From positions 51,382-115,381 of the forward strand of contig JAZNZY010000021.1 of assembly GCA_045595165.1 (NCBI GenBank): a DNA stretch of 64,000 bases. The letters are read 5' to 3'. Under the pieces are notes generated by a model. It was given only the letters and a program-made list of their open reading frames with translations. It was not told the DNA's origin and ran no database searches. This DNA comes from Eubacteriales bacterium. GTDB taxonomy: Bacteria > Bacillota > Clostridia > Oscillospirales > CAG-382. This document shows, piece after piece, positions 1 through 64,000 of this stretch. Positions within the stretch are counted from its first letter, which is position 1. Each line of letters starts with the position of its first letter. The position numbers were made by a program, and so were the translations under genes.

Positions 1-956
1 GAAAAGGACACTCCGTAACGGCGGGCACAGCCGGCAAAGATTCCGTCAGGCGAGAGAGAATCCGTATTATATGCGGGAAGGGATTGCACGCTGCTCTTTA
101 CCTCCGACCAATAGGAAGCAAGGTCATCTCCCGTTTCCGCAAGGCGGAGAGAAGGAGAAATATCGCTTCCCACTATGATGGGACGGGCAGGAACGCGGGC
201 AAGGGCTGAATTGATTATCCAATTTGTGGAAACCTTGCGTATAAAATCCGCTTTTTCCTCTGCTGTGAGAGTGATGAAAGAAACGTCATCATCCTTACCC
301 TCGCAAAGATCGCGGTAAAGCTTGTTGGGCATACCTGCTTTGAATATGCGGGCATACAGTCTTAACATAGGCTTTACTCCCTTTACGGGACGGGCGGGGA
401 TAATATAACAATTCTGATCGAATATAAACGAAGAATCATCTGCTCTGTTGGTTATATAACATTCGTTATAGGGAACTCCGCACACCTCTTCAAAATATGC
501 GGTGGCAAGGCGGATGTAAGCCTCCCAAGTGCCGTTTGCGTAAATAGCGGAAATCAGTCTGGGATTAGCCGCGAAATAACCGTTTGCACGCTCGGCGTTG
601 CCGAACACGGTATCCCCTGCCAAAAATTCCTCGTTAAAATAAGGCAGGCGGTTTTCGGTAAAGGAAAAGGTTCCGTCATTATGAAGCACTGCGGGGATAT
701 AATAAAGTCCCTTAAGGAGTGCGGGAGAGGAGGAAGAATATATACCTCCCGCCACGGTGGTGTTTACGGATTTTGCAACGATAAGTACATCCGTATCACC
801 CGTTATGCGCATATCCTCTGCCAGAGTCACGAAACGGTTTGAATTTATTTTGCCTTGTAATATATCGTAGGAGTTAACGGGCAGAGCACCCTGCATAGGC
901 GGATAAAGCTCCGTGCCGTTATTGAGCGCATCAAACAGATACTTTGTTATGCTCAT
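1..956 (-). CDS. hypothetical protein, 5' part only (318 codons); C-terminus lies beyond the left edge
   Basis: Absent from the ORF track because there is no stop in the window. ATG at 956-954 with a GGAGGG RBS (complement of 963-968). Hand translation MSITKYLFDALNNGTELYPPMQGALPVNSYDILQGK... stays open to base 1. No family recognised. Confidence 0.7.
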   Translation of the reverse strand, partial: MSITKYLFDALNNGTELYPPMQGALPVNSYDILQGKINSNRFVTLAEDMRITGDTDVLIVAKSVNTTVAGGIYSSSSPALLKGLYYIPAVLHNDGTFSFTENRLPYFNEEFLAGDTVFGNAERANGYFAANPRLISAIYANGTWEAYIRLATAYFEEVCGVPYNECYITNRADDSSFIFDQNCYIIPARPVKGVKPMLRLYARIFKAGMPNKLYRDLCEGKDDDVSFITLTAEEKADFIRKVSTNWIINSALARVPARPIIVGSDISPSLRLAETGDDLASYWSEVKSSVQSLPAYNTDSLSPDGIFAGCARRYGVSF

Positions 957-1107
957 ATACATCCCTCCAAAATTTTAATATAAAGATACAGATATAGAAT
1001 ATCACACTTTTTTAAATTGTGCAACTAAAATATTGTTTTTTTACATATTTTTTTGTTAAACACGAACAAAACCATGCTCAAATCACCCCGAAAAAGAAAT
1101 CACCCCA

Positions 1108-1140
1108 AGAAGAAACCGCCGCCGAAAAACACGGCGGCAG
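1108..1140 (-). terminator. rho-independent terminator candidate downstream of the SGNH remnant / transglutaminase gene
   Basis: Minus strand reads gccgccg-tgttttt-cggcggc followed by a T-rich tract. Confidence 0.45.
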
Positions 1141-1144
1141 GCTT

Positions 1145-1231
1145 TCAAAAGTATTCTTTTATATGTTTTGCTATGTTTTCGCCCCAGACGGCACAGCCCA
1201 AGGGCATCCGATAGGAAATCCGCCCGACCGG
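1145..1231 (-). pseudogene. 3'-terminal remnant (28 codons plus stop) of an SGNH/GDSL hydrolase paralogue
   Basis: Minus-strand frame gives PVGRISYRMPLGCAVWGENIAKHIKEYF*. The C-terminus of the intact gene at 3447..4502 is PVFGGHPHDEGCAVWGENIALHMKEYLS*. An identical 24-nt block ttttcgccccagacggcacagccc occurs at 1176-1199 and 3481-3504. No start codon or upstream body is present. Confidence 0.55.
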
Positions 1232-1249
1232 TTTTTCGCTTTGTAAAGA

Positions 1250-3433
1250 TTAATCTGTGTTTTTCGAGCGTTTTCGCGCTTTAGTTACAAGAATAATAAC
1301 AACTGCTATTCCCGCGAAGAGCAGTGCTCCGACAGCGGCTAAAGCCCATGCCAAAACGCTATCAGCTACTGACTGCGACACAGCGGTATTTAAAATAACG
1401 AAGACGGAAAAATGGTTTGTAGTAAAGGTGACGCTGTTAGCAGAAACTAAGGTGTTCACGGCCTCTAAACCGCCGTCCTCAGTTACGCAATAAACCGTAT
1501 AGTCCTCTGTGGAATACGCATCTTCGCAATTAAACGGCAATGTAACGGAAACGGTGCCGTTTCCAAAATCGTGGATATATTCCTGCCCGCTACGAAGGTT
1601 GATTTCATAGATTATTACTGAATTCTTATCGGCAAGTGCTGATTGCTGTACTGCGGAAAGGTTTTCCAAAAGAACGGGTGTGAGTTCAACGGTAAACAAT
1701 TCGGACGTTTTCTGTTCGGCAACGGCGGTTAGCGCGGCGCTGTCAAAAGCAACAATGGCATTCCCCACAGAGATTTCCATAGAAATCCCGCGCTGCGCCG
1801 CCTGCGCTGCTATATCCGTTCCAAAAGACAGCCCGTTACAACCTTCGGAAGCAGAAAATGAAAGCGTTCCGCCATCTGCGGTATTGTTAAGCAATTCGGT
1901 TTGCTGTTGCTCATCCAAAATATCAATAAACGTATCGGTAGGCGGACAGCTAATATCAGATTCGTCTTCCGAATTGTCTTTTTGTTCGGAGCTCACTTTT
2001 CCGAATTCGGTAGGACGGGAAATGTCATTTTTGAAGTATACCGTAAATCCGGTTTCATACTGAAGACCGATGGAAACCAGTTTTCCGTCCACAAGTTCAA
2101 AGCCGTCCTGCAAAAGCGAATCCACAAGGTCTGTATCCGACTTTATCCATTCCGGCAAGTCCATAATTGTTTTCAGATATCCCTTAATATTGAATTCCGC
2201 ATGGCCTTCTTTATGATTAGTGATCACGCCGTTTTCGTCAATAGATGCAATCTCGGGGTTGTCACTCGTCCATTCAATAAGCGGTTCAACATATATAAAA
2301 TCTTCGGTTTCCGGCATTTCCATCTCTATCGGTTCAAGAAGCTTGCCGTTAAAGCCGGTTTTCACGTTCAGCCAACCGTAGCGTATACGGCACTCTGATT
2401 GATCAACACACAGTTTCAAGGCATTACCCTGATTCATATAATATTGCACACCGTTCAAGGCAAGAACAGTGGCGGCGGCGTTTACGCCGTTTTCATAGGA
2501 ATAGGTTAATCCGAAGAAATCGTGCCAGCCATTTCTGAAAAGCTCGCCTACGATCATTTCGTCCTTGCGTTCGGGATTTTCCAAATAATCTGTTCCGCAC
2601 CCGTCACCGGTATAAGGATTTGAGTGGGTAACCAGATCGTTAACCCAAATCAATTTAGAACCGGCATCGGACGGTTTTTCGCCGCTGTACAGCATAAACC
2701 GGCCGTCAATATAAACCTCTCCGCTGAGGTTTCTGGCCGGAACGGGACCGTCGCTGTCATAGATCGGTCTGATAAACTCGATATTGTCTAAAAAATAAAT
2801 TCGAGATATCATATCTCTGTCTGTGTATGGATTAACGCCCCAGACCGGGTCATATAGACGCCATTCGCCATCTACATATACGAAGCACCAGGCGTGACCG
2901 ACATATCCGGGTTTTGAGATATCTTCAAAGGTCACCGAAGCCATATCATCTCTGCAGCCATCGCCCCACGCGGCTGGAATGCCTGCCAAGCGACACATAT
3001 CGCGCATAAGCATAGCTTGACCCAAGCAGTTGCCAACGCCGTCGTAAAGCACGTCATAGGAATAAGACGATCCGTCTTCGATGTATTCAATATTCTCCAC
3101 GATCCAGCCGATGATGGCATCTACCTTTTCTTGGTCGGTAGTACAGCCTTGTATGACCGATTGGGTGTGCTCGGTTAAAATGCGTTTGTCCTCATCCAAT
3201 CCGTACGTCCAACGCAGACCCAGTTCTGGATATTTTTCAATATAAATCTCATCAAGATATCGAAAATTGTCCTCTGTCATTTTAGGTGTGTATTTGAACA
3301 AAACGTCGTCCTTTTCCTCGGCAAAAGCCACCGAGCCGGTAGGTGTAGACGAAAAAACAAGAATAAGTGCAAAAGCCAGCACCGCAATACGGTACAGTTT
3401 CACGGAAAGCAAGATAACTACCGCCTTTTTCAT
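1250..3433 (-). CDS. secreted, membrane-anchored transglutaminase-like protein with an Ig-like (Big_2-type) domain
   Basis: N-terminal signal/TM segment. Cys-His-Asp core motifs GNCLGQAMLM, GHAWCFVYVDGEW and YDPVWG. Big_2-like SDNPEIASIDENGVITNHKEGHAEFNIKG. C-terminal TM followed by the basic tail KARKRSK. RBS aaaggag lies upstream. Confidence 0.8.
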   Translation of the reverse strand: MKKAVVILLSVKLYRIAVLAFALILVFSSTPTGSVAFAEEKDDVLFKYTPKMTEDNFRYLDEIYIEKYPELGLRWTYGLDEDKRILTEHTQSVIQGCTTDQEKVDAIIGWIVENIEYIEDGSSYSYDVLYDGVGNCLGQAMLMRDMCRLAGIPAAWGDGCRDDMASVTFEDISKPGYVGHAWCFVYVDGEWRLYDPVWGVNPYTDRDMISRIYFLDNIEFIRPIYDSDGPVPARNLSGEVYIDGRFMLYSGEKPSDAGSKLIWVNDLVTHSNPYTGDGCGTDYLENPERKDEMIVGELFRNGWHDFFGLTYSYENGVNAAATVLALNGVQYYMNQGNALKLCVDQSECRIRYGWLNVKTGFNGKLLEPIEMEMPETEDFIYVEPLIEWTSDNPEIASIDENGVITNHKEGHAEFNIKGYLKTIMDLPEWIKSDTDLVDSLLQDGFELVDGKLVSIGLQYETGFTVYFKNDISRPTEFGKVSSEQKDNSEDESDISCPPTDTFIDILDEQQQTELLNNTADGGTLSFSASEGCNGLSFGTDIAAQAAQRGISMEISVGNAIVAFDSAALTAVAEQKTSELFTVELTPVLLENLSAVQQSALADKNSVIIYEINLRSGQEYIHDFGNGTVSVTLPFNCEDAYSTEDYTVYCVTEDGGLEAVNTLVSANSVTFTTNHFSVFVILNTAVSQSVADSVLAWALAAVGALLFAGIAVVIILVTKARKRSKNTD

Positions 3434-3446
3434 ATTTTTCTCCTTT

Positions 3447-4502
3447 TTAAGACAGATATTCTTTCATATGCAAAGCAATATTTTCGCCCCAGACGGCACA
3501 GCCCTCGTCGTGAGGATGTCCGCCGAACACGGGTAAATCCACGTCCCCGCCCTCGCACAGGAAGCGTGTGTTATCAAAGCAGCGGAAGAAGGTGTTTTTA
3601 ATATATTCGTTTACCTTTTTGCAATTTTTGGCGGCGGATTCGGGATATTCAAAGGGAGGCGCGGTCTGTACGACAACGCATATCCCGCATTTTCCCAGAA
3701 TGCCCGCAACACGAGTGATATCTCTGCATATATCTTGGGCACTTCTGCCGTGAAGAAGATCGTTTGTGCCAAGGCAGATAACGCAAATATCGCAATCCTT
3801 CGCTCTTTCCAGCCAAGCGGCATCGGATGCGGCATCGGATGCGCGGGCGGAGCCTATGCCAAGGTTATAAAAGGAATATTCCCTTCCCAGCTTTTCTGCG
3901 GCTACTGCGCACCAATGGGCGTAGCGGTTGGGAGTTGAGCCGATACCCTGGGTAATGGAATCTCCGAGGAAGCAGATGCGTTTTTTCACTTCCCTCTTTA
4001 CCTGCACGGTTAAAGGTACGGGAACAAAAGGAGTGCGGACCCAAGCGCCGTTTTCATAAATAAAGGTGGGGATAATTATTTCCTCGTGGCAGGGAAGCTT
4101 TTTGCCCTTAAATGCGTATTCCACGCAGAGATATTCGCCTCTACCCGCTTTGATTTTCACCGTGTCGGTAAAAAAGCGTTCACCGGGAAGAATGTTTTTA
4201 TATGATGCGCCTTCAAAAAGTATTTCTGTAAATTTTTCGGGCTGTGCGGGGTTTTCCATACCGCAACGGGGAACTACGCCTACGCGGGCGCAGGATATCT
4301 GCCACTCGCCGCAAAGCATATTCGCCACGGAGCGGGACCCGTCCGCAAAGGTGGAATCCACCGTGTTGCCGAACATAAAGCGGTATTCGCTTCCCCCTGC
4401 AAAAACCTTGTAATATATTCTGCAAAGGTGCTCTTTGCCGTCTGATTTAAAATATGTCTGGTCAGCGCTTGACGCCAAAGTATCGGAAACGAAAGTATGC
4501 AT
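3447..4502 (-). CDS. SGNH/GDSL family hydrolase with an N-terminal domain of about 165 aa of unknown function
   Basis: Block I FLGDSITQG, block III CLGTNDL and a C-terminal D/H block GGHPHDEG. RBS aaaggag lies upstream. Confidence 0.8.
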   Translation of the reverse strand: MHTFVSDTLASSADQTYFKSDGKEHLCRIYYKVFAGGSEYRFMFGNTVDSTFADGSRSVANMLCGEWQISCARVGVVPRCGMENPAQPEKFTEILFEGASYKNILPGERFFTDTVKIKAGRGEYLCVEYAFKGKKLPCHEEIIIPTFIYENGAWVRTPFVPVPLTVQVKREVKKRICFLGDSITQGIGSTPNRYAHWCAVAAEKLGREYSFYNLGIGSARASDAASDAAWLERAKDCDICVICLGTNDLLHGRSAQDICRDITRVAGILGKCGICVVVQTAPPFEYPESAAKNCKKVNEYIKNTFFRCFDNTRFLCEGGDVDLPVFGGHPHDEGCAVWGENIALHMKEYLS

Positions 4503-4527
4503 GGTATCAACTCCTTTAAGGTGAGTT

Positions 4528-5400
4528 TCAAATATAATCGGATAAAAGATGAAGCTGTGTTTGTTTTTCCGGATTTTTGCAGAATTTGTTGAACTCTTGC
4601 ACTAGTTCAGAAAAGGATGCGTCCTTTTCTATAACGTTTCCGTCATTGTCAATATATTCGCTACAAAACTCCATGCTATAAAACAAACCGCAAGGAACAA
4701 CCATAAAAGGACTGTTCAATTTAAAAACACGCTTTTTACGCCAAAGGTCCCTCTTAACGTAAACGCCTTTTTCGTCATACGAAGGCTGAAGAGAATCATC
4801 GTCAAGCGGTTCTTCGGAAAAATAAACAGCATTGTATTTTTTATCTTTCTCTGTAAAGAAGGTGTGCAATTCAGCCGCGGTTATTTCTTTGAAAAAACGT
4901 TTTTGGGAATCCCAATACCAGCAATAGATAAACAAGTTCCGTTTAACAAAAAAATCTGCAATACTTAACACCGCTTTTTCCGTCCAATAGCCGCTTGGAG
5001 AAAAGGTTTTGTATTTTATTTTGGGCTGCTTGCAAAAAGATATGGGATTATCAAACAGTTGGCAAGAGGGAGAATAATCAATTTTTACAGGCGGAAGCTT
5101 TTTCTCCTTGTTGCAAGCCGTACACTTGCAGATGATGTTTATTTCTTTAAAATCTTCTGTATCTTCTCTGCGAACATAATTAAAGGAAATGCTGAAAAAA
5201 TCATTTTTACACGAGCATTTCATAACAGGAGGATATTTTTCTTGTATAAGATCATACCAATAATCCGCACTGTCCAGCATAAAATAAGATTTATCGGTTC
5301 GGGTGGTTGCAACGCCTACACCCTCATCTCGAATGTAACGAATTTGAAATTCGTTTTCGCCGTCCGAAGTCACGATCGGTTTGGAAACAAAAACTTGCAT
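4528..5400 (-). CDS. hypothetical protein (Cys-rich, AT-rich gene)
   Basis: 290-aa ORF with a good RBS (aaaggag). Visibly more AT-rich than its neighbours. CSC...CKCTAC cysteine cluster. No family recognised. Confidence 0.65.
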   Translation of the reverse strand: MQVFVSKPIVTSDGENEFQIRYIRDEGVGVATTRTDKSYFMLDSADYWYDLIQEKYPPVMKCSCKNDFFSISFNYVRREDTEDFKEINIICKCTACNKEKKLPPVKIDYSPSCQLFDNPISFCKQPKIKYKTFSPSGYWTEKAVLSIADFFVKRNLFIYCWYWDSQKRFFKEITAAELHTFFTEKDKKYNAVYFSEEPLDDDSLQPSYDEKGVYVKRDLWRKKRVFKLNSPFMVVPCGLFYSMEFCSEYIDNDGNVIEKDASFSELVQEFNKFCKNPEKQTQLHLLSDYI

Positions 5401-5450
5401 AATATCACTCCTTTAAGGTGAGTATATCACGGAAGAAGAGAAAAATCAAG

Positions 5451-5775
5451 GCGTTTGCGCGGAGCGCAACATCATTGATGCGAAGCATCACATCGTTTGC
5501 ACGAAGTGGAACAAATCACGCCGTAGGCGTGTATGGAATCCGCAACTTGTTGCGGCATGGAATCAAGGCGGCGCCGTGTATGGAATCCGCAGCTTGTCTG
5601 CGGTATGGAATCAACACGAAGTGTTGAATGTAATCAATCCGAAGGTGAATACACGCTGACGCGTGATGCCATACGCCTAACGGTGATTCCATACACCCTG
5701 CGGGTGATTCCATGCCAATCCTTATGCACCCCAAAAGCGCAAAGCGTTTTCGGGGGACCCCGCTTCGGATTGGAT
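5451..5775. repeat. mini-hairpin array D1 (variable short palindromes separated by TATGGAAT / ATTCCATA octamers) 3' of tRNA-Ala
   Basis: Octamers at 5532, 5556, 5579, 5604 and 5627 (TATGGAAT type), then 5665, 5686 and 5707 (reverse-complement type). Hairpins include 5476-5490, 5517-5531, 5540-5555, 5587-5603, 5612-5626 and 5694-5706. Confidence 0.85.
5727..5762 (+). repeat. Rep-C copy (CACCCCAAAA-hairpin-TTTTCGGGGGACCCCG) nested in the loop of the last D1 hairpin
   Basis: caccccaaaagcgcaaagcgttttcgggggaccccg sits between ccaatcc (5715-5721) and ggattgg (5768-5774). Confidence 0.8.
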
Positions 5776-5776
5776 A

Positions 5777-5809
5777 GAAAAAAGACCGTTCGATGAACGG
5801 TCTTTTTTC
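5777..5809 (-). terminator. rho-independent terminator of tRNA-Ala
   Basis: agaccgttc-gat-gaacggtct flanked by A and T runs, directly after the tRNA CCA end. Confidence 0.85.
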
Positions 5810-5810
5810 T

Positions 5811-5885
5811 GGTGGAGCATACGGGACTCGAACCCGTGACCCCAACACTGCCAGTGTTGTGCGCTCCCAGCTGCGCTAATGCCCC
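5811..5885 (-). tRNA. tRNA-Ala (anticodon GGC), CCA encoded
   Basis: Minus strand reads GGGGCAT-TA-GCGCAGCTGGGAGCGC...CTGGCAG loop...ACGGG-TTCGAGT-CCCGT-ATGCTCC-A-CCA. The G3:U70 alanine identity pair is present. Confidence 0.93.
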
Positions 5886-5941
5886 GTCGAGGCAAATTAT
5901 AACATACGGTGCACGCGTTTGTCAATAATCTGCCGTAAAAA

Positions 5942-6718
5942 TCATATTGTGTGGGCGTAGACGGAAAAATGATACTCTTTTTCCAGTTCTTTTGCGGCGG
6001 AAACCGCTTCCCTTTCCGTTCCGAAAACGCCGAAGACTGCGCTTCCGCTTCCGCTTAACATTGCGTTTTTTGCGCCCAAAGCCAAAAGGCGTTTAATTGC
6101 GGTCTTACATTCCGAAGGACACACTGTATCAAAAGAATTGAAAAACAGGTTTTCCTTGTACGAAACCGTTTCTCTTTGCGTTTCGTCAAGAAGCGAATAC
6201 ATTTTTCCCGTGGGGCAATCCGCATCCGGCTTGACTATGGCGAGATGAAGATGCTCCTTCTCCATTGGGGTGACAATATCACCGATACCGCCGCATCTTG
6301 CCTTGCCGCCGTAAACGCAAAAGGGTATATCCGCGCCAAGAGGCGCGCTGATGCTTGCAAGGGTCTGCGTATCCAGCCCCGCATTATACATTTCATTAAG
6401 CCCGCGGAGGACTGCCGCCGCATCTGCGCTGCCGCCGCCCAACCCCGCTTTGGAGGGAATGTGCTTTTTTACGGTTATTTTAACGGACGGAATTGTGCCC
6501 GTGTAACCGAAAAACGCCTGCGCCGCGCGGTACGCAAGATTATCCCTTTCGGGCACGTCCATATCGCAAAAAACACGCAATGTATCGCACTTTTCGAATG
6601 ATACCTCATCATACAGGCTTACGGTGTGCATTACGGTATCTATTTGGTGATACCCGTCTTCACGCTTTTGCCCGACGGACAAAAACAGATTTATTTTTGC
6701 AAACGCTTTTTCTGTCAT
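5942..6718 (-). CDS. ispE: 4-(cytidine 5'-diphospho)-2-C-methyl-D-erythritol kinase
   Basis: MTEKAFAKINLFLSV..., GHMP kinase motif PSKAGLGGGSADAAA. Confidence 0.9.
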   Translation of the reverse strand: MTEKAFAKINLFLSVGQKREDGYHQIDTVMHTVSLYDEVSFEKCDTLRVFCDMDVPERDNLAYRAAQAFFGYTGTIPSVKITVKKHIPSKAGLGGGSADAAAVLRGLNEMYNAGLDTQTLASISAPLGADIPFCVYGGKARCGGIGDIVTPMEKEHLHLAIVKPDADCPTGKMYSLLDETQRETVSYKENLFFNSFDTVCPSECKTAIKRLLALGAKNAMLSGSGSAVFGVFGTEREAVSAAKELEKEYHFSVYAHTI

Positions 6719-7890
6719 TTGGAAAGGTCCTTAACGAATTCGTTTATACGCAAAATTGCTTTTTTAATATGGGTTGCGGAGTATGCGTAGGAAATACGGG
6801 CATAGCCCTCTCCGCTTTCGCCGAATGCGTTTCCGGGGACTATTGCCACTCCTTTTTCGTTCAAAAGCCGTTCGCAGAATTCCTCCGAAGACATACCGAA
6901 ACGGGAAATATCCGCAAATACGTAAAACGCTCCGTCAGGCATCATACAGTCGATACCCGCTTCATGCAAGCCCTTTACGATAAGTCTGCGTCTGCCGTTG
7001 TATTCGTCACGCATATATTCGATATCCCCATCCCCGTTTTTGACCGCTTCAACGGCGGCGTACTGGGCGGTGGTAGGGGCGCACATTATACCGTACTGAT
7101 GTATCTTGTGCATCTGCGCCGTTATCTCACGGGGGGCAAGGGTGTATCCCATACGCCAGCCCGTCATAGCGTAGGCTTTTGAAAATCCGTTTGCCACGAT
7201 AGTACGCTCCCGCATACCATCAAGAGAAGCGATGGAAACGTGCTTTGCGCCGTATGTAAGCTCTGCATATATCTCATCGGAAACAACCACGAGATCGTGC
7301 TTGATGATCACGGGCGCGATGGCTTCAAGCTGTTCTTTTGTCATTATAGAACCGGTGGGGTTATTGGGGAAGGGCAAAACAAGCGCTTTTGTTTTTGGAG
7401 TTATGTGCGCTTCCAGTTCTTCCGCCGTGAGAACGAATCCGTTTTCCTTTTTCAAAGGAAGTATAACGGGCACGCCTCCTGCCATAGTAACCAGAGGATC
7501 GTAACACACGAAGGAGGGCTGGGGCACGATAACCTCATCTCCCGGATCAACGATTGCACGGAGCGCGAGATCGATAGCCTCGCTTCCTCCCACGGTAACC
7601 AGAATTTCATCCTTGGGGTCATAGGTAAGACCGAAGCGGCGGAGTGCATATTTCGATAATTCCACACGCAGTTCCATAAGACCGCTGTTGGAGGTGTAGT
7701 AGGTCCTGCCCTCCTCAAGAGAGCGTATACCTGCTTCACGGATATGCCAGGGAGTGATAAAATCGGGCTGACCTACGGTGAGGGCGACCACGTCTTTGCG
7801 GTTCTCAAGCATATCGAAAAATTTTCTTATTCCCGAAGGCTGCAAGGAGCAAGCCCTTTGGGAAAGGATTTTGCTGTAGTCCATTACCAA
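6715..7890 (-). CDS. pyridoxal-phosphate-dependent aminotransferase (class I/II, AspC-like)
   Basis: SGIRKFFD near the N-terminus, NPTG, and SFSKAYAMTGWRMGY (PLP lysine motif). The start may instead be the Met at 7884. Confidence 0.85.
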   Translation of the reverse strand: MVMDYSKILSQRACSLQPSGIRKFFDMLENRKDVVALTVGQPDFITPWHIREAGIRSLEEGRTYYTSNSGLMELRVELSKYALRRFGLTYDPKDEILVTVGGSEAIDLALRAIVDPGDEVIVPQPSFVCYDPLVTMAGGVPVILPLKKENGFVLTAEELEAHITPKTKALVLPFPNNPTGSIMTKEQLEAIAPVIIKHDLVVVSDEIYAELTYGAKHVSIASLDGMRERTIVANGFSKAYAMTGWRMGYTLAPREITAQMHKIHQYGIMCAPTTAQYAAVEAVKNGDGDIEYMRDEYNGRRRLIVKGLHEAGIDCMMPDGAFYVFADISRFGMSSEEFCERLLNEKGVAIVPGNAFGESGEGYARISYAYSATHIKKAILRINEFVKDLSK

Positions 7891-8363
7891 CCGTTACCTC
7901 TCAGGTCCACGGGGTCTTTTTCAAAGTTTACGCCCCAATCCTTGTAGCGTTCCATTATAAAATGGGTAGCGGTTGCGGTAACTCCGTCGATAGTGGCAAG
8001 CTGTTCCGCCACGAACACGGCAACGTCACGCATAGTGCGGCATTCCACCAGCACGGCGAGATCGTATGCGCCGGACATAAGGAACACGCTTTTTACCTCT
8101 TCGTAATTTGCGACACGCTCTGCCACCGCATCAAAGCCTTTATCACGCTGGGGAACGGTCTTGAGCTCGATAAAAGCGGAAACGCTTTCCTTGCCTGCCT
8201 TGTCCCAGTTGATAATGGTCTTTGTGCCCAGAATAATACCTTCGTTTTTACACTCGTCAAGCAGGTTTTTTACTGTGTTAACATCGGTATCCAGCATTAC
8301 TGCAAGCTCGTCCGCACAAAGGAGAGGGTTTTTTTCGATAATCGAAAGAAGCTTTGTTTTCAT
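7884..8363 (-). CDS. Lrp/AsnC family transcriptional regulator
   Basis: N-terminal HTH (LLSIIEKNPLLCADELAVMLDTDVNTVKNLL) plus a C-terminal AsnC-type ligand domain. 159 aa. Confidence 0.8.
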   Translation of the reverse strand: MKTKLLSIIEKNPLLCADELAVMLDTDVNTVKNLLDECKNEGIILGTKTIINWDKAGKESVSAFIELKTVPQRDKGFDAVAERVANYEEVKSVFLMSGAYDLAVLVECRTMRDVAVFVAEQLATIDGVTATATHFIMERYKDWGVNFEKDPVDLRGNGW

Positions 8364-8376
8364 ATTTTATTCACTC

Positions 8377-11300
8377 CTAAAACAGAGATAACTGATCGGT
8401 TTCGGGAAGACCTCCCAAACAGTTATTATTTTTAAGTATTTCCACCACGTTTTTGTTAAGTCCTGCGTTTATGCGCAGTTCTTCAAGGGTGGCGCAATCG
8501 GTTTCGTGTATGGTTTTGTAAATGTTTTCCGCCGCGGTGTCGCCAAGACCGTTAAGGGCTGAAAGAGGCAGACGTATTTTGCCGTCCTCGGGCTTAAAGA
8601 CATATGCTTCGGATTTATATACATCAACGGGTAAAAACTTTATACCCCTCGCATACATCTCACGAACCATCTGCATTACAGTGATGGTGTCCTCGTCCTT
8701 GGCGGTGGTATCCGAAAGGGCTTCCAATTCTTCTATGCGCTTGGATATTACAGAGGGAGAGGACATAGCCAGCTCACTGTCAAATCCCGCATTTTTGGAG
8801 CATTTAACAGTGAAATAGGTTGCATAGAACGCCAAGGGCTCATGTACCTTGTACCAACCCAGACGGATCGCCGATATCATATAGGCGGCGGCGTGGGCTT
8901 TGGGGAACATGTAACGTATCTTGCCAAGGGATTCTATATACCATTCGGGCACGTTTGATGCCCGCATGGTTTCCACCATTCCTTCGGGAATGGGAAGACC
9001 TTTTTTGTTTTTACGGACGAACTCCATGATCTTGAAGGCGCTTTCCTTTTCCACACCCGCATACATAAGATATACCATTATACTGTCACGGGTACCGATA
9101 ATTTCGGATATGGTGCAGGTGCCGTTTTTAATAAGCTCCTGACCGTTGCCCAGCCATATTCCCGTGCCGTGAGAAAGTCCCGAAAGCTGCAAGAGGTCGG
9201 AGAATTTGGTGGGGTGTGCGTCACGTATCATTTCACGAACGTAAGGTGTGCCGCATTCGGGCAGACCGAATGTGCCGAAATCCGAGCCGATCTGATCGGG
9301 AGTAACTCCCAGCGGGCGGGTGGATTCGAACAGCTCCATTGTGGCTCTGTCGTTCATGGGAACGGTGCGCACGTCCCTGCCCGTAAAGGTTTCCAGCCAT
9401 TTGTATATGGTAGGCACATCGTGGCCCAGAATATCCAGCTTAAGCAAGGTATCGTGCAGATATTCAAAAGCGAAGTGGGTGGTGATAACCCCGGAATCGT
9501 CCTTATCCGCAGGGTGCTGTACGGGTGTGAAATCGTATATCTCGTACTGCTTGGGGATAACTACGATACCGCCGGGGTGCTGACCCGTGGTACGCTTTAC
9601 ACCTACAAGTCCGTTTACAAGGCGGTTTTCCTCTGCTTTGGAAAGGTGCTTTCCCTGCTCCTCCAAAAACTTTTTAACGTAGCCGTATGCAGTCTTTGAA
9701 GCGATAGTACCTACCGTGCCCGCACGGAAAATGTTTTCCTTGCCGAACAGAACTTCGGTGTAATGATGGGCTTCGGACTGGTTGTCCGATGAAAAGTTAA
9801 GGTCAATATCCGGCGCTTTTTCCCCGTGGAAGCCGAGGAAGGTTTCAAAGGGGATATCGTGTCCGTCGGATATCATCATTTCCCCGCACTTGGGGCAGAC
9901 TTTATCGGGAAGGTCAAATCCACTGCCCACAGAGCCGTCGGTAAACCATTCGCTGTATTTGCAGGACGGGCATCTGTAATGAGGCGGCAGGGGGTTAACC
10001 TCCGAAACGCCGGAAAAGGTTGCAACTACGGAAGAACCAACCGAACCGCGGGAACCGACAAGGTATCCCGTACGCTCGGAGTTGAGTACCAGCTTTCTGG
10101 CGATAACGTAAAGCACGGAAAATCCGTTTTTAATAATGGATGTAAGCTCTCTGTCAAGACGGTTTTGCACTATTTCGGGAACTTTTCCCTCGTAGCCGTA
10201 CCAATCCATAGCTGTCTGATGGCAGGAGGTGGTAAGCTCCTCTTCTGCCCCCTCGATCTCGGGAGTATAGGTTCCGTCGGGAATGGGCTTTATGGAACCG
10301 TCGATCATATCGGCAATCTTTTGCGGGTTGTCTATTACGACTTCCTCCGCTCTATCACCCAGATACGCAAATTCCTCCAGCATTTCCTCGGTGGTGCGGA
10401 GATACAATTTGCTTTCGCGCATGGCGTCCTTGTATTTAAGTCCCACCTGCATTATCTGGCGGTAGATTTCATCATCGGGATCTATAAAATGAGCGTCCCC
10501 CGTGGCACAGACAGGCTTTTTCAGCTTATCGCCGATACGGAGTATCTGCTTGTTTATCTCCTCTAATCTGCCGTAATCCGAGAGAGTTCCTTCGTCTATA
10601 AGAAAGGAGTTGTTGGCTTTTGGCATTATCTCAAGGTAATCGTAAAACTTTGCGATACGCTCAAGCTCGGAATTGGGCTTACCGTCCAGAATGCCTCGGA
10701 ACAATTCGCCCGCTTCGCAGGCAGAGCCGATAATAAGTCCTTCACGGTGCGCGTCAAGCACCGTTTTGGGTATACGGGGATTGCGGTGGTAATAATCCAG
10801 ATAAGACTGGGATATGAGCTGATACAGATTGCGGAGTCCCGCTGAATTTTTAACAAGTATGGTGATATGGTATGCGCGGAGCTTTTTGGGGTCGCTGTTT
10901 GCCGCCATTGCCATATTCATTTCTTCCACGTTTCTTATGCCCTGCTTGCGGAGTCTTTCCGCCATACAGGAAAAGATGGCGCCCAGCATCGCAGTATCGT
11001 CGGTCGCGCGGTGGTGGTTGAATTCGCCAAGGTTATAATAATTGCCGATAGAATCAAGAGTATGCTTGTTAAGATCGGAATTTATATATCTGGAGAGAGG
11101 CAAAGTATCAAGATATGGGTTTGTAAACTTTATTTTATGAATTTCGCACGCCTTGCGGATAAAGCCGATATCAAAATTTGCGTTGTGGGCAACCAAAATT
11201 CTGCCCCCCGCAAATTCAAGGAATGCTTTTACAGCTTCCTTTACCTTGGGTGCGCCCTTTACCGTTTCCGCGGAAATTCCCGTAAGACGGGTAATGTTTT

Positions 11301-12786
11301 CGGGAATAGGCATTTCGGGGTCAACGTATGTACCGAAGGTATCTATTATCTCCCCGCCCTTGTAAAGGGATGCGCCGATTTCGGTTATGGCGCAGTCCAC
11401 GGGGGAAAGTCCCGTGGTTTCTATATCGAATATAATAAACTCGGTTTCGTCAAAAACACATTCTTTTGGGTTTTTAACTCCGAAAACCGCGCGGGCGGTA
11501 TCGTCTACCAGATATCCCTCCATACCGTAAATAGGTTTTACGTCGGGATATTTTTTCCGCGCTTTCATTATCATAGGGTACGCCTGCACGTTGCCGTGGT
11601 CGGTAATTGCCACAGCGTTCCAACCCCAGGCGGATGCGGTAGCCATAACCGTTTCGGGATCGGACAAAGCGTCGTTGGCGGACATTGCGGTGTGAAGATG
11701 CAGTTCCGTACGCTTGCGGGGATATTTATCCTTACGGCGCAGACGCTTTATTTTATTTATTTTTTCTACACGGATAACCGTTTCTTTTTCGTAATCATCA
11801 TAAGCCGCCTTGCCCTCTATAAGCAGTGCCGCACCGGGCTTGGGGGCGGAAAACTCCGTATCCTCTTTGTTTACGGAAAAACGGAGCATAACGGAAGCCT
11901 CTCCGTCGGTTATATAAGCCTTGTAATTGGTCTTGCTTCCGTCACGGGACTCCTTGTCCTCGATCTGGAACATCTCGCCGCAGATACACACGGGAATACG
12001 CTTGGAATAGGTGCGTCCCTCGCCGTTTACTGTGGGCTCTATATGTATTTCCTTTATGGCAAAGGGCTCTTTGCGGATAAGCTCCTTGAAGATGGGAGCG
12101 CGCTCTGTAAGATCGAAATGCATATTTCCGATCTGAGTACCGCCGATACCGTATTTATCCTCGGTATCCTCCACGGTTTTAAAGAAGCTGTCCTTGGTTT
12201 CCACTTCCTTGGGAGCGCGGTTTTTCTCGTACTCGGCATAATCCGCCTTTGCCTGCCGCTCCAAAGCGCGGGTATCAAAAACGGGGACGTAATCGTAATT
12301 TTCGTCCTCTTCGAAAACGAAGGTTATATTCTGTCCGAACTGGGCAAAAACACATTCGGAAAAGAATTTTCCCGCCCCTGACATATCCATTAAAGCGGAG
12401 GATATGCCCTTGCGGAGTTTTATTGTAACCAACGCTTTTTCTCTGTCATAGGAATAATCGTATTTATCCATTCCACCTCTGCCCAAGGTGATATTCGCTC
12501 TGTTGGCGTACAGCTTTACCAATTCCGACATATAATCGGTGGCAAAGGTACAGCCCTCGTAAACGGGCAAAACCAGACAATAATTAAGGCGCAAAGCGGA
12601 GGTAACGGTTTTCTCTATATCAAACAGTCTGTCTGCTGAAACGGGCATAGGAAAATAAAGCTCCATTTTAAGACCGTTGCCTGCGCGGTCTATTTGCAGC
12701 TTATAATCCGTGGCATTTTTAAGCAGCGATCTTTGCTCATCGGTAAAGGACACCTTGGCGAACTGCTTGTAAAACCGTTCATTCAT
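8377..12786 (-). CDS. polC: PolC-type DNA polymerase III alpha subunit
   Basis: 1469 aa. PHP domain (ELHLHTAMSANDA), internal DEDD exonuclease (FIIFDIETTGL, HNANFDIGF) and polymerase core. Confidence 0.95.
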   Translation of the reverse strand: MNERFYKQFAKVSFTDEQRSLLKNATDYKLQIDRAGNGLKMELYFPMPVSADRLFDIEKTVTSALRLNYCLVLPVYEGCTFATDYMSELVKLYANRANITLGRGGMDKYDYSYDREKALVTIKLRKGISSALMDMSGAGKFFSECVFAQFGQNITFVFEEDENYDYVPVFDTRALERQAKADYAEYEKNRAPKEVETKDSFFKTVEDTEDKYGIGGTQIGNMHFDLTERAPIFKELIRKEPFAIKEIHIEPTVNGEGRTYSKRIPVCICGEMFQIEDKESRDGSKTNYKAYITDGEASVMLRFSVNKEDTEFSAPKPGAALLIEGKAAYDDYEKETVIRVEKINKIKRLRRKDKYPRKRTELHLHTAMSANDALSDPETVMATASAWGWNAVAITDHGNVQAYPMIMKARKKYPDVKPIYGMEGYLVDDTARAVFGVKNPKECVFDETEFIIFDIETTGLSPVDCAITEIGASLYKGGEIIDTFGTYVDPEMPIPENITRLTGISAETVKGAPKVKEAVKAFLEFAGGRILVAHNANFDIGFIRKACEIHKIKFTNPYLDTLPLSRYINSDLNKHTLDSIGNYYNLGEFNHHRATDDTAMLGAIFSCMAERLRKQGIRNVEEMNMAMAANSDPKKLRAYHITILVKNSAGLRNLYQLISQSYLDYYHRNPRIPKTVLDAHREGLIIGSACEAGELFRGILDGKPNSELERIAKFYDYLEIMPKANNSFLIDEGTLSDYGRLEEINKQILRIGDKLKKPVCATGDAHFIDPDDEIYRQIMQVGLKYKDAMRESKLYLRTTEEMLEEFAYLGDRAEEVVIDNPQKIADMIDGSIKPIPDGTYTPEIEGAEEELTTSCHQTAMDWYGYEGKVPEIVQNRLDRELTSIIKNGFSVLYVIARKLVLNSERTGYLVGSRGSVGSSVVATFSGVSEVNPLPPHYRCPSCKYSEWFTDGSVGSGFDLPDKVCPKCGEMMISDGHDIPFETFLGFHGEKAPDIDLNFSSDNQSEAHHYTEVLFGKENIFRAGTVGTIASKTAYGYVKKFLEEQGKHLSKAEENRLVNGLVGVKRTTGQHPGGIVVIPKQYEIYDFTPVQHPADKDDSGVITTHFAFEYLHDTLLKLDILGHDVPTIYKWLETFTGRDVRTVPMNDRATMELFESTRPLGVTPDQIGSDFGTFGLPECGTPYVREMIRDAHPTKFSDLLQLSGLSHGTGIWLGNGQELIKNGTCTISEIIGTRDSIMVYLMYAGVEKESAFKIMEFVRKNKKGLPIPEGMVETMRASNVPEWYIESLGKIRYMFPKAHAAAYMISAIRLGWYKVHEPLAFYATYFTVKCSKNAGFDSELAMSSPSVISKRIEELEALSDTTAKDEDTITVMQMVREMYARGIKFLPVDVYKSEAYVFKPEDGKIRLPLSALNGLGDTAAENIYKTIHETDCATLEELRINAGLNKNVVEILKNNNCLGGLPETDQLSLF

Positions 12787-13846
12787 TGATTATCCTCATT
12801 ATCTCGTCTTTAAGTACTGTTTCTATCTCTTGTTCTTTTATCTTGCCGATAACTTCACCCTTGCGGAAGAGTACGGCTTCCCCGTTTCCTCCCGCAATAC
12901 CTACGTCAGCCTCTCTCGCTTCGCCGGGGCCGTTTACCACACAGACCATTACGGCGACGGTAACGTATTTATCCGTTTTTATTCCCTCGCACAGCTTTTC
13001 CACACGGGAAGCAAGGGGAATAAGGTCAATTTTCGTTCTGCCGCAGGTGGGGCAGGAAACCACGTTTATACCGCTTTCCAAACCCATTACACGCAAAATT
13101 CGGTGGCCTGCGTACACCTCTTTCACCGGGTCCGCTGTTAAGGAAACCCTTAAGGTATCTCCTATTCCCTTCGCCAGAAGGGCGCCGATACCGATAGCGT
13201 TTCTTATAGTTCCGTTTTCCACGCCCCCCGCTTCGGTAACGCCGAGATGCAAAGGATAATCGCAACTTGACGCAATAATCTCATTTGCACGGATCATTTT
13301 TGAAACGTCGGAGCTTTTTGCGGAAAGGACTATGTTGTTAAAATCGTATTTTTCAAGCATTTTGGCGTTGTTCAGGGCGGATTCGGCAATAGCCTCCGCC
13401 GTGGGACCGCCGTATTTAATGAGCATTTCCTTTTCAAGGCTGCCGCCGTTTATGCCGATACGAATGGGTATATTCTTTTGGTTGCACACGCGGGCAACGG
13501 CTTTTACGTTTTCCTCTGCCCCTATATTGCCGGGGTTGATACGGATCTTGTCTATTCCCGCTTCCGCCGCCTCTAAAGCCAGACGGTAATCGAAATGGAT
13601 ATCCGCAACCAGAGGCATATCCGTAACCGCTTTATACAAAGGGATAGCGCGCACCGCGTCCATACTGTTTACCGCAAAGCGCAGGATGTGACACCCTGCG
13701 GAGCACAGCTCTTTTATTTGCTTTATTACTCTTTCCGTATCTGCCGTGTCTATGTTTGACATAGACTGGACGGCGATCGTGTTGCCGCCGCCGATAGTAA
13801 GTGAGCCTATCTTAACGGTACGGGAAATGCGTTTATGTTCGTTCAT
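12779..13846 (-). CDS. ispG: 4-hydroxy-3-methylbut-2-en-1-yl diphosphate synthase
   Basis: RTVKIGSLTIGGGNTIAVQSMSN, and the C-terminal Fe-S motif VSCPTCGRT...VNGPGE. Confidence 0.92.
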   Translation of the reverse strand: MNEHKRISRTVKIGSLTIGGGNTIAVQSMSNIDTADTERVIKQIKELCSAGCHILRFAVNSMDAVRAIPLYKAVTDMPLVADIHFDYRLALEAAEAGIDKIRINPGNIGAEENVKAVARVCNQKNIPIRIGINGGSLEKEMLIKYGGPTAEAIAESALNNAKMLEKYDFNNIVLSAKSSDVSKMIRANEIIASSCDYPLHLGVTEAGGVENGTIRNAIGIGALLAKGIGDTLRVSLTADPVKEVYAGHRILRVMGLESGINVVSCPTCGRTKIDLIPLASRVEKLCEGIKTDKYVTVAVMVCVVNGPGEAREADVGIAGGNGEAVLFRKGEVIGKIKEQEIETVLKDEIMRIINE

Positions 13847-14835
13847 AGTTTCTTTTCGTAAATATCAAAATTTCTGGGAGTGTAAAATTCCCTGATTACA
13901 TCTTCTCTTTTCGTGTATCGTGCCAGTATCCACATCAATTTTGCCAACGCGGATTCGTGGGTCATATCATAGGCTTCCAGAAGACCGAGATCCTCTTTTA
14001 TCTGCTTGCCAACACGGTAGACCGCCATATCGCTTCCCTCGTTAAGCACCTGAGTGGTGATGACCACGGTAACGCCCTTTTTAACGCCTGCCCGTATCAC
14101 CTCTTCAAAGCCGCCCTCTGCGGGAATACCGCCCACGCCGTAGGTTTCGATAATAACCGCATCGCTGTTATCCATCATATATTTAAGTGCGCCGCTGTCC
14201 ATAGAAGGTGCCAGGGTGCAGACGGAAACGCGGGTGTTGAGAGAATCAAAAAACTCTTTTTCCCGTTTTTCCCGCTTTATATAATGGCGGACCTGCCCTT
14301 CGGAAACACGGGCAACCTCCGGGTAATTTATAGAAGAAAATGCGTTGTAGCTTTTGGAGCGTGTCTTTTTTGCACGGGTACCCAAGATCACTTTACCGTC
14401 AAAAACGATATTAACCCCCGAAGCATCGTCATCCGAAGCGTAGACAAAGCTATCGTAAAGATTTACACGGGCATCTGTGTTTTCCATATCCACAGGCTTT
14501 TGGGCGCCCGTTATAACCACGGGTTTGGGGGAGGAAAGCAGGAGATAAGACAATGCGGCGGCTGTATACGCCATTGTATCCGTGCCGTGAGTGATGACGA
14601 ATCCATCGTACTTTTCGTAATTTTCCTTTACGGCGTTTGCCATTCCCACCCAATGATGGGGGCGGATATCCGTGGAATCCAGATTATAAAGCTGTAAAGT
14701 GTCCGCAACGCAGACGTCCTTTACGTCGGGCACGTATTTAAGCAAATCACTGCTGCCCAAAAGAGGCTTTAAACCCTCGGGTGTTCTGCGGCAGGCAATA
14801 GTGCCGCCCGTGGCGATCATAAGAATTTTCTTCAT
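13843..14835 (-). CDS. ansA: type I L-asparaginase
   Basis: MKKILMIATGGTIA (active-site TGGTIA) and HGTDTMAYTAAAL. 330 aa. Its stop overlaps the ispG start (ATGA). Confidence 0.85.
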   Translation of the reverse strand: MKKILMIATGGTIACRRTPEGLKPLLGSSDLLKYVPDVKDVCVADTLQLYNLDSTDIRPHHWVGMANAVKENYEKYDGFVITHGTDTMAYTAAALSYLLLSSPKPVVITGAQKPVDMENTDARVNLYDSFVYASDDDASGVNIVFDGKVILGTRAKKTRSKSYNAFSSINYPEVARVSEGQVRHYIKREKREKEFFDSLNTRVSVCTLAPSMDSGALKYMMDNSDAVIIETYGVGGIPAEGGFEEVIRAGVKKGVTVVITTQVLNEGSDMAVYRVGKQIKEDLGLLEAYDMTHESALAKLMWILARYTKREDVIREFYTPRNFDIYEKKL

Positions 14836-14850
14836 AAAAATCCTTCTGTT

Positions 14851-15942
14851 TTAAAAAAGTTTTATAATATCCTTAAAGGTTATAAGCACCATAAGCAGGA
14901 GAAGCAGTCCCATACTTACTGAAATTGCAATAGTAACCGCTTTTTCGGGCAGTCTTCTGCCGATAATTCCCTCGATAGCGTAAATTACAAACCGTCCGCC
15001 GTCCAACGCCGGAAGGGGGATAAGGTTGAATATACCCAGGGAAAGGGAAATAAGCACCATAAAATTAAGCAGATTTTCCACGATAACGCCGATACTCTCG
15101 CCCGTGGAGATAACGTCGTTCATAGCGTCGCCCATACCCACAACTCCGGATACGCCGGAAATTCCGTATCTGCCGGTAACCGTATCCAAAAAGCCCTGAA
15201 CGGTGGTGCGTATGGTGGAAATGGGCTGCCAGAAGGCTTCATAGCACACGTTGGCAAAGGTCTTATCCTTGCGGTAGACCAAAAAGTCCATAGAGCCGTA
15301 CTTCACGCCGTCCATTTCGTCCACGGGGAAGCAAACGTCTTTAAGCTCAACCGTTTCGCCATCTCTTTCAACCACAAGGTCAACGGGCTCGTTGCCCATG
15401 GTGGTGAGATAATACGCCATATCGTAATAAACGAAAATTCTCTTTCCGTTTATTTTTATAATTTTATCGTTTTCCTGCAGACCGTATTCACCCGATATAT
15501 TTACGGGAAGTCCTTTTTCCTCGCTTACCGCTTCATCAACCAGCTGGGCTACGGTAGTAGAGCCGATAACATCGGTGGAAATCACAAGTCCCACCATTAA
15601 AAGCACGCTTAAAAGCACGTTCATAAAGGGGCCCGCAAGGACGATCACCATTTTCTGCCAGGTCTTTATATCGTTAATGCTGGGCTTGCCCCGATGCTCC
15701 TCGGGAATTTCGGTATCGTCTTCGCCGATCATACTGACAAAACCGCCGATAGGCAGGGCACGGATAGAAAAATCGTTGTATTTGCCCTTCTTTTTAAAGA
15801 GCACGGGACCCATACCGATGGAAAATTCCATTATACCCACCTTAAAGGCACGGGCGGCAAGATAATGTCCCCCTTCGTGAACGAGGACGAGTATTCCCAG
15901 CATAAGAACGGTAACCACTACCGTAATAAGTGTATTAGCCAA
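14851..15942 (-). CDS. rseP: RIP metalloprotease RseP (M50 family, PDZ domain)
   Basis: HEGGHYLAARAF zinc motif, central PDZ-like segment, LPALDGG motif, multiple TM segments. Confidence 0.9.
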   Translation of the reverse strand: MANTLITVVVTVLMLGILVLVHEGGHYLAARAFKVGIMEFSIGMGPVLFKKKGKYNDFSIRALPIGGFVSMIGEDDTEIPEEHRGKPSINDIKTWQKMVIVLAGPFMNVLLSVLLMVGLVISTDVIGSTTVAQLVDEAVSEEKGLPVNISGEYGLQENDKIIKINGKRIFVYYDMAYYLTTMGNEPVDLVVERDGETVELKDVCFPVDEMDGVKYGSMDFLVYRKDKTFANVCYEAFWQPISTIRTTVQGFLDTVTGRYGISGVSGVVGMGDAMNDVISTGESIGVIVENLLNFMVLISLSLGIFNLIPLPALDGGRFVIYAIEGIIGRRLPEKAVTIAISVSMGLLLLLMVLITFKDIIKLF

Positions 15943-15944
15943 TA

Positions 15945-17069
15945 TCAGTATTCCTCCGCGACCGCGTTTCTTGCCGCGCGGTCTGTTTCAAAAATATCTT
16001 CCACGGTGGGATTTTTAATAAAGGACGCCTTTTGGTACGCCTTTTCCACCACGCGGAAAATTTCGGTAAAGCCAATTTTTTTGCGTAAAAACGCATCCAC
16101 TGCCGCCTCGTTTGCGCCGTTGACCGCCGCGGGCAGGTTTCCGCCCCGTGTGATGGCTTCACGGCAAAGGGGAAGCAGGGTAAATGTATCTTCATCGGGC
16201 AAAGCAAAGGTAAGGGTGGAAAGGGTAGAAAAATCCAATTCCTTTGCAAGTCCTTCTTTTCTTTCGGGGTAAGTAAGGGCGTACTGTATGCAGGTGCGCA
16301 TATCCGGTGCGCCGCATTGGGCAAGCACGGCGTTATCCTCGTACTGAACCATAGAATGTACTATGGACTGGCGATGGACAAGCACCTGAATCTGATCGGG
16401 GCGCACATCAAAAAGCTGTACCGCTTCGATCAATTCCAGCCCTTTGTTCATAAGTGTTGCGGAATCTATGGTTATTTTTTTGCCCATATTCCAGGTAGGA
16501 TGGGCCAAAGCATCCTCGGGAGTGACCGTATCCAGCCTTTCCCTGCTCCAACCGTAAAAGGGTCCGCCGGATGCGGTGAGGAGTATTTTTTTCACCTTGT
16601 TTCCGTCAAGACACTGGAAAATGGCGGAATGCTCCGAATCCACGGGGAGAATTTTCGCCCCCGTCTTTTTTGCCATGGCGTTTACAAGGTCGCCTCCCGT
16701 AACCATACTTTCCTTGTTGGCGAGGCAAAGCGTCTTGCCTGCTTCCAGAACGGAAAGGGAGGAACGGAGCCCTGCAATACCCGTTACGGCGTTAAGCACG
16801 GTATCTCCCTCGCACTCTGCCGCGATACAGTGAAGCTCACTCTCCCCCACCACCTTAACGCTTGTATCCGCAAGGCGGGTTTTAAGGTCAGAGAGATATT
16901 CCTCCCCTGCTATTGCATAGAGGGGAGAAAATTCACGGCAAAGGGATTCTAATAATTTTACGTTGGAATGTCCGCTTAAAGCGGTAACCCGCATTCCGTG
17001 GCGGCGAGCCACGTCGCAGGTCTGTGTTCCGATAGAGCCGGTGGCTCCCAGAATTATCAAGCTTTTCAT
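15945..17069 (-). CDS. dxr: 1-deoxy-D-xylulose-5-phosphate reductoisomerase
   Basis: ILGATGSIGTQT NADPH motif, LANKESMV, DSEHSAIFQC. Confidence 0.93.
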   Translation of the reverse strand: MKSLIILGATGSIGTQTCDVARRHGMRVTALSGHSNVKLLESLCREFSPLYAIAGEEYLSDLKTRLADTSVKVVGESELHCIAAECEGDTVLNAVTGIAGLRSSLSVLEAGKTLCLANKESMVTGGDLVNAMAKKTGAKILPVDSEHSAIFQCLDGNKVKKILLTASGGPFYGWSRERLDTVTPEDALAHPTWNMGKKITIDSATLMNKGLELIEAVQLFDVRPDQIQVLVHRQSIVHSMVQYEDNAVLAQCGAPDMRTCIQYALTYPERKEGLAKELDFSTLSTLTFALPDEDTFTLLPLCREAITRGGNLPAAVNGANEAAVDAFLRKKIGFTEIFRVVEKAYQKASFIKNPTVEDIFETDRAARNAVAEEY

Positions 17070-17077
17070 ATTTTAAT

Positions 17078-17866
17078 TTATACCACAAAAAAAGTAAGCA
17101 AAAATGCGAATATTGCGGTAGGAAGGATGCTATCGCACCTGTCCATAACACCGCCGTGGCCGGGAAGCAGGTTGCCGTAATCCTTCACGCCGCAGTTGCG
17201 CTTTACAACGGATGCGGAAAGGTCGCCTAATTGAATTATAATTCCTGCGGGGACCGCCAGCAGACCGAACAAAACATAGCTGTAATCACAGCCCAGCCAA
17301 GTGTTTACGATAAACAGATATACCAGCGTGACCAGCATAGTGCCCGTCATACTGCCGATAGCGCCCGCAACCGTCTTTTTTGGAGATATCTTGGGGCAAA
17401 GCTTCTTTTTGCCGAACAGCTTTCCCGTATACATAGCCATTGCATCGCTTACCCAAGGGGCGATGAATACCAAAAGATACAACTTAGGCCAAGTATCTCT
17501 CAATGCAACCACGCTGTATAAACCCAGGGCGATATAAAAGCCCATAAAGCCGATATAGGAAAGATCGTTTATATTTGTTTTTCCATAATAAAATACGCCG
17601 GAAAACCAGATATATACCAAAAAGACAAGGGTTGCCGCCAAAAACCATTTAAGGTCTATTCTTGCGGCAAAGGGTGCAAAGCCCACGTAAAAGGCGGAGG
17701 GCACCCAAAGATAATATTTTTTGTTAAGCCCTTTGCATCTGCTCGTTTCCCATACGCACATAACACCTGCCAACGCTAAAAAGATTGGGTATGCGGGGGT
17801 GTGGGAAAACACCAGCACGGGCACGAAAACGGCAAGGAGCACCAAAGCCGTGAGTATTCGCTTCAT
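17078..17866 (-). CDS. cdsA: phosphatidate cytidylyltransferase
   Basis: Multi-TM protein with the C-terminal CDS signature SVVKRNCGVKDYGNLLPGHGGVMDRCDS. Start moved to MKRILTAL (ATG 17866), giving an ATGA overlap with the uppS stop. The upstream extension in the ORF track is rejected. Confidence 0.88.
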   Translation of the reverse strand: MKRILTALVLLAVFVPVLVFSHTPAYPIFLALAGVMCVWETSRCKGLNKKYYLWVPSAFYVGFAPFAARIDLKWFLAATLVFLVYIWFSGVFYYGKTNINDLSYIGFMGFYIALGLYSVVALRDTWPKLYLLVFIAPWVSDAMAMYTGKLFGKKKLCPKISPKKTVAGAIGSMTGTMLVTLVYLFIVNTWLGCDYSYVLFGLLAVPAGIIIQLGDLSASVVKRNCGVKDYGNLLPGHGGVMDRCDSILPTAIFAFLLTFFVV

Positions 17867-18573
17867 TTTTTCGTTTCTCCTTCCGTTCCGCCGAAACGGC
17901 GCGATCTGCCCGAATACCATTTGATGGCATCCATAAGAGTATCTTTATTAAAATCGGGCCAGAGCACGTCTGTAAAATACATTTCGCTGTAGGCGCACTG
18001 CCACAGCAGGAAATTGGAAATGCGTATTTCCCCTCCCGTGCGGATCATCAGCTCGGGATCGGGCATAGATGCGGTATACAGATATTCGGAAATGTCATTT
18101 TCCGTAACGTTCTTTTTACCCGAGGCGATAAGTTCGTTTACCGCCCTCGTTATATCCGCTCTGCCTCCGTAGGAAAGGCATATATTGACTTTAAGACCGG
18201 TGTTGTTTTCCGACGCCTTTATGCTTTCCTCCAGCGCTTTGCGGGTATCCTCATCGAAGCGGTGCATTTCACCCAGCACCCGAAGACGGATATTGTTTTC
18301 CGTCAGTTTGGGAACATAACTGCTTACGGAATTTTTTATAATTCCCGTAAGGGTATCCACCTCTTCCGCCGAGCGGGACCAGTTTTCCGTAGAAAAAGCA
18401 TAGACGGTAAGATATTCAACGCCCAATTTACCGCAAGCATCGGCAACAGACACAAAGGTATCGAACCCTTTTTTATGGCCGTAGCCGGTGGGCATAAGCC
18501 TGCGCTTTGCCCACCTGCGGTTGCCGTCCATTATTATTGCGATATGACGCGGGATCTTTATATCATCCGCCAT
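17863..18573 (-). CDS. uppS: isoprenyl transferase (undecaprenyl diphosphate synthase)
   Basis: HIAIIMDGNRRWA, FSTENWSR, RTGGEIRISNFLLWQ. Confidence 0.93.
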   Translation of the reverse strand: MADDIKIPRHIAIIMDGNRRWAKRRLMPTGYGHKKGFDTFVSVADACGKLGVEYLTVYAFSTENWSRSAEEVDTLTGIIKNSVSSYVPKLTENNIRLRVLGEMHRFDEDTRKALEESIKASENNTGLKVNICLSYGGRADITRAVNELIASGKKNVTENDISEYLYTASMPDPELMIRTGGEIRISNFLLWQCAYSEMYFTDVLWPDFNKDTLMDAIKWYSGRSRRFGGTEGETKK

Positions 18574-18575
18574 AA

Positions 18576-19130
18576 TTAAAGTTCCATTATTTCCTTTTCT
18601 TTTTTGCTTACCACAGCATCAACTTCCTTGATATACTTATCGGTAAGATCCTGAACGCTCTTTTCGGAGGACTTCTGTTCGTCCTCGGTCATTTCGCCGT
18701 TCTTCTTCATAGTCTTGCAAGCGTCGTTTGCATCTCTGCGGATGTTACGGAGAGCAACCTTGCCCTCTTCGCCCATCTTGGTAACCTGCTTAACCAGTTC
18801 TTTTCTGCGCTCTTCGTTGAGAGAAGGGAACGCAAGGCGGATGCACTTACCGTCGTTCTGGGGAGTGATGCCCAGATCGGAAGCCTGCACTGCCTTTTCG
18901 ATAGGCTTAAGCATATTTGCTTCCCAAGGAGTGATAACCAGCGTACGGGGATCGGGAGCTTTTACGGTAGCAACGCCATCGATAGACGTGGGAGAGCCGT
19001 AATAATCCACTCTTATCTTATCAAGGAGCTTGGCGGAAGCCTTGCCGACACGGATACCGCCGAATTCGTCTTCCAGAACGGCGATACTCTTTTTCATTTT
19101 CTCTTCATAGGGTTTAAGGTCAAGCTTCAT
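18576..19130 (-). CDS. frr: ribosome recycling factor
   Basis: 184 aa with typical RRF sequence (IRVDYYGSPTSI..., RNIRRDAND). Confidence 0.93.
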   Translation of the reverse strand: MKLDLKPYEEKMKKSIAVLEDEFGGIRVGKASAKLLDKIRVDYYGSPTSIDGVATVKAPDPRTLVITPWEANMLKPIEKAVQASDLGITPQNDGKCIRLAFPSLNEERRKELVKQVTKMGEEGKVALRNIRRDANDACKTMKKNGEMTEDEQKSSEKSVQDLTDKYIKEVDAVVSKKEKEIMEL

Positions 19131-19155
19131 TTTTGTTTCCTCCGTTTATGTTTTT

Positions 19156-19860
19156 TTAATTTTCAAGAATTGTTCCCACGGTTTCGTCCATAGCCGCGGT
19201 GTATATGTTGTCCGGCTTATCAAGCCTGAACATAAGTACCTTAAGGTCGTTTTCTCTGCCCAGCGCGCCTGCGGCAGTGTCTATTGCGTGGAGATCCTTT
19301 TCCAGCATCTCCGCATAGGTGATACGGTCATACTTAACCGCATCGGGATATTTTGCAGGGTCTTTATCATAGATACCGTCTATATTCTTTGCAAACATAG
19401 CCACGTCTGCCTTGATCTCCGCCGCGCGAAGCAAAGCGCCCGTGTCCGTAGTGAAGAAGGGATATCCCGTTCCGCAGGCAAGCACTATCGCCTTGCCGTT
19501 TTCCAGATGCTCGATCGCCTTGTACTGGGAATATACCTCGCAGATCTGTGTCATGGGAACAGCGCTCATAACCACGCAGGGTGCACCTGCTTTGATTATG
19601 GCGTCCTGAATGGCAAGAGAATTTATCATAGTACCCATCATACCCATATGGTCGCCGCGGACTCTGTCTATATTATGTCCGTGCTGTCTGCCGCCGCGCC
19701 AGATATTTCCCGCGCCGCAGACAATGGCTATCTGCATACCCTCGTCCATACATTTTTTAATATTCTCGCCCGTTTCCTTTAAAAATACGGGATCCAGAAT
19801 ATTGTCCTTACCGGAGAGTGCCTCGCCGGAAAGCTTTAATAAAATGCGTTTGTACTTCAT
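19156..19860 (-). CDS. pyrH: UMP kinase
   Basis: YKRILLKLSGEAL, GGGNIWRG, TTDTGALLRA. Confidence 0.93.
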   Translation of the reverse strand: MKYKRILLKLSGEALSGKDNILDPVFLKETGENIKKCMDEGMQIAIVCGAGNIWRGGRQHGHNIDRVRGDHMGMMGTMINSLAIQDAIIKAGAPCVVMSAVPMTQICEVYSQYKAIEHLENGKAIVLACGTGYPFFTTDTGALLRAAEIKADVAMFAKNIDGIYDKDPAKYPDAVKYDRITYAEMLEKDLHAIDTAAGALGRENDLKVLMFRLDKPDNIYTAAMDETVGTILEN

Positions 19861-19865
19861 TGCCT

Positions 19866-21209
19866 TTATTCCCCCTGTGTATCTGTAAACTGAATTAGCT
19901 GTATATCAATATATTCGTTCCAGCCCAGCATAAATGCGGTGAGCGGGCTTACCGAATAATCCTGCAAAGGAAGGGATAAGTATTTTTTGCTCAGCAGTAT
20001 ATCGTCGGGAAACAGCTTTTGTATATCTGCGGTGTCTTCTCTGCCGTAAAGCAGTTCACCTCCGCAAAGCTGAAGCAGCATATATACGTAGCTGGAGGGC
20101 TCGTGCCCCGCGTTTTTGGAATAATAGAACATAGCGCGCTCGCCGTAATAGGTGAGATAGTCCGTATTTTCTTTATCGCAGGGGATGCAGTAATCATCGC
20201 CGTTTTTCCACACGTGGAACAAAACGCACACTCCGTCGTATCCTGCCGGGGTATTCTTTTCTATATACCCGTTAACATCGACGTACACTGTATCCTGAAA
20301 CATAATATCCAGAAACGCCATTTCGTAATTCTGAGGTACGGTATGGCTGTGAACGTAAAAGAGAGACTGGGTATCTATTGCAAGATTTGCCGAAGCAAAG
20401 CCGCGGCTTTTGTTTACGATCCATTCGCAGGCACGGTCTATATTTTCCTCCACGGTTTTGCGGTTGGCTTCCGTCCAGGAGGTAAAGGTATCGTTAAGAA
20501 AAACGTTTAATACAAGTATCTTTCCCGTAAGCTTGGGCATACTTCCCGCATTCTGCCGTGTGCCCAGATATATACTCTCCGACCAGCCGTTAGAAAGCTG
20601 TGAATCTATTTCGCTCTGAAGATACGCGAAATACAGACTGTTTTTAAGCTTCCATTTGCCGTCAACGTTTTCCAGCCCCAATTCCAGCGTTTTGCCGGAT
20701 ATTTTTACGGATATTACCGCCTCGGTATCATCAAAAGAGGTAACGGAAACCGATGCGTTTTTCGCCGATTTGGCGAAATCGTTTATATAGGTGTAATTAT
20801 ATTCTGCCTTGCCCTCGTTGTTTATAACCGAATCCGGTCCGTAATCGGGATAAGACAGCATTCTTTCCTTTACTTCGGCGGAAGAATAAGTGTTATCCGC
20901 CATAACGGAAAGCACCTCATAATACTCGTAATCGCCGCGGGCGGGAGTATATGCGTTTTTCTCGCTGCCGTCTGCCAGCGTTCCACCCGCAAAAATGCCC
21001 ATAAGAACAATATCGTCATTTACAAGCTGCTGTGCGCGGGAAACAAGCTCCTCCATTCCCACGGGGGAATAATCCTCATCGGAAGCGGTATCGGAACCGT
21101 TTTCCTCCGCCGAAGAGGTATCCGAAATATCGGACGTATCCTGCGGCGCATCGGTGCAGGAGCAAAGGCAGACAAGACATATTAAAATTAAAACTAAAAG
21201 CTTTTTCAA
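19866..21209 (-). CDS. hypothetical lipoprotein
   Basis: Lipobox LVCLCSC. The ORF track starts at a TTG at 21224. I prefer the TTG at 21209, giving (M)KKLLVLIL with GGAG 9 nt upstream. An acidic Ser/Asp-rich linker follows the lipobox. No family recognised. Confidence 0.65.
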   Translation of the reverse strand: MKKLLVLILICLVCLCSCTDAPQDTSDISDTSSAEENGSDTASDEDYSPVGMEELVSRAQQLVNDDIVLMGIFAGGTLADGSEKNAYTPARGDYEYYEVLSVMADNTYSSAEVKERMLSYPDYGPDSVINNEGKAEYNYTYINDFAKSAKNASVSVTSFDDTEAVISVKISGKTLELGLENVDGKWKLKNSLYFAYLQSEIDSQLSNGWSESIYLGTRQNAGSMPKLTGKILVLNVFLNDTFTSWTEANRKTVEENIDRACEWIVNKSRGFASANLAIDTQSLFYVHSHTVPQNYEMAFLDIMFQDTVYVDVNGYIEKNTPAGYDGVCVLFHVWKNGDDYCIPCDKENTDYLTYYGERAMFYYSKNAGHEPSSYVYMLLQLCGGELLYGREDTADIQKLFPDDILLSKKYLSLPLQDYSVSPLTAFMLGWNEYIDIQLIQFTDTQGE

Positions 21210-21264
21210 ACAAATCAACTCCAAAAAACTAAGGGGAAAAGAGAAATATATACTTAATCAGTTA

Positions 21265-21293
21265 ATTATAGCAGAATACTTGAATATAATCAA
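21265..21293 (-). promoter_or_regulatory. sigma-A type promoter (TTGATT-17-TATAAT) for the lipoprotein-pyrH-frr operon
   Basis: Minus strand has ttgatt (21293-21288), a 17-nt spacer and tataat (21270-21265). Confidence 0.6.
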
Positions 21294-21297
21294 CCTT

Positions 21298-21918
21298 TTA
21301 AACGAATTTCTCCATTTTTTCATTGTAAAGACCGGTTCTGGTAATGAGATGGGAACGCACTTTATCCCCCAGATAACCAATAGCAAGAGCGGGGTTAAGA
21401 CAGCGGTTGCAGGCGGCGCATACCGTCATTTCCACGGTTCCGTCCTTTACGGACACGCTCTTAATAAATTCGGAAATATCCACGTCCTTATATCCGCTTT
21501 TGGTCTTTTTGTTTATAACCATTTCGCCGGAAAGCTCATCCCGTATCTCATCATCGGACATATCCGTATCCAGCTTAATGGAATAGGTGGCGTAAGCGCA
21601 CTCCGAAATATCCATAACGGGAGAAGCGGTATACAGCACCTCAAGTCCTTCGGGAAGCGCGCGGTTTATTGCCGCGGTGATGGCCTCAAAGGAAACGTCA
21701 TCGTTATGTATGCGGAAATCTGCCGCCTCGTAAACGCTTTCCTGAAAAATGGAGAGAGGCTGTATAAAAACCAATCTTACGTGGGGGTTATATCCCTCGG
21801 TATACACTATATCCAATCCGCTTCTTACCAGAGCGCGGGAGATAGCGCGGGAGATATCAAGATGGGAAATATAACGCACCGTGCCTTTTTTGGAAAAGAA
21901 CATTCTTACCGACAGCAT
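21298..21918 (-). CDS. radical-SAM-associated protein (DUF2344 / TIGR03936-like)
   Basis: FSKKGTVRYISHLDISRAISRAL...GYNPHVRL, immediately downstream of and overlapping the radical SAM gene. The start may instead be the Met at 21903. Confidence 0.75.
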   Translation of the reverse strand: MLSVRMFFSKKGTVRYISHLDISRAISRALVRSGLDIVYTEGYNPHVRLVFIQPLSIFQESVYEAADFRIHNDDVSFEAITAAINRALPEGLEVLYTASPVMDISECAYATYSIKLDTDMSDDEIRDELSGEMVINKKTKSGYKDVDISEFIKSVSVKDGTVEMTVCAACNRCLNPALAIGYLGDKVRSHLITRTGLYNEKMEKFV

Positions 21919-23744
21919 TTTCTCTCACCTCCCAGTTTGTTTGCGCCGCAGGCAGAGCATTGCGTGCGGCAATCGGGCGTGGTAACGCCCAAGCGGGCTC
22001 TTTCGCTTTCACGGATCAAAAATTCCTTGGTTACGCCGCAATCGATATGGTCCCAAGGCAAAATCTCATCATAGGACATTTGTCTGTTGGCGTAAAAGGC
22101 GGGGTCTAACCCTACGGAAGCGAAAATATCCATCCATTTTTCGAAATCGAAGCATTCGTCCCAGCCGTCAAACCGCTGTCCCCGCTTGTTTGCTTCAACG
22201 AGGGCGCCGGAAAGCTTTCTGTTGCCCTTGGCAAAGATGGCTTCCACGTGGGAAACCTTGGATTCGTGCCAGGAATATCTTATTTTGCGGGTCTTTATGT
22301 TATCACGAAGGAGCATTTGCTTTCTGCGCAATTCCTCCATAGTATCCTGCTTTTCCCACTGGAAGGGGGTAAAGGGCTTGGGCACGAAGCAGGAAACGGA
22401 TATACCCACCTCCACCTTTCTGCCGGGACGCTTTACGGAATAAAATTCGTCCACTATACTCTGGGAAAGGTTGGCAATACCCACGATATCCTCATCGGTT
22501 TCGGTGGGAAGACCATTCATAAAGTACAGTTTAAGAGAATTTCTGCCTCCGTCAAAGGCTTTGCGGCAGGCGGAGAGTATCTCTTCCTCCGTAATGTTTT
22601 TGTTTATAACGTCGCGCAGACGCTGTGTACCCGCTTCGGGAGCGAAGGTCATACCGCTTTTGCGAACGCTCATTACCTTTTCCATCAATTCCTCATAAAA
22701 CGCGTCTATACGCTGGGAAGGGAGAGAAAGGGAAACTTTTTTTTCGTCCGTCCATAAAAGAAGCTTATCTATAAGCTCGGGAAGGCGGGTATAGTCCGAA
22801 ACGGACAGGCAGGAAAGGGACATTTCCGAATATCCCGTGTTTTCAAAGCATTCCTTGGCGCAGGCGTTAATAACGTCGGGAGTTTTTTCACGGTAAGGAC
22901 GGTACACCATACCTGCCTGACAAAATCTGCATCCTCTTATACAGCCGCGGAATATTTCCATAACGATACGGTCGTGGACGGTTTCGATATAAGGTATCTC
23001 CGAATTCACGGGGTAATATACCTTATCCAGATCTTTTATTATTCTCTTTGTGATCTTTGCGGGCACGCCGTCGTGAGGAGTAAATGAGCGTATGGTACCG
23101 TCGGAATTATACTCCACATCGTAAAGAGAAGGAACGTAAAATCCATCAAGAGTGGTGGCGGCAAGGAAAAGGAATTCTTTTTTCGTCTTGCCCTCTCTTT
23201 TACATTTTCTGTAAAGCTCCACCAATTCGGGAATAGCCTCTTCCCCTTCGCCGATAGAGAAAACATCCACAAAATCAGCCACGGGCTCGGGGTTATAGGT
23301 GCAGGGACCGCCTGCGATTATAAGGGGATGCTCTTCCCCTCTGTCCTTGGCAAGCAAGGGGATGTCCGCAAGGGAGAGCATATTTACCATATTGGTATAG
23401 CAAAGCTCATATTGAAGAGTGAAAGCAACTATATCAAACTTATCTAAAGGATCGCCCGTTTCAAGGGAAAACAGCTTTGTGCCCGTCCGGCGCATAAGCT
23501 CTTCCATATCCACCCAAGGAGCAAAGGCTTTTTCGCACCACACACCGTCAAGACGGTTTACACAGCCCATAAGTATTTTCATACCCAGATTGGACATACC
23601 GATCTCGTATGTATCGGGGAAGCAAAAGCACATACGGGTATCCACTTCATCGAGGTTTTTCCGTGTTTCGCCGTATTCGTTGCCCGTGTATCTGCCCGGC
23701 TTTTCCACGCGGGAAAGCAGGTGGGAATATCTGTCTGTATTCAT
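21906..23744 (-). CDS. B12-binding-domain radical SAM protein (TIGR03960-like)
   Basis: CxxxCxxC motif FRGCIRGCRFCQAG. N-terminal B12-like region. 612 aa. Confidence 0.8.
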   Translation of the reverse strand: MNTDRYSHLLSRVEKPGRYTGNEYGETRKNLDEVDTRMCFCFPDTYEIGMSNLGMKILMGCVNRLDGVWCEKAFAPWVDMEELMRRTGTKLFSLETGDPLDKFDIVAFTLQYELCYTNMVNMLSLADIPLLAKDRGEEHPLIIAGGPCTYNPEPVADFVDVFSIGEGEEAIPELVELYRKCKREGKTKKEFLFLAATTLDGFYVPSLYDVEYNSDGTIRSFTPHDGVPAKITKRIIKDLDKVYYPVNSEIPYIETVHDRIVMEIFRGCIRGCRFCQAGMVYRPYREKTPDVINACAKECFENTGYSEMSLSCLSVSDYTRLPELIDKLLLWTDEKKVSLSLPSQRIDAFYEELMEKVMSVRKSGMTFAPEAGTQRLRDVINKNITEEEILSACRKAFDGGRNSLKLYFMNGLPTETDEDIVGIANLSQSIVDEFYSVKRPGRKVEVGISVSCFVPKPFTPFQWEKQDTMEELRRKQMLLRDNIKTRKIRYSWHESKVSHVEAIFAKGNRKLSGALVEANKRGQRFDGWDECFDFEKWMDIFASVGLDPAFYANRQMSYDEILPWDHIDCGVTKEFLIRESERARLGVTTPDCRTQCSACGANKLGGERKCCR

Positions 23745-23746
23745 AG

Positions 23747-24847
23747 TTATTCGGTTACCTCGCTTTCGGGAGTGAATATATCGGCGCCGCCGTGCATCGC
23801 GGCGTGGAATTCGTTTACAAGAATGGTGATCGCCTTGAATTTATCATAGGATTCGGTCTTGCTTACGTCGCTTTTGCTGAGTATTACCAGCACGTAAGGA
23901 TGCTCGCCCAGATACACAGCACCATCGTGGAGAGAAGGCTCGATACCGTTGTCCTCTCCGTATTTGTGGCCAACGGGAATACCGCCCTCCACGGAGGTGA
24001 TAAGCTCGTTATAGGTAGTCCTCTGCATAAGTTCAAGAACCCACACACCCTTTTCGTCCTGCGTGGAGTATTCATAAATATCCTTCATCATAACTGCAAG
24101 ATCGGGTGCGGAGATAAGACCGAATTTATACCAGGTAGGCGCACCTACGTTGGTGTTTTTATTGCCGATAGAGGCAAGGTAATCGGAAAACGCCTGCTGA
24201 CCGTACTTTTTGAGCAGGTGCACGTAGGCGGTGTTATCGGATTCGGTGATCATTATTTCCATAAGATATTCCGCGGTATAGGATTTACCCACGTCGCCGC
24301 TTTTAAGCACGCCCGAACCGCCGTAATATTTGGTTATGGCGATCTCTTCCGTAAGATCTGCCCCGCTTTTAAGTATAAACACGGCGAGAGAAGGCTTTAT
24401 TACGGAGCAGGTCTGGTAAATGGTGGTGGTGTTATACGCCATGTGACAGCCCGTTTCCAGATCTATATATACGAAAGCAAAATTATCCTTTGCGTTGCCG
24501 GTGTAGCCCTCAAGCATATATTTTTCGTCTGTGGGGAAAACAAACTTGTTTCCCGTGCTGTAAAGAGTTTCCATAAAGGTTTTAAGGTTTTGGAATTCAA
24601 AATCCGCTGCGGAAGAATCAAAATTGTATTCCAGTCTTCCGTCCTTTACCAAATCCGTTTTTTCAAACAGATTTACGGGGATATACACGCTCTCTTCGCT
24701 TATTTCGCTTTCTTCGGGAACGGAAGTATCGGAAATATCGCTGCTTTCGTTTTCCACGGAAGTGTCAGGCACGGAAACGCCTCCCTCGGCTTCACAGGAA
24801 GCGAGGAGGAGGCACAAAGCCAAGAGAAGTATTATAAGCTTTTTCAT
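23747..24847 (-). CDS. lipoprotein, class-A beta-lactamase-fold serine hydrolase
   Basis: Start moved to MKKLIILLLALCLLLASC (lipobox). SxxK motif (CSVIK), SDN motif (TESDNTAY) and a KTG-like HKYG. Confidence 0.7.
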   Translation of the reverse strand: MKKLIILLLALCLLLASCEAEGGVSVPDTSVENESSDISDTSVPEESEISEESVYIPVNLFEKTDLVKDGRLEYNFDSSAADFEFQNLKTFMETLYSTGNKFVFPTDEKYMLEGYTGNAKDNFAFVYIDLETGCHMAYNTTTIYQTCSVIKPSLAVFILKSGADLTEEIAITKYYGGSGVLKSGDVGKSYTAEYLMEIMITESDNTAYVHLLKKYGQQAFSDYLASIGNKNTNVGAPTWYKFGLISAPDLAVMMKDIYEYSTQDEKGVWVLELMQRTTYNELITSVEGGIPVGHKYGEDNGIEPSLHDGAVYLGEHPYVLVILSKSDVSKTESYDKFKAITILVNEFHAAMHGGADIFTPESEVTE

Positions 24848-24849
24848 AT

Positions 24850-27645
24850 TCAAAGCACCTTTCTTAAGAACTGTCCCGTATAGCTGTTTTCGCAAGCCGC
24901 GATCTGCTCGGGAGTGCCTGTGGCAACGATAGTTCCGCCGCCGTCGCCCCCTTCGGGACCTAAATCTATAATATGGTCTGCGGTTTTGATAAGATCGAGG
25001 TTGTGCTCGATAACCACCACGGTATTGCCCCCGTCAACCAGACGGTGAAGCACGTCGTTAAGCTTGTCCACATCATAGCTGTGGAGTCCCGTGGTGGGCT
25101 CATCAAGTATATACAGAGTCTTTCCCGTACTGCGGCGGGCAAGCTCGGTAGCCAGCTTTACTCTTTGAGCTTCGCCGCCTGAAAGAGTGGTGGAGGACTG
25201 ACCGATCTTGATATATCCCAAGCCTACCTCGGAAAGAGTCTTAAGACGGCGGTAAATAGACTGGTAGTTTGCGAAAAACTCCATACCCTCGTCAACCGTC
25301 ATTTCCAAAACGTCGTAAATATTCTTGCCCTTGTATTTTACCTCAAGGGTTTCTCTGTTGTAGCGTCTGCCCTTGCACACGTCGCATTTAACGTATACGT
25401 CGGGAAGAAAATGCATTTCTATTTTTATGGTTCCGTCGCCCTCGCAGGCTTCGCATCTGCCGCCCTTTATATTAAAGGAAAATCTGCCGTCCTTGTAGCC
25501 TCTCGCCTTTGCATCGGGAGTAGATGCGTACAAAGCGCGTATATCCGTAAACATACCCGTATAGGTGGCGGGATTTGAACGGGGAGTGCGTCCTATAGGG
25601 GATTGGTCTATCTGAATGACCTTGTCTATATTCTCAAGCCCCTCAATGCCCCCGCATTTGCCGGGGTGGGCGCTTAATCTGCCAAGAGCGCGGGCGGCTC
25701 CCTCGCACAACACGGAATTTACCAAAGAGGATTTACCGCTGCCCGAAACACCCGTCACGCAAATAAGCTTGCCCAAGGGGAATTCCACATCTATATTTTT
25801 AAGGTTGTTCTGGGTTGCGCCCTTAACGGTGAGATACAACCCGTTTCCGCCGCGGCGGGTGGAAGGTACGGGAATTTTTCTTCTGCCGGAAAGGTATTCG
25901 GCGGTGATGGAATCTTCCGCCTTTAAAAGTTCATCGGGCGTGCCGGAAAACAGCACTTCCCCTCCCCTTACGCCTGCGTAGGGACCGATATCCACGATAT
26001 GGTCTGCACTCATCATGGTTTCCTCATCGTGCTCAACAACAAGCACGGTGTTTCCCAGATCCCGCAGGGATTTAAGGGTGTTGATAAGCTTGATATTATC
26101 ACGTTGATGCAGTCCTATACTGGGCTCGTCAAGCACGTACATAACCCCCACCAGCGCGCTTCCTACCTGAGTGGCAAGGCGTATTCTCTGGGCTTCGCCG
26201 CCCGAAAGACTGCCTGCGGCACGGGAAAGAGTGAGATATTCCAGACCTACGTTTTCAAGAAATCCGAGGCGGGAGTTTATCTCCTTCAATATCTCCTTGG
26301 CAACCGCCTTTTCGGTTTCCGTAAGGGAAAGATTTTTAAAGAATTCACGGAGTTTGGACACGGACAGTTCGCACAGCTCGTGGATATTTTTGCCCCCAAC
26401 GGTGACCGCCAGCGCTTCGGGACGGAGTCTTCTTCCCTCGCAGGAAGGACAGGGTACGTTATCCATAAAGGCTTCGTAATATTCGCGGGATTCGGGAGAG
26501 GTGTTGGAATCGTATCTCCGCTTTACCATATTAACGATACCCTCGAACTTGGGTATACTGTAGCTTCTGCGGGCATATTTGTTGCCGTACAAAAGCACGT
26601 GCAAGCCGTCTTCGGTCATATCCTGAATAGGCGTATGAACGTCCCAGCCGTAGTGCTTGCCCACGGAATTAAACAGCTCGTAGGTATAGCTGCCCGGATC
26701 AAAGGTTTTGAATCCGTTACAGATTACCGCCCCCGAAAAAAGGGAAAGAGATTTATCGGGAATAAGTCTATCGGGCGAAACCACGTAGTTCATACCGATA
26801 CCCGAGCAATCCTCGCAGGCGCCCACAGGGCTGTTAAAGGAAAACAAACGAGGCTCCAATTCCCCGAGAGAAATACCGTGCTCGGGGCAGGCGTAATTCT
26901 GGGAAAAGCGCAAAACCTCTCCCGTATCTGCCAGCATTATCTTTATAATACCGTTTGAAAGTCCTGCGGCGGTTTCGATACTGTCCGTAAGGCGGGAGGA
27001 AATACCCTCCGCCCGCATAACAAGACGGTCAACGACTATATCTATATCGTGCTTTAAGTTTTTGTCCAGTGCGGGAACTTCGGAAAGATCGTACAGCGTC
27101 CCGTCAACGTACGCGCGGACAAAGCCCCCTCTGCGGGCGTCGTCAAGCACCTTTTCGTGCATGCCTTTTTTGCCCGAAACCACGGGAGAAAGCACCATAA
27201 AACGGGTGCCGTCCTCCATAGTGAGCACACGGGAAACGATCTCGTCTATGCTTTGCTGTTTTATGGGAATTCCGCACACGGGGCAATGAGGTATGCCGAT
27301 ACGGGCGTACATAAGACGGATGTAATCGTATATTTCGGTAACCGTGCCCACGGTGGAGCGGGGGTTTTTGGATGTAGTCTTTTGGTCGATAGCTATAGCG
27401 GGCGAAAGACCTTCGATAAAATCTACGTCCGGCTTATCAAGCTGACCCAAAAACTGTCTTGCATAAGAGGACAGAGATTCCACGAACCGTCTGTGTCCCT
27501 CCGCATAAATGGTATCGAAGGCGAGGGAGGATTTGCCCGAGCCCGAAAGCCCCGTAAAGACGGTAAGCTTATTGCGGGGAACGGTAACGGAAATATCCTT
27601 TAAATTGTGTGTACGTGCGCCTTTTACCTTGATTTCTGTTTCCAT
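24850..27645 (-). CDS. uvrA: excinuclease ABC subunit A
   Basis: 931 aa. [14 protein letters not shown] and [11 protein letters not shown] Walker A motifs plus zinc-finger CxxC pairs. Confidence 0.96.
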
Positions 27646-27654
27646 ATATTTTCC

Positions 27655-29604
27655 TTACATTAAACGTTTGATTCTGTCACGCAGTGCGGCGGCGGTTTCG
27701 AAATCCAGCACCTTTGCCGCTTCCTTCATTTGCTTTGTAAGCGCTTCTATTTGCTTCTTCTTTTGGCTTTCGCTCATCTTCTTGGGGTCCGCCTGCTCAT
27801 TGACCGCGCCCGTGATAGCGATAGGATCACGAAGCTCTTTTACAATACTCTTGGGAGTGATACCGTGCTTTTCGTTATACTCCTGCTGAATCTTACGACG
27901 GCGGTTGGTTTCGTTTATGGCTCTTTCCATAGAGCCCGTTATTTTGTCACCGTACATAATTACCCTGCCGTTTACGTGGCGGGCGGCTCTGCCGATGGTC
28001 TGAACAAGGCTTGTTTCGCTGCGCAAAAAGCCTTCTTTGTCTGCATCCAGAATAGCCACGAGGGAAACCTCGGGCAGGTCCAAGCCTTCACGAAGCAGGT
28101 TTATTCCCACCAGCACGTCGATAGTACCCTTGCGCAGGTCGCGGATAAGCTCCATACGCTCCATAGCGTCTATATCGTGGTGCATATAACGGCACTTTAC
28201 GTCGGCGGAGATAAGGTATTCCGAAAGGTCCTCCGCCATTTTCTTGGTAAGAGTGGTAACCAGAACACGCTCTCCTTTGTCTGTACGGAGGCGGATCTCG
28301 GTAAGCAGATCGTCTACCTGACCTTTTACGGGGCGCACCTCCACCTCGGGATCCAAAAGTCCCGTAGGGCGGATGATCTGCTCCGCTATCTGCTGTGAAC
28401 GCTCCTTTTCGAAGGGGGCGGGAGTTGCGGAAACGTAAAGGGTTGCCCCTTTTTTATCCAAAAATTCACCGAAATTAAGGGGGCGGTTATCAAACGCCGA
28501 GGGCAGACGGAAGCCGTAATCTATAAGATTTTTCTTTCTGGCGTAATCACCGCCCGACATTCCCCGTACCTGTGGCACGGTAACGTGGCTTTCGTCGATC
28601 AAAAGCAGGTAATCTGCAGGGAAAAAGTCCAAAAGTGTATAGGGTGTGCTTCCCGGCTTTCTGCCTGCAAGCACACGGGAATAGTTTTCCACTCCCGAGC
28701 AAAAGCCCATTTCCCGTATCTGCTCCGCATCAAAGAGCACTCGCTCGCGGATGCGCTGTGCTTCCACGTATTTTTGCTGTTTTTCGAAATATTCTATTCT
28801 TTCGTCCAGTTCTTCTAAAATTTCGTGTATTGCCGCTTCCCGCTTTTCCTCGGAGGTAACGTAATGGGATGCGGGATATATGGCGGCGTGGGAAAGGCGT
28901 GCGTTTATCTCACCCGTGACCGTGTCCACCTGAGAGATGCGGTCGATCTCGTCCCCGAACAATTCCACGCGGTATGCGTATCTGTCCGAATTAGGGGGGA
29001 ATATCTCTATAACGTCGCCGCGGACACGGAAATTGTTTCTGTCAAAGCCGATATCGGAGCGGGAAAACTGCAGGGACACCAGCCGTTTTATAAGGTCCCG
29101 CTGGGGGAATATCATTCCCGGGCGGAGGGAGATAACGTTTCTGCCGTATTCCTCGGGATCGCCGAGAGAATATATGCAGGAAACGGAAGAAACCACGATA
29201 ACATCGCGCCTTTCCATAAGTGCCGTGGTGGCGGAATGGCGGAGCTTGTCTATCTCCGAGTTAATGGAAGCGTCCTTTTCAATATAAATATCCTTGCCGG
29301 GGACGTATGCTTCGGGTTGGTAATAATCGTAATAGGAAACAAAGTATTCCACCGCGTTTTCGGGAAAGAATTCGCGAAACTCACTGCAAAGCTGGGCGGC
29401 AAGTGTTTTGTTGTGGGCAAGCACAAGGGTGGGACGGTTTGCCGCGGCAATAACGTTTGCCATGGTAAAGGTCTTTCCCGAACCGGTAACGCCTACCAGG
29501 GTCTGGTCGGTATAGCCCTTGTCCAGCCCTTCGCAAAGAGCGCGTATCGCCTCGGGCTGGTCACCCGTCGCCGCAAAGGGAGATACCAGCTTGAACTTAT
29601 CCAT
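27655..29604 (-). CDS. uvrB: excinuclease ABC subunit B
   Basis: [16 protein letters not shown] box, and a C-terminal UVR domain ([14 protein letters not shown]). Confidence 0.96.
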
Positions 29605-29752
29605 TTTTCCCGCCTCCTTAAAAGCAACAACTTATCATTTTATTCTAACACGAAAAGGTGAAAAAATAAAGTATTTTTGATGAATTCGCAAAAAAAGAAA
29701 GAGGAAACGTGTCTTTTCCCCCCAAAAAATACAAAAAATTCACATTCAGTCT

Positions 29753-29781
29753 ATTGCCTTTTTCGGGCGGGTGGTATATAA
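29753..29781 (+). promoter_or_regulatory. sigma-A type promoter (TTGCCT-17-TATAAT)
   Basis: ttgcct at 29753-29758, tataat at 29776-29781, about 27 nt upstream of the ATG at 29808. Confidence 0.55.
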
Positions 29782-29807
29782 TACGGGAAGAAAGCGAGGA
29801 AACACAC

Positions 29808-30350
29808 ATGAAAAAGACAATTTTTGCCCTTATTGCGGCTTGTATGATATTTTCTCTTTGCGCCTGCGGAAGCGGCGAAACGCCTGACGTTAACGTGCCC
29901 GAAGGAATGACATACGTTAAAAACGAAATACTTGCGGTTTCTATGTGCTACCCTCTGGAATGGAGCGTTGACAGAAACGACGGTATGCTGTCCCTCCTCA
30001 AGGACACCTCCTCTTCTTCCATGGTAAGCACCTACGCCAGCCTTTCCGTTACCAAATACGGTACTGATGCCCAGAATTACAAGGATTACTGGAAGACATA
30101 CGAAGAAAGACTTGCAGACGAGCTTAACGAGTACAAGGCTGTAAAGAATGAAGAGATAAAGGTGGACGGAAACACCGCGGGTAAATACCACTACACCGCA
30201 AAGGTAGACGGAAGCACTTATCATTTCGTTCAGGTAGTTGCTGTAGGCGGTTATTCTGCGTACATAATCACTCTCACCGCCAGCGAAGCCGACTATGAAA
30301 GCGTGAGCGCTGATTTTGATAAAATAATTTCTAATTTTTATTTCAATTAG
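29808..30350 (+). CDS. hypothetical lipoprotein
   Basis: Start moved to MKKTIFALIAACMIFSLCAC (lipobox) with RBS gaggaa. The upstream extension in the ORF track overlaps the promoter. Confidence 0.7.
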   Translation: MKKTIFALIAACMIFSLCACGSGETPDVNVPEGMTYVKNEILAVSMCYPLEWSVDRNDGMLSLLKDTSSSSMVSTYASLSVTKYGTDAQNYKDYWKTYEERLADELNEYKAVKNEEIKVDGNTAGKYHYTAKVDGSTYHFVQVVAVGGYSAYIITLTASEADYESVSADFDKIISNFYFN

Positions 30351-30397
30351 GTATTGACAAACCAAAAGACTTGTGATATACTTTACAAGTCGAACAC

Positions 30398-30474
30398 GGG
30401 GGCTTAGCTCAGTTGGTTAGAGCACCTGCCTTACAAGCAGGGGGTCACAGGTTCGAGTCCTGTAGCCCCCACCA
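30398..30474 (+). tRNA. tRNA-Val (anticodon TAC), CCA encoded
   Basis: GGGGGCT-TA-GCTCAGTTGGTTAGAGC-A-CCTGC-CTTACAA-GCAGG-GGGTC-ACAGG-TTCGAGT-CCTGT-AGCCCCC-A-CCA. Confidence 0.93.
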
Positions 30475-30508
30475 AAAAAGAACGAAGCACAAGCTTCGTT
30501 CTTTTTTT
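30475..30508 (+). terminator. rho-independent terminator of tRNA-Val
   Basis: gaacgaagc-acaa-gcttcgttc followed by T7. Confidence 0.85.
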
Positions 30509-30510
30509 AT

Positions 30511-30684
30511 CCAAGCCGACTGTTCAAGGCGGCTTGGTATGGCATCAACGCGCTTTTGCGCGTTGTATGTAATTGCGGCGCACGCCGCGTATGGCATTTC
30601 AGTCGGCTTGATTACATACCGCAACAAGTTGCGGATTCCATACACGCCTATCGGCGTGATTACATACAACGGCTTCCGCCGTTG
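30511..30684. repeat. mini-hairpin array D2 (same architecture as D1) 3' of tRNA-Val
   Basis: Octamers TATGGCAT 30538, TATGTAAT 30566 and TATGGCAT 30590, then ATTACATA 30611, ATTCCATA 30635 and ATTACATA 30659. Six different hairpins lie between them. 30619-30658 matches the reverse complement of 5517-5555 at 39 identical positions plus a 1-nt indel. Confidence 0.85.
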
Positions 30685-30704
30685 ATTTTTGACATTCCTC
30701 TTTA

Positions 30705-30733
30705 TTGACAAAATTTTACTCGGGTGATATAAT
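30705..30733 (+). promoter_or_regulatory. consensus sigma-A promoter (TTGACA-17-TATAAT)
   Basis: ttgaca at 30705-30710, tataat at 30728-30733. Confidence 0.7.
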
Positions 30734-30760
30734 ATTTTCCGCCCAAGAATATATACAGAG

Positions 30761-31657
30761 GTGAAAAAGGTGAATATTTTTCACAGATTCAAAAATAAAA
30801 AAGTACAGTTCCTGGTGAATATGGTAATGATAACCATCGGCTGTGCGGCATACGCGGCGGGAGTTTTCCTGTTTTTGGACCCCAACGCCCTTGCATCGGG
30901 GGGAATTTCGGGTGTATCTATTATACTCAGCCACTTGATCGGCATTTTCCCCACGGGTACCTGGATAATCATACTTAACGTGCCCCTGCTGATAATCGCC
31001 ACGTGGAAATTCGGATTCAAGTTCCTTTTCACTACCATATACGCCATAATAATGTCTTCCCTCTTTATGAACCTGGGTGCGGAATATATCGGCGCCGCCA
31101 CTAACGATCCTATGCTTGCCTCTTTTGCGGGTCCCGTGCTGGTTTCCATAGGAATTGCCACCATATTCCACGCAGGCGCATCCACCGGCGGTACGGATAT
31201 TCTGGTAAAATTGATGCGTCTTAAATTCAAGCATATCTCCACCGGCACTATCTTTATGATATTCGACGTTATGGTTATTATCGCATCCGCTATCTCCTTT
31301 AAGCGGTTAGAATTGTCCATATACGCCGGTGTTTGCGTAGTCGTTCAGACCATCGTGGTAGACAAGCTGCTTTACGGCTTTGACAGTGCGAAGATGATAT
31401 ATATAATGAGCGAGAAAAACGATATTATCACCCAGCGTCTTCTGAATGAGCTGGACGTGGGCGCAACCATCGTTCACTCCCACGGCGGATACACCGGCAA
31501 AAATCAGCCCGTAATAATGTGCGTGCTTAAAAAGCAACAGCTTCCCAGAGCAAAAGAGCTTATACGCGCGGAGGATAACGGTGCGTTCCTTATAGTAACA
31601 AATGCAACGGAGATACTGGGGCAGGGTTACAAATCCCACGACACCGCCGACTTGTAG
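30761..31657 (+). CDS. YitT family membrane protein (DUF2179 C-terminal domain)
   Basis: GTG start. TM-rich N-terminus with ASGGISGVSIIL. C-terminal GATIVHSHGGYTG...FLIVTNATEILGQGY. Confidence 0.8.
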   Translation: MKKVNIFHRFKNKKVQFLVNMVMITIGCAAYAAGVFLFLDPNALASGGISGVSIILSHLIGIFPTGTWIIILNVPLLIIATWKFGFKFLFTTIYAIIMSSLFMNLGAEYIGAATNDPMLASFAGPVLVSIGIATIFHAGASTGGTDILVKLMRLKFKHISTGTIFMIFDVMVIIASAISFKRLELSIYAGVCVVVQTIVVDKLLYGFDSAKMIYIMSEKNDIITQRLLNELDVGATIVHSHGGYTGKNQPVIMCVLKKQQLPRAKELIRAEDNGAFLIVTNATEILGQGYKSHDTADL

Positions 31658-32133
31658 GACTTGGTTATTTACCGCAGAACAAAACGCGAAAAAGTAAAAA
31701 AAGATGTACCGCGAAACCATCACTTTTTTCGCTGACATTTGTTCGAAGCACTATCAATGTAGGAATTCGTGAATACACGAATTCCTTTTTATTTCGCGTT
31801 TTTAAACGTTTTTAGTCGGTGGGCAGTACCTTTGTACAGCCCCACACGCCTAAAAATCCTTTTCTGCGCTAAATACCCGGCGTCCTACCTTCTCCTGTTT
31901 TATATATCAAAAACCACAGCTTTTTACCGCAGACCGAAACGCAAATGAAAATTATACCGTAATTACCGATGCGAGAGATCTTGCTTTTTCTCTCGCATTT
32001 TTGTTTTGTTTATAGGTAGGAATTTGTAAAAAACAAATTCCTTTTATTTTGCGTTTCTACGCATTTTCGCTCGGGAGGCAGTAGAATACTACAGCTCCCC
32101 TCTCGCAAAAAAGCGTTCTGCGCTAAATATCCT

Positions 32134-32168
32134 CGGGGTCCCCGAAAACGCCGCGCGTTTTTGGGGTG
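32134..32168 (-). repeat. Rep-C copy
   Basis: cggggtccccgaaaacgccgcgcgtttttggggtg. Confidence 0.8.
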
Positions 32169-32302
32169 TTCATGCGTCCTACCTTCTCCTGTTTTATATA
32201 TCAAAAACCGTGAGTTTTACCTTCTTCTACGGTAGTTTGGCGGGTTTGAGAAAACATAATGTTTTTGGTCTGCTGACCAAAAACTTCCATAGTTCATCGT
32301 TG

Positions 32303-32336
32303 CGGGGTCCCCAAAAATGCCTGCATTTTAGGGGTG
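32303..32336 (-). repeat. Rep-C copy inserted within a heptad arm
   Basis: cggggtccccaaaaatgcctgcattttaggggtg interrupts ...ccatagttcatcgtt | cttctagttcatcgtttatagtt. Confidence 0.8.
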
Positions 32337-32362
32337 CTTCTAGTTCATCGTTTATAGTTTTA

Positions 32363-32391
32363 TTGACTTTAAACGGAAAATATGATAATAT
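32363..32391 (+). promoter_or_regulatory. sigma-A promoter (TTGACT-17-TAATAT, TG-extended)
   Basis: ttgact at 32363-32368, tga-taatat at 32383-32391. Confidence 0.55.
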
Positions 32392-32426
32392 ATAATAACC
32401 ACTAACGATACGGAGGGCTTATAAAA

Positions 32427-33923
32427 ATGAAAAAGGCTTTATCTGTTTTTCTTATTCTCCTTTTGCTGTGCGGTGTGCTGGTTTCGTGTAATGACAACAC
32501 CCCCGCAGACGATGAGAGCGGCGCAGACGTAAGCGACAGCGATTACGGCGCAGACCTGCCCGTAAAAGACCTTAACGGACGTGTGATCCGTATACTCTGC
32601 AGGGACTGGAACGCCAACGGAAGCGGATCTATACTGGGATTCGGCGGAGAGGTGATCCAGAGAGAGGATTACTCCGAGGACACGGCTTCCGCAGTTGACG
32701 TAGCAAAGGCAGAGGTAAGACGCGTTATTGAAGAAAGATACAACTGCACTCTTGAAGGACTTATTACCGCCGCCGGGCAAGCGGAACTAAACCGGATGAT
32801 CGTAGACCAGATGGCGGCAGGACTTTCGGGAGAAAACGCATACGATCTGTTGTTTGAAAATATTACCTACACCGCCGCATCCTGGCTTGACGGTGTATAC
32901 AGAGATCTGAATTCCATTGAAACTATCGACCTTTCCAACCCTTGGTGGGATCAGCAGGCGGTAAACGATCTTTCCGTTGCGGGAAGAATTTTCGTAGCCC
33001 TGGGCGATATTAACACTCAGGATAACGACGGCACCTGGCTTATCTTCTTCAACAAGCGGTTGGCAGGCGAAATGTGCTCGGATTACAACTTTTACGAAAT
33101 GGTTGATAACGACGAGTGGAATATGGACAACTTCATTACCATCTGCAAGGGTATAACCTTTGACAGCAGCGGTGACGGCAACGTAGACGAATTCGACACC
33201 TGGGCGCTGGGAACAGAAACCTATAACATATACGTTCACGCCCTTGCGGCAGGAGAAAAGGTAGTTTCCAAGGATACGGACGATATCCCCTATTTCTCCT
33301 TCCAGACCGAGGGTATGTACGATGCCCTTGCAAAAATAAGCAATTTTTACAGCGATAAAGGCACGGTTATGATCGCCGATGACGGCAGATTTTCCGGCAA
33401 GGGATACTCCAATGTGTTTGAAGCAACGGTAGTAAAAGCATTTACCGAAGGCAGAGAGCTGTTTTATATGGGCGGACTTATGAACCTTACCGCATTCCGC
33501 GCAATGGAGGACGATTTCGGTATGCTTCCCATTCCCAAGGGTAACCCCGATCAGGACAGATATTACCACTCCGTTTCCTACCACCAGACGTCCTCTCTCG
33601 CTATCCCCTATTCTGCGAAAGATCCCGAGGATCTGGGACTTATTATCGAAGCTCTCGGCGCATTGAGCAAGCAGCTCGTTACCCCCGAATATTATGACAG
33701 AACCCTGAAGCTTCAGGCTACCCGTGATGATGAATCCGGCAGAATGCTTGATATAATCTTCGATTCCCGTGTGTTCGATCTCGGCGCTATATATAATTGG
33801 GGCGGAGTGTGCGGACAGATGTATACCGCAGACCCCAACTATGCATCCCGTTTTGAGTCGGTGGCAGATAAGGCGCAAAGCGATATGGAAGAAACGCTGG
33901 AAATTCTGGTAGAATTTAATTAA
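32427..33923 (+). CDS. extracellular solute-binding lipoprotein (family 1, LplA-like), orphan
   Basis: Lipobox LLLLCGVLVSC. About 500 aa. Motifs DLSNPWWDQ and FGMLPIPKG are typical of large sugar-binding SBPs. Paralogous to 37122..38570. Confidence 0.75.
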   Translation: MKKALSVFLILLLLCGVLVSCNDNTPADDESGADVSDSDYGADLPVKDLNGRVIRILCRDWNANGSGSILGFGGEVIQREDYSEDTASAVDVAKAEVRRVIEERYNCTLEGLITAAGQAELNRMIVDQMAAGLSGENAYDLLFENITYTAASWLDGVYRDLNSIETIDLSNPWWDQQAVNDLSVAGRIFVALGDINTQDNDGTWLIFFNKRLAGEMCSDYNFYEMVDNDEWNMDNFITICKGITFDSSGDGNVDEFDTWALGTETYNIYVHALAAGEKVVSKDTDDIPYFSFQTEGMYDALAKISNFYSDKGTVMIADDGRFSGKGYSNVFEATVVKAFTEGRELFYMGGLMNLTAFRAMEDDFGMLPIPKGNPDQDRYYHSVSYHQTSSLAIPYSAKDPEDLGLIIEALGALSKQLVTPEYYDRTLKLQATRDDESGRMLDIIFDSRVFDLGAIYNWGGVCGQMYTADPNYASRFESVADKAQSDMEETLEILVEFN

Positions 33924-33929
33924 AGCTGC

Positions 33930-33963
33930 AAAGCCTTAACGGAAAATTCGTTAAGGCTTTTCT
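33930..33963 (+). terminator. rho-independent terminator
   Basis: aagccttaacg-gaaaatt-cgttaaggctt followed by a T-rich tract. Confidence 0.75.
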
Positions 33964-33964
33964 C

Positions 33965-33993
33965 TTGACTTTGCTGATCGTTCATTGTATAAT
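33965..33993 (+). promoter_or_regulatory. sigma-A promoter (TTGACT-17-TATAAT)
   Basis: ttgact at 33965-33970, tataat at 33988-33993. Confidence 0.65.
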
Positions 33994-34038
33994 ATGTTGT
34001 TGCCTTGCGCATATTTTAAATGGAAGGGTGGGCGCACA

Positions 34039-34887
34039 ATGAATATCGGAATAGTTCTTGCAGGCGGATTTGCCAAAGGCGCTTACCAGGTAGGTGCGCT
34101 GAAGGCGATACGGGAATTTATCCCTATGGAAGACATAAAATATATAAGCTGTGCATCTATCGGCGCGCTGAACGGATATGCCTTCGCCGCCCAAAAGCTG
34201 GGAAAAGCCCAGGAAATGTGGCAGGGATTTTGCGGCGAGAACGCGGACACCAACGTAATGCGCCTGCTCCGCAGTGATAAACTGCAGCAGATAATTACAG
34301 ACCTCGCCTCCCCCGAGGATAAGCTTTACAGCAAGCTGTATATCGCCCATCTCAACATAAACTCCATGAAGATGGTGTATTCCGAGCTTAATTCTATGCG
34401 TCAGCACACGAGAAAATCCCTTCGGGCGGGAATTGCTTTGCCCGTTTTCAACCGCCCCGTAAAGATAGAAAACGATTATTATTTCGACGGCGGCTTGGTA
34501 GACAATATCCCCGTGTATCCCTTGATGCAGCATAAATTGGATTATATCATCTGTATTTATTTCGACGATTATTGGTACACCTTTGAGGACAGCTATTTCG
34601 ATAACAAGATAGTAAAGATATTTTTCCCCGATCCCACACGGGCAAAGACATCCTTCGTTATCTCCCGTGAAAGCGTGGACAGAATGCTGGAGGACGGATA
34701 CGAGCGTGCCCGCGCCACCTTGAACCGCGTGTTTGAGGAGGGAACGGATAATCTTCCTCATATTTATAAAACCATAACCACTATTAACAGAGAAAATCCC
34801 AAAAAGAAGATCCGTCTTACTACGGATACCATAATCACGGGACTGAATAAAATCGGAAAAAAGATAACGAAAATACAAAAACCGTAA
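34039..34887 (+). CDS. patatin-like phospholipase
   Basis: Start moved to MNIGIVLAGGFAKGAYQVG (oxyanion GGxxxG), which lies downstream of the promoter. Nucleophile elbow CASIG. Catalytic DGGLVDNIP. Confidence 0.8.
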   Translation: MNIGIVLAGGFAKGAYQVGALKAIREFIPMEDIKYISCASIGALNGYAFAAQKLGKAQEMWQGFCGENADTNVMRLLRSDKLQQIITDLASPEDKLYSKLYIAHLNINSMKMVYSELNSMRQHTRKSLRAGIALPVFNRPVKIENDYYFDGGLVDNIPVYPLMQHKLDYIICIYFDDYWYTFEDSYFDNKIVKIFFPDPTRAKTSFVISRESVDRMLEDGYERARATLNRVFEEGTDNLPHIYKTITTINRENPKKKIRLTTDTIITGLNKIGKKITKIQKP

Positions 34888-34897
34888 TGACTTTTAT

Positions 34898-34977
34898 AAT
34901 CACCCCAAGAAGCCTTGCGGCTTCTCGGGGACCCCGTCAATCACCCCAAGAAGCCTTGCGGCTTCTCGGGGACCCCG
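34898..34977 (+). repeat. tandem duplication (2 x 41 bp) of Rep-C
   Basis: aatcaccccaagaagccttgcggcttctcggggaccccg occurs at 34898-34936 and 34939-34977. Confidence 0.9.
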
Positions 34978-34984
34978 ACAACAA

Positions 34985-35014
34985 CAAATACGCCCGATAA
35001 AACGGGCGTTTTTA
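34985..35014. terminator. bidirectional rho-independent terminator between convergent patatin and tspO genes
   Basis: cgcccg-ataaaa-cgggcg with an A-run before and a T-run after. Confidence 0.7.
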
Positions 35015-35032
35015 GTTTTCAAAACACTCGAA

Positions 35033-35491
35033 TCAGTTCAACATCGCTACACCGTAGCACAGATATGCCGCAAATGTAAGCCATACCATATAGGGCAAAA
35101 ACAGTATTCCCGCAATGGGACGGCACACCCAGAATTCCCGTGTCAGGACGAATCCCACCGCCCACATAACCAGAATTACCAAAAAAGCGAGCATAAACGC
35201 CTGCCATTTAAAAAACAAAAAGGGCCACACAAAGTTTAAAGCAAGGGTTATTACGTACAGCACCTTCCAAAGCTTTCCTTTGCAGCCTGATGTGTATGCG
35301 AAATAGCTTGAAAGCCCCATAAGAGCATACAGCAAAGTCCACACTGCGGGGAACACCCAGCCCGGCGGGGAAAGCGCAGGCAAAGCGATGCCCTGATACA
35401 AGCCCGACCCTGCCGCAGTAAGCGCGCCCGCAAGCCCTCCCACAAACAACGGTATAAACAAGGAGAGTAATAAAACACCCAATCTTTTCAC
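35033..35491 (-). CDS. tspO: TspO/MBR family tryptophan-rich sensory protein
   Basis: 5-TM protein of 152 aa. PPGWVFPAVWTLLYALMG and the Trp-rich WPFLFF are typical of the family. GTG start. Confidence 0.8.
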   Translation of the reverse strand: MKRLGVLLLSLFIPLFVGGLAGALTAAGSGLYQGIALPALSPPGWVFPAVWTLLYALMGLSSYFAYTSGCKGKLWKVLYVITLALNFVWPFLFFKWQAFMLAFLVILVMWAVGFVLTREFWVCRPIAGILFLPYMVWLTFAAYLCYGVAMLN

Positions 35492-35585
35492 AAAAAACGA
35501 CGCCCCTTTATCAGAAGAGAATTTTGTATTAATATAATTTATGTTTTTAACTTAAAAAATATGCAGTCAACTTAATGCACATCTG

Positions 35586-35614
35586 TTGCAAAACGAAAAA
35601 AAACGGTATATAAT
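35586..35614 (+). promoter_or_regulatory. sigma-A promoter (TTGCAA-17-TATAAT)
   Basis: ttgcaa at 35586-35591, tataat at 35609-35614. Confidence 0.55.
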
Positions 35615-35697
35615 ACGTATGTTATGCAACACCGCAACACGGATTTATGCTTTGCGGTAAAATCATTTTATTCACAGATGAAAGGAACGTAACGAGA

Positions 35698-36774
35698 ATG
35701 GAACAGAAAAAACTCAAAGTCGCCGTTGTAGGCGTTGGCGGCATATCCGAGGTACATATTAACGGCTATAAAGCCTGCCCCAACGTGGAGCTTTATGCTT
35801 TTTGCGATATCAACGAAAAAACTCTTAAATTGAAGGGCGAGCGCCACGGCGTTACCCGTCTTTATACCGACGAAGCAACTATGCTCGCAGAGCTTCCCGA
35901 GATCGACGCGGTTTCCGTTTGCACCTGGAATTCCGCCCACGCGCCCTGCACCATTATGGCGCTCAACGCGGGCAAGCACGTTCTGTGCGAAAAGCCTATG
36001 GCTATGAACACCGAGGAAGCCGAGGCTATGATGGAAGCGGCAAAGCGCAACAATAAATTGCTTATGATCGGCTTCGTGCGCCGTTTCGGTAATGATGCCG
36101 CCGTGCTTAAGGATTTTATCGATGCAGGCGATTTCGGCGAAATTTACTACGCAAAGGCAAACTACACCCGTCGTAACGGATGCCCCGGCGGTTGGTTCGG
36201 TGAAAAGGCACGCTCCGGCGGCGGTCCTCTTATCGACCTGGGAGTACATGTTATCGACCTTGTCCGCTATCTGCTGGGCAATCCCAAGCCTGTTTCCGTT
36301 TACGGCGTAACCTATGATAAGCTTAAAAACCGTCCCGGAATTAAGGGAACGGTGGATTATAAGTCCGAAACCGACGCGGCAAAGCCCGTTTTCGACGTTG
36401 AGGATATGGCAAGCGCGCTTATCCGCTTCGATAACGGCACTACTCTGGCTGTGGAAGCATCCTTCAGCCTTAATATTCCCCACGATGTGGGCAAGATCGA
36501 GCTGTACGGAAGCAAGGCGGGCGCAGTGATCGACCCCGAATTAAAGATATACACTCAGCAAAACGGTTATCTCACCAACGTGACTATGCATCAGTCCACA
36601 GCACTCAGCTTTGACGGATTGTTCGAAAACGAAATATCCCATTTTGTAAGATGTATTACAGAGGGTATCCCCTGCCGCAATCCCGCAGAGGACGGCGTTG
36701 AAATGATGAAGATACTGGATGCGGTGTATCTCTCCGCCTCCACGGGACACGAGGTAGTAATTGAAGCTGTCTAA
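35698..36774 (+). CDS. Gfo/Idh/MocA family oxidoreductase
   Basis: Start moved to MEQKKLKVAVVGVGGIS (Rossmann fold). EKPMA motif. Confidence 0.85.
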   Translation: MEQKKLKVAVVGVGGISEVHINGYKACPNVELYAFCDINEKTLKLKGERHGVTRLYTDEATMLAELPEIDAVSVCTWNSAHAPCTIMALNAGKHVLCEKPMAMNTEEAEAMMEAAKRNNKLLMIGFVRRFGNDAAVLKDFIDAGDFGEIYYAKANYTRRNGCPGGWFGEKARSGGGPLIDLGVHVIDLVRYLLGNPKPVSVYGVTYDKLKNRPGIKGTVDYKSETDAAKPVFDVEDMASALIRFDNGTTLAVEASFSLNIPHDVGKIELYGSKAGAVIDPELKIYTQQNGYLTNVTMHQSTALSFDGLFENEISHFVRCITEGIPCRNPAEDGVEMMKILDAVYLSASTGHEVVIEAV

Positions 36775-36775
36775 A

Positions 36776-37086
36776 CTTCGCAGATCGAAACGCAAAAAAC
36801 ATTGATACGTAATAACAAATGCGAGAGATTTTAGTTTATCTCTCGCATTCTTGTTTTCTTAATAGGTAGGAATTTGAAAACAAATTCCTTTTTATTTTGC
36901 GTTTCTATAAATTTTCAGTCGGGGGGCAGTAGATTTCTACAGCACCCCGCGCCTGAAAATTCATTCTGCTTTGTTTATACAGCTTCCTGCTTCAATCAGA
37001 CTTTCAGTTCTACAGACGGAATGTATCGAAAACAATTACACGGTTTTTTGCTCTGCAAAAAACTTCCTCATTCCTCATTCCTCATT
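36776..37086 (+). repeat. Rep-A copy 3 (ends in an A/T-clamped hairpin plus TTCCTCA heptad arm)
   Basis: Modules in order: cttcgcagatcgaaacgc; gcgagaga hairpin; taggaatttg..caaattcct plus T-run; gcgtttct; ttttcag..ctgaaaa hairpin; attcattctgctttgtttatacagc; ttttttgctctgcaaaaaa; cttcctcattcctcattcctcatt. Confidence 0.8.
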
Positions 37087-37115
37087 AAAAAACCTCCGAT
37101 TTCTCGGAGGTTTTT
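37087..37115. terminator. bidirectional terminator
   Basis: aaaaaa-cctccga-tttc-tcggagg-ttttt. Confidence 0.8.
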
Positions 37116-37121
37116 AAAGTA

Positions 37122-38570
37122 TTAGTCGAAGTAAGCGTCCAGCAGGTCTTCAAGATTGTCATTGAAGGTTGCTTCCTTGGACTGCCAATTGGATGCGAAA
37201 TCGATAGATCCGTTGTTTATGCAGATATTGAACTGATGTGCGGGCCAATCCAGCGCATAAGAATGGATATAACCGAAGTTACAGAGGATACCCTCACGGA
37301 TGATCTCGATCATTTCGATAGAATCCTCATCCTTGGTGTATCTGTTCTGAAGGATTACGGTGTACCATTCGGGAACAACTGCGCGGTAGCTCTGTGCGCA
37401 GAGAGCTTCGGTGATCATACCGATAAACTCAAGGTTGTTCTTGCTGGTTATGGGAACTGCCATAAGAGAATAATCGTCCTCACAGGTGGAGTGGTAGTTT
37501 TCCTGCTCCTCGTTAAACTTGGGCATGGGGAGGATACCGAAGTTGCAATCGTAAGTATTGATAATACTTCCGTTACCCAGCTTAGTGGGAAGGAAGAGAG
37601 CGCGGTTTTCACCGAACATCTTTACGCTTTCAGCCTTGTCTTTTGCTTCGTAAAATTCGTCGGAGCTGTAAACAAGATCATAAACCATCTGGAGTGCGGT
37701 ATAGGTCTTTTCCTGGTTGATGGTGAAATAAGGTCTGCCGTCCGCATCCTTGGTGGTTACGGGGATATCGAAGGCGTCCTGATATACGTCAATCTGAGTG
37801 GTGAGGCAGGATGTATAGCCGTATACCTTGGTATCGGGGTTATCGTCCTTAACGCTGGCGGTGCGGATAACCTCCATCATTTTATCAAAGGTCCAATCGC
37901 CGTCGCGCACAACGTCATAAAGGTTTTCGATACCTGCGTTTTCAGCAAGAGTCTTGTTAAAGAACATACCCTGCATACTTTCCCAGAAAAGGAGGGAAAT
38001 ATCGCCGGAAAGGAGGTAAAGGTTATCGTCGATAGTAAGCTCGTCAACAAGGTCCTGGGACCACCATTCTCTCTCAAGATCAACGTAGGGGATATCGTAC
38101 CAGTCGATAAAGATGCCCTCTGCAATGAGAGTGGGGATAATAGCGGCATAGCCTGCGATAATATCGTAATCCACAGAACCGGTAGCCACGGTATCGCGCA
38201 CGTAATCAATAAAGTCCTCGTGCACGCCCCAGCCGCCGTTTATGGGCTTGGAAACGATATCTACGTTAAAGCGTTCTTCAACAACCGCATCTCTTTCATA
38301 GATAAGGTCTTTTACTGTGGAAAAGCCCAATTCCTCAACGCCGAATTCGTAATCGTTTTCGGTACGCTGAAGAATGGTATATGTCTTTTTGCCCCAATCC
38401 TTTTCGGGCAGGCCGTCCTTTACGTTTGCGCGGTCATCAAAATCCACTTCGCCGTAGGATGCGTCAGTATTGGAAGCATTACCCTGAACGTCGGGATCTA
38501 CGGTGTTACAAGCGCAAAGCACGGAAAGGAGCATAAGTGCTGCAAGTGCAATAGCAAAAATCTTTTTCAT
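37122..38570 (-). CDS. extracellular solute-binding lipoprotein (family 1, LplA-like), orphan
   Basis: Lipobox LLSVLCAC. REWWSQDLVDE and FGILPMPKF motifs parallel those of 32427..33923. Confidence 0.75.
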   Translation of the reverse strand: MKKIFAIALAALMLLSVLCACNTVDPDVQGNASNTDASYGEVDFDDRANVKDGLPEKDWGKKTYTILQRTENDYEFGVEELGFSTVKDLIYERDAVVEERFNVDIVSKPINGGWGVHEDFIDYVRDTVATGSVDYDIIAGYAAIIPTLIAEGIFIDWYDIPYVDLEREWWSQDLVDELTIDDNLYLLSGDISLLFWESMQGMFFNKTLAENAGIENLYDVVRDGDWTFDKMMEVIRTASVKDDNPDTKVYGYTSCLTTQIDVYQDAFDIPVTTKDADGRPYFTINQEKTYTALQMVYDLVYSSDEFYEAKDKAESVKMFGENRALFLPTKLGNGSIINTYDCNFGILPMPKFNEEQENYHSTCEDDYSLMAVPITSKNNLEFIGMITEALCAQSYRAVVPEWYTVILQNRYTKDEDSIEMIEIIREGILCNFGYIHSYALDWPAHQFNICINNGSIDFASNWQSKEATFNDNLEDLLDAYFD

Positions 38571-38605
38571 ATGTTCTGTTTCCCTTCATATATTTACGTA
38601 AATAC

Positions 38606-38634
38606 ATTATATTACGGGTAACGCAAAAAATCAA
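38606..38634 (-). promoter_or_regulatory. sigma-A promoter (TTGATT-17-TATAAT) for the SBP gene
   Basis: Minus strand has ttgatt (38634-38629), a 17-nt spacer and tataat (38611-38606). Confidence 0.6.
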
Positions 38635-38652
38635 GTTTTTTTAATAAATCTA

Positions 38653-38681
38653 TTGCCATTCTTTACATCTTGTGGTAAAAT
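38653..38681 (+). promoter_or_regulatory. sigma-A promoter (TTGCCA-17-TAAAAT, TG-extended), divergent from the SBP promoter
   Basis: ttgcca at 38653-38658, tgg-taaaat at 38673-38681. Confidence 0.5.
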
Positions 38682-38723
38682 CCAAATTGTAACCACTATA
38701 TAAAAGCGGAGGAAAATTTTATA

Positions 38724-39779
38724 ATGAAAATAGCAATTATCGGCTGCGGTACTATCGCAAACAGCGCACACATCCCCTCTTATATGAACAATCCCGAAGC
38801 AGAGATCGTTTATTTCTGTGATATCCTGCTTCACAAAGCAGAAGCTTGCGTAGCTAAATACGGCTGCGGTAAAGCTGTTGAAGATTACAAAGAAGTTCTT
38901 GCCGATCCCGAGATCGAGGCAGTTTCTATCTGCACTCCCAACAGAGAGCACTCCAAAATAGCTATTGACGCTCTCCACGCAGGCAAGCACGTTCTGTGCG
39001 AAAAGCCCGCTGCAAGAACTTATGCAGAAGCTCTTGAGATGCAGAAGGCACAGCACGAAACCGGTAAGGTTCTCAATATCGGCGTTGTTAACCGCTTTAA
39101 CTCCGCTGTAAATAAAGTTCGTGAGCTTATCCAGCGCGGCGATCTGGGCGAAGTTTACCACGTATACGTAAGCTTCCGTTCTCACCGTTCTATCCCCGGC
39201 TTGGGCGGCGCATTCACCACCAAGGCTATCTCCGGCGGCGGCGTACTTATCGACTGGGGCGTACATTATCTTGATATCGTTATGTACTGCACCGGCGACC
39301 CCACTCCCAAGACAGTTACCTGTAACGCATACTCCAAGCTGGGCGTAGATATGCCCAACTACGTATACGAAGGCATGTGGGCTGAGGACACCAAGGACAT
39401 TAACGGTACTTATGACGTTGACGATATGGTTTCCGGCTTCGTTCGTACCTCCGGTCCTTCCATCTCCTTCAACGGCGCATGGGCACAGAATATCGGCGTT
39501 GGCGAAAGCTACATCGATTTCATCGGCACCAAGGCAGGTATCCGTCTTAACTACGGCGGCGATTTCACCGTATACACCACCTCCTGCGGCTCTCTCTGCT
39601 CCTTCAAGCCCAAGTACAAGGATGAGCCTCACTTCCAGAAGGAGATCGACCGCTTTATCGAGTGTATCCACACCGGCGAAAAGCTTCCTTCTCATATCGA
39701 TACCGTCGCTGTTACTGCAAAGATGATGCAGGCTATGTACGATTCTTCCGAACTCGGTAAGGAAATCGTTCTCGACTAA
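38724..39779 (+). CDS. Gfo/Idh/MocA family oxidoreductase
   Basis: MKIAIIGCGTIANSAHIPSY, EKPAA motif. Paralogous to 35698..36774. Confidence 0.85.
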   Translation: MKIAIIGCGTIANSAHIPSYMNNPEAEIVYFCDILLHKAEACVAKYGCGKAVEDYKEVLADPEIEAVSICTPNREHSKIAIDALHAGKHVLCEKPAARTYAEALEMQKAQHETGKVLNIGVVNRFNSAVNKVRELIQRGDLGEVYHVYVSFRSHRSIPGLGGAFTTKAISGGGVLIDWGVHYLDIVMYCTGDPTPKTVTCNAYSKLGVDMPNYVYEGMWAEDTKDINGTYDVDDMVSGFVRTSGPSISFNGAWAQNIGVGESYIDFIGTKAGIRLNYGGDFTVYTTSCGSLCSFKPKYKDEPHFQKEIDRFIECIHTGEKLPSHIDTVAVTAKMMQAMYDSSELGKEIVLD

Positions 39780-39796
39780 TTGGAGCTGTCTAAAAG

Positions 39797-39833
39797 ATCA
39801 CCCCAAAAACGCAAGACGTTTTCGGGGACCCCG
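39797..39833 (+). repeat. Rep-C copy
   Basis: atcaccccaaaaacgcaagacgttttcggggaccccg, 18 nt after the stop codon. Confidence 0.8.
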
Positions 39834-39842
39834 ATCAACTTT

Positions 39843-40212
39843 GCAGATCGAAAAACGCGACAGATGAAATAACGGTTTTCGTTCACCCGTAGGGACAGAC
39901 GTCCCGGCTGTCCGTATCAAAATAAAAATGTAGGAATCCGTTTTTTAACGGATTCCTTCTTTATTTTTTATCGCGTTTTTCTATAAATTTTTACTTCGCT
40001 AGCTGTAGATCACTACAGCACGCTCGTAAAAATTCATTCTGCTTTGTTTATACAGCTCCCCGCTTCAGTTGACTCTCGCTGCTACAGACATTGCGTTTCG
40101 AAAATGATTGTACGGTTTTTTGCCCCGCAAAAAACTTCCGAAATTCATCATTCCTCATTGCGGGGTCCCCAAAAATCCGCAGGATTTTAGGGTGCTTACT
40201 CATTCTTCATTG
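39843..40212 (+). repeat. Rep-A copy 4 (with a nested Rep-C at 40161-40194)
   Basis: Modules in order: tttgcagatcgaaaaacgc; taggaatccg..cggattcct plus T-run; gcgtttttct; tttttac..gtaaaaa hairpin; attcattctgctttgtttatacagc; ttttttgccccgcaaaaaa; cttccgaaattcatcattcctcatt; [Rep-C]; cttactcattcttcatt. Confidence 0.8.
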
Positions 40213-40219
40213 TAAACTC

Positions 40220-40248
40220 TTGACATTGTTGCACACTTTTAGTATAAT
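40220..40248 (+). promoter_or_regulatory. consensus sigma-A promoter (TTGACA-17-TATAAT)
   Basis: ttgaca at 40220-40225, tataat at 40243-40248. Confidence 0.7.
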
Positions 40249-40288
40249 AATACACGGTTATTTACTATAATAAAAAGGAGTTTTACAA

Positions 40289-41164
40289 ATGGCAAAGTTA
40301 TTTAATCAAGGTGTTGCTTTTACGCCGCGCCAGAATTATGAGCGCAAATACAATGCGTCCAGAGCAAATCTGTTGCTTGTGGTTATCGCCACGGCGATAA
40401 ATATGTTTCTGATCGTAAGCGGATCTGATACATACTTCCTTTTTTCCGCATTTATTCCCTATTTTTTAACGACTATAGGAATGGTCCGGTGCGGACTTTT
40501 GCCTCCCGAATATTATGAATATCCCATGGAGGATTATATCTTTTACGATAAATCTCTGTTTGTAGCCCTGCTCATATTTGCGATAATACTTACATCGTTA
40601 TATTTGCTTGCCTGGTTTATGTCAAAGAAAAACCGTGTGGGCTGGCTTATTTTCGCCCTTGTTTTCTTTGGGCTGGACACCGTGGGAATGTTGATATTTA
40701 ACGGCATTGCCGCTGACGGTATAATAGACATCGTGTTCCACGCTTGGGTTATATACTATCTCGTTATGGGTATTATTGCCCACCGCAAACTGAAATATAT
40801 GCCCGAGGAAGCACCTGTTACGGGATTTGAAGCCGTATCCGCCGAAACCGCAGAAGCTCCCGAAGCTGCAGCCGAGCCCGCGCAGAATTCCTCCGTATTA
40901 AGAACAGCCGATAAGGACGTAAAGCACAAGATTTTGCTCCAGAAGCGTATGTTTAATATGGATATTTGCTACCGCAGAGTAAAGCGAGTAAACGAGCTTG
41001 TTATAAACGGCAACGTGTACGATGAATACGAAGCGTTGGCAGAACAGCCTCACACACTGGAAGCCCGTGTTGACGGACATTATATTGTTGCCGCCTATAC
41101 CGGAACACACAGTGTTATTTCGGTTGACGGTCAGCAGGTGGCAAAGAAATTAAGACTTATTTAA
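40289..41164 (+). CDS. hypothetical membrane protein (about 5 TM plus a C-terminal soluble domain)
   Basis: Good RBS (aaaggag). Hydrophobic segments run through about residue 160. No family recognised. Confidence 0.65.
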   Translation: MAKLFNQGVAFTPRQNYERKYNASRANLLLVVIATAINMFLIVSGSDTYFLFSAFIPYFLTTIGMVRCGLLPPEYYEYPMEDYIFYDKSLFVALLIFAIILTSLYLLAWFMSKKNRVGWLIFALVFFGLDTVGMLIFNGIAADGIIDIVFHAWVIYYLVMGIIAHRKLKYMPEEAPVTGFEAVSAETAEAPEAAAEPAQNSSVLRTADKDVKHKILLQKRMFNMDICYRRVKRVNELVINGNVYDEYEALAEQPHTLEARVDGHYIVAAYTGTHSVISVDGQQVAKKLRLI

Positions 41165-41196
41165 GTTGGAAAAATTATTCCCGAGGTATTACAATA

Positions 41197-41715
41197 ATGA
41201 AAAAAGCACTTGTATTATCATTAATTTTATGTGTTATCTTATCCGCGGCGGGATGCTCTTTGCTTAACCCCGCGCCCAAGGATTTTGAAGTGGCGGATTA
41301 TAATATGGTTATAACCGCAGACGAAGGATTTACAGAGGACACCGGCGGCGAATGGAGCCTGCAAATAACCAATTACAAAACCTATATCAGCGTAATGCCC
41401 TTTACCTACGAAGAGTTGGGCGATATAACTCCCGAGGAGATATATTCTCTGCAAAACGAGGATATTTTCACCCGCAGAGAGGACACCGAGGTTCTGGAAG
41501 AGGAAACCAAGAAAACGCAAAACGGCAAGACCATTATCCGCACTGTCTTTTCCGCCGTGCTGGACGGGGATGAAAACTACTACGTATGTTATCTGGTAGA
41601 TATTCCCGAAAGCGAGCTTTGCGCTTGGGTGTTGGTTACCACCCTGCCCGAATATTATGATTCCATCAAGGAAAACTCGGACACCATAGTAGCAAGTCTT
41701 GCTGTAAAAGAATAG
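41197..41715 (+). CDS. hypothetical lipoprotein
   Basis: Lipobox LSAAGC. 172 aa. No family recognised. Confidence 0.65.
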   Translation: MKKALVLSLILCVILSAAGCSLLNPAPKDFEVADYNMVITADEGFTEDTGGEWSLQITNYKTYISVMPFTYEELGDITPEEIYSLQNEDIFTRREDTEVLEEETKKTQNGKTIIRTVFSAVLDGDENYYVCYLVDIPESELCAWVLVTTLPEYYDSIKENSDTIVASLAVKE

Positions 41716-41726
41716 ACATATAAAGA

Positions 41727-41759
41727 AGGAATCCGTTTTTGCGGATTCCTTAATTTTTT
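41727..41759 (+). terminator. rho-independent terminator
   Basis: aggaatccg-tttttg-cggattcct followed by a T-rich tract. Same aggaat stem type as the Rep-A hairpins. Confidence 0.7.
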
Positions 41760-41847
41760 ATTATACAGACGGCAGTGACCTGCGAACAGCTTGCGGGACG
41801 ATGGGGACATCGTCCCCTACGGTTATCAAACAGCCGTTAAATAAATT

Positions 41848-41909
41848 TGTTTTTTGCTTCACGCAAAAAATTACCGAAGTTCATAGTTCATAGTTCATCG
41901 TTCATAGTT
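41848..41909 (+). repeat. Rep-B half element (A/T-clamped hairpin plus GTTCATA heptad arm)
   Basis: ttttttgcttcacgcaaaaaa-ttaccgaag-ttcatagttcatagttcatcgttcatagtt. Confidence 0.75.
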
Positions 41910-41942
41910 AAAAAATCCGCAGATTTACTCTGCGGATTTTTT
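41910..41942. terminator. bidirectional terminator (serves the DUF1667 operon on the minus strand)
   Basis: aaaaaatccgcag-atttact-ctgcggatttttt. Confidence 0.8.
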
Positions 41943-42284
41943 CTATACGTTTCTCGTTGCGATAACGTCAATACCCGTATCGCAGACGTTGGGGATAACC
42001 ACGTCCCCTATTTTTACGGGGGCAACCAAGGTAACCTCTCTTATTGCCGCCATGATATCAAACATTTTGCCCTTGGGCACAGCGCCCTTGGTACGGACGG
42101 GACATCTGCATAGATCGCCCTTTTCCACCTTTACGGTAGATGTGATAACACGGGTGGGCGAGGTAAGCTCGGTTTTGCCGTACGCCGCGCCTCTGGGACA
42201 GTTGTTGCCCGTAACCTCAAAGGTTTTTTCATCCACGGTAAGACGGCATCCCTTGGGACACACGATACATACTATATTTGCCAT
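41943..42284 (-). CDS. DUF1667 domain protein
   Basis: Start moved to MANIVCIVCPKGCRLTVDE... with a GGAGGAGG RBS. Cys-rich N-terminus is typical of DUF1667. The upstream extension is rejected. Confidence 0.8.
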   Translation of the reverse strand: MANIVCIVCPKGCRLTVDEKTFEVTGNNCPRGAAYGKTELTSPTRVITSTVKVEKGDLCRCPVRTKGAVPKGKMFDIMAAIREVTLVAPVKIGDVVIPNVCDTGIDVIATRNV

Positions 42285-42285
42285 T

Positions 42286-43527
42286 TTACTCTGCCTCCTC
42301 CACCGAAACGGTGAGCTTTTCCGCATCTCCCACAAGGGAAACGGGGATAATTATATGCTCCATCTCACCGGGGGCGAGATGCTCTCTTTTGAAAGAAGCC
42401 ACCGTTTTTTCGCCGTTTTTTACGGTAATGCATTTGTTGCTGTATACATTTCTCACGCGGAAGAACAGGTCCGCTTTTTTATCGCAATTTTCCGGTCTGA
42501 TATACTGGGGAACGGTATAGGAAACGCCTTCGCCGTTTTCAACGGTGATAACTCTGCCCGCAGCCTTGGAACCCAAAGCGTATTTTGCGGCGGCTGCGCC
42601 TGCCCGCTCGCTCTCCGCAGAAACGTAATCCACCAGATCGTGAACGTGAACCACGTTACCGCAAGCGAAAATGCCTTCGGAAAGTGTTTCCATATTTTCG
42701 TAAACGTAGGCGCCGTTGGTACGGCGGTCGATGGGGATTCCCGCGCCGCGGGTAAGCTCGTTTTCGGGGATAAGACCTACGGAAAGCAGAACCGTATCGC
42801 ACTCGATATCAAACTCCGTACCCGCTATAGGCTTGCGGTCAGGTCCCACCTTGGCGATAGTTACACCCTCTACACGGTTTTTGCCGTGGATGCGGGTGAT
42901 GGTGTGGGAAAGATAAAGAGGAATATCGAAATCGTTAAGACACTGCACGATATTTCTGGTAAGTCCGCCGGAATAAGGCATCAATTCCACGCAAGCGTGA
43001 ACCTTTGCTCCTTCAAGTGTCATACGGCGCGCCATAATAAGACCTATATCGCCCGAACCGAGAATTACGGCGTTTTTGCCCACCATATATCCTTCGATAT
43101 TAAGGTATCTCTGCGCCGCGCCTGCGGTATAGACGCCCGCAGGTCTGTCGCCGGGAATGGATATTGCGCCTCTGGTACGCTCTCTGCATCCCATTGCGAG
43201 AACGATTGCCTTTGCTTTAAGCTCGATATAGCCCTGCTCACGACTGACAGCACGCACGATACGGTCAGAAGTGACCTCAAGGACCATAGTGTCCGTCAAA
43301 ACTTCGATATTTTCAAGGTTTTCGGCGAAGCGGGAAGCGTACTCGGGGCCGGAAAGCTCCTCGCCAAAGCGGTGGAGTCCGAATCCGTTGTGTATGCACT
43401 GGTTGAGTATTCCGCCAAGGCAGGTGTCGCGCTCGATAACAAGAACGTCCGATGCGCCGTTATCTCTGGCGCTTATAGCCGCCGCAAGACCTGCGGGGCC
43501 GCCGCCGATAACTATAACATCTCTCAT
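42286..43527 (-). CDS. NAD(P)/FAD-dependent (pyridine nucleotide-disulfide type) oxidoreductase
   Basis: Start moved to MRDVIVIGGGPAGLAAA (ATGA overlap with the upstream stop). A second dinucleotide fold, VILGSGDIGLIMA, is present. The 77-codon extension in the ORF track overlaps the upstream gene. Confidence 0.85.
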   Translation of the reverse strand: MRDVIVIGGGPAGLAAAISARDNGASDVLVIERDTCLGGILNQCIHNGFGLHRFGEELSGPEYASRFAENLENIEVLTDTMVLEVTSDRIVRAVSREQGYIELKAKAIVLAMGCRERTRGAISIPGDRPAGVYTAGAAQRYLNIEGYMVGKNAVILGSGDIGLIMARRMTLEGAKVHACVELMPYSGGLTRNIVQCLNDFDIPLYLSHTITRIHGKNRVEGVTIAKVGPDRKPIAGTEFDIECDTVLLSVGLIPENELTRGAGIPIDRRTNGAYVYENMETLSEGIFACGNVVHVHDLVDYVSAESERAGAAAAKYALGSKAAGRVITVENGEGVSYTVPQYIRPENCDKKADLFFRVRNVYSNKCITVKNGEKTVASFKREHLAPGEMEHIIIPVSLVGDAEKLTVSVEEAE

Positions 43528-44933
43528 AACGCACCTCCCGAAAGCACGTAACTGCCCTCTTTGTCCTTTAATATCTTTTCCTTGGGGATACCTGTGTGTT
43601 TGTGAATAATATCCAGAACTCTGGGTGCGCAGAAACCGCCCTGACATCTGCCCATACCCGCGTTGCAACGGCGCTTCACGCCATCGATACTGACAGGGGG
43701 AATGGGGGTTTTGAAGGTGGCGTTTATCTCGCCCTCGGTTATGGTTTCGCAACGGCAAATAACTCTGCCGTAGGCGGGGTCTTTTTTAATGAGCGCGTTC
43801 TTTTCTTCCGCGTTAAGCTCCTTGAAGCGGATAACGGAACGAGAATCTATATGGGAACCCTTTTTGTTCAAGGTAAGTCCTGCTTCACCCAACAGCTCGC
43901 ACACGTACTCTGCGATAGCGGGGGCAGAGGCAAGACCGGGGGATTTTATTCCTGCAAGAGAAAGGAAGCAGGGTGAAACAAAACGTATGATAAAATCTTC
44001 GTTATTTGTATTTGCGCGCATACCTGCGAAATTTCGTATATTGGTGGAAAGATTGAGGGTAGGCACGCTTTTGTAAGCGGCGTTGCGGACGAAATCCAGT
44101 CCCTGCGCCGTGGTGGAAATATCGGTTTTATCCGAAGTTCCCTCCGCATTGGGGCCCACGATAATATTTCCGTGAACGGTGGGAGAGATAAGCACGCCCT
44201 TGCCGTTTTTATTGGGGCATTGGAACACCACGGTGTTTACGATACCGAAAGCGGTCTTATCCAGCAGGAAATATTCACCGCGGTTGGGCTTAAGAACGTA
44301 ATCAGGCTCACGCACGTAGCCTTCTACCTCGGCGCAGTTTACGCCTGCCGCCGCAACGATGAATTTTGCCTTGTACTCGCCTTTTTCGGTAATTACGGTG
44401 TTTTCCTTTATATCCGTAACCGCTTCGCTTAAATGCAGTTCAAGCCCGTTTACTACTGCGGTTTCCGCAAAAGCGAGGGCATATTCCCAAGGGGAGATAA
44501 CTCCCGCCGTGGGAGCGTAAAGGGCAGAGGTCGCCTCATCGGATATATTGGGCTCCAGGGCTTTCAGTTCATCACGATCGAGTATTCTCAAGCCGGGAAC
44601 TCCGTTTTCCACACCGCGGGCATATAACTCTTTTACGGTTTTGTCGTCCTCTTCGCCAAAGGCGCAAACGACAGATCCCGTTTCCTTAAAGGGAACGTCC
44701 AGCTTTTTGCAAATCTCGTGGGCAAGCTCGTTTCCCCGCACGTTAAGACGGGCGGTAAGTGAGCCGGGCACGGGATCGTACCCTGCGTGGATTATTGCGG
44801 AATTTGCTTTTGTGGTGCCCGTAGCGATATCATTTTCTTTCTCGAACAGCGCCACGCGAAGATTATATTTTGTAAGTTCATACGCCGCGGCTGATCCGAT
44901 AACACCGCCGCCGATAATTATAACGTCAAACAT
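43524..44933 (-). CDS. FAD-dependent oxidoreductase, GlpA/GlpD-like, with a BFD-like [2Fe-2S] domain
   Basis: MFDVIIIGGGVIGSAAAYEL. C-terminal ICRCETITEGEI plus CQGGFC. Confidence 0.85.
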   Translation of the reverse strand: MFDVIIIGGGVIGSAAAYELTKYNLRVALFEKENDIATGTTKANSAIIHAGYDPVPGSLTARLNVRGNELAHEICKKLDVPFKETGSVVCAFGEEDDKTVKELYARGVENGVPGLRILDRDELKALEPNISDEATSALYAPTAGVISPWEYALAFAETAVVNGLELHLSEAVTDIKENTVITEKGEYKAKFIVAAAGVNCAEVEGYVREPDYVLKPNRGEYFLLDKTAFGIVNTVVFQCPNKNGKGVLISPTVHGNIIVGPNAEGTSDKTDISTTAQGLDFVRNAAYKSVPTLNLSTNIRNFAGMRANTNNEDFIIRFVSPCFLSLAGIKSPGLASAPAIAEYVCELLGEAGLTLNKKGSHIDSRSVIRFKELNAEEKNALIKKDPAYGRVICRCETITEGEINATFKTPIPPVSIDGVKRRCNAGMGRCQGGFCAPRVLDIIHKHTGIPKEKILKDKEGSYVLSGGAL

Positions 44934-44950
44934 TTTAATCCCCCAAGAAC

Positions 44951-44975
44951 AAAAAAGTCCGTTTTCGGACTTTTT
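44951..44975 (-). terminator. terminator hairpin of the 261-aa surface protein gene, 12-17 nt upstream of the glpA-like RBS
   Basis: Minus strand reads aaaaagtccg-aaaa-cggactttttt. Confidence 0.7.
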
Positions 44976-45018
44976 GCTCTATGTTAAATTATTATTCTTC
45001 CATTGTTGGGTATTATTT

Positions 45019-45097
45019 CGGGGACCCCGAAAAAGCGTTTTTAACAGAACACATACGTCCGTTACGCATTACACACCTAAAAACCTTTTTTGGGGTG
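45019..45097 (-). repeat. Rep-C-like copy with an expanded centre
   Basis: cggggaccccgaaaaagcgttttt...ttttttggggtg. Confidence 0.55.
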
Positions 45098-45099
45098 TT

Positions 45100-45885
45100 T
45101 TATTTCTTCTTTTTAATAACAACTACTACCACTACAACTGCGATAACAACTGCTGCGATAACGATACCGATGATAAGACCGGTGTTGCCGCCTTCTTCTT
45201 TATCGGAAGGTTCTTCGGAATTGCCTACTGCGGGAACGGAGGTGTCTTCTTCGGACTCTTCCTTGGAGGGCTCTTCGGAGGGTTCTTCGGAAGGCTCTTC
45301 GGAGGGCTCTTCGGAGGATTCTTCGGGAACTTCCTCGGGAACGTAGTTGGGATCAAGCTCAAAGGTGTTAAAGGTGAGCACTGCACCGTCGCAAGTGAAA
45401 ACAGTGAACTGGGTGATCTCTACGTAGCCGTCTGCGTTTACGCCCACAAGCTCTGCAAGCTGTTCAAAAGAAACAGCGCCCTTGTAGGAACCGGAAAGAA
45501 GGTCGCCGGTGCCGCTTTCGATATTATCGCCCATAAACTTGTGAATGTAGTTGTCGCCGCCGTTAATACGGATGCTGGTCTTACCAATGTCAAAGGAAAG
45601 GTCGTATACAAGGTAGGTGCCTTCGCCAACAAGGATAGGCGCGGGAAGAACTGCGTCTGCCCAAGGCCAGGTTCCTGCTGCAGAGCCGGATACAACGGTA
45701 ACGCCTTCGGTTGTTTCAATGGTAATTTCCGTTCCGTTAACGGGGGTATTTACCCAAAGATCTTTGCAGTTATCGAAGATATCATACTTTTCTTCAATAA
45801 CAACGGGCTCGTCTGCGGAAACGGGAATTGCGAAAAATGCGCAAACGAGAGAAACAATAATAAGTACGCTTAAAAGCTTTTTCAT
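45100..45885 (-). CDS. secreted surface protein, acidic PSEE linker, C-terminal TM anchor
   Basis: Signal peptide MKKLLSVLIIVSLVCAFFAIPVSA. (EEPS)n linker. Tail VPAVGNSEEPSDKEEGGNTGLIIGIV...KKKK. Confidence 0.8.
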   Translation of the reverse strand: MKKLLSVLIIVSLVCAFFAIPVSADEPVVIEEKYDIFDNCKDLWVNTPVNGTEITIETTEGVTVVSGSAAGTWPWADAVLPAPILVGEGTYLVYDLSFDIGKTSIRINGGDNYIHKFMGDNIESGTGDLLSGSYKGAVSFEQLAELVGVNADGYVEITQFTVFTCDGAVLTFNTFELDPNYVPEEVPEESSEEPSEEPSEEPSEEPSKEESEEDTSVPAVGNSEEPSDKEEGGNTGLIIGIVIAAVVIAVVVVVVVIKKKK

Positions 45886-45923
45886 GGTTTTTACTCCTTT
45901 AAAGTGGTTTTTTCAGTACTGCA

Positions 45924-45952
45924 ATTATACAATATCCCTTTCGGAAAGTCAA
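45924..45952 (-). promoter_or_regulatory. sigma-A promoter (TTGACT-17-TATAAT)
   Basis: Minus strand has ttgact (45952-45947), a 17-nt spacer and tataat (45929-45924). Confidence 0.7.
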
Positions 45953-45964
45953 CAATATTAAAAA

Positions 45965-45996
45965 TAAAAATGCCCGATATTTCACGGGCATTTTTG
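45965..45996 (-). terminator. rho-independent terminator of the 434-aa surface protein gene
   Basis: atgcccg-tgaaatat-cgggcat plus a T-run on the minus strand. Confidence 0.8.
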
Positions 45997-46023
45997 TGCT
46001 AAATATAAAATATCAATTATCGA

Positions 46024-47328
46024 TTACTTCTTTTTCTTTGCAACGATAACTACAACTACAACAACTGCAATAACAACTACTGCTACAACGATACCGATGA
46101 TAAGACCGGTGTTGCCGCCTTCTTCCTTATCGGAAGGTTCTTCGGAATTGCCTACTGCGGGAACGGTGGTGTCTTCTTCGGAAGGCTCTTCGGAGGGTTC
46201 GTCGGAAGGTTCTTCAGAGGGCTCTTCAGAGGGTTCTTCGGAGGGTTCGTCGGGCTGTTCAGCGGGAACTGCGTAGTAAACTACTGCGCCGGTTTCGTGA
46301 GTCTGCTCTGCGAAGTTGTAGCCTGCGAAGTATACGATGTCGCCTGCAACGAGAGCTGCGAGAGCTTCTTTGTTTGCAGCAGCTTCGGTGCTTTCGCCGT
46401 GAACTGCGAATGCGATGTCGCCTTCCTGAACGTCTGCAAATGCGAATTCATAGTCGCCGTCTGCAGCCTTAACTTCTACTACGGAGTACTGACCTTCGGT
46501 TTCGGTGGGTCTGAGAAGTACGCATGCGGACCAAGCTACGTTGTATGCAGCGAGGTTGGTGGGATCGGTGATGATGGTGTTGGAATCGGTTACGATAGAC
46601 TTGTTGAAGGGAACGTGCTTAATGAACTTTGCACCTGCGGGAATTTCAACGATAGGCTCGATCTCATTAAGATCTATGGATTCTTCCTGGCTTACTTCGC
46701 CGATTTCAGGACCGCCGGCAGACTTAAGGCTTGCGCCAACCTCGGTAAGACCAACCCATTCCCAGCAAACCTTGACGTCCCAGTCGTTACCGGTCTGACC
46801 GTGAGCGCCCATAAAGAAGGATACGGAAACGTATTTTGCGTTAACGGGAGCAGCGAGGTCGATAACTACTTCGCGCTGGAAGGACTGAGTAATGTCTTCG
46901 ATAGTGCTGTCCATGGTGTAAGAGAATTCGTCGAACGCATTACCGTCTACGGAAGTACCAACGATAAGATCGCCATCGGTAGGAAGACCGATCATAGCGT
47001 TTGCGTAGCAGAACCAGTAAAGAGTAATGGTGTCGATGCTCTGAACGGAATCAAGTTCGAAAACGATGGTGCACTCGGTGGGAGTACCGGTGGTGCATGC
47101 CTTATTCTGAACAAGAAGGATACCGGCTTTGTTAAAGTCACGGGCTGCAGCGTCAGCTTCGGAAAGGATTGCGCCGTCAAAAAGCTGAGCGGGATCGTCA
47201 GATGCGAGAGCTTCAACGTTGTCGCCTTTGAATTCAACGGATACAACGTTTGTTTCTGCTGCTGCGGGTATCAGAAAAAGAACTGAAACGAGAGCAACTG
47301 CGAGAATTGCGCATAAAAGCTTTTTCAT
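46024..47328 (-). CDS. secreted surface protein: discoidin/F5-8-type-C-like domain, unknown domain, PSEE linker, C-terminal TM anchor
   Basis: Start moved to MKKLLCAILAVALVSVLFLIPAAA (ATG 47328), because the promoter -10 at 47371-47376 lies inside the 20-codon ORF-track extension. LFDG...WVGLTEVGA is discoidin-like. The tail is the same as in the 45100 gene. Confidence 0.8.
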   Translation of the reverse strand: MKKLLCAILAVALVSVLFLIPAAAETNVVSVEFKGDNVEALASDDPAQLFDGAILSEADAAARDFNKAGILLVQNKACTTGTPTECTIVFELDSVQSIDTITLYWFCYANAMIGLPTDGDLIVGTSVDGNAFDEFSYTMDSTIEDITQSFQREVVIDLAAPVNAKYVSVSFFMGAHGQTGNDWDVKVCWEWVGLTEVGASLKSAGGPEIGEVSQEESIDLNEIEPIVEIPAGAKFIKHVPFNKSIVTDSNTIITDPTNLAAYNVAWSACVLLRPTETEGQYSVVEVKAADGDYEFAFADVQEGDIAFAVHGESTEAAANKEALAALVAGDIVYFAGYNFAEQTHETGAVVYYAVPAEQPDEPSEEPSEEPSEEPSDEPSEEPSEEDTTVPAVGNSEEPSDKEEGGNTGLIIGIVVAVVVIAVVVVVVIVAKKKK

Positions 47329-47370
47329 AGGGTTTTTTGCTCCTTTAAATAATAATATTTTGGTGAAGTG

Positions 47371-47399
47371 ATTATACACTATTTGCAAGAGAAAGTCAA
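47371..47399 (-). promoter_or_regulatory. sigma-A promoter (TTGACT-17-TATAAT)
   Basis: Minus strand has ttgact (47399-47394), a 17-nt spacer and tataat (47376-47371). Confidence 0.7.
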
Positions 47400-47407
47400 C
47401 AACAAAA

Positions 47408-47436
47408 ACAAAAATGTCCGTGTTTTACGGACATTT
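47408..47436 (-). terminator. rho-independent terminator of the 448-aa surface protein gene
   Basis: atgtccgt-aaaac-acggacat plus a T-run on the minus strand. Confidence 0.8.
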
Positions 47437-47455
47437 CTGCTTATATTTCTCGCTA

Positions 47456-48802
47456 TTATCTTTTCTTTTTAACAACAATTACCACTACAACTACAATGGC
47501 AGCTACTGCAATTACAGCTACTACGATACCGATAATAAGGCCTGCGCCGACAACACTTGTCTGTTCGCCGGAAACGGGTTCGGATCCTTCGGTGTCCTCA
47601 TCGGAAACGTCTGCTGCGGGTTCGGATTCATCGGTTGCGGGTTCGGATTCGTCGGTGGGTTCGGATTCTTCGGAGGGCTCTTCGGAAACGTCTTCGGAGG
47701 GCTCTTCGGAAGCTTCGCCGTTATCGGGAGTAGCGGTGTTATCTATAAAGTAAACAACTGCGCCTCTTTCAAAGGACTGTTCCTCAAAATTATAGCCTGC
47801 GAAGGTAACGGTGTCCCCTGCAACAAGAGCGTTGAGCGCAAGTCTGTTTGCCTTGGTGCCGTCTGCATCATCATCGCCGTGAACGGAAAGAACCATATCA
47901 CCCTCTGCCGCATCGGCAAAAACAAAGGTTTCGCTGCCGTTTACCCATTCAACAGCCACTACCTCGTAAACGCCTTCGGTTTCGGTAGGTCTGATAAGTG
48001 CGCAGGAGGTCCACTTAACATTGAAATCCTGCATAGTTGCGGGATCGGTAATGATAGTGTAAGAGCCGGTGGTGATAGAGGTGTTGAACTTAGCGTGCTT
48101 GAGTGCTACGTGTCCTTCGGGAATTTCTACGATAGGCTCGATCTGATCGAGGGGAGTGTTGTCCTCGCTTACTTCCTCATAGCCGCCGTCAAGAACTTCA
48201 TCTACCTCAAGGCCTGCGCCGACTTCGGTAAAGCCGACCCATTCCCAAAGAGGGCACCACCAGTCGCTGTATCCGTGGGGGCCGAATTCAAAGGTAACAG
48301 AAACGTATTTTGCCTTTACGGTCTGACCCAGTCTTATAGTGGTATCAAGCTGAAAGGAGGTATCGGGGTCGGTTTCGCCCTCGAAATCGTATGCGCCGAT
48401 CTCGGTGTAAATGTCGCCGTCTGCGGAATAGCCTATGATAAGGTTATTGTTAACGGGCAGACCGATTATTGCCATGTGATACACGTACCAGGTGATATAA
48501 ACGGTGTCTATATCCTGAAGGGAATCAAGCTCGAAATACATGGTTGCAATGGTGTTTTCGGTATCGTTCATATCGGTGTTCTGAAGCAGAACGATGCCTT
48601 CCTTGGTGAAGTCACTGGCGTTCGCATTTTCTTCGGAAAGGATCTTGTTATCGTAAAGAAGGGTAAGATCTGCTCCTGCGCGAACCTTTACGTCGCCCTC
48701 AAACCAAACCTTGGTTACGTTCGCCTTTGCATCTGCGGGGATAGCAAGCAAAGCGCAAACAACGGCGAGAACGATAAGTACGCTTAAAATTCTTTTTTTC
48801 AT
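47456..48802 (-). CDS. secreted surface protein, paralogue of 46024..47328
   Basis: Signal peptide MKKRILSVLIVLAVVCALLAIPADA. Same two-domain layout. Acidic SEEPSE linker. TM plus a KKKR tail. Confidence 0.8.
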   Translation of the reverse strand: MKKRILSVLIVLAVVCALLAIPADAKANVTKVWFEGDVKVRAGADLTLLYDNKILSEENANASDFTKEGIVLLQNTDMNDTENTIATMYFELDSLQDIDTVYITWYVYHMAIIGLPVNNNLIIGYSADGDIYTEIGAYDFEGETDPDTSFQLDTTIRLGQTVKAKYVSVTFEFGPHGYSDWWCPLWEWVGFTEVGAGLEVDEVLDGGYEEVSEDNTPLDQIEPIVEIPEGHVALKHAKFNTSITTGSYTIITDPATMQDFNVKWTSCALIRPTETEGVYEVVAVEWVNGSETFVFADAAEGDMVLSVHGDDDADGTKANRLALNALVAGDTVTFAGYNFEEQSFERGAVVYFIDNTATPDNGEASEEPSEDVSEEPSEESEPTDESEPATDESEPAADVSDEDTEGSEPVSGEQTSVVGAGLIIGIVVAVIAVAAIVVVVVIVVKKKR

Positions 48803-48833
48803 TGTTTTACTCCTTTTTTGAACACAGAAATTT

Positions 48834-48937
48834 AACGATGAACTATGAACTATGAACTATGAACGAATGGTTGATTTTTGTTCTGCGAACAAAAATCTTC
48901 CGAAGTTCCTCGTTCATCGTTTCTAGTTCCTCGTTTC
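48834..48937 (-). repeat. Rep-B full element B2 (heptad arm - hairpin - heptad arm), within the 5' leader of the 47456..48802 gene
   Basis: aacgatgaactatgaactatgaactatgaacga-atggttg-atttttgttctgcgaacaaaaat-cttccgaag-ttcctcgttcatcgtttctagttcctcgtt. It is the reverse complement of B3. Confidence 0.85.
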
Positions 48938-48968
48938 CAAACGCTCTGCGTTATTTTTTACTGCTCCA

Positions 48969-48997
48969 ATTATACGCTGTTTGCATAAAAAAGTCAA
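48969..48997 (-). promoter_or_regulatory. sigma-A promoter (TTGACT-17-TATAAT), about 160 nt upstream of the ATG
   Basis: Minus strand has ttgact (48997-48992), a 17-nt spacer and tataat (48974-48969). Confidence 0.65.
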
Positions 48998-49042
48998 CGG
49001 ATTTTTAAATGTAAATTTTTATTACCCGATATGCATAATTAT

Positions 49043-49070
49043 TTACAATATATTAATTTTGTGTTATAAT
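49043..49070 (+). promoter_or_regulatory. sigma-A promoter (TTACAA-16-TATAAT, TG-extended) for glxK
   Basis: ttacaa at 49043-49048, tgt-tataat at 49062-49070. Confidence 0.5.
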
Positions 49071-49092
49071 GTAAGGAAAGAGGTGGTAAAAG

Positions 49093-50175
49093 ATGAATTT
49101 TTTGCTTATACTCGATTCTTTTAAGGGAAGCATATCCTCTTATAACGCCGCAAAAGCTCTTAAAGAGGGCTTGGGAGGCGGAGAGATTGTCCCTTTTTCC
49201 GACGGAGGCGAGGGATTTGCCGAATGTGTCGAATACCTCTGCGGAGGTAAAAGAATATGTTTTCCCTCCTTTGACAGCTACGGAAAAGAAATATCCTCTT
49301 ACTATCTGCGTATCGGCGATACGGCGGTGATCGAAACCGCGCTGGCGGACGGGCTTATTACAGTGGGGGAAAACCACCCGAACATTATATACGCCAACTC
49401 CTTCGGCACGGGACACACAATTAAAAAAGCTCTTGAAGACGGGTGCAAAAAGCTGATAATCGGATTCGGCGGAAGCGCCGTAAACGACGGAGGCGCAGGT
49501 GCGCTTTGCGCCTTGGGTGCCCGCATTGTCGGCGGAAAAGGGCTTACCGCCCTGGCGGGAGAATGGGCAACGAGTATTGACCTTGAGAATCTCACCCCTC
49601 TCCTGAAGGAAGCAGAAATTATATTCGCCTGCGACGTGGACAACCCCTACTGCGGGGAAAAAGGCGCATCTATGGTGTTTTCACCCCAAAAAGGGGCAGA
49701 TGCCGCCACGGCTTTGCGTATGGAAAAGAGCCACAGGAAGTTTGCCGAATTCCTTTTCCGCGCTACGGGAAAGGATGTTTCCCACATACCCGGCGCAGGG
49801 GCGGCAGGAGGGCTTGCAGGTGGAATTATGGCTGTATGTGAGCCGAAAATACAAAGCGGGTTTGACGTGCTTTCAAGCCTTTGCTCGCTTAAAGAGAGAA
49901 TTTCCCGCGCAGACGTGATTATTACGGGAGAAGGCAAAACTGATTCTCAGACTTTAATGGGAAAGCTTCCCTTGCGTGTAACGGCGCTTGCAAAGGAAAT
50001 GGACAAAAAGGTCGTCTGTGTTTCGGGTATGATAACCGAAGAGGGCAAAAATCTGGGAGCAGACCTTTATATACCCCTTTCCCACGGGGATATTACTCCG
50101 CAGATGACCATGGCAGACCCGAGAAAATATCTTATTAACGCAGGAAAACAAATTAAAAATATATACGAGGTATGA
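49093..50175 (+). CDS. glxK: glycerate kinase
   Basis: MNFLLILDSFKGSISS..., GFGGSAVNDGGAG, ITGEGKTDSQTLMGK. Confidence 0.88.
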   Translation: MNFLLILDSFKGSISSYNAAKALKEGLGGGEIVPFSDGGEGFAECVEYLCGGKRICFPSFDSYGKEISSYYLRIGDTAVIETALADGLITVGENHPNIIYANSFGTGHTIKKALEDGCKKLIIGFGGSAVNDGGAGALCALGARIVGGKGLTALAGEWATSIDLENLTPLLKEAEIIFACDVDNPYCGEKGASMVFSPQKGADAATALRMEKSHRKFAEFLFRATGKDVSHIPGAGAAGGLAGGIMAVCEPKIQSGFDVLSSLCSLKERISRADVIITGEGKTDSQTLMGKLPLRVTALAKEMDKKVVCVSGMITEEGKNLGADLYIPLSHGDITPQMTMADPRKYLINAGKQIKNIYEV

Positions 50176-51161
50176 AAATGGATACTAACCAAACCGCACA
50201 GACCCCCGAAATCACCCAAAACGAGCCCGTGGCAGTAAAAGCTCCCGCTAAAAAGCGCCGCCGCAGAAATTCCTGGTGGGGCGTGACTCTTTGCGTATTT
50301 CTGGCGTTCGGAGTATTTGTTTCCGCCGCCGCAGGAACGGGATTTTTGCTTTTGAGAAACGCCGTTGCAGGCGATATCGTACATACCGTGGTTGAAAAGA
50401 CCGACGTGCTCTCCCTTGAAATCGGCGGTACTACGGTTGTGGAAAAGGTAGAGGAAGTATTAAAATCCTCGGGCAACGAAACCCTCGCTTCCATGACCAC
50501 CGAGGAGATACGTGCTTTTGCGGAAAACGCAGGACTTGACGAAGCGCTTAAGGGATTGCTTGACCAAGCCCAGGATTATCTTACGGGGAATGCCAACAGC
50601 TTTGAAATAACTCCCGAGCAGATACTGGTTCTGGTTGAGGACAACAAGCAGAATATTTACGATGCAACGGGATATGAGATAACCGAAGATGACCTTAAGC
50701 AGATAGAAGAGGTGCTTGAGGAACACACCGAAACCATTAATCAGGCGGCGGAGGAGGTTCTTACCAATCCCACCGTAAAGACTACTATGACCACCGTTAA
50801 CGTGGTGATAAGTCCCTATATCCCCATCGCCTGCTTTGCTGTATGCGCAGTATGTGTTTTGCTTATGATCCCCTGCCTGCGCAGAAAGGAAGCGGTGTTC
50901 GTATTCTCCGGTATGCCCGCGCTGTTTTTGGGAGCCGCGCTTACCGTAGTATATGCACTTTCCTCCACCATTACCGAATTCGTGGTAGCCCGGATATATA
51001 TGCCCGCCACGATGCTGACGGTGGCAAGAACCGTTTTATCCGTAATTTTCGAGCCTATCCTTAAAGCGGGCATTATCGCCGCATCGGTAGGCGTAGTATT
51101 TATAATAATCCACATAATTCTTGCGGTTGTTTTAAAGGTAAGACACGCAAAAAAGGCTTGA
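50172..51161 (+). CDS. hypothetical membrane protein
   Basis: ATGA overlap with the glxK stop. Basic KKRRRRN followed by a TM, a soluble segment of about 170 aa, then 3-4 C-terminal TM segments. No family recognised. Confidence 0.65.
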   Translation: MKMDTNQTAQTPEITQNEPVAVKAPAKKRRRRNSWWGVTLCVFLAFGVFVSAAAGTGFLLLRNAVAGDIVHTVVEKTDVLSLEIGGTTVVEKVEEVLKSSGNETLASMTTEEIRAFAENAGLDEALKGLLDQAQDYLTGNANSFEITPEQILVLVEDNKQNIYDATGYEITEDDLKQIEEVLEEHTETINQAAEEVLTNPTVKTTMTTVNVVISPYIPIACFAVCAVCVLLMIPCLRRKEAVFVFSGMPALFLGAALTVVYALSSTITEFVVARIYMPATMLTVARTVLSVIFEPILKAGIIAASVGVVFIIIHIILAVVLKVRHAKKA

Positions 51162-51180
51162 TGACACAGGAGGCACATCA

Positions 51181-52143
51181 ATGGCACAATTAACAAACGG
51201 ACACGAGCAGGCAAGAGCCCTTACGAAAGGTCTTTTTAAGGCGGTTTTGGGCAAGGAAAAGGAAGCGGTGCTTTTGGTCACCGCATTTCTCGCAGGGGGA
51301 CACGTGCTGATCGAGGATGTGCCCGGCGTGGGTAAGACCACCCTTGCTTCCGCTTTGGCAAGACTTTCCGGTCTGGATTACACCCGCATACAGTTTACGC
51401 CCGACGTAACCCCTTCCGACATAACCGGTTTTAATATGTTTGATAAGCGCTCCGGCGATTTTGTGTTCCGCCCCGGCGCGGTAAGCACGGATATTTTCCT
51501 TGGGGACGAAATAAACCGCGCATCCCCCAAGACACAGTCCGCGCTTCTTGAGTGTATGAACGAGGGCACCGTCACCGTTGACGGCGAGATACACCCTCTC
51601 CCCAAGGTGTTTACGGTTATTGCAACCCAGAACCCTATGGGATTTGTAGGTACCTATCCCCTGCCCGAAGCCCAGGTTGACAGATTTTGTATGAGATTTT
51701 CCATGGGCTACCCCACCTTTGAGGCGGAAATGCGTATTGCCGCAGGTATGACCCACGAAAACACCCTGCCCACACTTACTCCCGTAACGGATGCGGAGTC
51801 TATTCTGGCTATGCGTGAGGAAGTAAAAAAGGTTGCGGTAGACGAAGAAATATACAAATACGCCGTTTCACTCATAACCGCCACCCGTAACAACAAATAC
51901 ATATCTCTGGGCGCATCTCCCCGCGGAAGCGTAATGGTTGTGCGCCTTGCGAAAGCATACGCATATCTGCAGGGCAGAGATTACGTTTTGCCCGAGGATA
52001 TTCACGCTATGTTCGTTCCCTGCATAAACCACAGAATAACTCTTTCTCAGGAGGCAAAGCGTCAGTTCCTCTCCGTTGAGGACGTGCTGAACGCTATTCT
52101 TAAGGAAACGGATATTCCCCACCGCGGAAAAGGCAGAATATGA
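51181..52143 (+). CDS. MoxR family AAA+ ATPase
   Basis: Walker A DVPGVGKTTLA. FTPDVTPSDITG. Walker B FLGDEINRA. RBS aggagg. Confidence 0.9.
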   Translation: MAQLTNGHEQARALTKGLFKAVLGKEKEAVLLVTAFLAGGHVLIEDVPGVGKTTLASALARLSGLDYTRIQFTPDVTPSDITGFNMFDKRSGDFVFRPGAVSTDIFLGDEINRASPKTQSALLECMNEGTVTVDGEIHPLPKVFTVIATQNPMGFVGTYPLPEAQVDRFCMRFSMGYPTFEAEMRIAAGMTHENTLPTLTPVTDAESILAMREEVKKVAVDEEIYKYAVSLITATRNNKYISLGASPRGSVMVVRLAKAYAYLQGRDYVLPEDIHAMFVPCINHRITLSQEAKRQFLSVEDVLNAILKETDIPHRGKGRI

Positions 52144-53402
52144 AAAAAAGCGAAAAGTTTGGTGAAACACGGCTTATAAAACAGCCCTTTTACCCCGTGC
52201 CCTCTCTTTTGTTCCCCTTTTACGGGGCGGCGGTGTTCGGACTTTGCTGTTATGCCATAATCCGTAAAAACACACCTATGGGAATAGCCGCCACCTTTTT
52301 GATGGTGCTTCCCGTTATATCACTTATTTACGCCTTTATATGCTTTTGCGGAATAAGCGCGGAATTAAGCTTTGATAAGCAATTCCTGCGCAAGGGCGAA
52401 AGCGCCCACGCTACCCTTACGGTATACAATTATTTTCCCATTCCCCTGCCCGGACTTACGGCGGCACTGTATCTTCCCAAAGAGGAAAAGGATGGGTACG
52501 TATACACCCGCATCCCCGTCAAGAGCAAGACGGGTGTAACTATGGGCGGATTGCGGGCGGTAACAGCCGTAAAGCAGGTATCCTTCGGGCTGGCGGGAAG
52601 ATTTACCGTATACTGTAAAAAGCTTTCCGTCCACGATCCGCTGGGCTTGTTCAGAATAGTAAGCAGGACGGAGTTCACGGTTGATATGCCCGTAATTCCC
52701 GTAGAAGGCAGAAAGACCGATCAGCTTCGCACCGCAAGCGGTACGGGCGAGGGGGCGGACAGAAACCGCCGCGGCGATGACCGTGACGAGGTGTTCGAGA
52801 TAGCAGATTACGCTCCCGGGGACAGCCTTAAGGATATTCACTGGAAAAGAAGCGCAAGGGAGGAAGAATTGCAGATAATCCGCTTTGCTTCCCCTAAGGA
52901 AAAATGCCATTGCGTGCTTTGCGATACGGGAGATTACCTCGCCTGCGGCACGGAAAATAAAAATGACAAAAACCCCGCGCTCCTGGATGCGGTTCTGGAA
53001 ACCGCCTACGGAATGTGTATATCCCTTTCCTCGGAGGGTGACAGCGTTTTGCTGGCCTGGCGGGACGGAAAAGAGGATATAGGTGTGACCGCTTCTATGG
53101 AGGAGGGCTTTATTTCCCTTTGCAAAAGCGGATACTTACCACTTGGCACGGGCAAACGGATAGATCCCGTTATTTTAAGCGAGGCGGACGCGGTAACGCT
53201 GGTTACAGCCGCCGTTAACGAGGATACCGCCGCACAGATTATCGCTTTGCAGACCGAAGCGCCAAATATTAAAGGCATTGCGGTAATGGTGTGCGCTCCC
53301 GAGGGAAGCGCTCCCATAACCGACGAAAATATAATTAAAAAGCTGGAAAGCGCAGGAATTATCATAGGATTTTCCTTGGCAGAGAAGGGAGGAAAGGTAT
53401 GA
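52140..53402 (+). CDS. DUF58 domain protein (with N-terminal TM segments)
   Basis: DUF58 signature IADYAPGDSLKDIHWKRSAREEELQIIRF. ATGA overlaps with both neighbouring genes. Confidence 0.8.
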   Translation: MKKSEKFGETRLIKQPFYPVPSLLFPFYGAAVFGLCCYAIIRKNTPMGIAATFLMVLPVISLIYAFICFCGISAELSFDKQFLRKGESAHATLTVYNYFPIPLPGLTAALYLPKEEKDGYVYTRIPVKSKTGVTMGGLRAVTAVKQVSFGLAGRFTVYCKKLSVHDPLGLFRIVSRTEFTVDMPVIPVEGRKTDQLRTASGTGEGADRNRRGDDRDEVFEIADYAPGDSLKDIHWKRSAREEELQIIRFASPKEKCHCVLCDTGDYLACGTENKNDKNPALLDAVLETAYGMCISLSSEGDSVLLAWRDGKEDIGVTASMEEGFISLCKSGYLPLGTGKRIDPVILSEADAVTLVTAAVNEDTAAQIIALQTEAPNIKGIAVMVCAPEGSAPITDENIIKKLESAGIIIGFSLAEKGGKV

Positions 53403-55885
53403 ATTTCCGCCCCAATGCAACAAGAAAATACCGTATTTTTGAATCCGCCTCAACGGCAATGGGCTTTTTCGCCTGCCTTATACTGTGTATGGTTACCGTT
53501 TTCGGAATTGCGGGGTACGCAGAGCAGACCATCCTGCCCGAAATAAGCGTTGGCACGGTTTGGTTCGCTTCCGCGGCGGTGATCGCGGCAACGGGAACAG
53601 CGTTTCTGTTTTCCGCAGAATGGATAGTTTACCCCGCCCTCGCTTTGGGCGGAGCGGGAATTTCTCTTTTGTGCTTTATTCCCTTAAGCGAAGCCGTAAC
53701 GGAAAAATTAAACAAGATAGGCGAAGAAATATACAAATTCGAGCCTGAATACTATATCCCATATCACGATTGGGAGCTTACTCTGGTTGCAATACTGCTG
53801 GCATCCGTCTGCGCAGTACTGCTTACCCACTTTATGTTAAGATGTAAAGTGCTCGTCCCCGTTTTGCTTACCTCCGGGGTAACGCTGGGACTGTTCGTTT
53901 CCCTTGAGCGAAACGAAAGCATACACTTTTTTGTAATGATCCTTTGTATTGCCGCAATGCTGTGCGTTGCCGTGCAGGGCAAAGGCGGAAAGGCTATGGG
54001 AAGCGTTATACCCATAACCAGGATCGGCGTAAAGACGTTGGCGTTTTTCCTTGCCGCCGCCATAGTGCTTATACCCGTGGCATCCGACGAGGCGTTTTCA
54101 AAATCCGTAATGGACACTATATCTCAGCTTACGGGTATAAAGCCGCCCACGGTTGCACCCGGCGGATTCGGGGACGCCAGCAGCGACGTGTCTATGGACG
54201 GATACGAGCAGTTTATGAACGACCTTGAGGAAAAGCAATCCCAGACCGACCTTGAGGACATAGAGTTTGATAACGTACTTTTATACATCGTGTCCGGCGC
54301 CGATGACGGCGGGGATATGTTCCTCCGCCGCCGTATACACTATGAATACGGTAATAACGCTTGGACTTTATCTACTTCAACCTCTGAGGATCTGACAGAC
54401 GATTCCTTCAGGCTTCTTGCGGATGCCCAAAGAGGAGATCTTACTGCCCTGCCCAGTTCCCGTGATTTTATTACAGTTGCAGGCGTGGTCAAGCCTCTTT
54501 ATCCTGCCATACCTGCGGGAAGCACGCATATCTCCAACCCCAACGAAGAGGCATTTTATGATCTGGACGGGGACGGGGTAAAGGAAAGATACCCTGCTGT
54601 TACCACCCACACCTACCGTTTTCAAGATATTGAATTCGATGACGAGTGGTTTGATTTCCTGCGCAAAAACACCGATATCGACTGGGGCTACGAAGCCTTT
54701 GGTATGAAGGATTACCAAAACCCCGAGTTTGTAATTTCCGGTGATGAATTGCTGGATAAGGAATTGCGTGCCCTTATGCTGGATCTTCTTATGCGCTACT
54801 GCGGTTATCAGACCTACGATGAATGGCTGGCTGCGGAGGATTCGGTTATAGATGCTATCGAAGCCGTACAGATATACCTTTCCGAAACCAAATATTACAC
54901 AATGAACCCACAGATGTCCGATCGGTACGAAAATTACGATCACGAGAAGGACAGTATATACAACTTCCTGTTTAACACCGGCGAGGGATACTGCGTACAG
55001 TTTGCCTCCACCGCCGCACTGCTGCTTCGCTCCATCGGCATAAACACCCGTTACGTTACGGGATATTCTTCCAGAGGCGCGGACTTCAGCGGAAACAGGC
55101 ATATTTACGATTCCAACTCCCACGCCTGGTGCGAGGTGGAGCTTTACGGTTACGGCTGGGTGCCCTTTGAAATGACCTACGCTGCTATGCAAAACTCCAT
55201 AGGCTCCGAAGGACCTACCCTCGATCCTCCCAATTTCCCGGAGGAAGTGTCAACGGAAGAGCCTTCCGCCGACGAAAGTGAGGAAATAAGCGAAGAGGAA
55301 TCAAGCGAAGCCGAGAGCAGCGAAGAGAAATCAAGCGAAGACTCTGCGGTTTCCGACGTATCCGATGACGGCTCTTTGGTTGAAAGTGTTGGCGAAATGT
55401 CGGCAGACCTGCCGAAAAACAATAAAAAAGCGATTATCTATTGTATTTGTATCGCTTTTTGTGGTATAATCCTTACGTTGACCGCCGCACTTATATACCG
55501 CCGCAACGAAAAACGGCGCAAAAACACCCTTAAAACCAGAGAGAAATACTCTCTGGGCGAAGGGGATGCGGAAAAAGGTCTTTTGGAACTGCATTCACAG
55601 CACATAAAGCTTTTGCGTCTGAAAGGCTTTACCCCCATCAAGGGCGAAAAATATCCCGAATATATCAAGCGTGTGTGCAGGTCCGCGCCCGATATGCCCA
55701 ATCCCAAGTTTGTAATGGAATACTTCCGCAAAGCCGAATTCGGCGGTGTCTGCACCAAGGAAGAGCTGGCGGCGGCAGGAAAGCATATGCTTTTGTTGAA
55801 CGATTACGTTTACACCACTTTAAAGGGATTTAAAAAGCGGAAGGCTTATTTTGACGGACTGCTTACAAAGCCAAAGCAAAAATGA
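53399..55885 (+). CDS. polytopic membrane transglutaminase-like protein
   Basis: About 6 N-terminal TM segments. Core GEGYCVQFASTAALLLRS...HAWCEVELYGYGWVPFE. Acidic Ser/Glu linker, one more TM, and a cytoplasmic tail. Confidence 0.85.
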   Translation: MNFRPNATRKYRIFESASTAMGFFACLILCMVTVFGIAGYAEQTILPEISVGTVWFASAAVIAATGTAFLFSAEWIVYPALALGGAGISLLCFIPLSEAVTEKLNKIGEEIYKFEPEYYIPYHDWELTLVAILLASVCAVLLTHFMLRCKVLVPVLLTSGVTLGLFVSLERNESIHFFVMILCIAAMLCVAVQGKGGKAMGSVIPITRIGVKTLAFFLAAAIVLIPVASDEAFSKSVMDTISQLTGIKPPTVAPGGFGDASSDVSMDGYEQFMNDLEEKQSQTDLEDIEFDNVLLYIVSGADDGGDMFLRRRIHYEYGNNAWTLSTSTSEDLTDDSFRLLADAQRGDLTALPSSRDFITVAGVVKPLYPAIPAGSTHISNPNEEAFYDLDGDGVKERYPAVTTHTYRFQDIEFDDEWFDFLRKNTDIDWGYEAFGMKDYQNPEFVISGDELLDKELRALMLDLLMRYCGYQTYDEWLAAEDSVIDAIEAVQIYLSETKYYTMNPQMSDRYENYDHEKDSIYNFLFNTGEGYCVQFASTAALLLRSIGINTRYVTGYSSRGADFSGNRHIYDSNSHAWCEVELYGYGWVPFEMTYAAMQNSIGSEGPTLDPPNFPEEVSTEEPSADESEEISEEESSEAESSEEKSSEDSAVSDVSDDGSLVESVGEMSADLPKNNKKAIIYCICIAFCGIILTLTAALIYRRNEKRRKNTLKTREKYSLGEGDAEKGLLELHSQHIKLLRLKGFTPIKGEKYPEYIKRVCRSAPDMPNPKFVMEYFRKAEFGGVCTKEELAAAGKHMLLLNDYVYTTLKGFKKRKAYFDGLLTKPKQK

Positions 55886-55914
55886 TTTTTTAAAGAAAAA
55901 AGGAGTAGGTTTTT

Positions 55915-56433
55915 ATGACATATTGCCCTCAATGCGGATACGCACTTCGTGAAGGAGTGGTGATCTGCCCCTCCTGCGGAACAAAAACTCTTTGCGAAAT
56001 TCTCACCGTAAAGGAAGAAAAAAAAGAAGAGAGTATAGCGCAAATCCTGACGAAAGCGGAGTCCGCGCCCCTCTCTGCCTCTGCGCAGGCGGAAGCGTTC
56101 CCGATCCCCGCGCCCGCAGAGGAAAAGGAGCAAGCGCCGGTAAAAACCTCATACAGCGATAACGTGCTTCCCACGGGAAGATACGCAGTCCTTTCCACGG
56201 GCGGATATTTAATAAACCAGTTGTTGTTTATGGTACCCGTTATCGGATTTATAATCGCTATCATAATGGCGTGCGCATCCAAAAAGGTAAACCGCCGCAG
56301 ACACGCGCTGAGCGCGGTGATACTGCACATCATATTTTTGGTGCTGGCAGGCGGTATCGCGGGGATATCCGCGGTGTTCGGATATTCCGCAGTGGTTGCG
56401 GCAATAACGGAATGGCTTAAAGCTTTAATGTAA
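55915..56433 (+). CDS. zinc-ribbon domain membrane protein
   Basis: MTYCPQCGYALREGVVICPSCG, followed by two or more TM segments. Confidence 0.7.
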   Translation: MTYCPQCGYALREGVVICPSCGTKTLCEILTVKEEKKEESIAQILTKAESAPLSASAQAEAFPIPAPAEEKEQAPVKTSYSDNVLPTGRYAVLSTGGYLINQLLFMVPVIGFIIAIIMACASKKVNRRRHALSAVILHIIFLVLAGGIAGISAVFGYSAVVAAITEWLKALM

Positions 56434-56445
56434 TCACCCCGACAA

Positions 56446-56479
56446 TAAAAAAGAGCAGACTGTGTCTGCTCTTTTTTTT
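56446..56479. terminator. bidirectional rho-independent terminator
   Basis: aaaaa-agagcagac-tgt-gtctgctct-ttttttt. Confidence 0.85.
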
Positions 56480-56582
56480 AACGATGAACTAGAAACGAGG
56501 AACGAGGAACTTCGGAAGATTTTTGTTCGCAGAACAAAAATCAACCATTCGTTCATAGTTTATCGTTCATAGTTCATCGTTT
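56480..56582 (+). repeat. Rep-B full element B3
   Basis: aacgatgaactagaaacgaggaacgaggaa-cttcggaag-atttttgttcgcagaacaaaaat-caaccat-tcgttcatagtttatcgttcatagttcatcgtt. A 57-nt core is identical to the reverse complement of B2. Confidence 0.85.
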
Positions 56583-56583
56583 C

Positions 56584-57501
56584 TTACGGTAAAACCAGTT
56601 GTACTGCGCCTTCCAATATCTTAAGCACGGGATCGCGCATTAATATAATCTCTCCGTCCACGTTAAAGGGGATACGGTTGGGAGAGCATATTTTTAATTT
56701 CTTGCAGCGGCGGAAGGTAACTACATCCTTCGCTTTTTCAAAATGCTCGCCTTTTTTATATATGTTTACCAGCTTTAAAATGCCCGCTCGGGAAACACGG
56801 TCGATACAGACAAAATCCATAAGCCCATCGTTTACCTTGGCGTACGGAGCGGCTTTATATGCGCCGCCGTAATAATTTCCGTTGGCGGCGAGGGCGAACA
56901 TACAAGGGTGGGATCCGCCGAAAACGTCCTCATCATCACAAATAACGGTGTATTCGTATTTTTCGTACTTTAAAAAGCATTCAACCAGGGACATATTGTA
57001 TGAGCCTTTTCCTCCCAAAATACGGCGGTATTTGCCCATTCCGTCTGCCACCGCGGAATCAAAACCCGCAGACGCTACATTTACGCTTATGTATCCCGTG
57101 CCGCTTTCCGAATCCGTAACGGAAATAACGTCCAGCGGTACTGTTTTTCCCTTGGAAACCCGCTTCAGATCTCGGAAATCCGACGGAGTGTAATCCGGAA
57201 ACGCCTTTATAAAATCGTTTCCGCTTCCCGTGGGGACAACCGCCACGGAGCAGTTTTTACTGCCGGAGCGGATTATTCCCGTAACCACCTCGTTAAAGGT
57301 GCCATCTCCTCCGCAGGCGTAAATACGTAGGTGATCATCGGTGTTTTTTAATTGCTCGCACACCTCACGTATAGCATCCTTCGCGCATACGGTAACGTAT
57401 TTTTCACATTTTTCAAGGTGTAGCTTATCCACCGCTTCGGAAATAATGTTCGAACGGTCTTTACTGCCCGCAACGGGGTTTAATATAAAAAGATGCTTCA
57501 T
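56584..57501 (-). CDS. diacylglycerol/lipid kinase family protein (YegS/DagK-like)
   Basis: MKHLFILNPVAGS..., ACGGDGTFNEV, PTGSGNDF. Confidence 0.85.
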   Translation of the reverse strand: MKHLFILNPVAGSKDRSNIISEAVDKLHLEKCEKYVTVCAKDAIREVCEQLKNTDDHLRIYACGGDGTFNEVVTGIIRSGSKNCSVAVVPTGSGNDFIKAFPDYTPSDFRDLKRVSKGKTVPLDVISVTDSESGTGYISVNVASAGFDSAVADGMGKYRRILGGKGSYNMSLVECFLKYEKYEYTVICDDEDVFGGSHPCMFALAANGNYYGGAYKAAPYAKVNDGLMDFVCIDRVSRAGILKLVNIYKKGEHFEKAKDVVTFRRCKKLKICSPNRIPFNVDGEIILMRDPVLKILEGAVQLVLP

Positions 57502-58625
57502 TTATTTACTCCTTTGATATAGGGTGTGCGGCAAAGAGGGTCGGGCGCTGAAAACAACTCACGAAGCACTCTTTCTGCTCTTACCGAATTTTCAAATTGC
57601 TTGTTGCCCGCAACGGAAGCAGGCTTTACCACAAGAGAAAGAGAGGAACTTTTACTTATCTGCTTTATTACGGGAAGCCCTTTTCCTCCCGCCGCAAGGA
57701 GAGTAGTATGATTGGGCATTTCCGCCGCCTGATATTTGGTTATGCCGAAGAGCATGCTTACCAGTGCGCGGCGGACACGGGCAACCGTATCGTGAGCGCT
57801 GACACAAGCCGAAATAATTTCTTCCGTACCGCTTTTTTCGCGGCAGGCTTTGGTTATGCGTCCTGCCAAGGATTCGTCTATGCCGTAAAGCATAGCTTTA
57901 TCTCCCGAATACAGCTTTGCCGCTACGCTTAAATAGGGGTAAAGGGCTGTATCGGGCACGGGGGAATCAAAAAAGGTCGAGGCTTCACGGGGGAGTCCGT
58001 CCTTCGGCACGCCCGCCGACCGTAAAGAGCCGGCGGAAGAAAAGAGGGGTGAACGGGGGATTATTTCTATTTTTAATAAATTCCGTTTTGATGCGGCTTT
58101 TATATATTCAAGGGCTAAAATATTGTTGGGCTTTGAAAGACAGCGGGCGGTTTCTTCTCCCAACGCTTCCGCCAAAACAAGCTCTGCCGCTTTGGGATAT
58201 GAAAGATTTTTTTGCGTTTTTATGAGGGCGGATATCTTTTCCTCAAAATCACTCTTACATACAATATCCCTTGCACGCAACACCGCGTCTTTATCCTCTG
58301 CGCCGAAAACGAGGGCTTCAAACCCCGCTTCCTCGGCTATATGCACCCCTGCGCGGGCGAAATCACGGGCAGAAAGGGAGGAAAAGGGGAAAGGAAGCTC
58401 CAACACCCCGTCAAACCCGCACTCCACGGCGGCGGAAGCACGCAAATATTTATCGGCGCAGGCGTTGATGCCACGCTGAACCAGGTTTCCGCTCATAATT
58501 CCGAAAACTATTGGGTATAATTTATGCGCTTCATCCACCAAATGCTTGTGGCCGAAATGAAACGGATTGAATTCGCAAATAATTGCGGCGGTTCCTTTTA
58601 ATCTTTCCATAAAAATCCCTTGCAT
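57498..58625 (-). CDS. tmcAL: nucleotidyltransferase family protein, TmcAL/YlbM-like (tRNA-Met cytidine acetate ligase)
   Basis: IICEFNPFHFGHKHL (HxGH motif). The start may be the Met at 58610 (MERLKG). Confidence 0.75.
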   Translation of the reverse strand: MQGIFMERLKGTAAIICEFNPFHFGHKHLVDEAHKLYPIVFGIMSGNLVQRGINACADKYLRASAAVECGFDGVLELPFPFSSLSARDFARAGVHIAEEAGFEALVFGAEDKDAVLRARDIVCKSDFEEKISALIKTQKNLSYPKAAELVLAEALGEETARCLSKPNNILALEYIKAASKRNLLKIEIIPRSPLFSSAGSLRSAGVPKDGLPREASTFFDSPVPDTALYPYLSVAAKLYSGDKAMLYGIDESLAGRITKACREKSGTEEIISACVSAHDTVARVRRALVSMLFGITKYQAAEMPNHTTLLAAGGKGLPVIKQISKSSSLSLVVKPASVAGNKQFENSVRAERVLRELFSAPDPLCRTPYIKGVNK

Positions 58626-58686
58626 TTATTTTCTAACGGTAGTATAATTAAAAATAATTAAAATGTCAAGCAAGGAGAAATGAACA

Positions 58687-59892
58687 ATGTATATTCTTGT
58701 CGTAAACGCAGGAAGCTCTTCCCTTAAATACCAGCTTTTTGATATGGAGGGGGAAAAGCTTTTGGCAAAAGGTAATGCCGACCGTATCGGTATTGACGGC
58801 GTGCTGGAGCATCAGGTTATAGGTAAAGAAAAGACCGCCACTCCCACTCCCTTCCCCACCCACGCAGACGCTATTAAAAAAGTACTTGAAACACTTGTGG
58901 ATAAAGAAGCAGGCTGTATCGAGAGTATTGATATGATCGGCGCAGTAGGTCACCGCGTAGTACACGGCGGTCCTTGGCTCACCAAGCCCACCCTCGTTAC
59001 CGAGCAGTCCAAGGCTGACCTTCGCAAATGCCTTACCATCGCTCCCCTTCACACCAAGGGACATCTTGAGGGTATTCAGGGCTGTGAAGAGGTTATGCCT
59101 AACGTGCCTCAGGTGCTGGTTATCGACACCGCTTTCCATTCCACTATGCCCGCAAAGGCATACACTTATCCTATCGCATACGAAGTAGCAGAAAAATATA
59201 ATATCCGCCGTTACGGTTTCCACGGCACCTCCCACAGATACGTTTCCGCTATCGCAAACGAATATCTGGGCAAGGAAGACAGCAAGATCGTTACCTGCCA
59301 TATAGGCAACGGTTCTTCCATTTCCGCAGTAAGAGGCGGCAAGTGTATGGACACCAGCATGGGCTTCACTCCCCTTGACGGTATTATTATGGGCTCCCGT
59401 TGCGGCGCCATCGACCCCGCTATCGTTCCCTATATTATGGAAGCAGAGAATATTCCCGCTAACGAAATGGGCAACTGGATGAACAAAAAGTGCGGTCTGC
59501 TGGGCGTTTCCGGCGTATCCTCCGATATGCGTAACCTCCGCAAGGCGCAGGCAGAGGGCAACGAGAGAGCCAATCTTGCATCCGATATTCTCACTTACGA
59601 GATAAAGAAGTTTATCGGCTCTTACGCAGCCGCTATGAACGGTCTGGACTGTCTGGTATTTACCGCAGGTATCGGTGAAAACGATGCGAGAGTAAGAAGC
59701 GAAGTTTGCGCAGATATGGAATTTTTGGGCGTGAAGATGGACGAGGACAAGAACCTTAACTACCGCGATCTTCCCGTTCCCGCAGACGTTTCCGCTCCCG
59801 ACAGCAAGGTGAGAATTCTTGTTATCGCCACCAACGAAGAGCTGGTTATCGCCCGCGATACCGCAGAAATCGTTGCAGGACTTAACAAATAA
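58687..59892 (+). CDS. ackA: acetate kinase
   Basis: MYILVVNAGSSSLKYQLF, HRVVHGG, GFHGTSHRY, FTAGIGEN. Confidence 0.95.
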   Translation: MYILVVNAGSSSLKYQLFDMEGEKLLAKGNADRIGIDGVLEHQVIGKEKTATPTPFPTHADAIKKVLETLVDKEAGCIESIDMIGAVGHRVVHGGPWLTKPTLVTEQSKADLRKCLTIAPLHTKGHLEGIQGCEEVMPNVPQVLVIDTAFHSTMPAKAYTYPIAYEVAEKYNIRRYGFHGTSHRYVSAIANEYLGKEDSKIVTCHIGNGSSISAVRGGKCMDTSMGFTPLDGIIMGSRCGAIDPAIVPYIMEAENIPANEMGNWMNKKCGLLGVSGVSSDMRNLRKAQAEGNERANLASDILTYEIKKFIGSYAAAMNGLDCLVFTAGIGENDARVRSEVCADMEFLGVKMDEDKNLNYRDLPVPADVSAPDSKVRILVIATNEELVIARDTAEIVAGLNK

Positions 59893-60521
59893 TGATAGAA
59901 ACTCTTACTTTTGTTTTTGAGATAATCGGCACGGTGGCTTTTGCCATTTCCGGCGCCATAACAGGTCTTAAAAAGAAAATGGATATTTTCGGCGTGGTAA
60001 TTCTCGCCGTGATAACCGCCGTGGGGGGAGGCGCAATACGGGATATCGTGTTGGGCAATACCCCGCCCATGACGTTCAGAAACCCCGTTTACGCTCTGGT
60101 TGCCGTTGCCACGGGAATACTTACCTTTATCCCTGCGGTACGAAGGCTGGCAGGCAAAAATTCAAAAGTTTTTGATATGTTTTTGCTTATAACCGATTCT
60201 GTGGGGCTGGGCATATTTACTGTAATGGGTATACGCACCGCCATTAACTTAAACCACGGGGAAAACCTGTTTTTGCTGGTCTTCGTGGGAGTGGTTACCG
60301 GTGTGGGCGGAGGTCTGCTTCGTGATATGATGGCAGGCAACACGCCTTACATATTCGTAAAGCACATATACGCATCCGCTTCCCTTGCAGGTGCAGTCCT
60401 TTGCGTGCTTTTGTGGAAGCCCTTGGGCGCAACGGCGGCAATGACGATTTCCGCAGTGGTTGTAATAACCATACGCTTTCTGGCAGCAAGATTTAAATGG
60501 AGTCTGCCGAAAGCGGAATAG
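59892..60521 (+). CDS. trimeric intracellular cation channel (TRIC/UPF0126) family protein
   Basis: Duplicated motif GTVAFAISGA...GGGAIRDIVLG and GVVTGVGGGLLRDMMAG. Confidence 0.8.
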   Translation: MIETLTFVFEIIGTVAFAISGAITGLKKKMDIFGVVILAVITAVGGGAIRDIVLGNTPPMTFRNPVYALVAVATGILTFIPAVRRLAGKNSKVFDMFLLITDSVGLGIFTVMGIRTAINLNHGENLFLLVFVGVVTGVGGGLLRDMMAGNTPYIFVKHIYASASLAGAVLCVLLWKPLGATAAMTISAVVVITIRFLAARFKWSLPKAE

Positions 60522-60527
60522 AAATTA

Positions 60528-60630
60528 AATGAGGAATGAGAAATGAGAAATGAGAAATTAAGGAAGCTTATTGCACCGCGGTGCAAAAAGCAACCATCAT
60601 TCATCATTTATCATTCATCATTCCTCATTA
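60528..60630 (+). repeat. Rep-B full element B4 (AATGAGA / TTCATCA heptad arms)
   Basis: aaatgaggaatgagaaatgagaaatgagaaat-taaggaag-cttattgcaccgcggtgcaaaaag-caaccat-cattcatcatttatcattcatcattcctcatt. Confidence 0.8.
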
Positions 60631-60662
60631 AAAAACTCCCGATTTTATCGGGAGTTTTTGTT
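60631..60662. terminator. bidirectional rho-independent terminator
   Basis: aaaaaa-ctcccga-tttta-tcgggag-ttttt. Confidence 0.85.
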
Positions 60663-60684
60663 TATCCTGCTTGCTAAAGAATCT

Positions 60685-61230
60685 TTACTTGAAATTCTTT
60701 GGTATTTTTCTCATGGGTTTTTCGAGCAATACAACTATTACCGCGCAAATTATTCCGTTTGCAAGAACGTAAGGCGCGTTATAGACGATAGAATATATAA
60801 ACGGCGAAGCGGTGGTGATACCGTAGACCGTTTCCGAGGCGGTGATGGCGTAAATGGTAATTCCGCTTATAAAGTGGATCAAAAAGCGCACGCCTGTGGC
60901 AACTGCGGTACCTGCGATACCTTTTTTAAAGAAACCTGCTGTTCCAACAGCGGCGTATGCCAAAACGTAATCCAGTAAAATTGAGGGTATTCCGTATCCG
61001 CCCGAGGACCACAGAAGATATTTAAGTAATCCGAAAATGGCTCCTGTGGCGATACCCCATCCTGCGCCGCGGCGCAAAGCAAGGATCACCAGAGGCACCA
61101 TAAGTATGTCTATTCCCCCGCCCTGAAGCCAGGCGAAGTCGATCTCCAGCGGGCAGAGCGCCAACGCCAGAGCTACGGTTATACCGCATTCGCAAATTAT
61201 CAAAAGTCTGTCTTTAAGTTTTTTGTTCAT
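60685..61230 (-). CDS. thiT: ECF transporter S component, thiamine-specific (ThiT-like)
   Basis: Start moved to MNKKLKDRLL (ATG 61230), downstream of the riboswitch terminator. 6-TM protein of about 181 aa. A TPP riboswitch lies upstream. Confidence 0.75.
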   Translation of the reverse strand: MNKKLKDRLLIICECGITVALALALCPLEIDFAWLQGGGIDILMVPLVILALRRGAGWGIATGAIFGLLKYLLWSSGGYGIPSILLDYVLAYAAVGTAGFFKKGIAGTAVATGVRFLIHFISGITIYAITASETVYGITTASPFIYSIVYNAPYVLANGIICAVIVVLLEKPMRKIPKNFK

Positions 61231-61264
61231 TGTTTTTTTACGACGTGTACTTACTGTTTTTAAC

Positions 61265-61303
61265 GCAAAAACGGCTTGTCCTTTTTTATTAAGAACAAGC
61301 CGA
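61265..61303 (-). terminator. riboswitch expression-platform terminator
   Basis: Minus strand reads cggcttgt-tcttaataaaaaagg-acaagccg-ttttt. Confidence 0.75.
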
Positions 61304-61327
61304 TAATTTTTTACCATTTCCAAACGC

Positions 61328-61416
61328 TTTTACACGTCTTCTCCCTTCCACAGCATTATCTGACAGGTTCATCGGGTATATTCTCAGCCGTATATATTAT
61401 ACAGCACCCCGTAAAA
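61328..61416 (-). promoter_or_regulatory. TPP (THI-box) riboswitch aptamer
   Basis: Minus strand reads ttttac-GGGGTGC-tgtataatatatacgg-CTGAGA-atat-ACCC-gat-GAACCTG-tcag-ATAATGC-tgt-GGAAGGGAG-aagacgt-gtaaaa. The P1 stem is ttttac/gtaaaa. Confidence 0.88.
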
Positions 61417-61422
61417 TGATAT

Positions 61423-62130
61423 TCAGTTTTTAAAATTTGCCCGAAACTCTACTCCTACCTCAACGGTGTATTTATCCTTGTTCTGGGTCACACCGGGAAC
61501 GTAAGGGGGCGTATCCTGATACACCACGGTAAAGGATATGGCGTACCCAACGGGATTGCCGTCTTTATCCAAGGTGTATTCGCACACTATGTCTTTAAAT
61601 TCCGTTTCCTCCTCAACCACGCTTACAACACCGCAAACCTCGGGTAAAGCGGTGCCCAGCAGGGAATAAAGCAAGGCGGATTTTGAATTATCCTTAATAT
61701 AGTGGCGGTACAGCGTACCTGCAAGGGTTACTGAGGTTTCGGCAGAGCTTATCTGCTCGGTATCGAACACCACGGGAGGAGCGTATATCAGAGAGGAACG
61801 CAGTTCCTCCCAGGAGGATTTCTCCTCGGCTCCGTCGGTCGTAAGCACGCCGTCCTTCCAGCTTACCTGCATAACGCCGATATTATCGCCCATAAGGGTT
61901 TCTTCTATCTCTCCCGTCATACACAGAGGGTCTTCGGTTATGGTAACGTCGCCATCAGCAAGCAGGACACAGGTTTTTCCGCCAAGCTCAATTCTTAACG
62001 TAAAGCCATAGGCAACGTTGTTCATATCCTTAAACCCGTCCGTTACGGGTGTGATAAGCGTTTCGTCTACGCTGCAGGAGCACAAAACGAGAGAAAGTGC
62101 AAGAATTATGGGTATAAACGCCTTTCTCAT
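61423..62130 (-). CDS. hypothetical lipoprotein
   Basis: Lipobox LSLVLCSC. 235 aa. No family recognised. Confidence 0.65.
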   Translation of the reverse strand: MRKAFIPIILALSLVLCSCSVDETLITPVTDGFKDMNNVAYGFTLRIELGGKTCVLLADGDVTITEDPLCMTGEIEETLMGDNIGVMQVSWKDGVLTTDGAEEKSSWEELRSSLIYAPPVVFDTEQISSAETSVTLAGTLYRHYIKDNSKSALLYSLLGTALPEVCGVVSVVEEETEFKDIVCEYTLDKDGNPVGYAISFTVVYQDTPPYVPGVTQNKDKYTVEVGVEFRANFKN

Positions 62131-62133
62131 TTT

Positions 62134-64000
62134 TTATTCTCCCTTTAAAAGCGTTTCAAGCTCATCCAGCAGCTCGGACACCTCGTAAGTGAGGGTATAA
62201 TATCCGCCCGCACCGTCGATAGTATAATATGCCTTGGTAGATGTTACGCGGTAGAATACTATTTCGTCGGACTTGGTTTCGCTGGAAAGATTGATCTTTA
62301 ACATTTCACTGCCGATTTCGTCGCCCTGCTGATATTCACCCTCTCGGGAAACGTTGATAACCTTGATATAGAACTGTCTGAACGCATCCATATCAATTTC
62401 TTTTCCGTTGCAGGTTACAGACTGCGCGATACCCGCTTCGTCCTTGCCGACAACAAAATTATAGCTTTCTCCGTCATAGGTAAACTTCATTTCGTTAACG
62501 TCATCAAGATACATATACAGAAGCGAGGAGCTTGCGTAATCCAGCGGTTCCCAATCCATCCAGGGAGCGGTTTCAAGATATACCTTTGCTATATAGGGGT
62601 TGATGAACTTGACTTCCTCGCCGTCGGAATCCAGAGTAGTGATCATAGATGCGACGTAACGGGAGCCGTCCTCCAAAGGATCGGAGAACAAAAGGTCCAT
62701 TGTATACTGTCCGTATACGTAGTGAACGGTCAATGCAGGGTCGGTGCCCTCGCCGTCCTCGGTCTTGCCCAAACCGTATTTGGCAAGGTCCATATCCTCG
62801 ATACCGAACTCAACCACCTCGTCACCTACCAAGGTGCAAAGCGACATAAGATATTCAACGTAGGCGGTAGTGTTTACGTATGCGTAATTGCGGTTTTCGG
62901 GGATAAATTCATCGGTAGTGATCATCCACAGACCGATAAACGCATCCGCAGGGTTGGCGTCCAGCTTGTCTGCCATTACGCGGATCTCATCGGTAACCAT
63001 CATCTTTTTGGTATCGTAGCCGTCGATATCAAGTCTTACGTACTGAACGGGCTTATCGCTCTTGAAATTGATGGTGTGGATAACGTAGGTGCCGTCCTTT
63101 TGGTTTTTGATACTGTCGGGCAGCTCGGTCTGCACGGTGTTAAAGTTTTCGCCGTCGGTATAAATAAGCACGGTTATCTTCTCGGGCAGGTATGCACCCT
63201 TTGCCTCATCTCTTACCAAGGGAAGCTTTATACTGTACTCCCCGTTTTCGGAAACGCGGTTAAGGGACATAGCGATCTGAATGGAGTTTCCGTCCTTGGA
63301 GCCGATGCCGATAAACGCATCGGAAGAAGTCCAATCCGTATAAGGTGCGGGAGCGCGCTTAAGGTCGGAAAGTAAAGTTGCCACGTCTGCCTCTTCGTTG
63401 GAAAGCACCAGATTGGAGGAAGCGGACATTGCGCGGCGCAGACGAATGGTAAGTGTCTGGTCCAGATCGCGGAAATACATAGACATTTTGTCTATGGAAT
63501 AAATTTCGTTGGTATCCGAAATAGAGTATACCAGATTTGCGGTAAGGAAGGCTTCGCCTCCTGCGGCAAAGGTAGACTCAACGTCGGAATTAAGGAGCAG
63601 ATAAACGTGGGGCTTGCCCTCGTAACGGGCGTAATTATATGCACCCGTGGAGTCCTTATCGCCTATGATAAGCACGTGAGTATCGCCGCTTTTGGTAACA
63701 ATAGTTATTTTCGCGGTGGTTCCGTCCCCGTCAAGCCCGTACTGAGAGAAATCCTTGGGGTTTGCAAGCTTTCCCTCCGCGCAGGTGTAGGTGGAGTTTA
63801 CCACCAGATATGAGAACGCCTCTGCGTTGAGCTGAACACCCTCTGCCCCTTCGATATAGAAGGTGGAGGAGGACTTGCTCTCTCTGTAAACCTTAAAGGT
63901 AGTATTTTTGTTTTTAACGGTAATGGAAGTAAGGTCGCTTCTGGTAATGGAGGGGTACATAAAGGGCTTGCCCGTGGTGGTGACCACGTCGCCGTCCGTA
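62134..64000 (-). CDS. hypothetical protein, possibly DUF4340-like; 5' end outside the window
   Basis: The ORF-track start at 63987 is a GTG, and the frame stays open to base 64000 (..TDGDVVTTTGKPF). No signal peptide or TM is present at that position, so the true N-terminus probably lies beyond the edge. The family call is tentative. Confidence 0.6.
   Translation of the reverse strand, partial: TDGDVVTTTGKPFMYPSITRSDLTSITVKNKNTTFKVYRESKSSSTFYIEGAEGVQLNAEAFSYLVVNSTYTCAEGKLANPKDFSQYGLDGDGTTAKITIVTKSGDTHVLIIGDKDSTGAYNYARYEGKPHVYLLLNSDVESTFAAGGEAFLTANLVYSISDTNEIYSIDKMSMYFRDLDQTLTIRLRRAMSASSNLVLSNEEADVATLLSDLKRAPAPYTDWTSSDAFIGIGSKDGNSIQIAMSLNRVSENGEYSIKLPLVRDEAKGAYLPEKITVLIYTDGENFNTVQTELPDSIKNQKDGTYVIHTINFKSDKPVQYVRLDIDGYDTKKMMVTDEIRVMADKLDANPADAFIGLWMITTDEFIPENRNYAYVNTTAYVEYLMSLCTLVGDEVVEFGIEDMDLAKYGLGKTEDGEGTDPALTVHYVYGQYTMDLLFSDPLEDGSRYVASMITTLDSDGEEVKFINPYIAKVYLETAPWMDWEPLDYASSSLLYMYLDDVNEMKFTYDGESYNFVVGKDEAGIAQSVTCNGKEIDMDAFRQFYIKVINVSREGEYQQGDEIGSEMLKINLSSETKSDEIVFYRVTSTKAYYTIDGAGGYYTLTYEVSELLDELETLLKGE

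Follow-up and report, generated by a model that had tools for sequence, protein, structure and literature searches.

Organization of the tRNA-Ala locus

The DNA analyzed, referred to here as the window, is a stretch of 64,000 nucleotides in which a tRNA-Ala gene on the minus strand is followed by an array of small hairpins and then by a gene for a 290-aa protein without a Pfam match (4528-5400); neighboring genes in the window also include those for a GDSL lipase, IspE and a YitT-family protein (Table 1). The original prediction had described positions 5451-5775 as a single array, free of credible ORFs and lying directly 3' of tRNA-Ala, in which dissimilar mini-hairpins are punctuated by a constant octamer. 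Re-examination found all of the octamer coordinates to be correct (plus-strand starts at 5532, 5556, 5579, 5604 and 5627 for the forward type and at 5665, 5686 and 5707 for the reverse type), the fillers between octamers are self-complementary, and no credible ORF is involved. The location 3' of tRNA-Ala likewise stood, but the strand required correction: because tRNA-Ala lies on the minus strand (5810-5885), the element is to be read on that strand. The view of the region as one array held for 5513-5775, which is a complete array, but not for 5451-5512, which is a decayed right arm of another family. Read in the tRNA sense (minus strand), 5513-5775 presents, following the terminator, a start hairpin, three units of TATGGMAT plus hairpin, a mid segment and five units of ATTMCATA plus hairpin, and the cassette as a whole starts immediately 3' of tRNA-Ala.

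Table 1. Features of the two cassettes and of their surroundings, in window coordinates
Feature	Position	Strand	Basis or detail
tRNA-Ala (GGC), encoded CCA	5810-5885	-	ARAGORN; Rfam tRNA 62.4 bits
tRNA-Ala promoter TTGACA-18-TATAAT	5925-5896	-	promoter scan
Bidirectional intrinsic terminator: A-tract, perfect 16-nt arms, T-tract	5776-5810	-	inverted repeat I1, 100% complementary
Start hairpin ATCCAATCCGAAG...GGATTGG	5715-5775	-	5' arm and loop 5763-5775; 3' arm 5715-5721
Rep-C type REP-like hairpin (CGGGGTCCCCCGAAAACGC..GCGCTTTTGGGGTGCATAA)	5722-5762	-	inside start-hairpin loop
First (F) arm, three units of 8-nt linker and hairpin: CATGGAAT-CACCCGCAGGGTG, TATGGAAT-CACCGTTAGGCG, TATGGCAT-CACGCGTCAGCGTG	5652-5714	-	direct repeats D5, D7
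Degenerate linker TATTCA and mid segment CCTTCGGATTG	5635-5651	-	mid segment itself 5635-5645
Second (R) arm, five units of linker ATTMCAT(A/T/G) and hairpin, final ATTT; hairpins CAACACTTCGTGTTG, CCGCAGACAAGCTGCGG, CACGGCGCCGCCTTG, CCGCAACAAGTTGCGG, CACGCCTACGGCGTG	5513-5634	-	direct repeats D1, D2, D4
Right-arm remnant of a different, older array family, linkers AACGATG/ATGATG	5451-5512	-	hairpins TGATGC-TTC-GCATCA, TTGCGC-TCC-GCGCAA
Promoter-like site TTGATT-17-TATACT (with TG) for the 290-aa gene	5421-5449	-	promoter scan
tRNA-Val (TAC)	30398-30474	+	ARAGORN; only other tRNA in the window
tRNA-Val terminator	30474-30507	+	first module of second cassette
Array B	30509-30688	+	start hairpin 30509-30537, three F units, mid, three R units, final hairpin and ATTT
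Array B mid segment CAGTCGGCTTG	30600-30610	+	

The intrinsic terminator is treated here as the first module of a repeated cassette, and it behaves as one. Its stem is identical in the close relative L121 and entirely different in the orthologues L123, L240 and L242, and terminator stems are found again behind different tRNAs. The start hairpin opens with a conserved T(C/T)CAA(N)CC across the 46 oriented elements listed and is present in intact form (CCAATCC-GAA-GGATTGG) in L121, L123 and L240. Within its loop we confirmed the nested Rep-C element that had been predicted for the terminal hairpin; other Rep-C copies in the window lie at 32133-32171, 34898-34979 and 39796-39836. The orthologous array of L121, whose IspE is 96% identical, has no Rep-C at this position, and the element is therefore regarded as a secondary insertion. 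The start hairpin has, in its 5' arm and loop, the reverse complement of the mid segment CCTTCGGATTG, the two forming an inverted repeat (I13, 5635-5644 and 5763-5772) of 100% complementarity. The F-arm loops GCA and GTCA obey the G..A rule described below, and a 47-nt stretch of the R arm (repeat I2) is 94% identical to a second array in the window, array B. The remnant at 5451-5512 matches the right arm of the complete array behind tRNA-Ala in L241, and a remnant of this kind is also present in L123. Beyond it, outside the array, lies the promoter of the 290-aa gene, which marks the boundary; this promoter-like site is arranged alike in L123 and L240, and the promoter scan found no such site within or ahead of the array.

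The window contains 10 copies of the motif ATGGAATC where 2.3 would be expected; no shuffle had as many, and six of the ten copies fall inside 5533-5713. As single-stranded DNA, both the minus strand (z = -6.4) and the plus strand (z = -5.5) of the region fold far more stably than shuffled sequences; scanning the window for hairpin clusters in general lacked the sensitivity to be of use. Array B, behind tRNA-Val, folded with z = -8.9 as DNA, and in its centroid fold an 11-bp start:mid helix encloses the F hairpins and is followed by three free R hairpins. The stem family of the tRNA-Val terminator (GAACGAAG..CTTCGTTC) is also found behind tRNA-Asn in L058. Other terminators in the window are flanked by heptamer dyad arrays that lack hairpins.

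Distribution and association with tRNA genes

Further copies, on whose existence the original prediction depended, were found both in the window (array B) and in many genomes. A genome scan returned at least 120 loci, compared with roughly 3 expected by chance. Hairpin filtering removed about half of the scan matches as unrelated (contaminating satellites of the ATTCC type in short contigs, along with coding repeats), and at least 61 loci passed the strict filter, all of them in metagenome-assembled genomes (MAGs) of gut Clostridia and in different species. The statistical association with tRNA 3' flanks that had been proposed for testing was evident in these copies, and their orientation was fixed: an intact same-strand tRNA ends 32-48 nt upstream in 27 of the 46 oriented copies listed (11 isotypes), a terminator lies directly upstream in 40 of the 45 copies listed, and the start hairpin faces the terminator in all 46 oriented elements listed. 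The gene downstream is co-directional in 27 cases versus convergent in 7, an uninformative split. The best explanation of this distribution is that the cassette is specific to the 3' side of tRNA operons within one group of gut Clostridia, a clade comprising Acutalibacteraceae, Oscillospiraceae and relatives, as judged from the positions of the copies.

Matches outside chromosomes were few. Of 114 pattern matches in a scan of viral contigs, only one (L137) contained hairpin units, and the remainder were rejected as unrelated tandem repeats, many from giant-virus bins; blastn searches of plasmid and phage collections gave no match to the arrays. Only the two tRNAs reached an Rfam gathering threshold, neither array was matched even at a permissive one (E <= 10), and a full-text literature search returned no description of the element. 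These searches agree with the earlier statement that the array belongs to no described repeat class, and the cassette is apparently an undescribed, widespread non-coding repeat of gut Clostridia.

Stem pairing, loop polarity and start/mid complementarity

Stems were scored by direct pair counts across loci, an approach chosen over a covariance model because elements differ in unit number and their hairpins lack homology. The 190 units contained approximately 130-140 distinct fillers, and their stems were 95-97% Watson-Crick paired. Non-canonical pairs comprised 17 G.T versus 16 A.C, and the stems are therefore without strand bias; equal counts of this kind would also be compatible with very strong selection on short RNA stems. 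The layout that had been proposed, a constant linker with a variable palindromic filler, is borne out by 140 distinct fillers with paired stems among the 190 units, as is the suggestion that structure rather than sequence is maintained. The compensatory changes that had been put forward as a check are present as well, the stems covarying by the direct pair counts.

The loops followed a similarly narrow pattern. Of 108 hairpins, 58 had loops of the form G..A and none had T..C, 90 were closed by a C-G pair, and 62 (57%) had triloops. The strand carrying the favorable loop switches between the arms, with the G..A loops of the first arm lying on the tRNA-sense strand and those of the second arm on its complement, so that the predicted polarity switch and motif-level palindrome are matched by a dyad in the loops. 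Hairpins of the types cGNAg and cGNNAg are extraordinarily stable DNA mini-hairpins, while those with TTC loops are not (PMC13037366). As read from the loop sequences, each arm appears to present the C-G closing pair and the cGNAg or cGNNAg loop on the strand appropriate to it. The equality of G.T and A.C pairs in the stems, together with the dominance of cGNAg triloops, points to DNA and not to RNA. RNA folding revealed no energy asymmetry between the strands (minimum free energy of -71.0 kcal/mol for sense and -69.7 kcal/mol for antisense).

Complementarity between the start hairpin and the mid segment averaged 9.5 of 10 positions in the 46 elements listed, versus 8.3 ± 0.12 when the pairings were permuted, a level reached in 0 of 10,000 permutations, and the mid segment and the start hairpin's 5' arm covary.

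Sister families and turnover at orthologous loci

Orthologous loci were reached through IspE homologues, the exact IspE of the window having no record. All nine orthologous ispE-tRNA-Ala loci carry an array, and among them four linker families are represented, as are remnants of older families. Sister families, alike in grammar but with different linkers, swap for one another at one orthologous locus, and other array families sit behind other tRNAs. That an array stands behind tRNA-Ala in nine of nine species could equally reflect a conserved host function and not selfish spread. At least five linker families coexist in the same genomes, even in tandem at one locus. In the GTGAAGTT, TATGAAAT and GTGATG families loop polarity is opposite relative to the tRNA, and no one strand-exposure model fits all families.

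Within elements, the linker variants of the two arms are correlated (rho 0.75). Two loci of one genome, L035 (tRNA-Gln) and L041 (tRNA-Ser), have in common a rare start variant, a terminator stem and three hairpins. As judged from these comparisons, units and whole families demonstrably turn over rapidly at one orthologous locus, and terminator and hairpin 'alleles' are demonstrably shared between different tRNA loci. The bases after the terminal GATT vary, and the flanks contain no consistent target-site duplication. Because no empty site was found among the nine ispE-tRNA-Ala loci, mobility is argued solely from replacement, tandem pile-up and shared modules. The genes beside the arrays also revealed no mobilizing enzyme. 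The only gene family to recur near the arrays is PF05635; a composite element including this gene was considered and rejected, as the far side of the gene has no second array or repeat.

Interpretation of the cassette

We favor, with confidence slightly short of even, the interpretation that the region is one copy of a REP/BIME/MITE-like DNA cassette, composed of a terminator and a dyad hairpin array, that is maintained through single-stranded DNA structure and spread or homogenized by recombination. The plan of the cassette, in the tRNA sense, is established from the copies: a perfect bidirectional intrinsic terminator right after the CCA end, a start hairpin, two to four units of 8-nt linker and mini-hairpin, a mid segment that complements the 5' arm and loop of that hairpin, and two to nine units of reverse-complement linker and mini-hairpin. 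The relevant structure would be single-stranded DNA and not RNA: the first arm is predicted to form its cGNAg and cGNNAg mini-hairpins on the tRNA-sense strand and the second arm on the complementary strand, which could happen during DNA unwinding by replication, transcription or supercoiling. The cassette may colonize, or be copied into, the position right after tRNA genes in a REP/BIME- or MITE-like manner; copies would be homogenized and reshuffled unit by unit through recombination between identical linkers, and new cassettes would enter beside the tRNA as displaced older arrays decay. Only one function can be read off directly: the cassette supplies the tRNA operon with its terminator.

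A more speculative proposal, to which we give limited credence, is that the cassettes belong to an unrecognized system whose substrate is folded single-stranded DNA where tRNA operons end, either a homing mobile element or a host device. In the former case, an active element would home just past the CCA end, bringing its own terminator, and would owe its movement to an enzyme that has yet to be connected with it. In the latter, arrays of mini-hairpins resistant to SSB, with exposed 8-nt linkers, might serve, for example, in priming or restart or as a bidirectional barrier at places where replication meets very heavily transcribed genes.

An array that acts as structured RNA, transcribed by read-through of the terminator or from the opposite direction and serving, for example, as a multi-hairpin exonuclease barrier or as a protein sponge that displays AU-rich 8-nt single-stranded linkers (UAUGUAAU, UAUGGAAU) between hairpins, is in our judgment unlikely. 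It would account for pairing that is kept in many hairpins despite their differing sequences, for the strong predicted folds and for the loops that are GNRA (GUAA, GCAA), and the TATGGAAT linker variant contains GGA, a trinucleotide also present in CsrA-type sites. Transcription, however, would have to pass a perfect A-tract/T-tract terminator placed immediately upstream (40 of 45 copies listed), with no promoter-like site in or before the array, and selected RNA stems usually tolerate G.U far more than A.C, contrary to the 17 G.T and 16 A.C pairs counted. Most hairpins have triloops, and the loops GTCA, GTTA and GATA are not GNRA; because loop polarity flips between the arms, no single transcript has all of the favorable loops. 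The coexistence of at least five linker sequences argues against one RNA-binding protein, and an Rfam match is lacking. Somewhat less probable still is a double-stranded array of the iteron or partition type, in which a protein would read the 8-bp linkers in two opposed blocks about two helical turns (21-25 bp) apart and could act behind tRNA operons as a roadblock or insulator, or in nucleoid organization or recombination. The constant linker, the regular 21-25 bp period, the opposite orientation of the two blocks and the hairpin-less heptamer dyad arrays that flank other terminators in the window are all consistent with such sites, and TATGTAA may be similar to the inner portion of a dif/Xer half-site of Firmicutes. 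Binding to the linkers nevertheless leaves unexplained both the near-perfect palindromic spacers with C-G-closed G..A loops and the start/mid complementarity, would require several cognate proteins for the five or more linker families found in the same genomes or in tandem, and finds no DNA-binding gene consistently adjacent.

The tRNA context itself raises the question of integration, since tRNA 3' ends are classic integration sites and six loci (L012, L028, L037, L068, L099 and L243) have a decayed second copy of the local tRNA 3' end between the intact tRNA and the terminator and array. That the arrays are arm-type recombinase or excisionase sites left by island or prophage integrases (att remnants) is nonetheless very unlikely: no integrase lies within 2.5-3.5 kb downstream at the 46 loci listed, where neither an integrase nor a transposase recurs, neither tRNA 3' end is directly repeated in the window, and one cassette type stands behind 11 tRNA isotypes. 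Moreover, the arrays are flanked by housekeeping genes whose synteny is conserved (ispE, polC), viral contigs, phages and plasmids are essentially devoid of the family, and arm-type sites have no need of palindromic spacers. The integrase or island idea was rejected on the lack of tRNA 3'-end repeats in the window and of a recurrent mobility gene. An array of guide-RNA stem-loops, CRISPR-like or TIGR-Tas-like, is extremely improbable. Its grammar is superficially alike, TIGR stem-loop arrays alternating conserved motifs with variable, consistently palindromic sequence (PMC12045711), and some sister-family linkers (GUGAUG, UGAUGA) resemble box C, but these have no box D partner, and self-complementary 'spacers' would be unable to guide in any known way. 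Paired 8-12-nt non-palindromic spacers are missing; the units are only 21-25 nt long with 3-5-nt loops and consequently leave no room for TIGR dual spacers. No Nop-domain (Tas) or cas gene is nearby, and the family is chromosomal, whereas TIGR arrays are found mostly on mobile elements and phages (PMC12045711). A TIGR-Tas array was accordingly rejected on its defining features (units, loops and effector gene).

The DNA cassette favored here would matter in several respects. Gut Clostridia of a large clade that is represented almost exclusively by metagenomes have such a cassette at the end of most tRNA operons examined; it provides the tRNA terminator and lies directly upstream of the promoter of the next gene. 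The cassettes may fragment assemblies, a possibility raised because at least one metagenomic contig, L122, breaks off inside tRNA-Ala at the array. Their turnover, quicker than that of the genes around them, has consequences for annotation and strain typing, and engineering of these organisms should take them into account. Their grammar is unusual, combining a constant linker, all-different stems, DNA-type loops and two arms on opposite strands. The cassettes may be a natural test case for whether arrays of single-stranded DNA structures are maintained in bacterial genomes, and they bear on how repeats become tied to tRNA genes without an integrase.

Comparison with known systems

The cassette resembles REP, BIME and REPIN elements in being made of clustered short extragenic palindromes in a mosaic with short motifs, in both orientations and in many copies per genome, and for these elements, too, a DNA-level role (binding of gyrase, IHF or HUH enzymes) versus an RNA-level role is debated. 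In REP elements, however, the palindrome is conserved (GTAG head) and the inter-unit motifs vary, whereas in the cassette constancy is confined to the 8-nt linker, almost all stems being different (140 distinct fillers in 190 units). The cassette also has two opposed blocks instead of alternation, stands strictly after the tRNA terminator in one orientation, and has stems of 4-7 bp with cGNAg loops. No RAYT (Y1 HUH transposase) gene was seen beside the arrays in the 64 kb of the source genome or in the 8-kb pieces of the others.

With TIGR and CRISPR arrays the cassette shares the alternation of constant short motifs with variable sequence and, in the case of TIGR, stems that are variable palindromes; it differs in its far shorter units, the lack of guide spacers and effector gene, and its chromosomal, tRNA-linked position. 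Its constant part is 8 nt long, its palindromic 'spacers' measure 11-19 nt, and cas genes are absent, whereas a CRISPR array has repeats of about 23 nt or more, unique spacers that are not palindromic, cas genes and a leader. Unlike integron attC sites and CALINs, with their R''-L''...L'-R' organization, its linkers (TATGKAAT/ATTMCATA) contain no RYYYAAC/GTTRRRY cores, and units that repeat every 21-25 nt take the place of cassettes several hundred bp long.

Modular repeats of the MITE type in Firmicutes and Neisseria (BOX, RUP, Correia, bcr1) are likewise non-coding, intergenic, 100-250 bp long, modular and foldable, BOX having the organization A-Bn-C. The cassette ends, formed by the start hairpin and the final hairpin, are loosely inverted, ATCCAAGCC...GGCTTGG facing CAAGGC...GCCTTGATT, and the 3' end can give the next gene its -35 element (TTGATT). 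A consistent target-site duplication is not evident in the bases beside the cassette. In contrast to these repeats, the cassette has no similarity to IS ends, no match in the plasmid and phage collections and no recurrent transposase nearby; its internal units are dissimilar hairpins and not copies of one module, and its orientation is fixed relative to the terminator and tRNA. Repeated or mobile intrinsic terminators also exist, for example the TRIT motif of Mycobacterium and the DUS-pair terminators of Neisseria. In these, as in the cassette, the terminator hairpin itself belongs to a repeated family that recurs behind unrelated genes, but the terminator of the cassette is only the first module, is followed by a dyad hairpin array of 150-250 nt and is linked to tRNA operons.

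Single-strand origins and N4 promoters contain DNA mini-hairpins of the type d(GCGNAGC)/d(GCGNNAGC), which form when DNA is unwound or supercoiled and are recognized by primases and polymerases (PMC13037366). Their loop and closing rule, a C-G pair with G..A loops of 3-4 nt, is identical to that of the cassette. Whereas the known cases consist of 1-3 hairpins in phage or plasmid origins or promoters, the cassette is a chromosomal array of 6-12 hairpins with constant linkers behind tRNA genes.

Cassettes in other genomes and their link to tRNAs

When one genome per species was scanned for three consecutive GATTMCAT motifs 11-19 nt apart, at least 120 loci matched, against about 3 estimated by chance. 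Satellite contaminants and coding repeats were removed before a strict hairpin filter, which was passed by 61 loci among the matches listed; all of these were gut MAGs, labeled Acutalibacteraceae, Oscillospiraceae, Ruminococcaceae, Christensenellaceae, Eubacteriales or Clostridia. The original prediction had asked for further copies of the array of dissimilar hairpins behind tRNA-Ala (array A) and for a test of association with tRNA 3' flanks. Further copies do exist, namely a second one in the window (array B) and at least 61 loci elsewhere, and among the 46 listed elements whose orientation was given by the start hairpin, 27 have an intact same-strand tRNA ending 32-48 nt upstream (11 isotypes); in two more, an obvious upstream T-arm was missed by ARAGORN. 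An A-tract/T-tract terminator stands immediately upstream in 40 of 45 elements, and the start hairpin faces the terminator in every oriented one. A typical copy has 2-4 units in the forward arm and 2-5 in the reverse arm; one copy has nine. The same grammar (a terminator and start hairpin, then forward units, a mid segment that complements the start, and reverse units) is found with other linkers: GTGAAGTT/AACTTCAC, CATCGTT/AACGATG, TATATCAT/ATGATATA and, behind other tRNAs in the fetched loci, TATGAAAT/ATTTCATA and GTGATG/CATCAC, with loop polarity relative to the tRNA reversed in some of these sister families. About 11 of 17 other terminal tRNAs in the Clostridial loci have some array nearby. 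These results establish a cassette family, more exactly a class made up of several linker families, linked to tRNA terminators in fixed orientation.

Only one of 114 pattern matches in viral contigs was a genuine locus, so that the family is essentially absent there, and the plasmid and phage collections searched contained no copy; the Rfam search proposed in the original prediction gave no match to the arrays. Mobility genes such as integrases or transposases did not recur downstream at the 46 oriented loci. The orientation of the downstream genes was unremarkable (27 co-directional, 7 convergent). The only recurrent neighbor was a small PF05635 gene (23S rRNA intervening-sequence protein, a four-helix bundle; E = 7.5e-22), which starts 13-67 nt past the array in 6 of the 46 and also follows the array in L242, an ispE-tRNA-Ala locus; a second array flanking this gene was looked for and not found. 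Several arrays lie near the edge of the retrieved piece (e.g. L002, L010, L012, L029, L054, L094), and the L122 contig ends at 3868, inside tRNA-Ala just before the array position, which suggests that, at least for L122, the number of cassette copies is high enough to break up short-read assemblies.

The two window copies

Array A is best read on the minus strand, since its tRNA-Ala lies there (Table). The octamer positions reported earlier proved exact, and Rep-C, a REP-like GC-rich hairpin family, does sit nested in the start-hairpin loop. The window contains 10 copies of ATGGAATC, where 2.3 would be expected; 6 of the 10 lie inside the array. Folded as single-stranded DNA, the region gives z = -6.4 for the minus and -5.5 for the plus strand. 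The only other tRNA of the window, tRNA-Val(TAC), precedes array B; the two arrays share one stretch of 47 nt at 94% identity and differ in the remainder. In the DNA centroid fold of array B (z = -8.9), an 11-bp helix pairs the 5' arm of the start hairpin with the mid segment and encloses the forward hairpins, after which come three free reverse hairpins. No such hairpin array lies behind any other strong terminator of the window, and neither tRNA 3' end is repeated within the 64 kb.

The gene next 3' of array A (4528-5400, minus) encodes a 290-aa product with no Pfam match and has markedly low G+C (0.35-0.37 vs ~0.5 nearby); L240, another ispE-tRNA-Ala locus, has a 290-aa gene in the equivalent position. 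The window also contains dyad-symmetric arrays of heptamers placed end to end (AACGATG/AACTATG vs CATAGTT/CATCGTT, and AATGAGA vs TCTCATT), some with a central hairpin, whose units have no hairpins between them; AACGATG is also the linker of one hairpin-array family, and the elements at 48834-48935 and 56480-56581 are inverted copies of each other at 96%. Each of four copies of a ~90-nt intergenic repeat adjoins AGGAAT..ATTCCT terminator-like hairpins. Three paralogous minus-strand genes at 45100-47730 carry long 12-nt-period repeats (TCTTCGGAGGGC...), which are low-complexity coding repeats, acidic or serine-rich.

Table. Features of the window and of loci retrieved from other genomes (L-numbers; Clostridia gut MAGs)
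Feature	Position or locus	Strand	Details
tRNA-Ala(GGC)	5810-5885	minus	encodes CCA
Terminator	5776-5810	minus	perfect: A-tract, 16-nt arms, T-tract; directly after CCA
Start hairpin	5715-5775	minus	ATCCAATCC-GAAG...GGATTGG
Rep-C hairpin, 41 nt	5722-5762		inside start-hairpin loop
First (forward) arm	5652-5714	minus	three units, 8-nt linker + hairpin; linkers CATGGAAT, TATGGAAT, TATGGCAT
Mid segment	5635-5651	minus	degenerate linker, then CCTTCGGATTG
Second (reverse) arm	5513-5634	minus	five units, reverse-complement linker + hairpin; linkers ATTACATT, ATTCCATA (x2), ATTCCATG, ATTCCATA; ATTT at end
Remnant	5451-5512	minus	three further hairpins; other linkers ACGATG, ATGATG
Predicted promoter of following gene	5449-5421	minus	TTGATT-17-TATACT
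tRNA-Val(TAC)	30398-30474	plus	
Array B with terminator	30474-30688	plus	terminator, start hairpin, 3 forward units, mid, 3 reverse units, final hairpin
Rep-C copies	5722-5762, 32133-32171, 34898-34938, 34939-34979, 39796-39836; also ~32300, ~40160		GGGGTCCCCGAAAACGC..GCGTTTTTGGGGTG
Heptamer dyad arrays	56447-56590; 48831-48935; 41872-41942; 60525-60659; 37064-37115		around strong bidirectional protein-operon terminators
~90-nt repeat	31774-31866, 32029-32121, 36877-36969, 39965-40021		TTTTTATTTTGCGTTTCTA...CAGTAG..CTACAGC
ispE-tRNA-Ala locus	window		IspE reference; family 1 (TATGKAAT/ATTMCATA), 3+5 units, plus family 3 remnant
ispE-tRNA-Ala locus	L121		IspE 96%; family 1, 3+3 units, then further array with GTGATGC/GCATCAC linkers
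ispE-tRNA-Ala locus	L123		IspE 79%; family 1, 3+4 units, plus family 3 remnant
ispE-tRNA-Ala locus	L125		IspE 74%; GTGAAGTT/AACTTCAC family, then truncated family 1 array
ispE-tRNA-Ala locus	L240		IspE 70%; family 1, 3+4 units
ispE-tRNA-Ala locus	L241		IspE 69%; CATCGTT/AACGATG family (family 3)
ispE-tRNA-Ala locus	L242		IspE 66%; TATATCAT/ATGATATA family
ispE-tRNA-Ala locus	L243		IspE 57%; TATATCAT/ATGATATA family
Sister-family copies 3' of tRNAs	L125 3945-4125; L241 2440-2640; L242 2420-2590; L053, L082, L025, L028, L020, L110, L117		
PF05635 gene immediately after array	L004, L041, L057, L058, L068, L091, L242		
Decayed tRNA 3'-end duplicates	L012, L028 (Trp); L068 (Glu); L099 (Lys); L037 (Leu); L243 2385-2440 (Ala)		14-500 nt downstream of real gene
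T-arm-like piece	L029, L035, L066, L070, L075; L125 ~4125-4185		just after array; GCACGGGTTCAAGTCCGTACGAAAAC...AAAATATCTTTTTTGT

Conservation of pairing and the nature of the loops

Among 190 linker-flanked fillers 140 are distinct, yet their five outermost positions are Watson-Crick paired in 95-97% of cases, which upholds the earlier suggestion and establishes that pairing rather than sequence is maintained. Stems contain 17 G.T pairs and 16 A.C mismatches with no strand bias, and RNA folding energy is the same both ways (sense -71.0, antisense -69.7 kcal/mol). G..A loops (e.g. GAA, GCA, GTA, GTAA, GCAA, GTCA) are found on the tRNA-sense strand in 20 of 38 well-formed forward-arm hairpins and on the opposite strand in 38 of 70 reverse-arm hairpins, and no T..C loop occurs among the hairpins so read; each arm thus has its own favorable strand, and the two are true mirror images. 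Triloops account for 62 of the 108 loops, and the closing pair is C-G in 90. Loops and closing pairs follow the rule described for the DNA mini-hairpins d(GCGNAGC) and d(GCGNNAGC), whose extraordinary stability is not shared by TTC-loop hairpins (review PMC13037366); the loops GTCA, GTTA and GATA fall outside the RNA GNRA class.

The 5' arm and loop of the start hairpin covary with the mid segment (AATCCGAAG/CTTCGGATT, AAGCCGCAG/CTGCGGCTT, AAACCCGAA/TTCGGGTTT, AAGCCGACT/AGTCGGCTT), with a mean complementarity of 9.5/10 vs 8.3 ± 0.12 when permuted (9.5 was reached in 0 of 10,000 permutations). Within elements, forward-arm G/T linker variants track reverse-arm C/A (rho 0.75, uncorrected for phylogeny).

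Turnover and sharing between loci

IspE homologues led to eight more ispE-tRNA-Ala loci readable past the tRNA, besides L122, which ends within it. In every readable locus the tRNA terminator is followed by an array, though its make-up varies from locus to locus. In the closest, L121, the terminator is identical to that of the window, but Rep-C is missing, there are three reverse units against five in the window, and several hairpins are not the same; the set of units thus turns over much faster than point substitution, and Rep-C is a recent insertion into the hairpin loop. In L123, L240 and L242 the A- and T-tracts of the terminator are kept around a stem of wholly different sequence. Window segment 5451-5512 matches the right arm of an L241-type array and is probably an older array, displaced and decaying.

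Identical hairpins recur across arrays and species (CCGCAACAAGTTGCGG in 10 loci; 22 shared fillers in all), as do terminator stems behind different tRNAs. In one genome, the tRNA-Gln (L035) and tRNA-Ser (L041) loci have a rare start variant, terminator stem and three hairpins in common and differ elsewhere. Terminator and array thus act as a single cassette, exchanged between tRNA loci. At several loci the intact tRNA is separated from the terminator plus array by a decayed second copy of its own 3' end (T-arm and acceptor strand), which resembles the trace of an integration or duplication event there. A conserved T-arm-like piece follows several arrays, whichever tRNA precedes.

Interpretation

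Supplying the terminator of the tRNA is the sole function shown for the cassette. We favor DNA rather than RNA as the molecule that forms the structure, because there is no G.U excess, cGNAg-type triloops dominate, the favorable strand switches between the arms, and the array has a strong terminator upstream but no promoter, either within it or ahead of it. A structured RNA, which we consider unlikely, is contradicted by that terminator and by what the strands and loops show. A set of duplex binding sites is somewhat less likely again, as it would leave both the palindromes and the coexistence of several linker families unexplained.

In their behavior the cassettes would resemble REP/BIME or MITE-like repeats, for which recombination may be the means of spread or homogenization: single units and entire families are replaced quickly, the newer arrays adjoin the tRNA and the decayed ones lie beyond them, several loci have terminators and hairpins in common, and Rep-C has been inserted into a hairpin loop. 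That the arrays are att remnants of islands is improbable, given that neither an integrase downstream of the oriented loci nor direct repeats of the tRNA 3' ends in the window were found, and a TIGR- or CRISPR-like guide array, the defining features of which are missing, is the least credible proposal. All four alternatives are weaker than a tRNA-terminator cassette carrying a DNA-structure array of REP/BIME- or MITE-like character, a reading that we put at slightly less than even confidence, with any role of the arrays proposed tentatively.

The original prediction recognized no described repeat class here, and no description of the element was found in Rfam or in the searchable, incompletely covered literature. 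In general kind it belongs with the extragenic palindromic or mosaic repeats; none of the families compared has this grammar, so strict an association with tRNA terminators or loops of the DNA type.

Follow-up and report, generated by a model that had tools for sequence, protein, structure and literature searches.

Dispersed intergenic hairpin repeats in inverted sets are well known from proteobacteria as REP/BIME and REPIN-RAYT elements, where they are thought to act as single-stranded DNA, and several REPIN-RAYT classes occur per genome, each tied to a single-copy gene beside its own repeat. Multi-hairpin single-stranded DNA with cGNAg loops is likewise found in the complementary-strand origins of phages G4 and phiX174, the terminal repeats of parvoviruses and the telomere overhangs of Streptomyces, and other members of the PF05635/TIGR02436 protein family are encoded within 23S rRNA intervening sequences, beside stable RNA. 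The REPIN-RAYT background is said to go back to Bertels and Rainey in 2011 and Nunvar et al. in 2010. The motif Gut-1 was described as "human gut only", without a reported genomic context, second half, long-range helix (P1, see below) or function (Weinberg et al. 2010, PMC2864571).

In this study, arrays of short conserved linkers and mini-hairpins were analysed in the window, that is, the whole 64-kb stretch of DNA, both of whose tRNA genes (tRNA-Val and tRNA-Ala) were found to bear one. The two share a layout of stable-RNA gene, bidirectional terminator, first hairpin and three units of octamer plus mini-hairpin, followed by a centre, at least three inverted units and the promoter of the next gene (Table 1). 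The octamers, the 13-nt centre and the spacer hairpins described behind tRNA-Val in the original prediction are all present, every spacer of this array being a hairpin, and positions 30619-30658 do equal the reverse complement of 5517-5555 save one loop base.

Table 1. Coordinates of the two tRNA-associated arrays and of the neighbouring features in the window
Feature	Position	Strand	Basis or remark
tRNA-Val(tac), gene upstream of array	30398..30474	+	ARAGORN; Rfam tRNA, 77.7 bits
tRNA-Val's own promoter	30354-30382		Consensus scan
Bidirectional intrinsic terminator (A-run, 15-nt perfect arms, T-run)	30474..30507		Inverted repeat I1, 100% complementary
First hairpin H	30511..30537	+	Inverted repeat I2; minimum-energy fold; covariation, 57 sequences
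Long-range helix P1, 5' strand (5' arm and loop of H, caagccgactg)	30512-30522	+	
Closed (left) half	30538..30597	+	In the family, the tRNA-sense strand is the strand read
Left octamers	TATGGCAT at 30538, TATGTAAT at 30566, TATGGCAT at 30590		
Closed-half mini-hairpins	30546-30565, 30574-30589	+	
Centre, 13 nt	30598..30610	+	
P1, 3' strand in centre (cagtcggcttg)	30600-30610	+	Partner of 30512-30522
Open (right) half	30611..30684	-	In the family, the strand opposite the tRNA is the strand read
Right octamers	ATTACATA at 30611, ATTCCATA at 30635, ATTACATA at 30659		
Open-half mini-hairpins	30619-30634, 30643-30658, 30667-30684		
Right edge TTGATT(T)	30682-30687	+	Acts as -35 in many copies
YitT promoter TTGACA-17-TATAAT	30705-30733	+	Consensus scan; right-edge promoters in many loci
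YitT-family membrane protein gene	30761..31657	+	Pfam PF02588 + PF10035; outside the element; orthologous-locus marker
tRNA-Ala(ggc)	5810-5885	-	ARAGORN; Rfam
Bidirectional terminator of tRNA-Ala	5776-5810	-	Inverted-repeat search
First hairpin of array 1, interrupted by an inserted hairpin of ~40 nt	5715..5773	-	Read from sequence
Closed half and centre of array 1	5635..5714	-	Octamers 5707-5714, 5686-5693, 5666-5673 (plus-strand ruler)
Open half of array 1, five units	5516..5634	+ (opposite tRNA)	Octamers 5627, 5604, 5579, 5556, 5532
Promoter TTGATT-17-TATACT, far edge of array 1	5421..5449	-	Drives ORF 5400..4528

Relation to known repeats and position behind stable-RNA genes

With reference to REPIN-RAYT, the arrays share dispersed inverted hairpin repeats, several classes and a cognate gene beside a copy; nevertheless, the REPIN-RAYT partner is a Y1/HUH transposase and the candidate partner of the arrays a four-helix-bundle (4HB) protein of PF05635, the conserved palindrome with 5' GTAG is replaced by free-sequence hairpins of 12-20 nt with a conserved linker, the arrays lie strictly 3' of stable-RNA genes, and the phylum differs. 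Neither a conserved palindrome with a GTAG-type tetranucleotide in the arrays nor an IS200-like Y1 transposase flanking them was observed, and among the called neighbours PF05635 was the recurrent flanking gene. The single-stranded multi-hairpin elements resemble the arrays in C-G-closed GNA/GNNA mini-hairpins, an enclosing stem and recognition by a dedicated protein, which is putative for the arrays, but they start or end the replication of phages, viruses and linear replicons, whereas the arrays occupy many chromosomal intergenic sites and give no indication of a replication role. A CRISPR array, which consists of 21-48-nt repeats and unique non-palindromic spacers of 26-72 nt in one orientation with cas genes nearby, was rejected, as the constant part here is 8-10 nt, the variable part a palindrome of 10-20 nt and the halves are two and inverted, with cas genes absent from the window's Pfam hits flanking the arrays. 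The internal hairpins also differ from intrinsic terminators, being followed by an octamer and no T-run, and the true terminator is separate; only the last hairpin of the tRNA-Val array, with its ATTTTT, scores as terminator-like.

A pattern scan disclosed the same layout in at least 120 species-level Oscillospirales gut genomes, the record titles of these loci being nearly all Acutalibacteraceae, Oscillospiraceae, Eubacteriales or Clostridia MAGs, which places the family, like Gut-1, in gut Clostridia. Among the fetched loci, the octamer pattern +++--- prevails and units are often more numerous in the right half. The oriented, tRNA-linked unit originally proposed from two loci was recovered in the other tRNA 3' flanks of these loci, where 55 of 130 arrays lie 49-66 nt past a tRNA 3' end, downstream in each case and behind at least 15 isotypes, while last-in-cluster tRNAs carry units downstream in 51 of 80 cases and upstream in 1, about 36% of them being without units by a strict count. 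Many arrays for which no tRNA was called lie behind tmRNA, 5S rRNA or an RNA with a tRNA-like ...CCA end, and the arrays constantly occupy the gap that separates the stable-RNA terminator from the following promoter. A small set of terminator sequence types recurs ahead of arrays in other species and behind other isotypes; loci L247 and L251, however, have a common terminator and different arrays, which weakens the view that a unit always includes the terminator. A conserved module resembling the tRNA T-loop follows some arrays. No coherent regulon was recognized among the genes downstream of the arrays; in the window, the ORF behind array 1 (290 aa) has no Pfam match and an exact-protein look-up of the YitT protein gave zero matches. 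In IMG/VR, two array patterns returned nothing but simple tandem repeats and the 4HB profile no match, so the element is not phage-borne in that collection.

Two halves built for opposite strands

The best-supported structural feature is the pairing of the centre (gtcggcttg) with the first hairpin (caagccgac), which had been offered originally as an alternative pairing. The 8-bp core of this 11-bp helix, P1, is paired in 57 of 57 sequences, with compensatory changes at five of its eight pairs and 38 doubly changed cells, a covariation that 0 of 500 shuffles equalled, and P1 accepts 22 G-U pairs on the tRNA-sense strand. The same helix is found in array 1, between the 5' arm (5763-5773) and the centre (5635-5645), with the sequences caatccgaagg and ccttcggattg (minus strand). 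In the closed half, the 5' arm of H is bound to the centre and encloses three mini-hairpins separated by octamers. A tRNA-like cloverleaf was rejected for this half, given its 8-nt linkers and the 11-bp length of P1. Across 76 related arrays, an end-to-end stem of at least 4 bp was present in 91% of the 272 spacers as against 2.8% of shuffled ones, and 12 of the 16 TATGKMAT sites within the 64 kb sit in the two arrays, both of which uphold the view that the pattern is not due to chance. Hairpin sequence varies freely, with 180 distinct versions in the 272 spacers, and changes by compensation, conservation being limited to the linkers of 8-10 nt, which are kept as sequence. Fold z-scores were -5.9 and -5.3, and the minimum-energy fold consists of the centre pairing and separate hairpins.

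Left and right halves are each adapted to a different strand. In the family, left-half loops are cGNAg or GNNA on the tRNA-sense strand, whereas those of the right half read GNA/GNNA solely on the other strand; the ratio of G-T to A-C mismatches is 16:4 on the left and 2:15 on the right, and on the TATNNNAY strand GNA/GNNA loops outnumber their complements by 107:2, 19:1 and 6:0. In the window, the right-half loops behind tRNA-Val (GATA, GGAA) are read on the minus strand, as are the closed-half loops of array 1 (GCA, GTTA, GTCA), and the open-half loops of array 1, such as GTA and GAA, on the plus strand. The TATGKMAT and TATATCAT types have the closed half on the tRNA-sense strand and functional strands running 5' to 3' centre-wards from both sides; the GTGAAAT type and the L087 array display the reverse, divergent arrangement, and in the closed half of the Gut-1 type the GNA loops occur antisense to the tRNA, on the strand opposite that of the Rfam motif. 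Tetraloops of GNYA are as frequent as GNRA, and the triloops are cGNAg. Such cGNAg triloops with GNYA tetraloops are the signature of stable DNA mini-hairpins, not of RNA. Neither a DNA nor an RNA form explains the opposite strands of the halves and the strand differences from type to type.

These asymmetries also bear on the claim that, relative to the tRNA, both arrays share one polarity. Since reverse complementing leaves the octamer layout [X-TATGKMAT]n[ATKMCATA-X]m unchanged, the octamers by themselves do not establish this, but the polarity is real and is displayed by the pairing of H with the centre, the tRNA-distal 40-nt core shared by both arrays and the loop asymmetry.

Linker types and the linked PF05635 protein

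The linker types TATGKMAT, TATATCAT, GTGAAAT and ATGAAGC coexist; of these, GTGAAAT is known from Rfam as the orphan motif Gut-1 (RF01706), whose model matches GTGAAAT-type arrays in L076, L087 and L139. In L076, the match covers the first 77 nt of a full-layout array, ordered as tRNA, terminator, first hairpin, units, centre complementary to the first hairpin, inverted units and promoter. As the Rfam motif is the left part of one type, the name Gut-1 superfamily was adopted. The likeness lies in tandem mini-hairpins, a conserved linker of 7-8 nt and human-gut Clostridia, whereas the Rfam model comprises just three hairpins on one strand and window-type arrays have two halves. The model gave no match in the window at the gathering score (50 bits), Rfam finding only tRNAs there, and none in 30380-30760 even at E up to 10; the window array shows tandem hairpins with a conserved short linker, but this is TATGKMAT instead of GUGAAAU. 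We infer the homology of the window array and Gut-1 from the full layout shared in L076 and L139, not from sequence.

Comparison of the orthologous tRNA-Val/YitT locus showed that five relatives are all occupied by some array, of differing types, so the array is present while the linker type has been replaced, and neither a target-site duplication nor an empty site was seen among the five. Resemblance of TATGTAA to the XerD arm of dif was dismissed by eye, the relative orientation and spacing of the arms being wrong, and a start-stop mini-ORF (AUG UAA in TATGTAAT) was rejected because it is missing from the GA, TATATCAT and GTGAAAT types. A consensus scan found no promoter within the array, and attempts to read the octamer by hand as a -10 element did not convince.

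PF05635 is a co-occurring protein family: a small Avd-like 4HB gene is carried by about 20 of 120 array loci among the matches listed, directly behind one array per type, and in the reverse test an array was present at 8 of 8 loci from four proteins and at 43 of 48 metagenome loci. The protein scores 65-68 bits against Pfam PF05635 (cut-off 33.8) and 67 bits against TIGR02436 (cut-off 24), and its predicted structure (pLDDT 94.9) has a four-helix-bundle fold whose nearest solved relatives are 2RLD, 2GSC and Avd (4DWL, 8UBE) at TM 0.76-0.87, with five chains listed per entry; it harbors no recognisable nuclease or recombinase motif. Avd, the accessory variability determinant of diversity-generating retroelements (DGRs), shares this fold and acts bound to structured nucleic acid, but a DGR has a reverse transcriptase and template/variable repeats, whereas the candidate partner of the 4HB protein here is a repeat array and not a retroelement. 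The reverse transcriptase (RVT) family was absent from the called genes up to 1.2-2.5 kb from seven 4HB proteins, and no template/variable repeat pair was noticed in a non-systematic look at the same range. Nor did the called neighbours of the arrays include a transposase, integrase or RAYT.

Paralog type tracks linker type without exception in the sample, as paralog A was recorded with TATGKMAT arrays (61) and paralog B with TATATCAT arrays (8, plus 3 missed by the sequence pattern) and never with TATGKMAT, the sole A/TATATCAT entry being the second copy of a tandem pair in L239. In the loop joining helix 2 to helix 3, the two paralogs differ at F/Y42, S/T46R, Q49N, P51G and L54K. This co-variation could simply reflect inheritance of array and gene as one block. 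Further PF05635 genes have private short repeats upstream too. The window has no 4HB gene, and the GTGAAAT and ATGAAGC types yielded no cognate protein; a few 4HB genes stand without an array (L231, L234), and paralog B includes several truncated proteins. At GA-type loci, the ribosome-binding site of the 4HB gene comes right after the array and a promoter-sized space is absent, so the 4HB mRNA must contain array sequence.

Explanations of the arrays and their meaning

We tentatively prefer, as a plausible but by no means secure reading, a partnership of repeat and protein akin to REPIN-RAYT, with the arrays as putative cis sites of cognate Avd-like proteins. The arrays would be cis-acting binding platforms for such a protein, which is likely oligomeric, as are its five-chain solved relatives, and which would recognise the linkers where these are exposed as single strands between highly stable mini-hairpins, with transiently single-stranded DNA as the most likely substrate and read-through RNA as the alternative. 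The array linked to the gene may serve as the master copy or be autoregulated, and the solo arrays, among them the two in the window, may be its dispersed partners, as REPINs are to a RAYT gene. From their fast turnover and their stacking beside tRNA, the arrays appear to be spread or exchanged, and they may be selfish or domesticated; as no target-site duplication or empty site was seen, replacement and stacking are the sole signs of this mobility. Insulation of the next gene from the very strong stable-RNA promoter would be a likely by-product.

A structured RNA, either a Gut-1-type trailer or a small RNA made by read-through from the stable-RNA promoter, is possible though rather unlikely. 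The three hairpins of its closed half would make up a nuclease-resistant domain, which would bind or titrate a protein (Avd-like or other) or mark read-through for processing, and the downstream gene would thereby be insulated. Gut-1 is classed as RNA by both Rfam and Weinberg et al. 2010 (PMC2864571), Avd in the DGR particle (8UBE and related entries) binds structured RNA, and the G-U pairs of P1, the tRNA-sense orientation of the closed half in TATGKMAT and TATATCAT arrays, the array sequence in the GA-type 4HB mRNA and the terminator-like last hairpin all agree with it. Yet a full terminator separates the tRNA from the array, the consensus scan disclosed no sigma-70-like promoter inside or directed into the arrays, and the open half is optimised antisense with no evident leftward promoter; the GNYA and cGNAg loops and the antisense loops of the Gut-1-type closed half likewise speak against RNA.

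A host-encoded bidirectional barrier or insulator that is independent of the 4HB protein seems improbable. Whichever half is met first by RNA polymerase or the replisome would extrude stable hairpins on the displaced or lagging strand, which would halt read-through or handle collisions beside highly transcribed stable-RNA genes. Such a role would suit the constant position between terminator and promoter, the occupation of the locus in all five relatives and the functional strands that point at the centre from either side in the TATGKMAT and TATATCAT types, but the arrangement is divergent in the GTGAAAT type and the L087 array, about a third of last-in-cluster tRNAs lack units by the strict count given above, and the conservation and within-array uniformity of the linkers, as well as their match with protein paralogs, are left unaccounted for.

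It is very doubtful that the arrays are the joined ends of a conventional mobile element, such as a MITE with Tn7/Mu-like subterminal repeats, a tRNA-integrase att site or a REP/BIME mobilised by RAYT. The halves are indeed two-fold symmetric like terminal inverted repeats (3 versus 3-4 sites), and the location 3' of tRNA genes, the turnover and the T-loop-like motif are compatible with it; however, the recurrent neighbour is the 4HB gene and none of the enzymes concerned was seen next to an array, just 8-10 nt per unit are conserved while the rest co-varies, unlike transposase-binding sites, no target-site duplication was seen, and the IMG/VR scans found neither arrays nor the 4HB gene.

The comb fold of the original prediction, in which left and right octamers would nest-pair into a long stem with protruding mini-hairpins, as RNA or single-stranded DNA, is already disfavoured and hardly credible: though the octamers of the halves are mutually complementary and the halves switch type together (TATGTAAT/ATTACATA, TATGGAAT/ATTCCATA, TATATCAT/ATGATATA), the match is not register-specific (7.07 of 8 nested versus 7.09 of 8 non-nested), the conserved C of the centre-proximal left octamer (TATGGCAT, TATGTCAT; in the other type TATCTCAT) is unmatched in the right half, unit numbers are often greater on the right, the pairing is absent from the minimum-energy and centroid folds, and the loop and wobble asymmetry assigns the halves to different strands.

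The arrays are very common in abundant uncultured gut Clostridia, and databases have so far held only the orphan motif Gut-1. What is new here is the full anatomy, the rule of a position 3' of stable-RNA genes, the opposite-strand halves and a candidate trans-acting partner. The original prediction did not contain the opposite-strand halves, the other linker types, the identity with Gut-1 or the linked protein, and the literature on the protein family, on repeats downstream of tRNA genes and on Gut-1 gave no account of an array/protein system. Returning to the repeat/protein partnership, two orphans, Gut-1 and the large PF05635 family, are joined as one testable system, and the poorly understood Avd-like (PF05635) family obtains its first testable partner. 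If the arrays insulate or mobilise, they would be relevant to annotating and engineering tRNA-adjacent loci of gut anaerobes. As a wider and still uncertain suggestion, PF05635 proteins may be sequence-specific partners of dispersed, single-strand-folding arrays that home 3' of stable-RNA genes, which would be a new repeat/protein system, parallel to REPIN-RAYT but with a non-enzymatic, pentamer-type nucleic-acid binder and several orthogonal protein/linker pairs per genome. If true, this would explain the recurrence of the PF05635 family beside rRNA and tRNA genes.

Array anatomy and the closed-half structure

The order of features that the original prediction described behind tRNA-Val was observed to match the sequence exactly, and the 40-nt block common to arrays 1 and 2 was confirmed. 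The conserved unit is the 10-mer G-TATGKMAT-C and its complement, and 12 of the 16 TATGKMAT sites of the window fall within the two arrays. Read outward from its tRNA, array 1 comprises three units, then a centre, then five units in inverted orientation. Because the octamer layout equals its own reverse complement, it cannot alone show the claimed "same polarity", which is nevertheless shown by other features, namely the P1 helix and the asymmetry of halves and strands described below. An insertion interrupts the first hairpin of array 1 but leaves the P1 partner in the centre intact.

Features of the two arrays and their surroundings in the window
Feature	Position	Description
tRNA-Val(tac)	30398-30474	array 2 downstream
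Perfect bidirectional terminator	30474-30507	between tRNA-Val and array 2
Array 2, first hairpin	30511-30537	
Array 2, left half		TATGGCAT, hairpin, TATGTAAT, hairpin, TATGGCAT
Array 2, centre		13 nt, between left and right halves
Array 2, right half	ends at 30684	ATTACATA, hairpin, ATTCCATA, hairpin, ATTACATA, hairpin
Array 1	5516-5773	3' of tRNA-Ala(ggc), other strand
Insertion splitting array 1 first hairpin	5723-5762	~40 nt, hairpin-forming, core ccccgaaaacgctttgcgcttttgggg
290-aa ORF	4528-5400 (-)	driven by array 1 edge promoter; no Pfam match
498-aa ORF	32427-33923 (+)	downstream of YitT; no Pfam match

The 5' arm and loop of the first hairpin have their reverse complement in the centre, with which they co-vary, as in the strand pairs (first hairpin/centre) CAATCCGAAGG/CCTTCGGATTG, CAAGCCGCAGG/CCTGCGGCTTG and CAAGACCGTA/TACGGTCTTG, and in CAAGCCGACTG/CAGTCGGCTTG of the window. 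When 57 closed (tRNA-proximal) halves were aligned, the 8-bp core of this helix, P1, was paired in all 57, with double changes at five of the eight core pairs (38 cells); the observed values were reached by none of 500 shuffles, and slid controls gave 26-53% pairing. On the tRNA-sense strand, 22 G-U pairs fall in a 3-bp extension of P1. Conservation of the local first hairpin is weaker than that of P1: a single pair co-varies, and six sequences have a mismatch in it at a position where P1 remains paired. In the minimum-energy fold of 30508-30686, P1 encloses the left hairpins, and the three right hairpins fold separately beyond it; the z-scores are -5.9 on the plus and -5.3 on the minus strand. 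The earlier side remark that the centre can pair with the first hairpin was right. The comb fold proposed alongside it, in which left and right octamers pair in nested order, is wrong, since complementarity does not gain from the nested register (7.07/8 nested vs 7.09/8 non-nested) and a position-specific C in the centre-nearest left octamer has no right-half partner.

The two halves are designed for opposite strands. On the tRNA-sense strand, the non-Watson-Crick positions of the left half are 16 G-T and 4 A-C, against 2 G-T and 15 A-C in the right half. The loops show this more clearly: left-half loops include 17 cGNAg triloops and 14 GNNA tetraloops on the sense strand, where right-half loops include none of either, displaying 27 and 10 on the opposite strand. 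A count across all loci, made on the strand whose linker (the conserved stretch between mini-hairpins) reads TATNNNAY, gives ratios of GNA/GNNA loops to their complements of 107:2 for TATGKMAT, 19:1 for TATATCAT and 6:0 for TATTTCAY (complementary to GTGAAATA). The GTGAAAT type and locus L087 carry their closed-half GNA loops antisense to the tRNA; in general, therefore, the halves occupy opposite strands, with the assignment of half to strand set by linker type. The loops cGNAg and cGNNAg are classic, very stable DNA mini-hairpin loops; RNA favours GNRA and UUCG. Among the tetraloops, GNYA (13) and GNRA (11) are about equally frequent. The loop types tilt, short of proof, towards a single-stranded DNA form.

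Family size, genomic position and turnover

A scan of one genome per species, using three 10-mers at array spacing as query, disclosed at least 120 array loci. Among the matches listed, nearly all hosts were Acutalibacteraceae, Oscillospiraceae, 'Eubacteriales' or Clostridia MAGs, with human and ruminant guts as MAG sources. The commonest pattern is three forward and three reverse units; forward units nearly always number three, and reverse units anywhere from 2 to over 8. Among the 272 spacers of 76 oriented, non-identical arrays, end-to-end stems (at least 4 bp, from first to last base) were found in 247 spacers vs 2.8% of shuffled ones, 253 spacers start with C and finish with G, and 180 sequences are distinct, indicating that structure is conserved and sequence is not. 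Hairpins are drawn from a recurring pool (e.g. ccgcaacaagttgcgg, cgccgtaggcg) and shuffled between positions. Long one-directional arrays of 6-9 units were also noticed among L058 (minus strand, ~5450-5900), L099, L148, L158 and L096, some with a blockwise switch of linker (TATGGAAT units followed by TATATCAT units), and L096 carries a tandem duplication of near-identical units; these show arrays growing and recombining unit by unit.

With regard to position, 55 of 130 arrays lie 49-66 nt past a tRNA 3' end, all downstream and covering at least 15 isotypes. Generic hairpin/linker units occur within 300 nt downstream of 51 of 80 last-in-cluster tRNAs, and upstream of one. Many arrays without a called tRNA stand behind tmRNA (L095), 5S rRNA (L126, L179) or unannotated RNAs with a tRNA-like ...CCA end. 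Such pre-array stretches of 150-260 nt, ending in a tRNA-like T-arm and ...CCA (e.g. ...attcccgtacgggtcaCCA, ...gtccttgtgcccctgCCA), were seen at L083 (~1170-1400), L159 (~7520-7786) and L064 (1-60), and upstream of arrays in L061, L070, L142, L160 and L072. ARAGORN and Rfam returned no named RNA for them; these stretches could represent tRNAs of an unusual or interrupted kind, or else stable RNAs of a new sort.

The terminators between RNA gene and array belong to a few recurring sequence types. The right edge, ...TTGATTT, supplies in many copies, array 1 included, the -35 of the next gene's promoter, which often has the conserved form ...cgcttttatgcTATACT; behind array 2 stands a separate promoter of consensus sequence, that of the YitT gene. 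No consensus promoter was found by scanning inside arrays 1 and 2. Just after many arrays of the GA-type group, a conserved module (...gcgNgagttcaaatcc...aaaaatatctttttt) carries a motif resembling a tRNA T-loop, often with a second terminator next (L062, L084, L086, L118, L128, L139 at ~3466-3530, L142, L164, L247). A recurring ~45-nt motif before the pre-array terminator (..gttttcagRc...attcgtg.c...gttcaaactaccc, or ..tttagaccggttccatt..gtgtcggt) stands behind short ORFs in L076, L087, L113, L135, L176 and L177, and may be another small structured element.

A linker-agnostic scan for the same layout detected other linker types in the same genomes: TATATCAT/ATGATATA, GTGAAAT/ATTTCAC and ATGAAGC/GCTTCAT. 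The GTGAAAT arrays are matched by Gut-1 (Rfam RF01706), a motif listed as RNA from human-gut sequence only, without context or function (Weinberg et al. 2010, PMC2864571). At L076 the match covers 77 nt directly behind tRNA and terminator, spanning the first hairpin and two further hairpins with GUGAAAU linkers; beyond it come a centre with complementarity to that first hairpin, units in inverted orientation and the promoter typical of these arrays.

The locus DcrB-like gene/tRNA-Val(tac)/array/YitT is kept in relatives, whose YitT proteins are 90, 85, 83 and 71% identical to that of the window. Its array slot is always occupied, by differing arrays: TATGKMAT in the window, ATGAAGC in L251 and L252, TATATCAT remnants in L249 and L250, and in L247 a GTGAAAT array, a second terminator and a TATATCAT half-array, which looks like a newer unit inserted beside the tRNA, in front of an older one. 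At this locus, neither the window nor the relatives displayed a target duplication. Elsewhere, L177 and L178 share the array and the linked 4HB (four-helix-bundle) protein and differ in upstream sequence; in L177 other sequence replaces the tRNA and terminator left arm up to a breakpoint within the terminator loop, a rearrangement at the left edge of the element.

A candidate Avd-like protein partner

In about 20 of the at least 120 loci, a gene of 115-125 aa begins right behind the array, and its product matches PF05635 (four-helix bundle, 4HB) and TIGR02436. In the reverse test, all 8 loci of four protein-database homologues had an array immediately upstream, and a metagenome scan anchored on the protein found one in 43 of the 48 loci having enough upstream sequence. 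The tRNA ahead of the gene-linked array varies between species. Structure prediction gives, with high confidence (pLDDT 94.9), a four-helix bundle nearest to 2RLD, 2GSC and the DGR protein Avd. No homologue was detected in the 64-kb window or in an IMG/VR scan.

A divergent copy behind a TATATCAT array at L239 served as query and revealed a second paralog group, B (motif ..SSSSVYANIREANYGQS.., against ..SSSSVFANI[ST]EAQYPQS.. in group A); all three group-B proteins examined stand behind TATATCAT arrays. Over all loci, TATGKMAT arrays accompany A 61 times and B never, and TATATCAT arrays accompany B eight times, plus three missed by the sequence pattern; the lone A/TATATCAT entry is the second copy of the L239 tandem. 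Differences between A and B concentrate in the loop between helices 2 and 3.

In the loci L239 (1498-2030) and L253-L256, a frameshifted paralog-B fragment is fused in tandem to an A-like copy (L239), several B proteins are C-terminally truncated, and one B copy has a TraG/VirD4-like fragment as neighbour and an array consisting of the open half alone. This suggests that gene-linked copies are decaying and rearranging. Short direct and inverted repeats of their own also precede two unrelated PF05635 genes (L051, ~5330-5400; L153, upstream of 1542, minus strand), one with five AATTCGT and an inverted copy and the other with GATAATAGATAAT facing ATTATCTATTATC, which hints that repeat/protein pairing may be general across the family.

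The main inference of the original prediction, a targeted or functionally linked element rather than chance low complexity, was right, and the finding is real. Our data show a conserved, structured, bipartite element of a Gut-1 superfamily, bound to positions 3' of stable-RNA genes, with several coexisting and interchangeable linker types, two of them each with a matching Avd-like gene. The arrays are putative binding sites of the cognate Avd-like proteins, which would recognise the linkers exposed between the stable mini-hairpins. Arrays and 4HB gene would form, by analogy, a REPIN-RAYT-like partnership in which one copy is gene-linked and many are solo. The system may be selfish or domesticated, and would plausibly insulate the next gene from the strong stable-RNA promoter as a side effect. 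The element, a variant within a known though uncharacterised class of motifs, now has a candidate protein partner.

Follow-up and report, generated by a model that had tools for sequence, protein, structure and literature searches.

Three consecutive minus-strand genes in the DNA analysed here, a stretch of 64,000 nucleotides (the window), likely encode glycan-binding surface proteins, P1, P2 and P3, that stand on a disordered stalk, are held by a permanent type-I membrane anchor and are expressed from independent cassettes. The locus would then be a small array of self-contained surface-protein expression cassettes, in a host that is probably an uncultured monoderm Clostridia bacterium of the animal gut or rumen. 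Each gene would have a transcript of its own, begun at a near-consensus promoter of the sigma-70 type and ended at its own terminator, and the product would be exported by the Sec route through its N-terminal signal peptide, with probable cleavage behind an A-x-A site (between AAA and E in P2, ADA and K in P3, and VSA and D in P1). While the folded ectodomain would remain extracellular, the acidic, disordered Pro/Ser/Glu linker of 45–60 residues may serve as a stalk through the wall. The Val/Ile-rich helix of 22–24 residues, with its GxxxG motif, would then remain in the membrane, with the KKKK on the cytoplasmic side as a stop-transfer signal, the result being a permanent type-I anchor.

Genes, promoters and terminators

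The original prediction had described three minus-strand surface-protein genes, and all three open reading frames were located in the places it gave. Each encodes a signal peptide, an ectodomain, (E/D)EPS repeats, an aliphatic helix of 22–24 residues and a KKKK or KKKR end, so the tripartite plan of acidic linker, transmembrane segment and lysine end is seen in every one of them; no other ORF of the 64-kb window has an ending of the KKKK/KKKR type. P1 (45100..45885, minus strand, 261 aa) comprises a signal peptide (residues 1–24), an ectodomain (25–182), a linker (183–231) and the tail GGNTGLIIGIV...KKKK (232–261). P3 (47456..48802, minus strand, 448 aa) has a signal peptide (1–26), a CBM32-like domain (about 27–200), a second domain (about 213–357), an acidic linker (358–417) and the tail VVGAGLIIGIV...KKKR (418–448), and is 100% identical to the database protein P0025. 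P2 (46024..47328, minus strand) starts at the ATG of MKKLL, giving 434 aa; a 454-aa ORF also listed for it was rejected, as its upstream TTG start falls within the promoter. P2 and P3 are paralogues, as had been predicted, with 49% identity.

The (E/D)EPS repeats of all three proteins have a periodicity of 12 nt (repeat family D1). In P2 the linker (46120..46254, minus strand) is built of these repeats and is predicted to be disordered, and the tail (46027..46119, minus strand) consists of GGNT, GLIIGIVVAVVVIAVVVVVVIVA (23 residues, with GxxxG) and KKKK. In the AlphaFold2 model of P2, two domains are well folded, the linker has pLDDT <50 at residues 358–412, and a helix is predicted at the terminus (410–432).

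The exact sequence TTGACT-N17-TATAAT occurs four times in the window, against 0.00 expected (100 shuffles), and three of these sites lie 5' of P1 (45924..45952), P2 (47371..47399) and P3 (48969..48997), all on the minus strand. The position of the P2 site is kept in two related contigs, L119 and L120, an equivalent site precedes the P3 orthologues in both, and the upstream region of P1 can be aligned to that of P2. A Shine-Dalgarno sequence, AAAGGAG, stands 5' of the ATG in each gene. In P3 it belongs to a 5' leader of about 165 nt (48803..48968, minus strand), which also carries three copies of TTCATAG and a small hairpin, is partly kept in L120 and has no match in Rfam. Downstream, P3 is followed by an intrinsic terminator hairpin and T-run (47406..47442; −22.5 kcal/mol, z −7.05), P2 by an intrinsic terminator (45966..45995; −15.6 kcal/mol, z −4.61) and P1 by a bidirectional hairpin (44952..44975; −17.4 kcal/mol, z −5.28), again all on the minus strand; this last hairpin is about 125 nt past the P1 stop and 19 nt 5' of the ATG of the next gene. 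One promoter and one terminator per gene are also found in L119 and L120. The claim that each gene has both of its own is borne out by the exact promoter sites, the significant hairpins and this conserved layout, and P1, P2 and P3 are predicted to be three monocistronic units.

Ectodomains of the three proteins

Domain 1 of P2 (residues 25–205; 46714..47256, minus strand) is a divergent beta-sandwich of the F5/8-type-C/CBM32 kind, modelled with pLDDT mostly 84–96 (67–71 at residues 171–190). Foldseek returned 109 PDB matches at E <= 1e-3, the best at E 5e-7, with target TM-scores of 0.6–0.72 to many CBM32 structures and of 0.70–0.72 (E ~1e-5) to the CBM32 modules 2j7m, 2w1s and 2j1e, which places the domain in the galactose-binding-like beta-sandwich fold. 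It shares this sandwich with several Clostridium perfringens CBM32 modules (TM ~0.7), but resembles the family in sequence only below threshold and carries no attached glycoside hydrolase. Against PF00754, P2 domain 1 scores 13.9 bits (E 0.059), short of the gathering score of 28.2 bits, and full-length P2 and P3 have no PF00754 match in the Pfam search. Sub-threshold PF00754 matches occur in 6 of 10 members of the domain-1 family (best E-value 9.7e-5), and the distant homologues P0083–P0094 bear PF00754. The discoidin/F5-8-C-like assignment originally made for this domain is supported by the fold matches, the weak PF00754 signal and these homologues together.

Domain 2 of P2 (residues 216–358; 46255..46683, minus strand) is an alpha/beta domain of about 140 aa that always adjoins the linker and is found elsewhere in combination with N-terminal domains of at least three other kinds. 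Its conserved residues (domain numbering) are N48, P59, V68, G76, G88, A107, L111, G114 and G121, and most members contain a VHG motif. The original prediction could not assign this domain and proposed a structure prediction. AlphaFold2 gave a confident model (pLDDT 93.4, pTM 0.87) for which Foldseek found no match in the PDB (best E 0.19) or among the BFVD viral structures (0.13); at the sequence level there was no Pfam match and the best PDB profile E-value was 0.04. Domain 2 of P2/P3 thus matches no described family. The ectodomain of P1 had been called unrelated to the paralogues, and it is indeed unrelated to either of their domains. Its family consists of surface proteins of about 260–300 aa that are 24–46% identical, and as it has no match in Pfam or the PDB, it is a third, undescribed domain family.

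The C-terminal tail: anchor or sorting signal

The tail is found on hundreds of unrelated proteins in gut Clostridia, some of which are alike in the tail only, and across tail-bearing proteins the helix is better conserved than the ectodomains. It recurs within genomes, with three copies in the window and, among the matches listed, three loci each in the MAGs RGIG321 and SRP315200_co1_264. The pre-helix consensus is G-[GS]-N-T-G, conserved among 120 distinct tails at 59% (G), 62% (G/S), 66% (N) and 71% (T). P1 and P2 have GGNTG; P3 has VVGAG, with helix and basic end kept. Thr is present in 19 of 27 P2/P3 orthologue tails and lost in the other 8 with the rest of the tail kept; variants include NAG, NPG, GAG, GVG and KLG, with FPW or WLW helix starts in aligned relatives.

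A genome scan with the 9-mer NTGLIIGIV gave at least 119 matches at no fewer than 118 loci. Among the matches listed, 60 are C-terminal type-I tails and about 50 are helices of opposite topology, that is, with the basic cluster before the helix or a long domain after it; the sources of the latter, among the matches listed, include Nocardia, Chloroflexi and Lachnospiraceae. As a helix start, NTGLIIGIV is generic. Actinomycetes, a Bacteroidales MAG and an archaeon are further sources, again among the matches listed, of type-I tails with this 9-mer, a taxonomic range too broad for one dedicated enzyme.

The original prediction had left undecided whether the tail is a plain type-I anchor or a sorting signal not yet recognised. 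If the tail were a sorting signal, the helix would be removed after export and a covalent bond to the wall or a lipid would hold the protein; the signal could be a relaxed form (G-[GS]-N-T-G) of the Ruminococcus-type NPXTG sortase signal, or a new one with its own membrane protease or transpeptidase. We consider this unlikely, although much about the tail recalls such signals. Haft lists eight attributes of C-terminal sorting signals, including C-terminal position, several copies per genome, a transmembrane helix, a basic cluster, N-terminal signal peptides, and occurrence on proteins alike in the tail only and with homologues that carry other signals (bioRxiv 10.1101/2023.06.07.544157). The tail has seven of the eight (1, 2, 4–8), but lacks the key attribute, a signature motif that is almost invariant, its four pre-helix positions being conserved at 59–71% and its orthologues varying. 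The sorting-signal idea had been made to depend on the tail's presence on other proteins, and with so many found it does not fall on that count.

One close model is NF033846 (Rumino_NPXTG). The relatives P0154 and P0184 match its positions 3–30 at 15.7 and 14.2 bits (cutoff 23.5), and the P0154 tail lies in exact register with it (x-T-G, a 21-residue helix and KKKK), with the hydrophobic helix and basic cluster at the same extreme C-terminal position. The ends NPATGVIIGIV...KKKK, in one member of the P1 family, and GPNTGLIIGIV, at three loci, are variants on the same helix that would suit a cleaved signal. Against this, where the model has its defining Asn-Pro, P1 and P2 have Gly-Gly or Gly-Ser and P3 has Val-Val. 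Asn-Pro occurs in just 1 of about 230 tails; among the 120 distinct tails, 3 begin the motif with N, and at the next position P does not rank among the eight most frequent residues. Nor is the Thr conserved, and P1–P3 have no NCBIfam match at E <= 1. None of the sorting-signal models of NCBIfam or Pfam reached threshold on P1–P3 or on ten other tail-bearing proteins.

Other systems give a similar picture. The tail shares with LPXTG/PxTGD signals (TIGR01167, Gram_pos_anchor) a tripartite layout after a wall-spanning low-complexity linker, and the same ectodomain families carry one end or the other, homologues in other lineages ending in PxTGD sortase-type signals. However, it has no Pro-x-Thr-Gly-Asp/Glu, ends in poly-Lys rather than KVRx or RRR, and has a far more aliphatic and longer helix (mean hydrophobic run 24.2 vs 21.8 residues). 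Canonical sortase-type ends (PxTGD, a helix of about 20 residues, KVRx) coexist with the tail in the same genome, both within one 8-kb block of MAG RGIG10101, and are clearly unlike it. With GlyGly-CTERM/rhombosortase signals (TIGR03501; PMC3237569) the tail has in common a Gly-rich motif, helix and basic cluster, many copies in a genome on proteins otherwise unrelated to each other, and families that alternate with LPXTG-type ends, but the TIGR03501 model has no match here. As had been predicted, regular-expression and NCBIfam scans of the window found no LPXTG-type pentapeptide in the last 35 or so residues of an ORF. The predicted lack of a sortase or exosortase gene also held, as a Pfam scan of about 50 window ORFs gave no sortase, exosortase, rhomboid or CPBP gene as a candidate enzyme, and the 64-kb window contains no sortase domain or TLxTC motif.

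A plain anchor is favoured because the pre-helix motif is not near-invariant, P3 has GAG in place of NTG, and helices of opposite topology in unrelated phyla begin with the same nine residues. Hydrophobic-tail surface proteins of Gram-positive bacteria, e.g. Listeria ActA, combine a Sec signal peptide, an extracellular domain, a retained C-terminal helix and a short basic end. P1–P3 follow the same plan, in which the lone C-terminal helix would be kept as anchor, but show no sequence kinship with these proteins, and their anchor is a highly stereotyped module reused on many proteins.

The Gly-zipper helix (GLIIGIVAGVV) might instead be mainly an assembly module, anchoring being secondary, in which case the proteins with their different ectodomains would come together within the membrane, among themselves or with a shared partner, to build a surface coat or complex. 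GxxxG is present in 153 of 231 tails, the helix is near-identical across proteins whose ectodomains are 45–70% identical or unrelated, and the strong promoters suggest abundant proteins. We nevertheless regard this as very unlikely, since concerted evolution or recombination acting on the 3' cassette accounts equally well for the identity (the 3' ends of P1 and P2, repeat family D2, are 85% identical in DNA over 239 nt), the Gly zipper is missing from orthologues whose helix starts with FPW or WLW, and no conserved partner gene adjoining the locus was found. Conservation of the helix could still reflect recognition by a partner protein besides anchoring.

Proposed growth of the array and likely role

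P1 is missing at the syntenic locus of L119 and L120, and in L120 the DAO gene comes immediately after a hairpin equivalent to the P2 terminator. Judged from these comparisons and from the 85% identity of the 3' ends of P1 and P2, P1 is an apparent insertion, and is probably a recent addition through cassette duplication with a swapped ectodomain. Growth of the locus would proceed through the copying of entire cassettes, each made up of terminator, promoter, signal peptide, linker and helix, while the ectodomain is exchanged. On permanently anchored stalks, P1 would show one undescribed domain outside, while P2 and P3 would carry a CBM32/discoidin-like module at the tip and a different undescribed domain of about 140 aa adjoining the stalk. 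Because of this tip module, and judging by similarity of fold alone, P2 and P3 would most likely bind a glycan from the host, the diet or another microbe.

Tandem cassettes and their genomic setting

Three consecutive minus-strand genes for surface proteins lie where the original prediction had placed them: P1 (45100–45885, 261 aa), P2 (46024–47328, 434 aa counted from the ATG of MKKLL) and P3 (47456–48802, 448 aa). Each proved to have the TTGACT-17-TATAAT promoter claimed for it (minus strand; 45924–45952, 47371–47399 and 48969–48997 for P1, P2 and P3), and the ribosome-binding site AAAGGAG stands before each ATG. Exact copies of this promoter number four in the 64-kb window, with 0.00 expected from 100 dinucleotide-preserving shuffles. 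A separate terminator for each gene was likewise found, as a hairpin and T-run on its 3′ side, much more stable in folding than its shuffled controls (P1, −17.4 kcal/mol, z −5.28; P2, −15.6 kcal/mol, z −4.61; P3, −22.5 kcal/mol, z −7.05). Independent transcription of the three genes is a prediction from the DNA, with comparative support from two related contigs with a syntenic locus (L119 and L120), where every gene again has a promoter and a terminator to itself. Promoters so close to consensus suggest that each cassette is expressed strongly and on its own.

Some regulatory features of the region are less usual. The P1 terminator (44952–44975, ~125 nt past the P1 stop codon) is strong and bidirectional, and only 19 nt separate it from the downstream ATG (44933) of a DAO/BFD glycerol-3-phosphate-dehydrogenase-like gene, for which it may also be the leader terminator. 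The P3 leader is unusually long (~165 nt; 48803–48968, minus), with TTCATAG three times and the hairpin TTTTGTTCGCAGAACAAAA; L120 keeps part of this leader and L119 lacks it. An Rfam scan of 44000–50000 gave just two sub-threshold chance matches and none for this leader, which may be regulatory because it is without an Rfam match. The fourth exact promoter-like site (33965–33993, plus) overlaps the listed TTG start of a patatin-like ORF (33985–34887), and the real start codon of that ORF is therefore probably further downstream.

The window is otherwise an ordinary Firmicute chromosome (PolC, ispG, dxr, cdsA, uppS, frr, pyrH, RseP, UvrAB, acetate kinase). The three genes are flanked by a divergent glycerate kinase gene and by a DAO/BFD and pyridine-nucleotide-disulphide oxidoreductase pair resembling glycerol-3-phosphate dehydrogenase genes. 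Adjoining the locus, and kept in L119 and L120, is a cluster (50172–55885) that encodes a membrane protein, an AAA ATPase of the MoxR type, a DUF58 protein and a transglutaminase resembling TgpA; another transglutaminase-core protein is found at 1250–3433. A Pfam scan of ~50 ORFs, nearly all the non-overlapping ORFs of ≥150 aa in the window, bore out the statement that the window has no sortase or exosortase gene, and among these ORFs there was no match to rhomboid or CPBP families either. The ORFs at 4528–5400, 19866–21224, 32427–33923, 37122–38621, 40289–41715 and 61423–62130 had no Pfam match at the thresholds used. A horizontally acquired island was considered and rejected, given a GC content of 0.46–0.51 (0.479 in the window) and the synteny of the locus in relatives.

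A database protein (P0025), carried on a 176,912-bp NCBI contig, is 100% identical to P3. All full-length relatives come from MAGs or metagenomes of uncultured Clostridia, many from the ruminant gut, and those bearing a source name are labelled "hypothetical protein". In relatives the syntenic locus has two genes only, P3-like and P2-like, with the DAO gene directly after the P2 terminator; comparison of L119 7985–9404 and L120 11481–12849 with window positions 45100–45995 finds P1 absent, which makes P1 an additional cassette of the present genome. Its last 239 nt are 85% identical to the 3′ end of P2, its upstream terminator and promoter region aligns with the P2 counterpart, and the signal-peptide DNA of the two genes is also similar. 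P1 seems to be a cassette of recent addition, sharing with P2 the DNA of the terminator, the promoter, the signal peptide and the 3′ linker and helix, and these similarities fit whole-cassette duplication with exchange of the ectodomain.

Protein layout and ectodomains

The common layout described for P1–P3 was found in full: an MKK(L/R)-type signal peptide with an A-x-A site at its end, an ectodomain, (E/D)EPS repeats with a 12-nt periodicity, and a helix of 22–24 aliphatic residues followed by KKKK or KKKR. This type of C-terminal end is absent from all other ORFs of the window. A lipoprotein reading was rejected, as no L-[AS]-[GA]-C lipobox precedes the Cys of P1 and P3 and P2 is without such a Cys.

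An AlphaFold2 model of P2 (33 homologues) has two well-folded domains, most blocks with pLDDT >85, then a linker with pLDDT <50 (residues 358–412) and the terminal helix. The N-terminal domain of the paralogues P2 and P3 (domain 1) had been called discoidin-like. Searched against the PDB with Foldseek, domain 1 of P2 gave 109 matches at E ≤ 1e-3, the top-ranked being mostly CBM32, F5/8-type-C or discoidin modules, with target TM-scores of ~0.7 to the Clostridium perfringens CBM32 structures 2j7m, 2w1s and 2j1e. The PF00754 signal in the domain 1 family is weak but consistent, being sub-threshold in 6 of 10 members (best E 9.7e-5), and distant homologues (P0083–P0094) bear PF00754 outright. The Foldseek matches and the weak PF00754 signal therefore support the discoidin call at the level of fold, but not at the Pfam threshold.

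The linker-adjacent domain of P2 and P3 (domain 2) could be assigned to no family, in agreement with the original prediction. Modelled alone from 45 sequences, it has, with very high confidence, a mixed alpha/beta topology (pLDDT 93.4, pTM 0.87). Its fold has no significant match in the PDB (best E 0.19, TM <0.35) or in BFVD, none of 18 members has a Pfam match, and a PDB profile search found nothing significant (best E 0.04); that best hit, the N-terminal region of sialate O-acetylesterase, was rejected as a relative. A profile search of a word-indexed protein database returned 4 proteins only and no annotated relative. Domain 2 always adjoins the linker, and in other proteins at least three other N-terminal domains accompany it, none with a Pfam match. 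Few positions are conserved in domain 2, namely an invariant pair of Gly, nearly invariant N and P and, in most members, the motif VHG. This 140-aa stalk-proximal domain may have a new fold.

The ectodomain of P1 has no profile–profile similarity to either domain of P2, and so is unrelated to them, as claimed. It belongs to a separate surface-protein family of ~260–300 aa proteins (24–46% identical) with conserved W, WP, GSGD and Y positions, which emerged only with an exhaustive HMMER search; a word-indexed search gave no match, and neither Pfam nor the PDB holds a relative.

Membrane anchor or sorting signal

The C-terminal tail, a pre-helix motif (consensus G-[GS]-N-T-G), the aliphatic helix and the Lys cluster, had been read as either a plain type-I anchor or a sorting signal. 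As a sorting signal it may be cleaved, with the helix removed after export. The search for other proteins with the tail found many unrelated ones that bear it, and genomes carry several copies: three in the window, three loci in some MAGs, and P0040, another relative, on record from a contig equal in length (176,912 bp) to that of P0025. In other lineages, members of these ectodomain families have sortase signals of the PxTGD type at their ends (of 18 tails that matched a sortase-type pattern, 16 are genuinely of this type, while P0025 and P0053 have ordinary TM tails caught by a linker match). The tail also shows attributes 1, 2 and 4–8 of Haft's eight attributes of C-terminal sorting signals (bioRxiv 10.1101/2023.06.07.544157). 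Tails of relatives align in register with NCBIfam NF033846 "Rumino_NPXTG", sub-threshold (15.7 and 14.2 bits, cutoff 23.5), over model positions 3–30, that is, all but the Asn-Pro. One P1-family member ends NPATGVIIGIV...KKKK, and GPNTGLIIGIV ends occur at three loci among the matches listed. These variants and the in-register matches mean that the tail probably shares ancestry with this sortase-type signal. The tails of three relatives (P0154, P0184, P0103) gave sub-threshold matches to NF033846 and to NF041738 (GG_III-CTERM, 'GGIII-like transmembrane region'), so curated models for similar C-terminal regions already exist.

However, the nearly invariant signature of a sorting signal (Haft's attribute 3) is missing. 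Across 120 distinct tails the four pre-helix positions (G, G/S, N, T) are just 59–71% conserved; Thr is present in 19 of 27 P2/P3 orthologue tails, with variants including NAG, NPG, GAG, GVG and KLG, and some aligned relatives start the helix with FPW or WLW while keeping the helix and KKKK end. P3 itself has VVGAG with the rest of the tail conserved, which puts it out of reach of an enzyme that depends on Thr-Gly. When 185,579 species-representative genomes were scanned for NTGLIIGIV, there were at least 119 matches in at least 118 loci, where we estimate ~9 chance DNA matches. Among the matches listed, 60 are type-I C-terminal tails, but ~50 have the opposite topology, with the helix after a basic cluster or before a long extracytoplasmic domain (Nocardia, Chloroflexi, Lachnospiraceae and others). 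The motif is heavily over-represented across phyla, heading single-pass helices of both topologies (e.g. L001, L014, L022, L029, L035, L060, L070); in proteins of Nocardia and Lachnospiraceae, as well as in small Chloroflexi proteins that have the motif LLCCCC, it follows PKKS/PKKK. Occurring in both topologies and in many phyla, NTGLIIGIV thus behaves as a generic favoured helix start (N-cap and GxxxG) rather than a specific recognition site. Type-I tails with NTGLIIGIV also occur, among the matches listed, in actinomycetes, one Bacteroidales MAG and one methanogen MAG, too broad a range for one dedicated enzyme. Canonical sortase-type ends are distinct, with PxTGD, a KVRx end and a shorter helix (mean hydrophobic run 21.8 residues vs 24.2 in the tail), and both types occur in one 8-kb block of MAG RGIG10101 (L036, JAGCTF010000072.1), where one ORF has the sortase-type end IPQTGD, a short helix and KKRSF and another ends KNNTGLIIGIV...KKRKK. 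No sorting-signal model reaches threshold on P1–P3, and the window has no LPXTG-like end, as had been noted, nor a TLxTC motif. A metagenome scan for NPxTG[LV]IIGI found no C-terminal tails among 49 matches; most are one recurring helix heading a ~316–328-residue membrane-protein ORF, taken to be of the Na/Pi-cotransporter type, and the rest lie in short or unrelated ORFs.

A permanent type-I membrane anchor is therefore favoured: the tail is present on other proteins, as the sorting-signal proposal requires, but its motif is not nearly invariant. The tail satisfies most descriptive criteria for sorting signals, yet its simplest reading is that of a reusable anchor in the membrane, a module that probably derives from, or converged on, a sortase-type signal and is reused as a 3′ cassette.

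Proposed architecture and significance

P1–P3 would be exported by Sec and their signal peptides removed. At the tip of P2 and P3, the CBM32-like domain is predicted from its fold to bind a glycan, with domain 2 at the base of the ectodomain beside the stalk. The acidic stalk of 45–60 residues, whose low pLDDT points to disorder, would cross the wall, and the Val/Ile-rich GxxxG helix and Lys cluster would hold the protein in the membrane by the positive-inside rule. Gram-positive bacteria are already known to have lectin-like surface proteins that are stalked and anchored in the membrane, and P1–P3 belong among them; they bring in two domain families not described before and a stereotyped anchor module resembling a sorting signal. 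We consider it unlikely that a sorting pathway that is new or relaxed, a new fold of domain 2, or both are present. On that unlikely reading, the G-[GS]-N-T-G motif, Gly-zipper helix and KKKK would together form a new domain for C-terminal protein sorting in gut and rumen Clostridia, which would derive from the NPXTG signal, depend on a different or relaxed enzyme and replace LPXTG-type anchoring on dozens of surface proteins per genome. If the helix is cleaved, a major gut lineage would have a new way of anchoring its proteins.

For searches of sorting signals the locus is a caution, since a tripartite, multi-copy C-terminal module can show most of the expected attributes. New families could be described for the P1-type domain and for the 140-aa domain next to the stalk, one for each. 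P1–P3 belong to a large unannotated surface-protein repertoire of uncultured gut and rumen Clostridia, and the prediction of stalked, membrane-anchored proteins, with a lectin-like tip in P2 and P3, gives a first functional handle on these abundant bacteria, which might use such proteins to attach to plant, host or microbial glycans.
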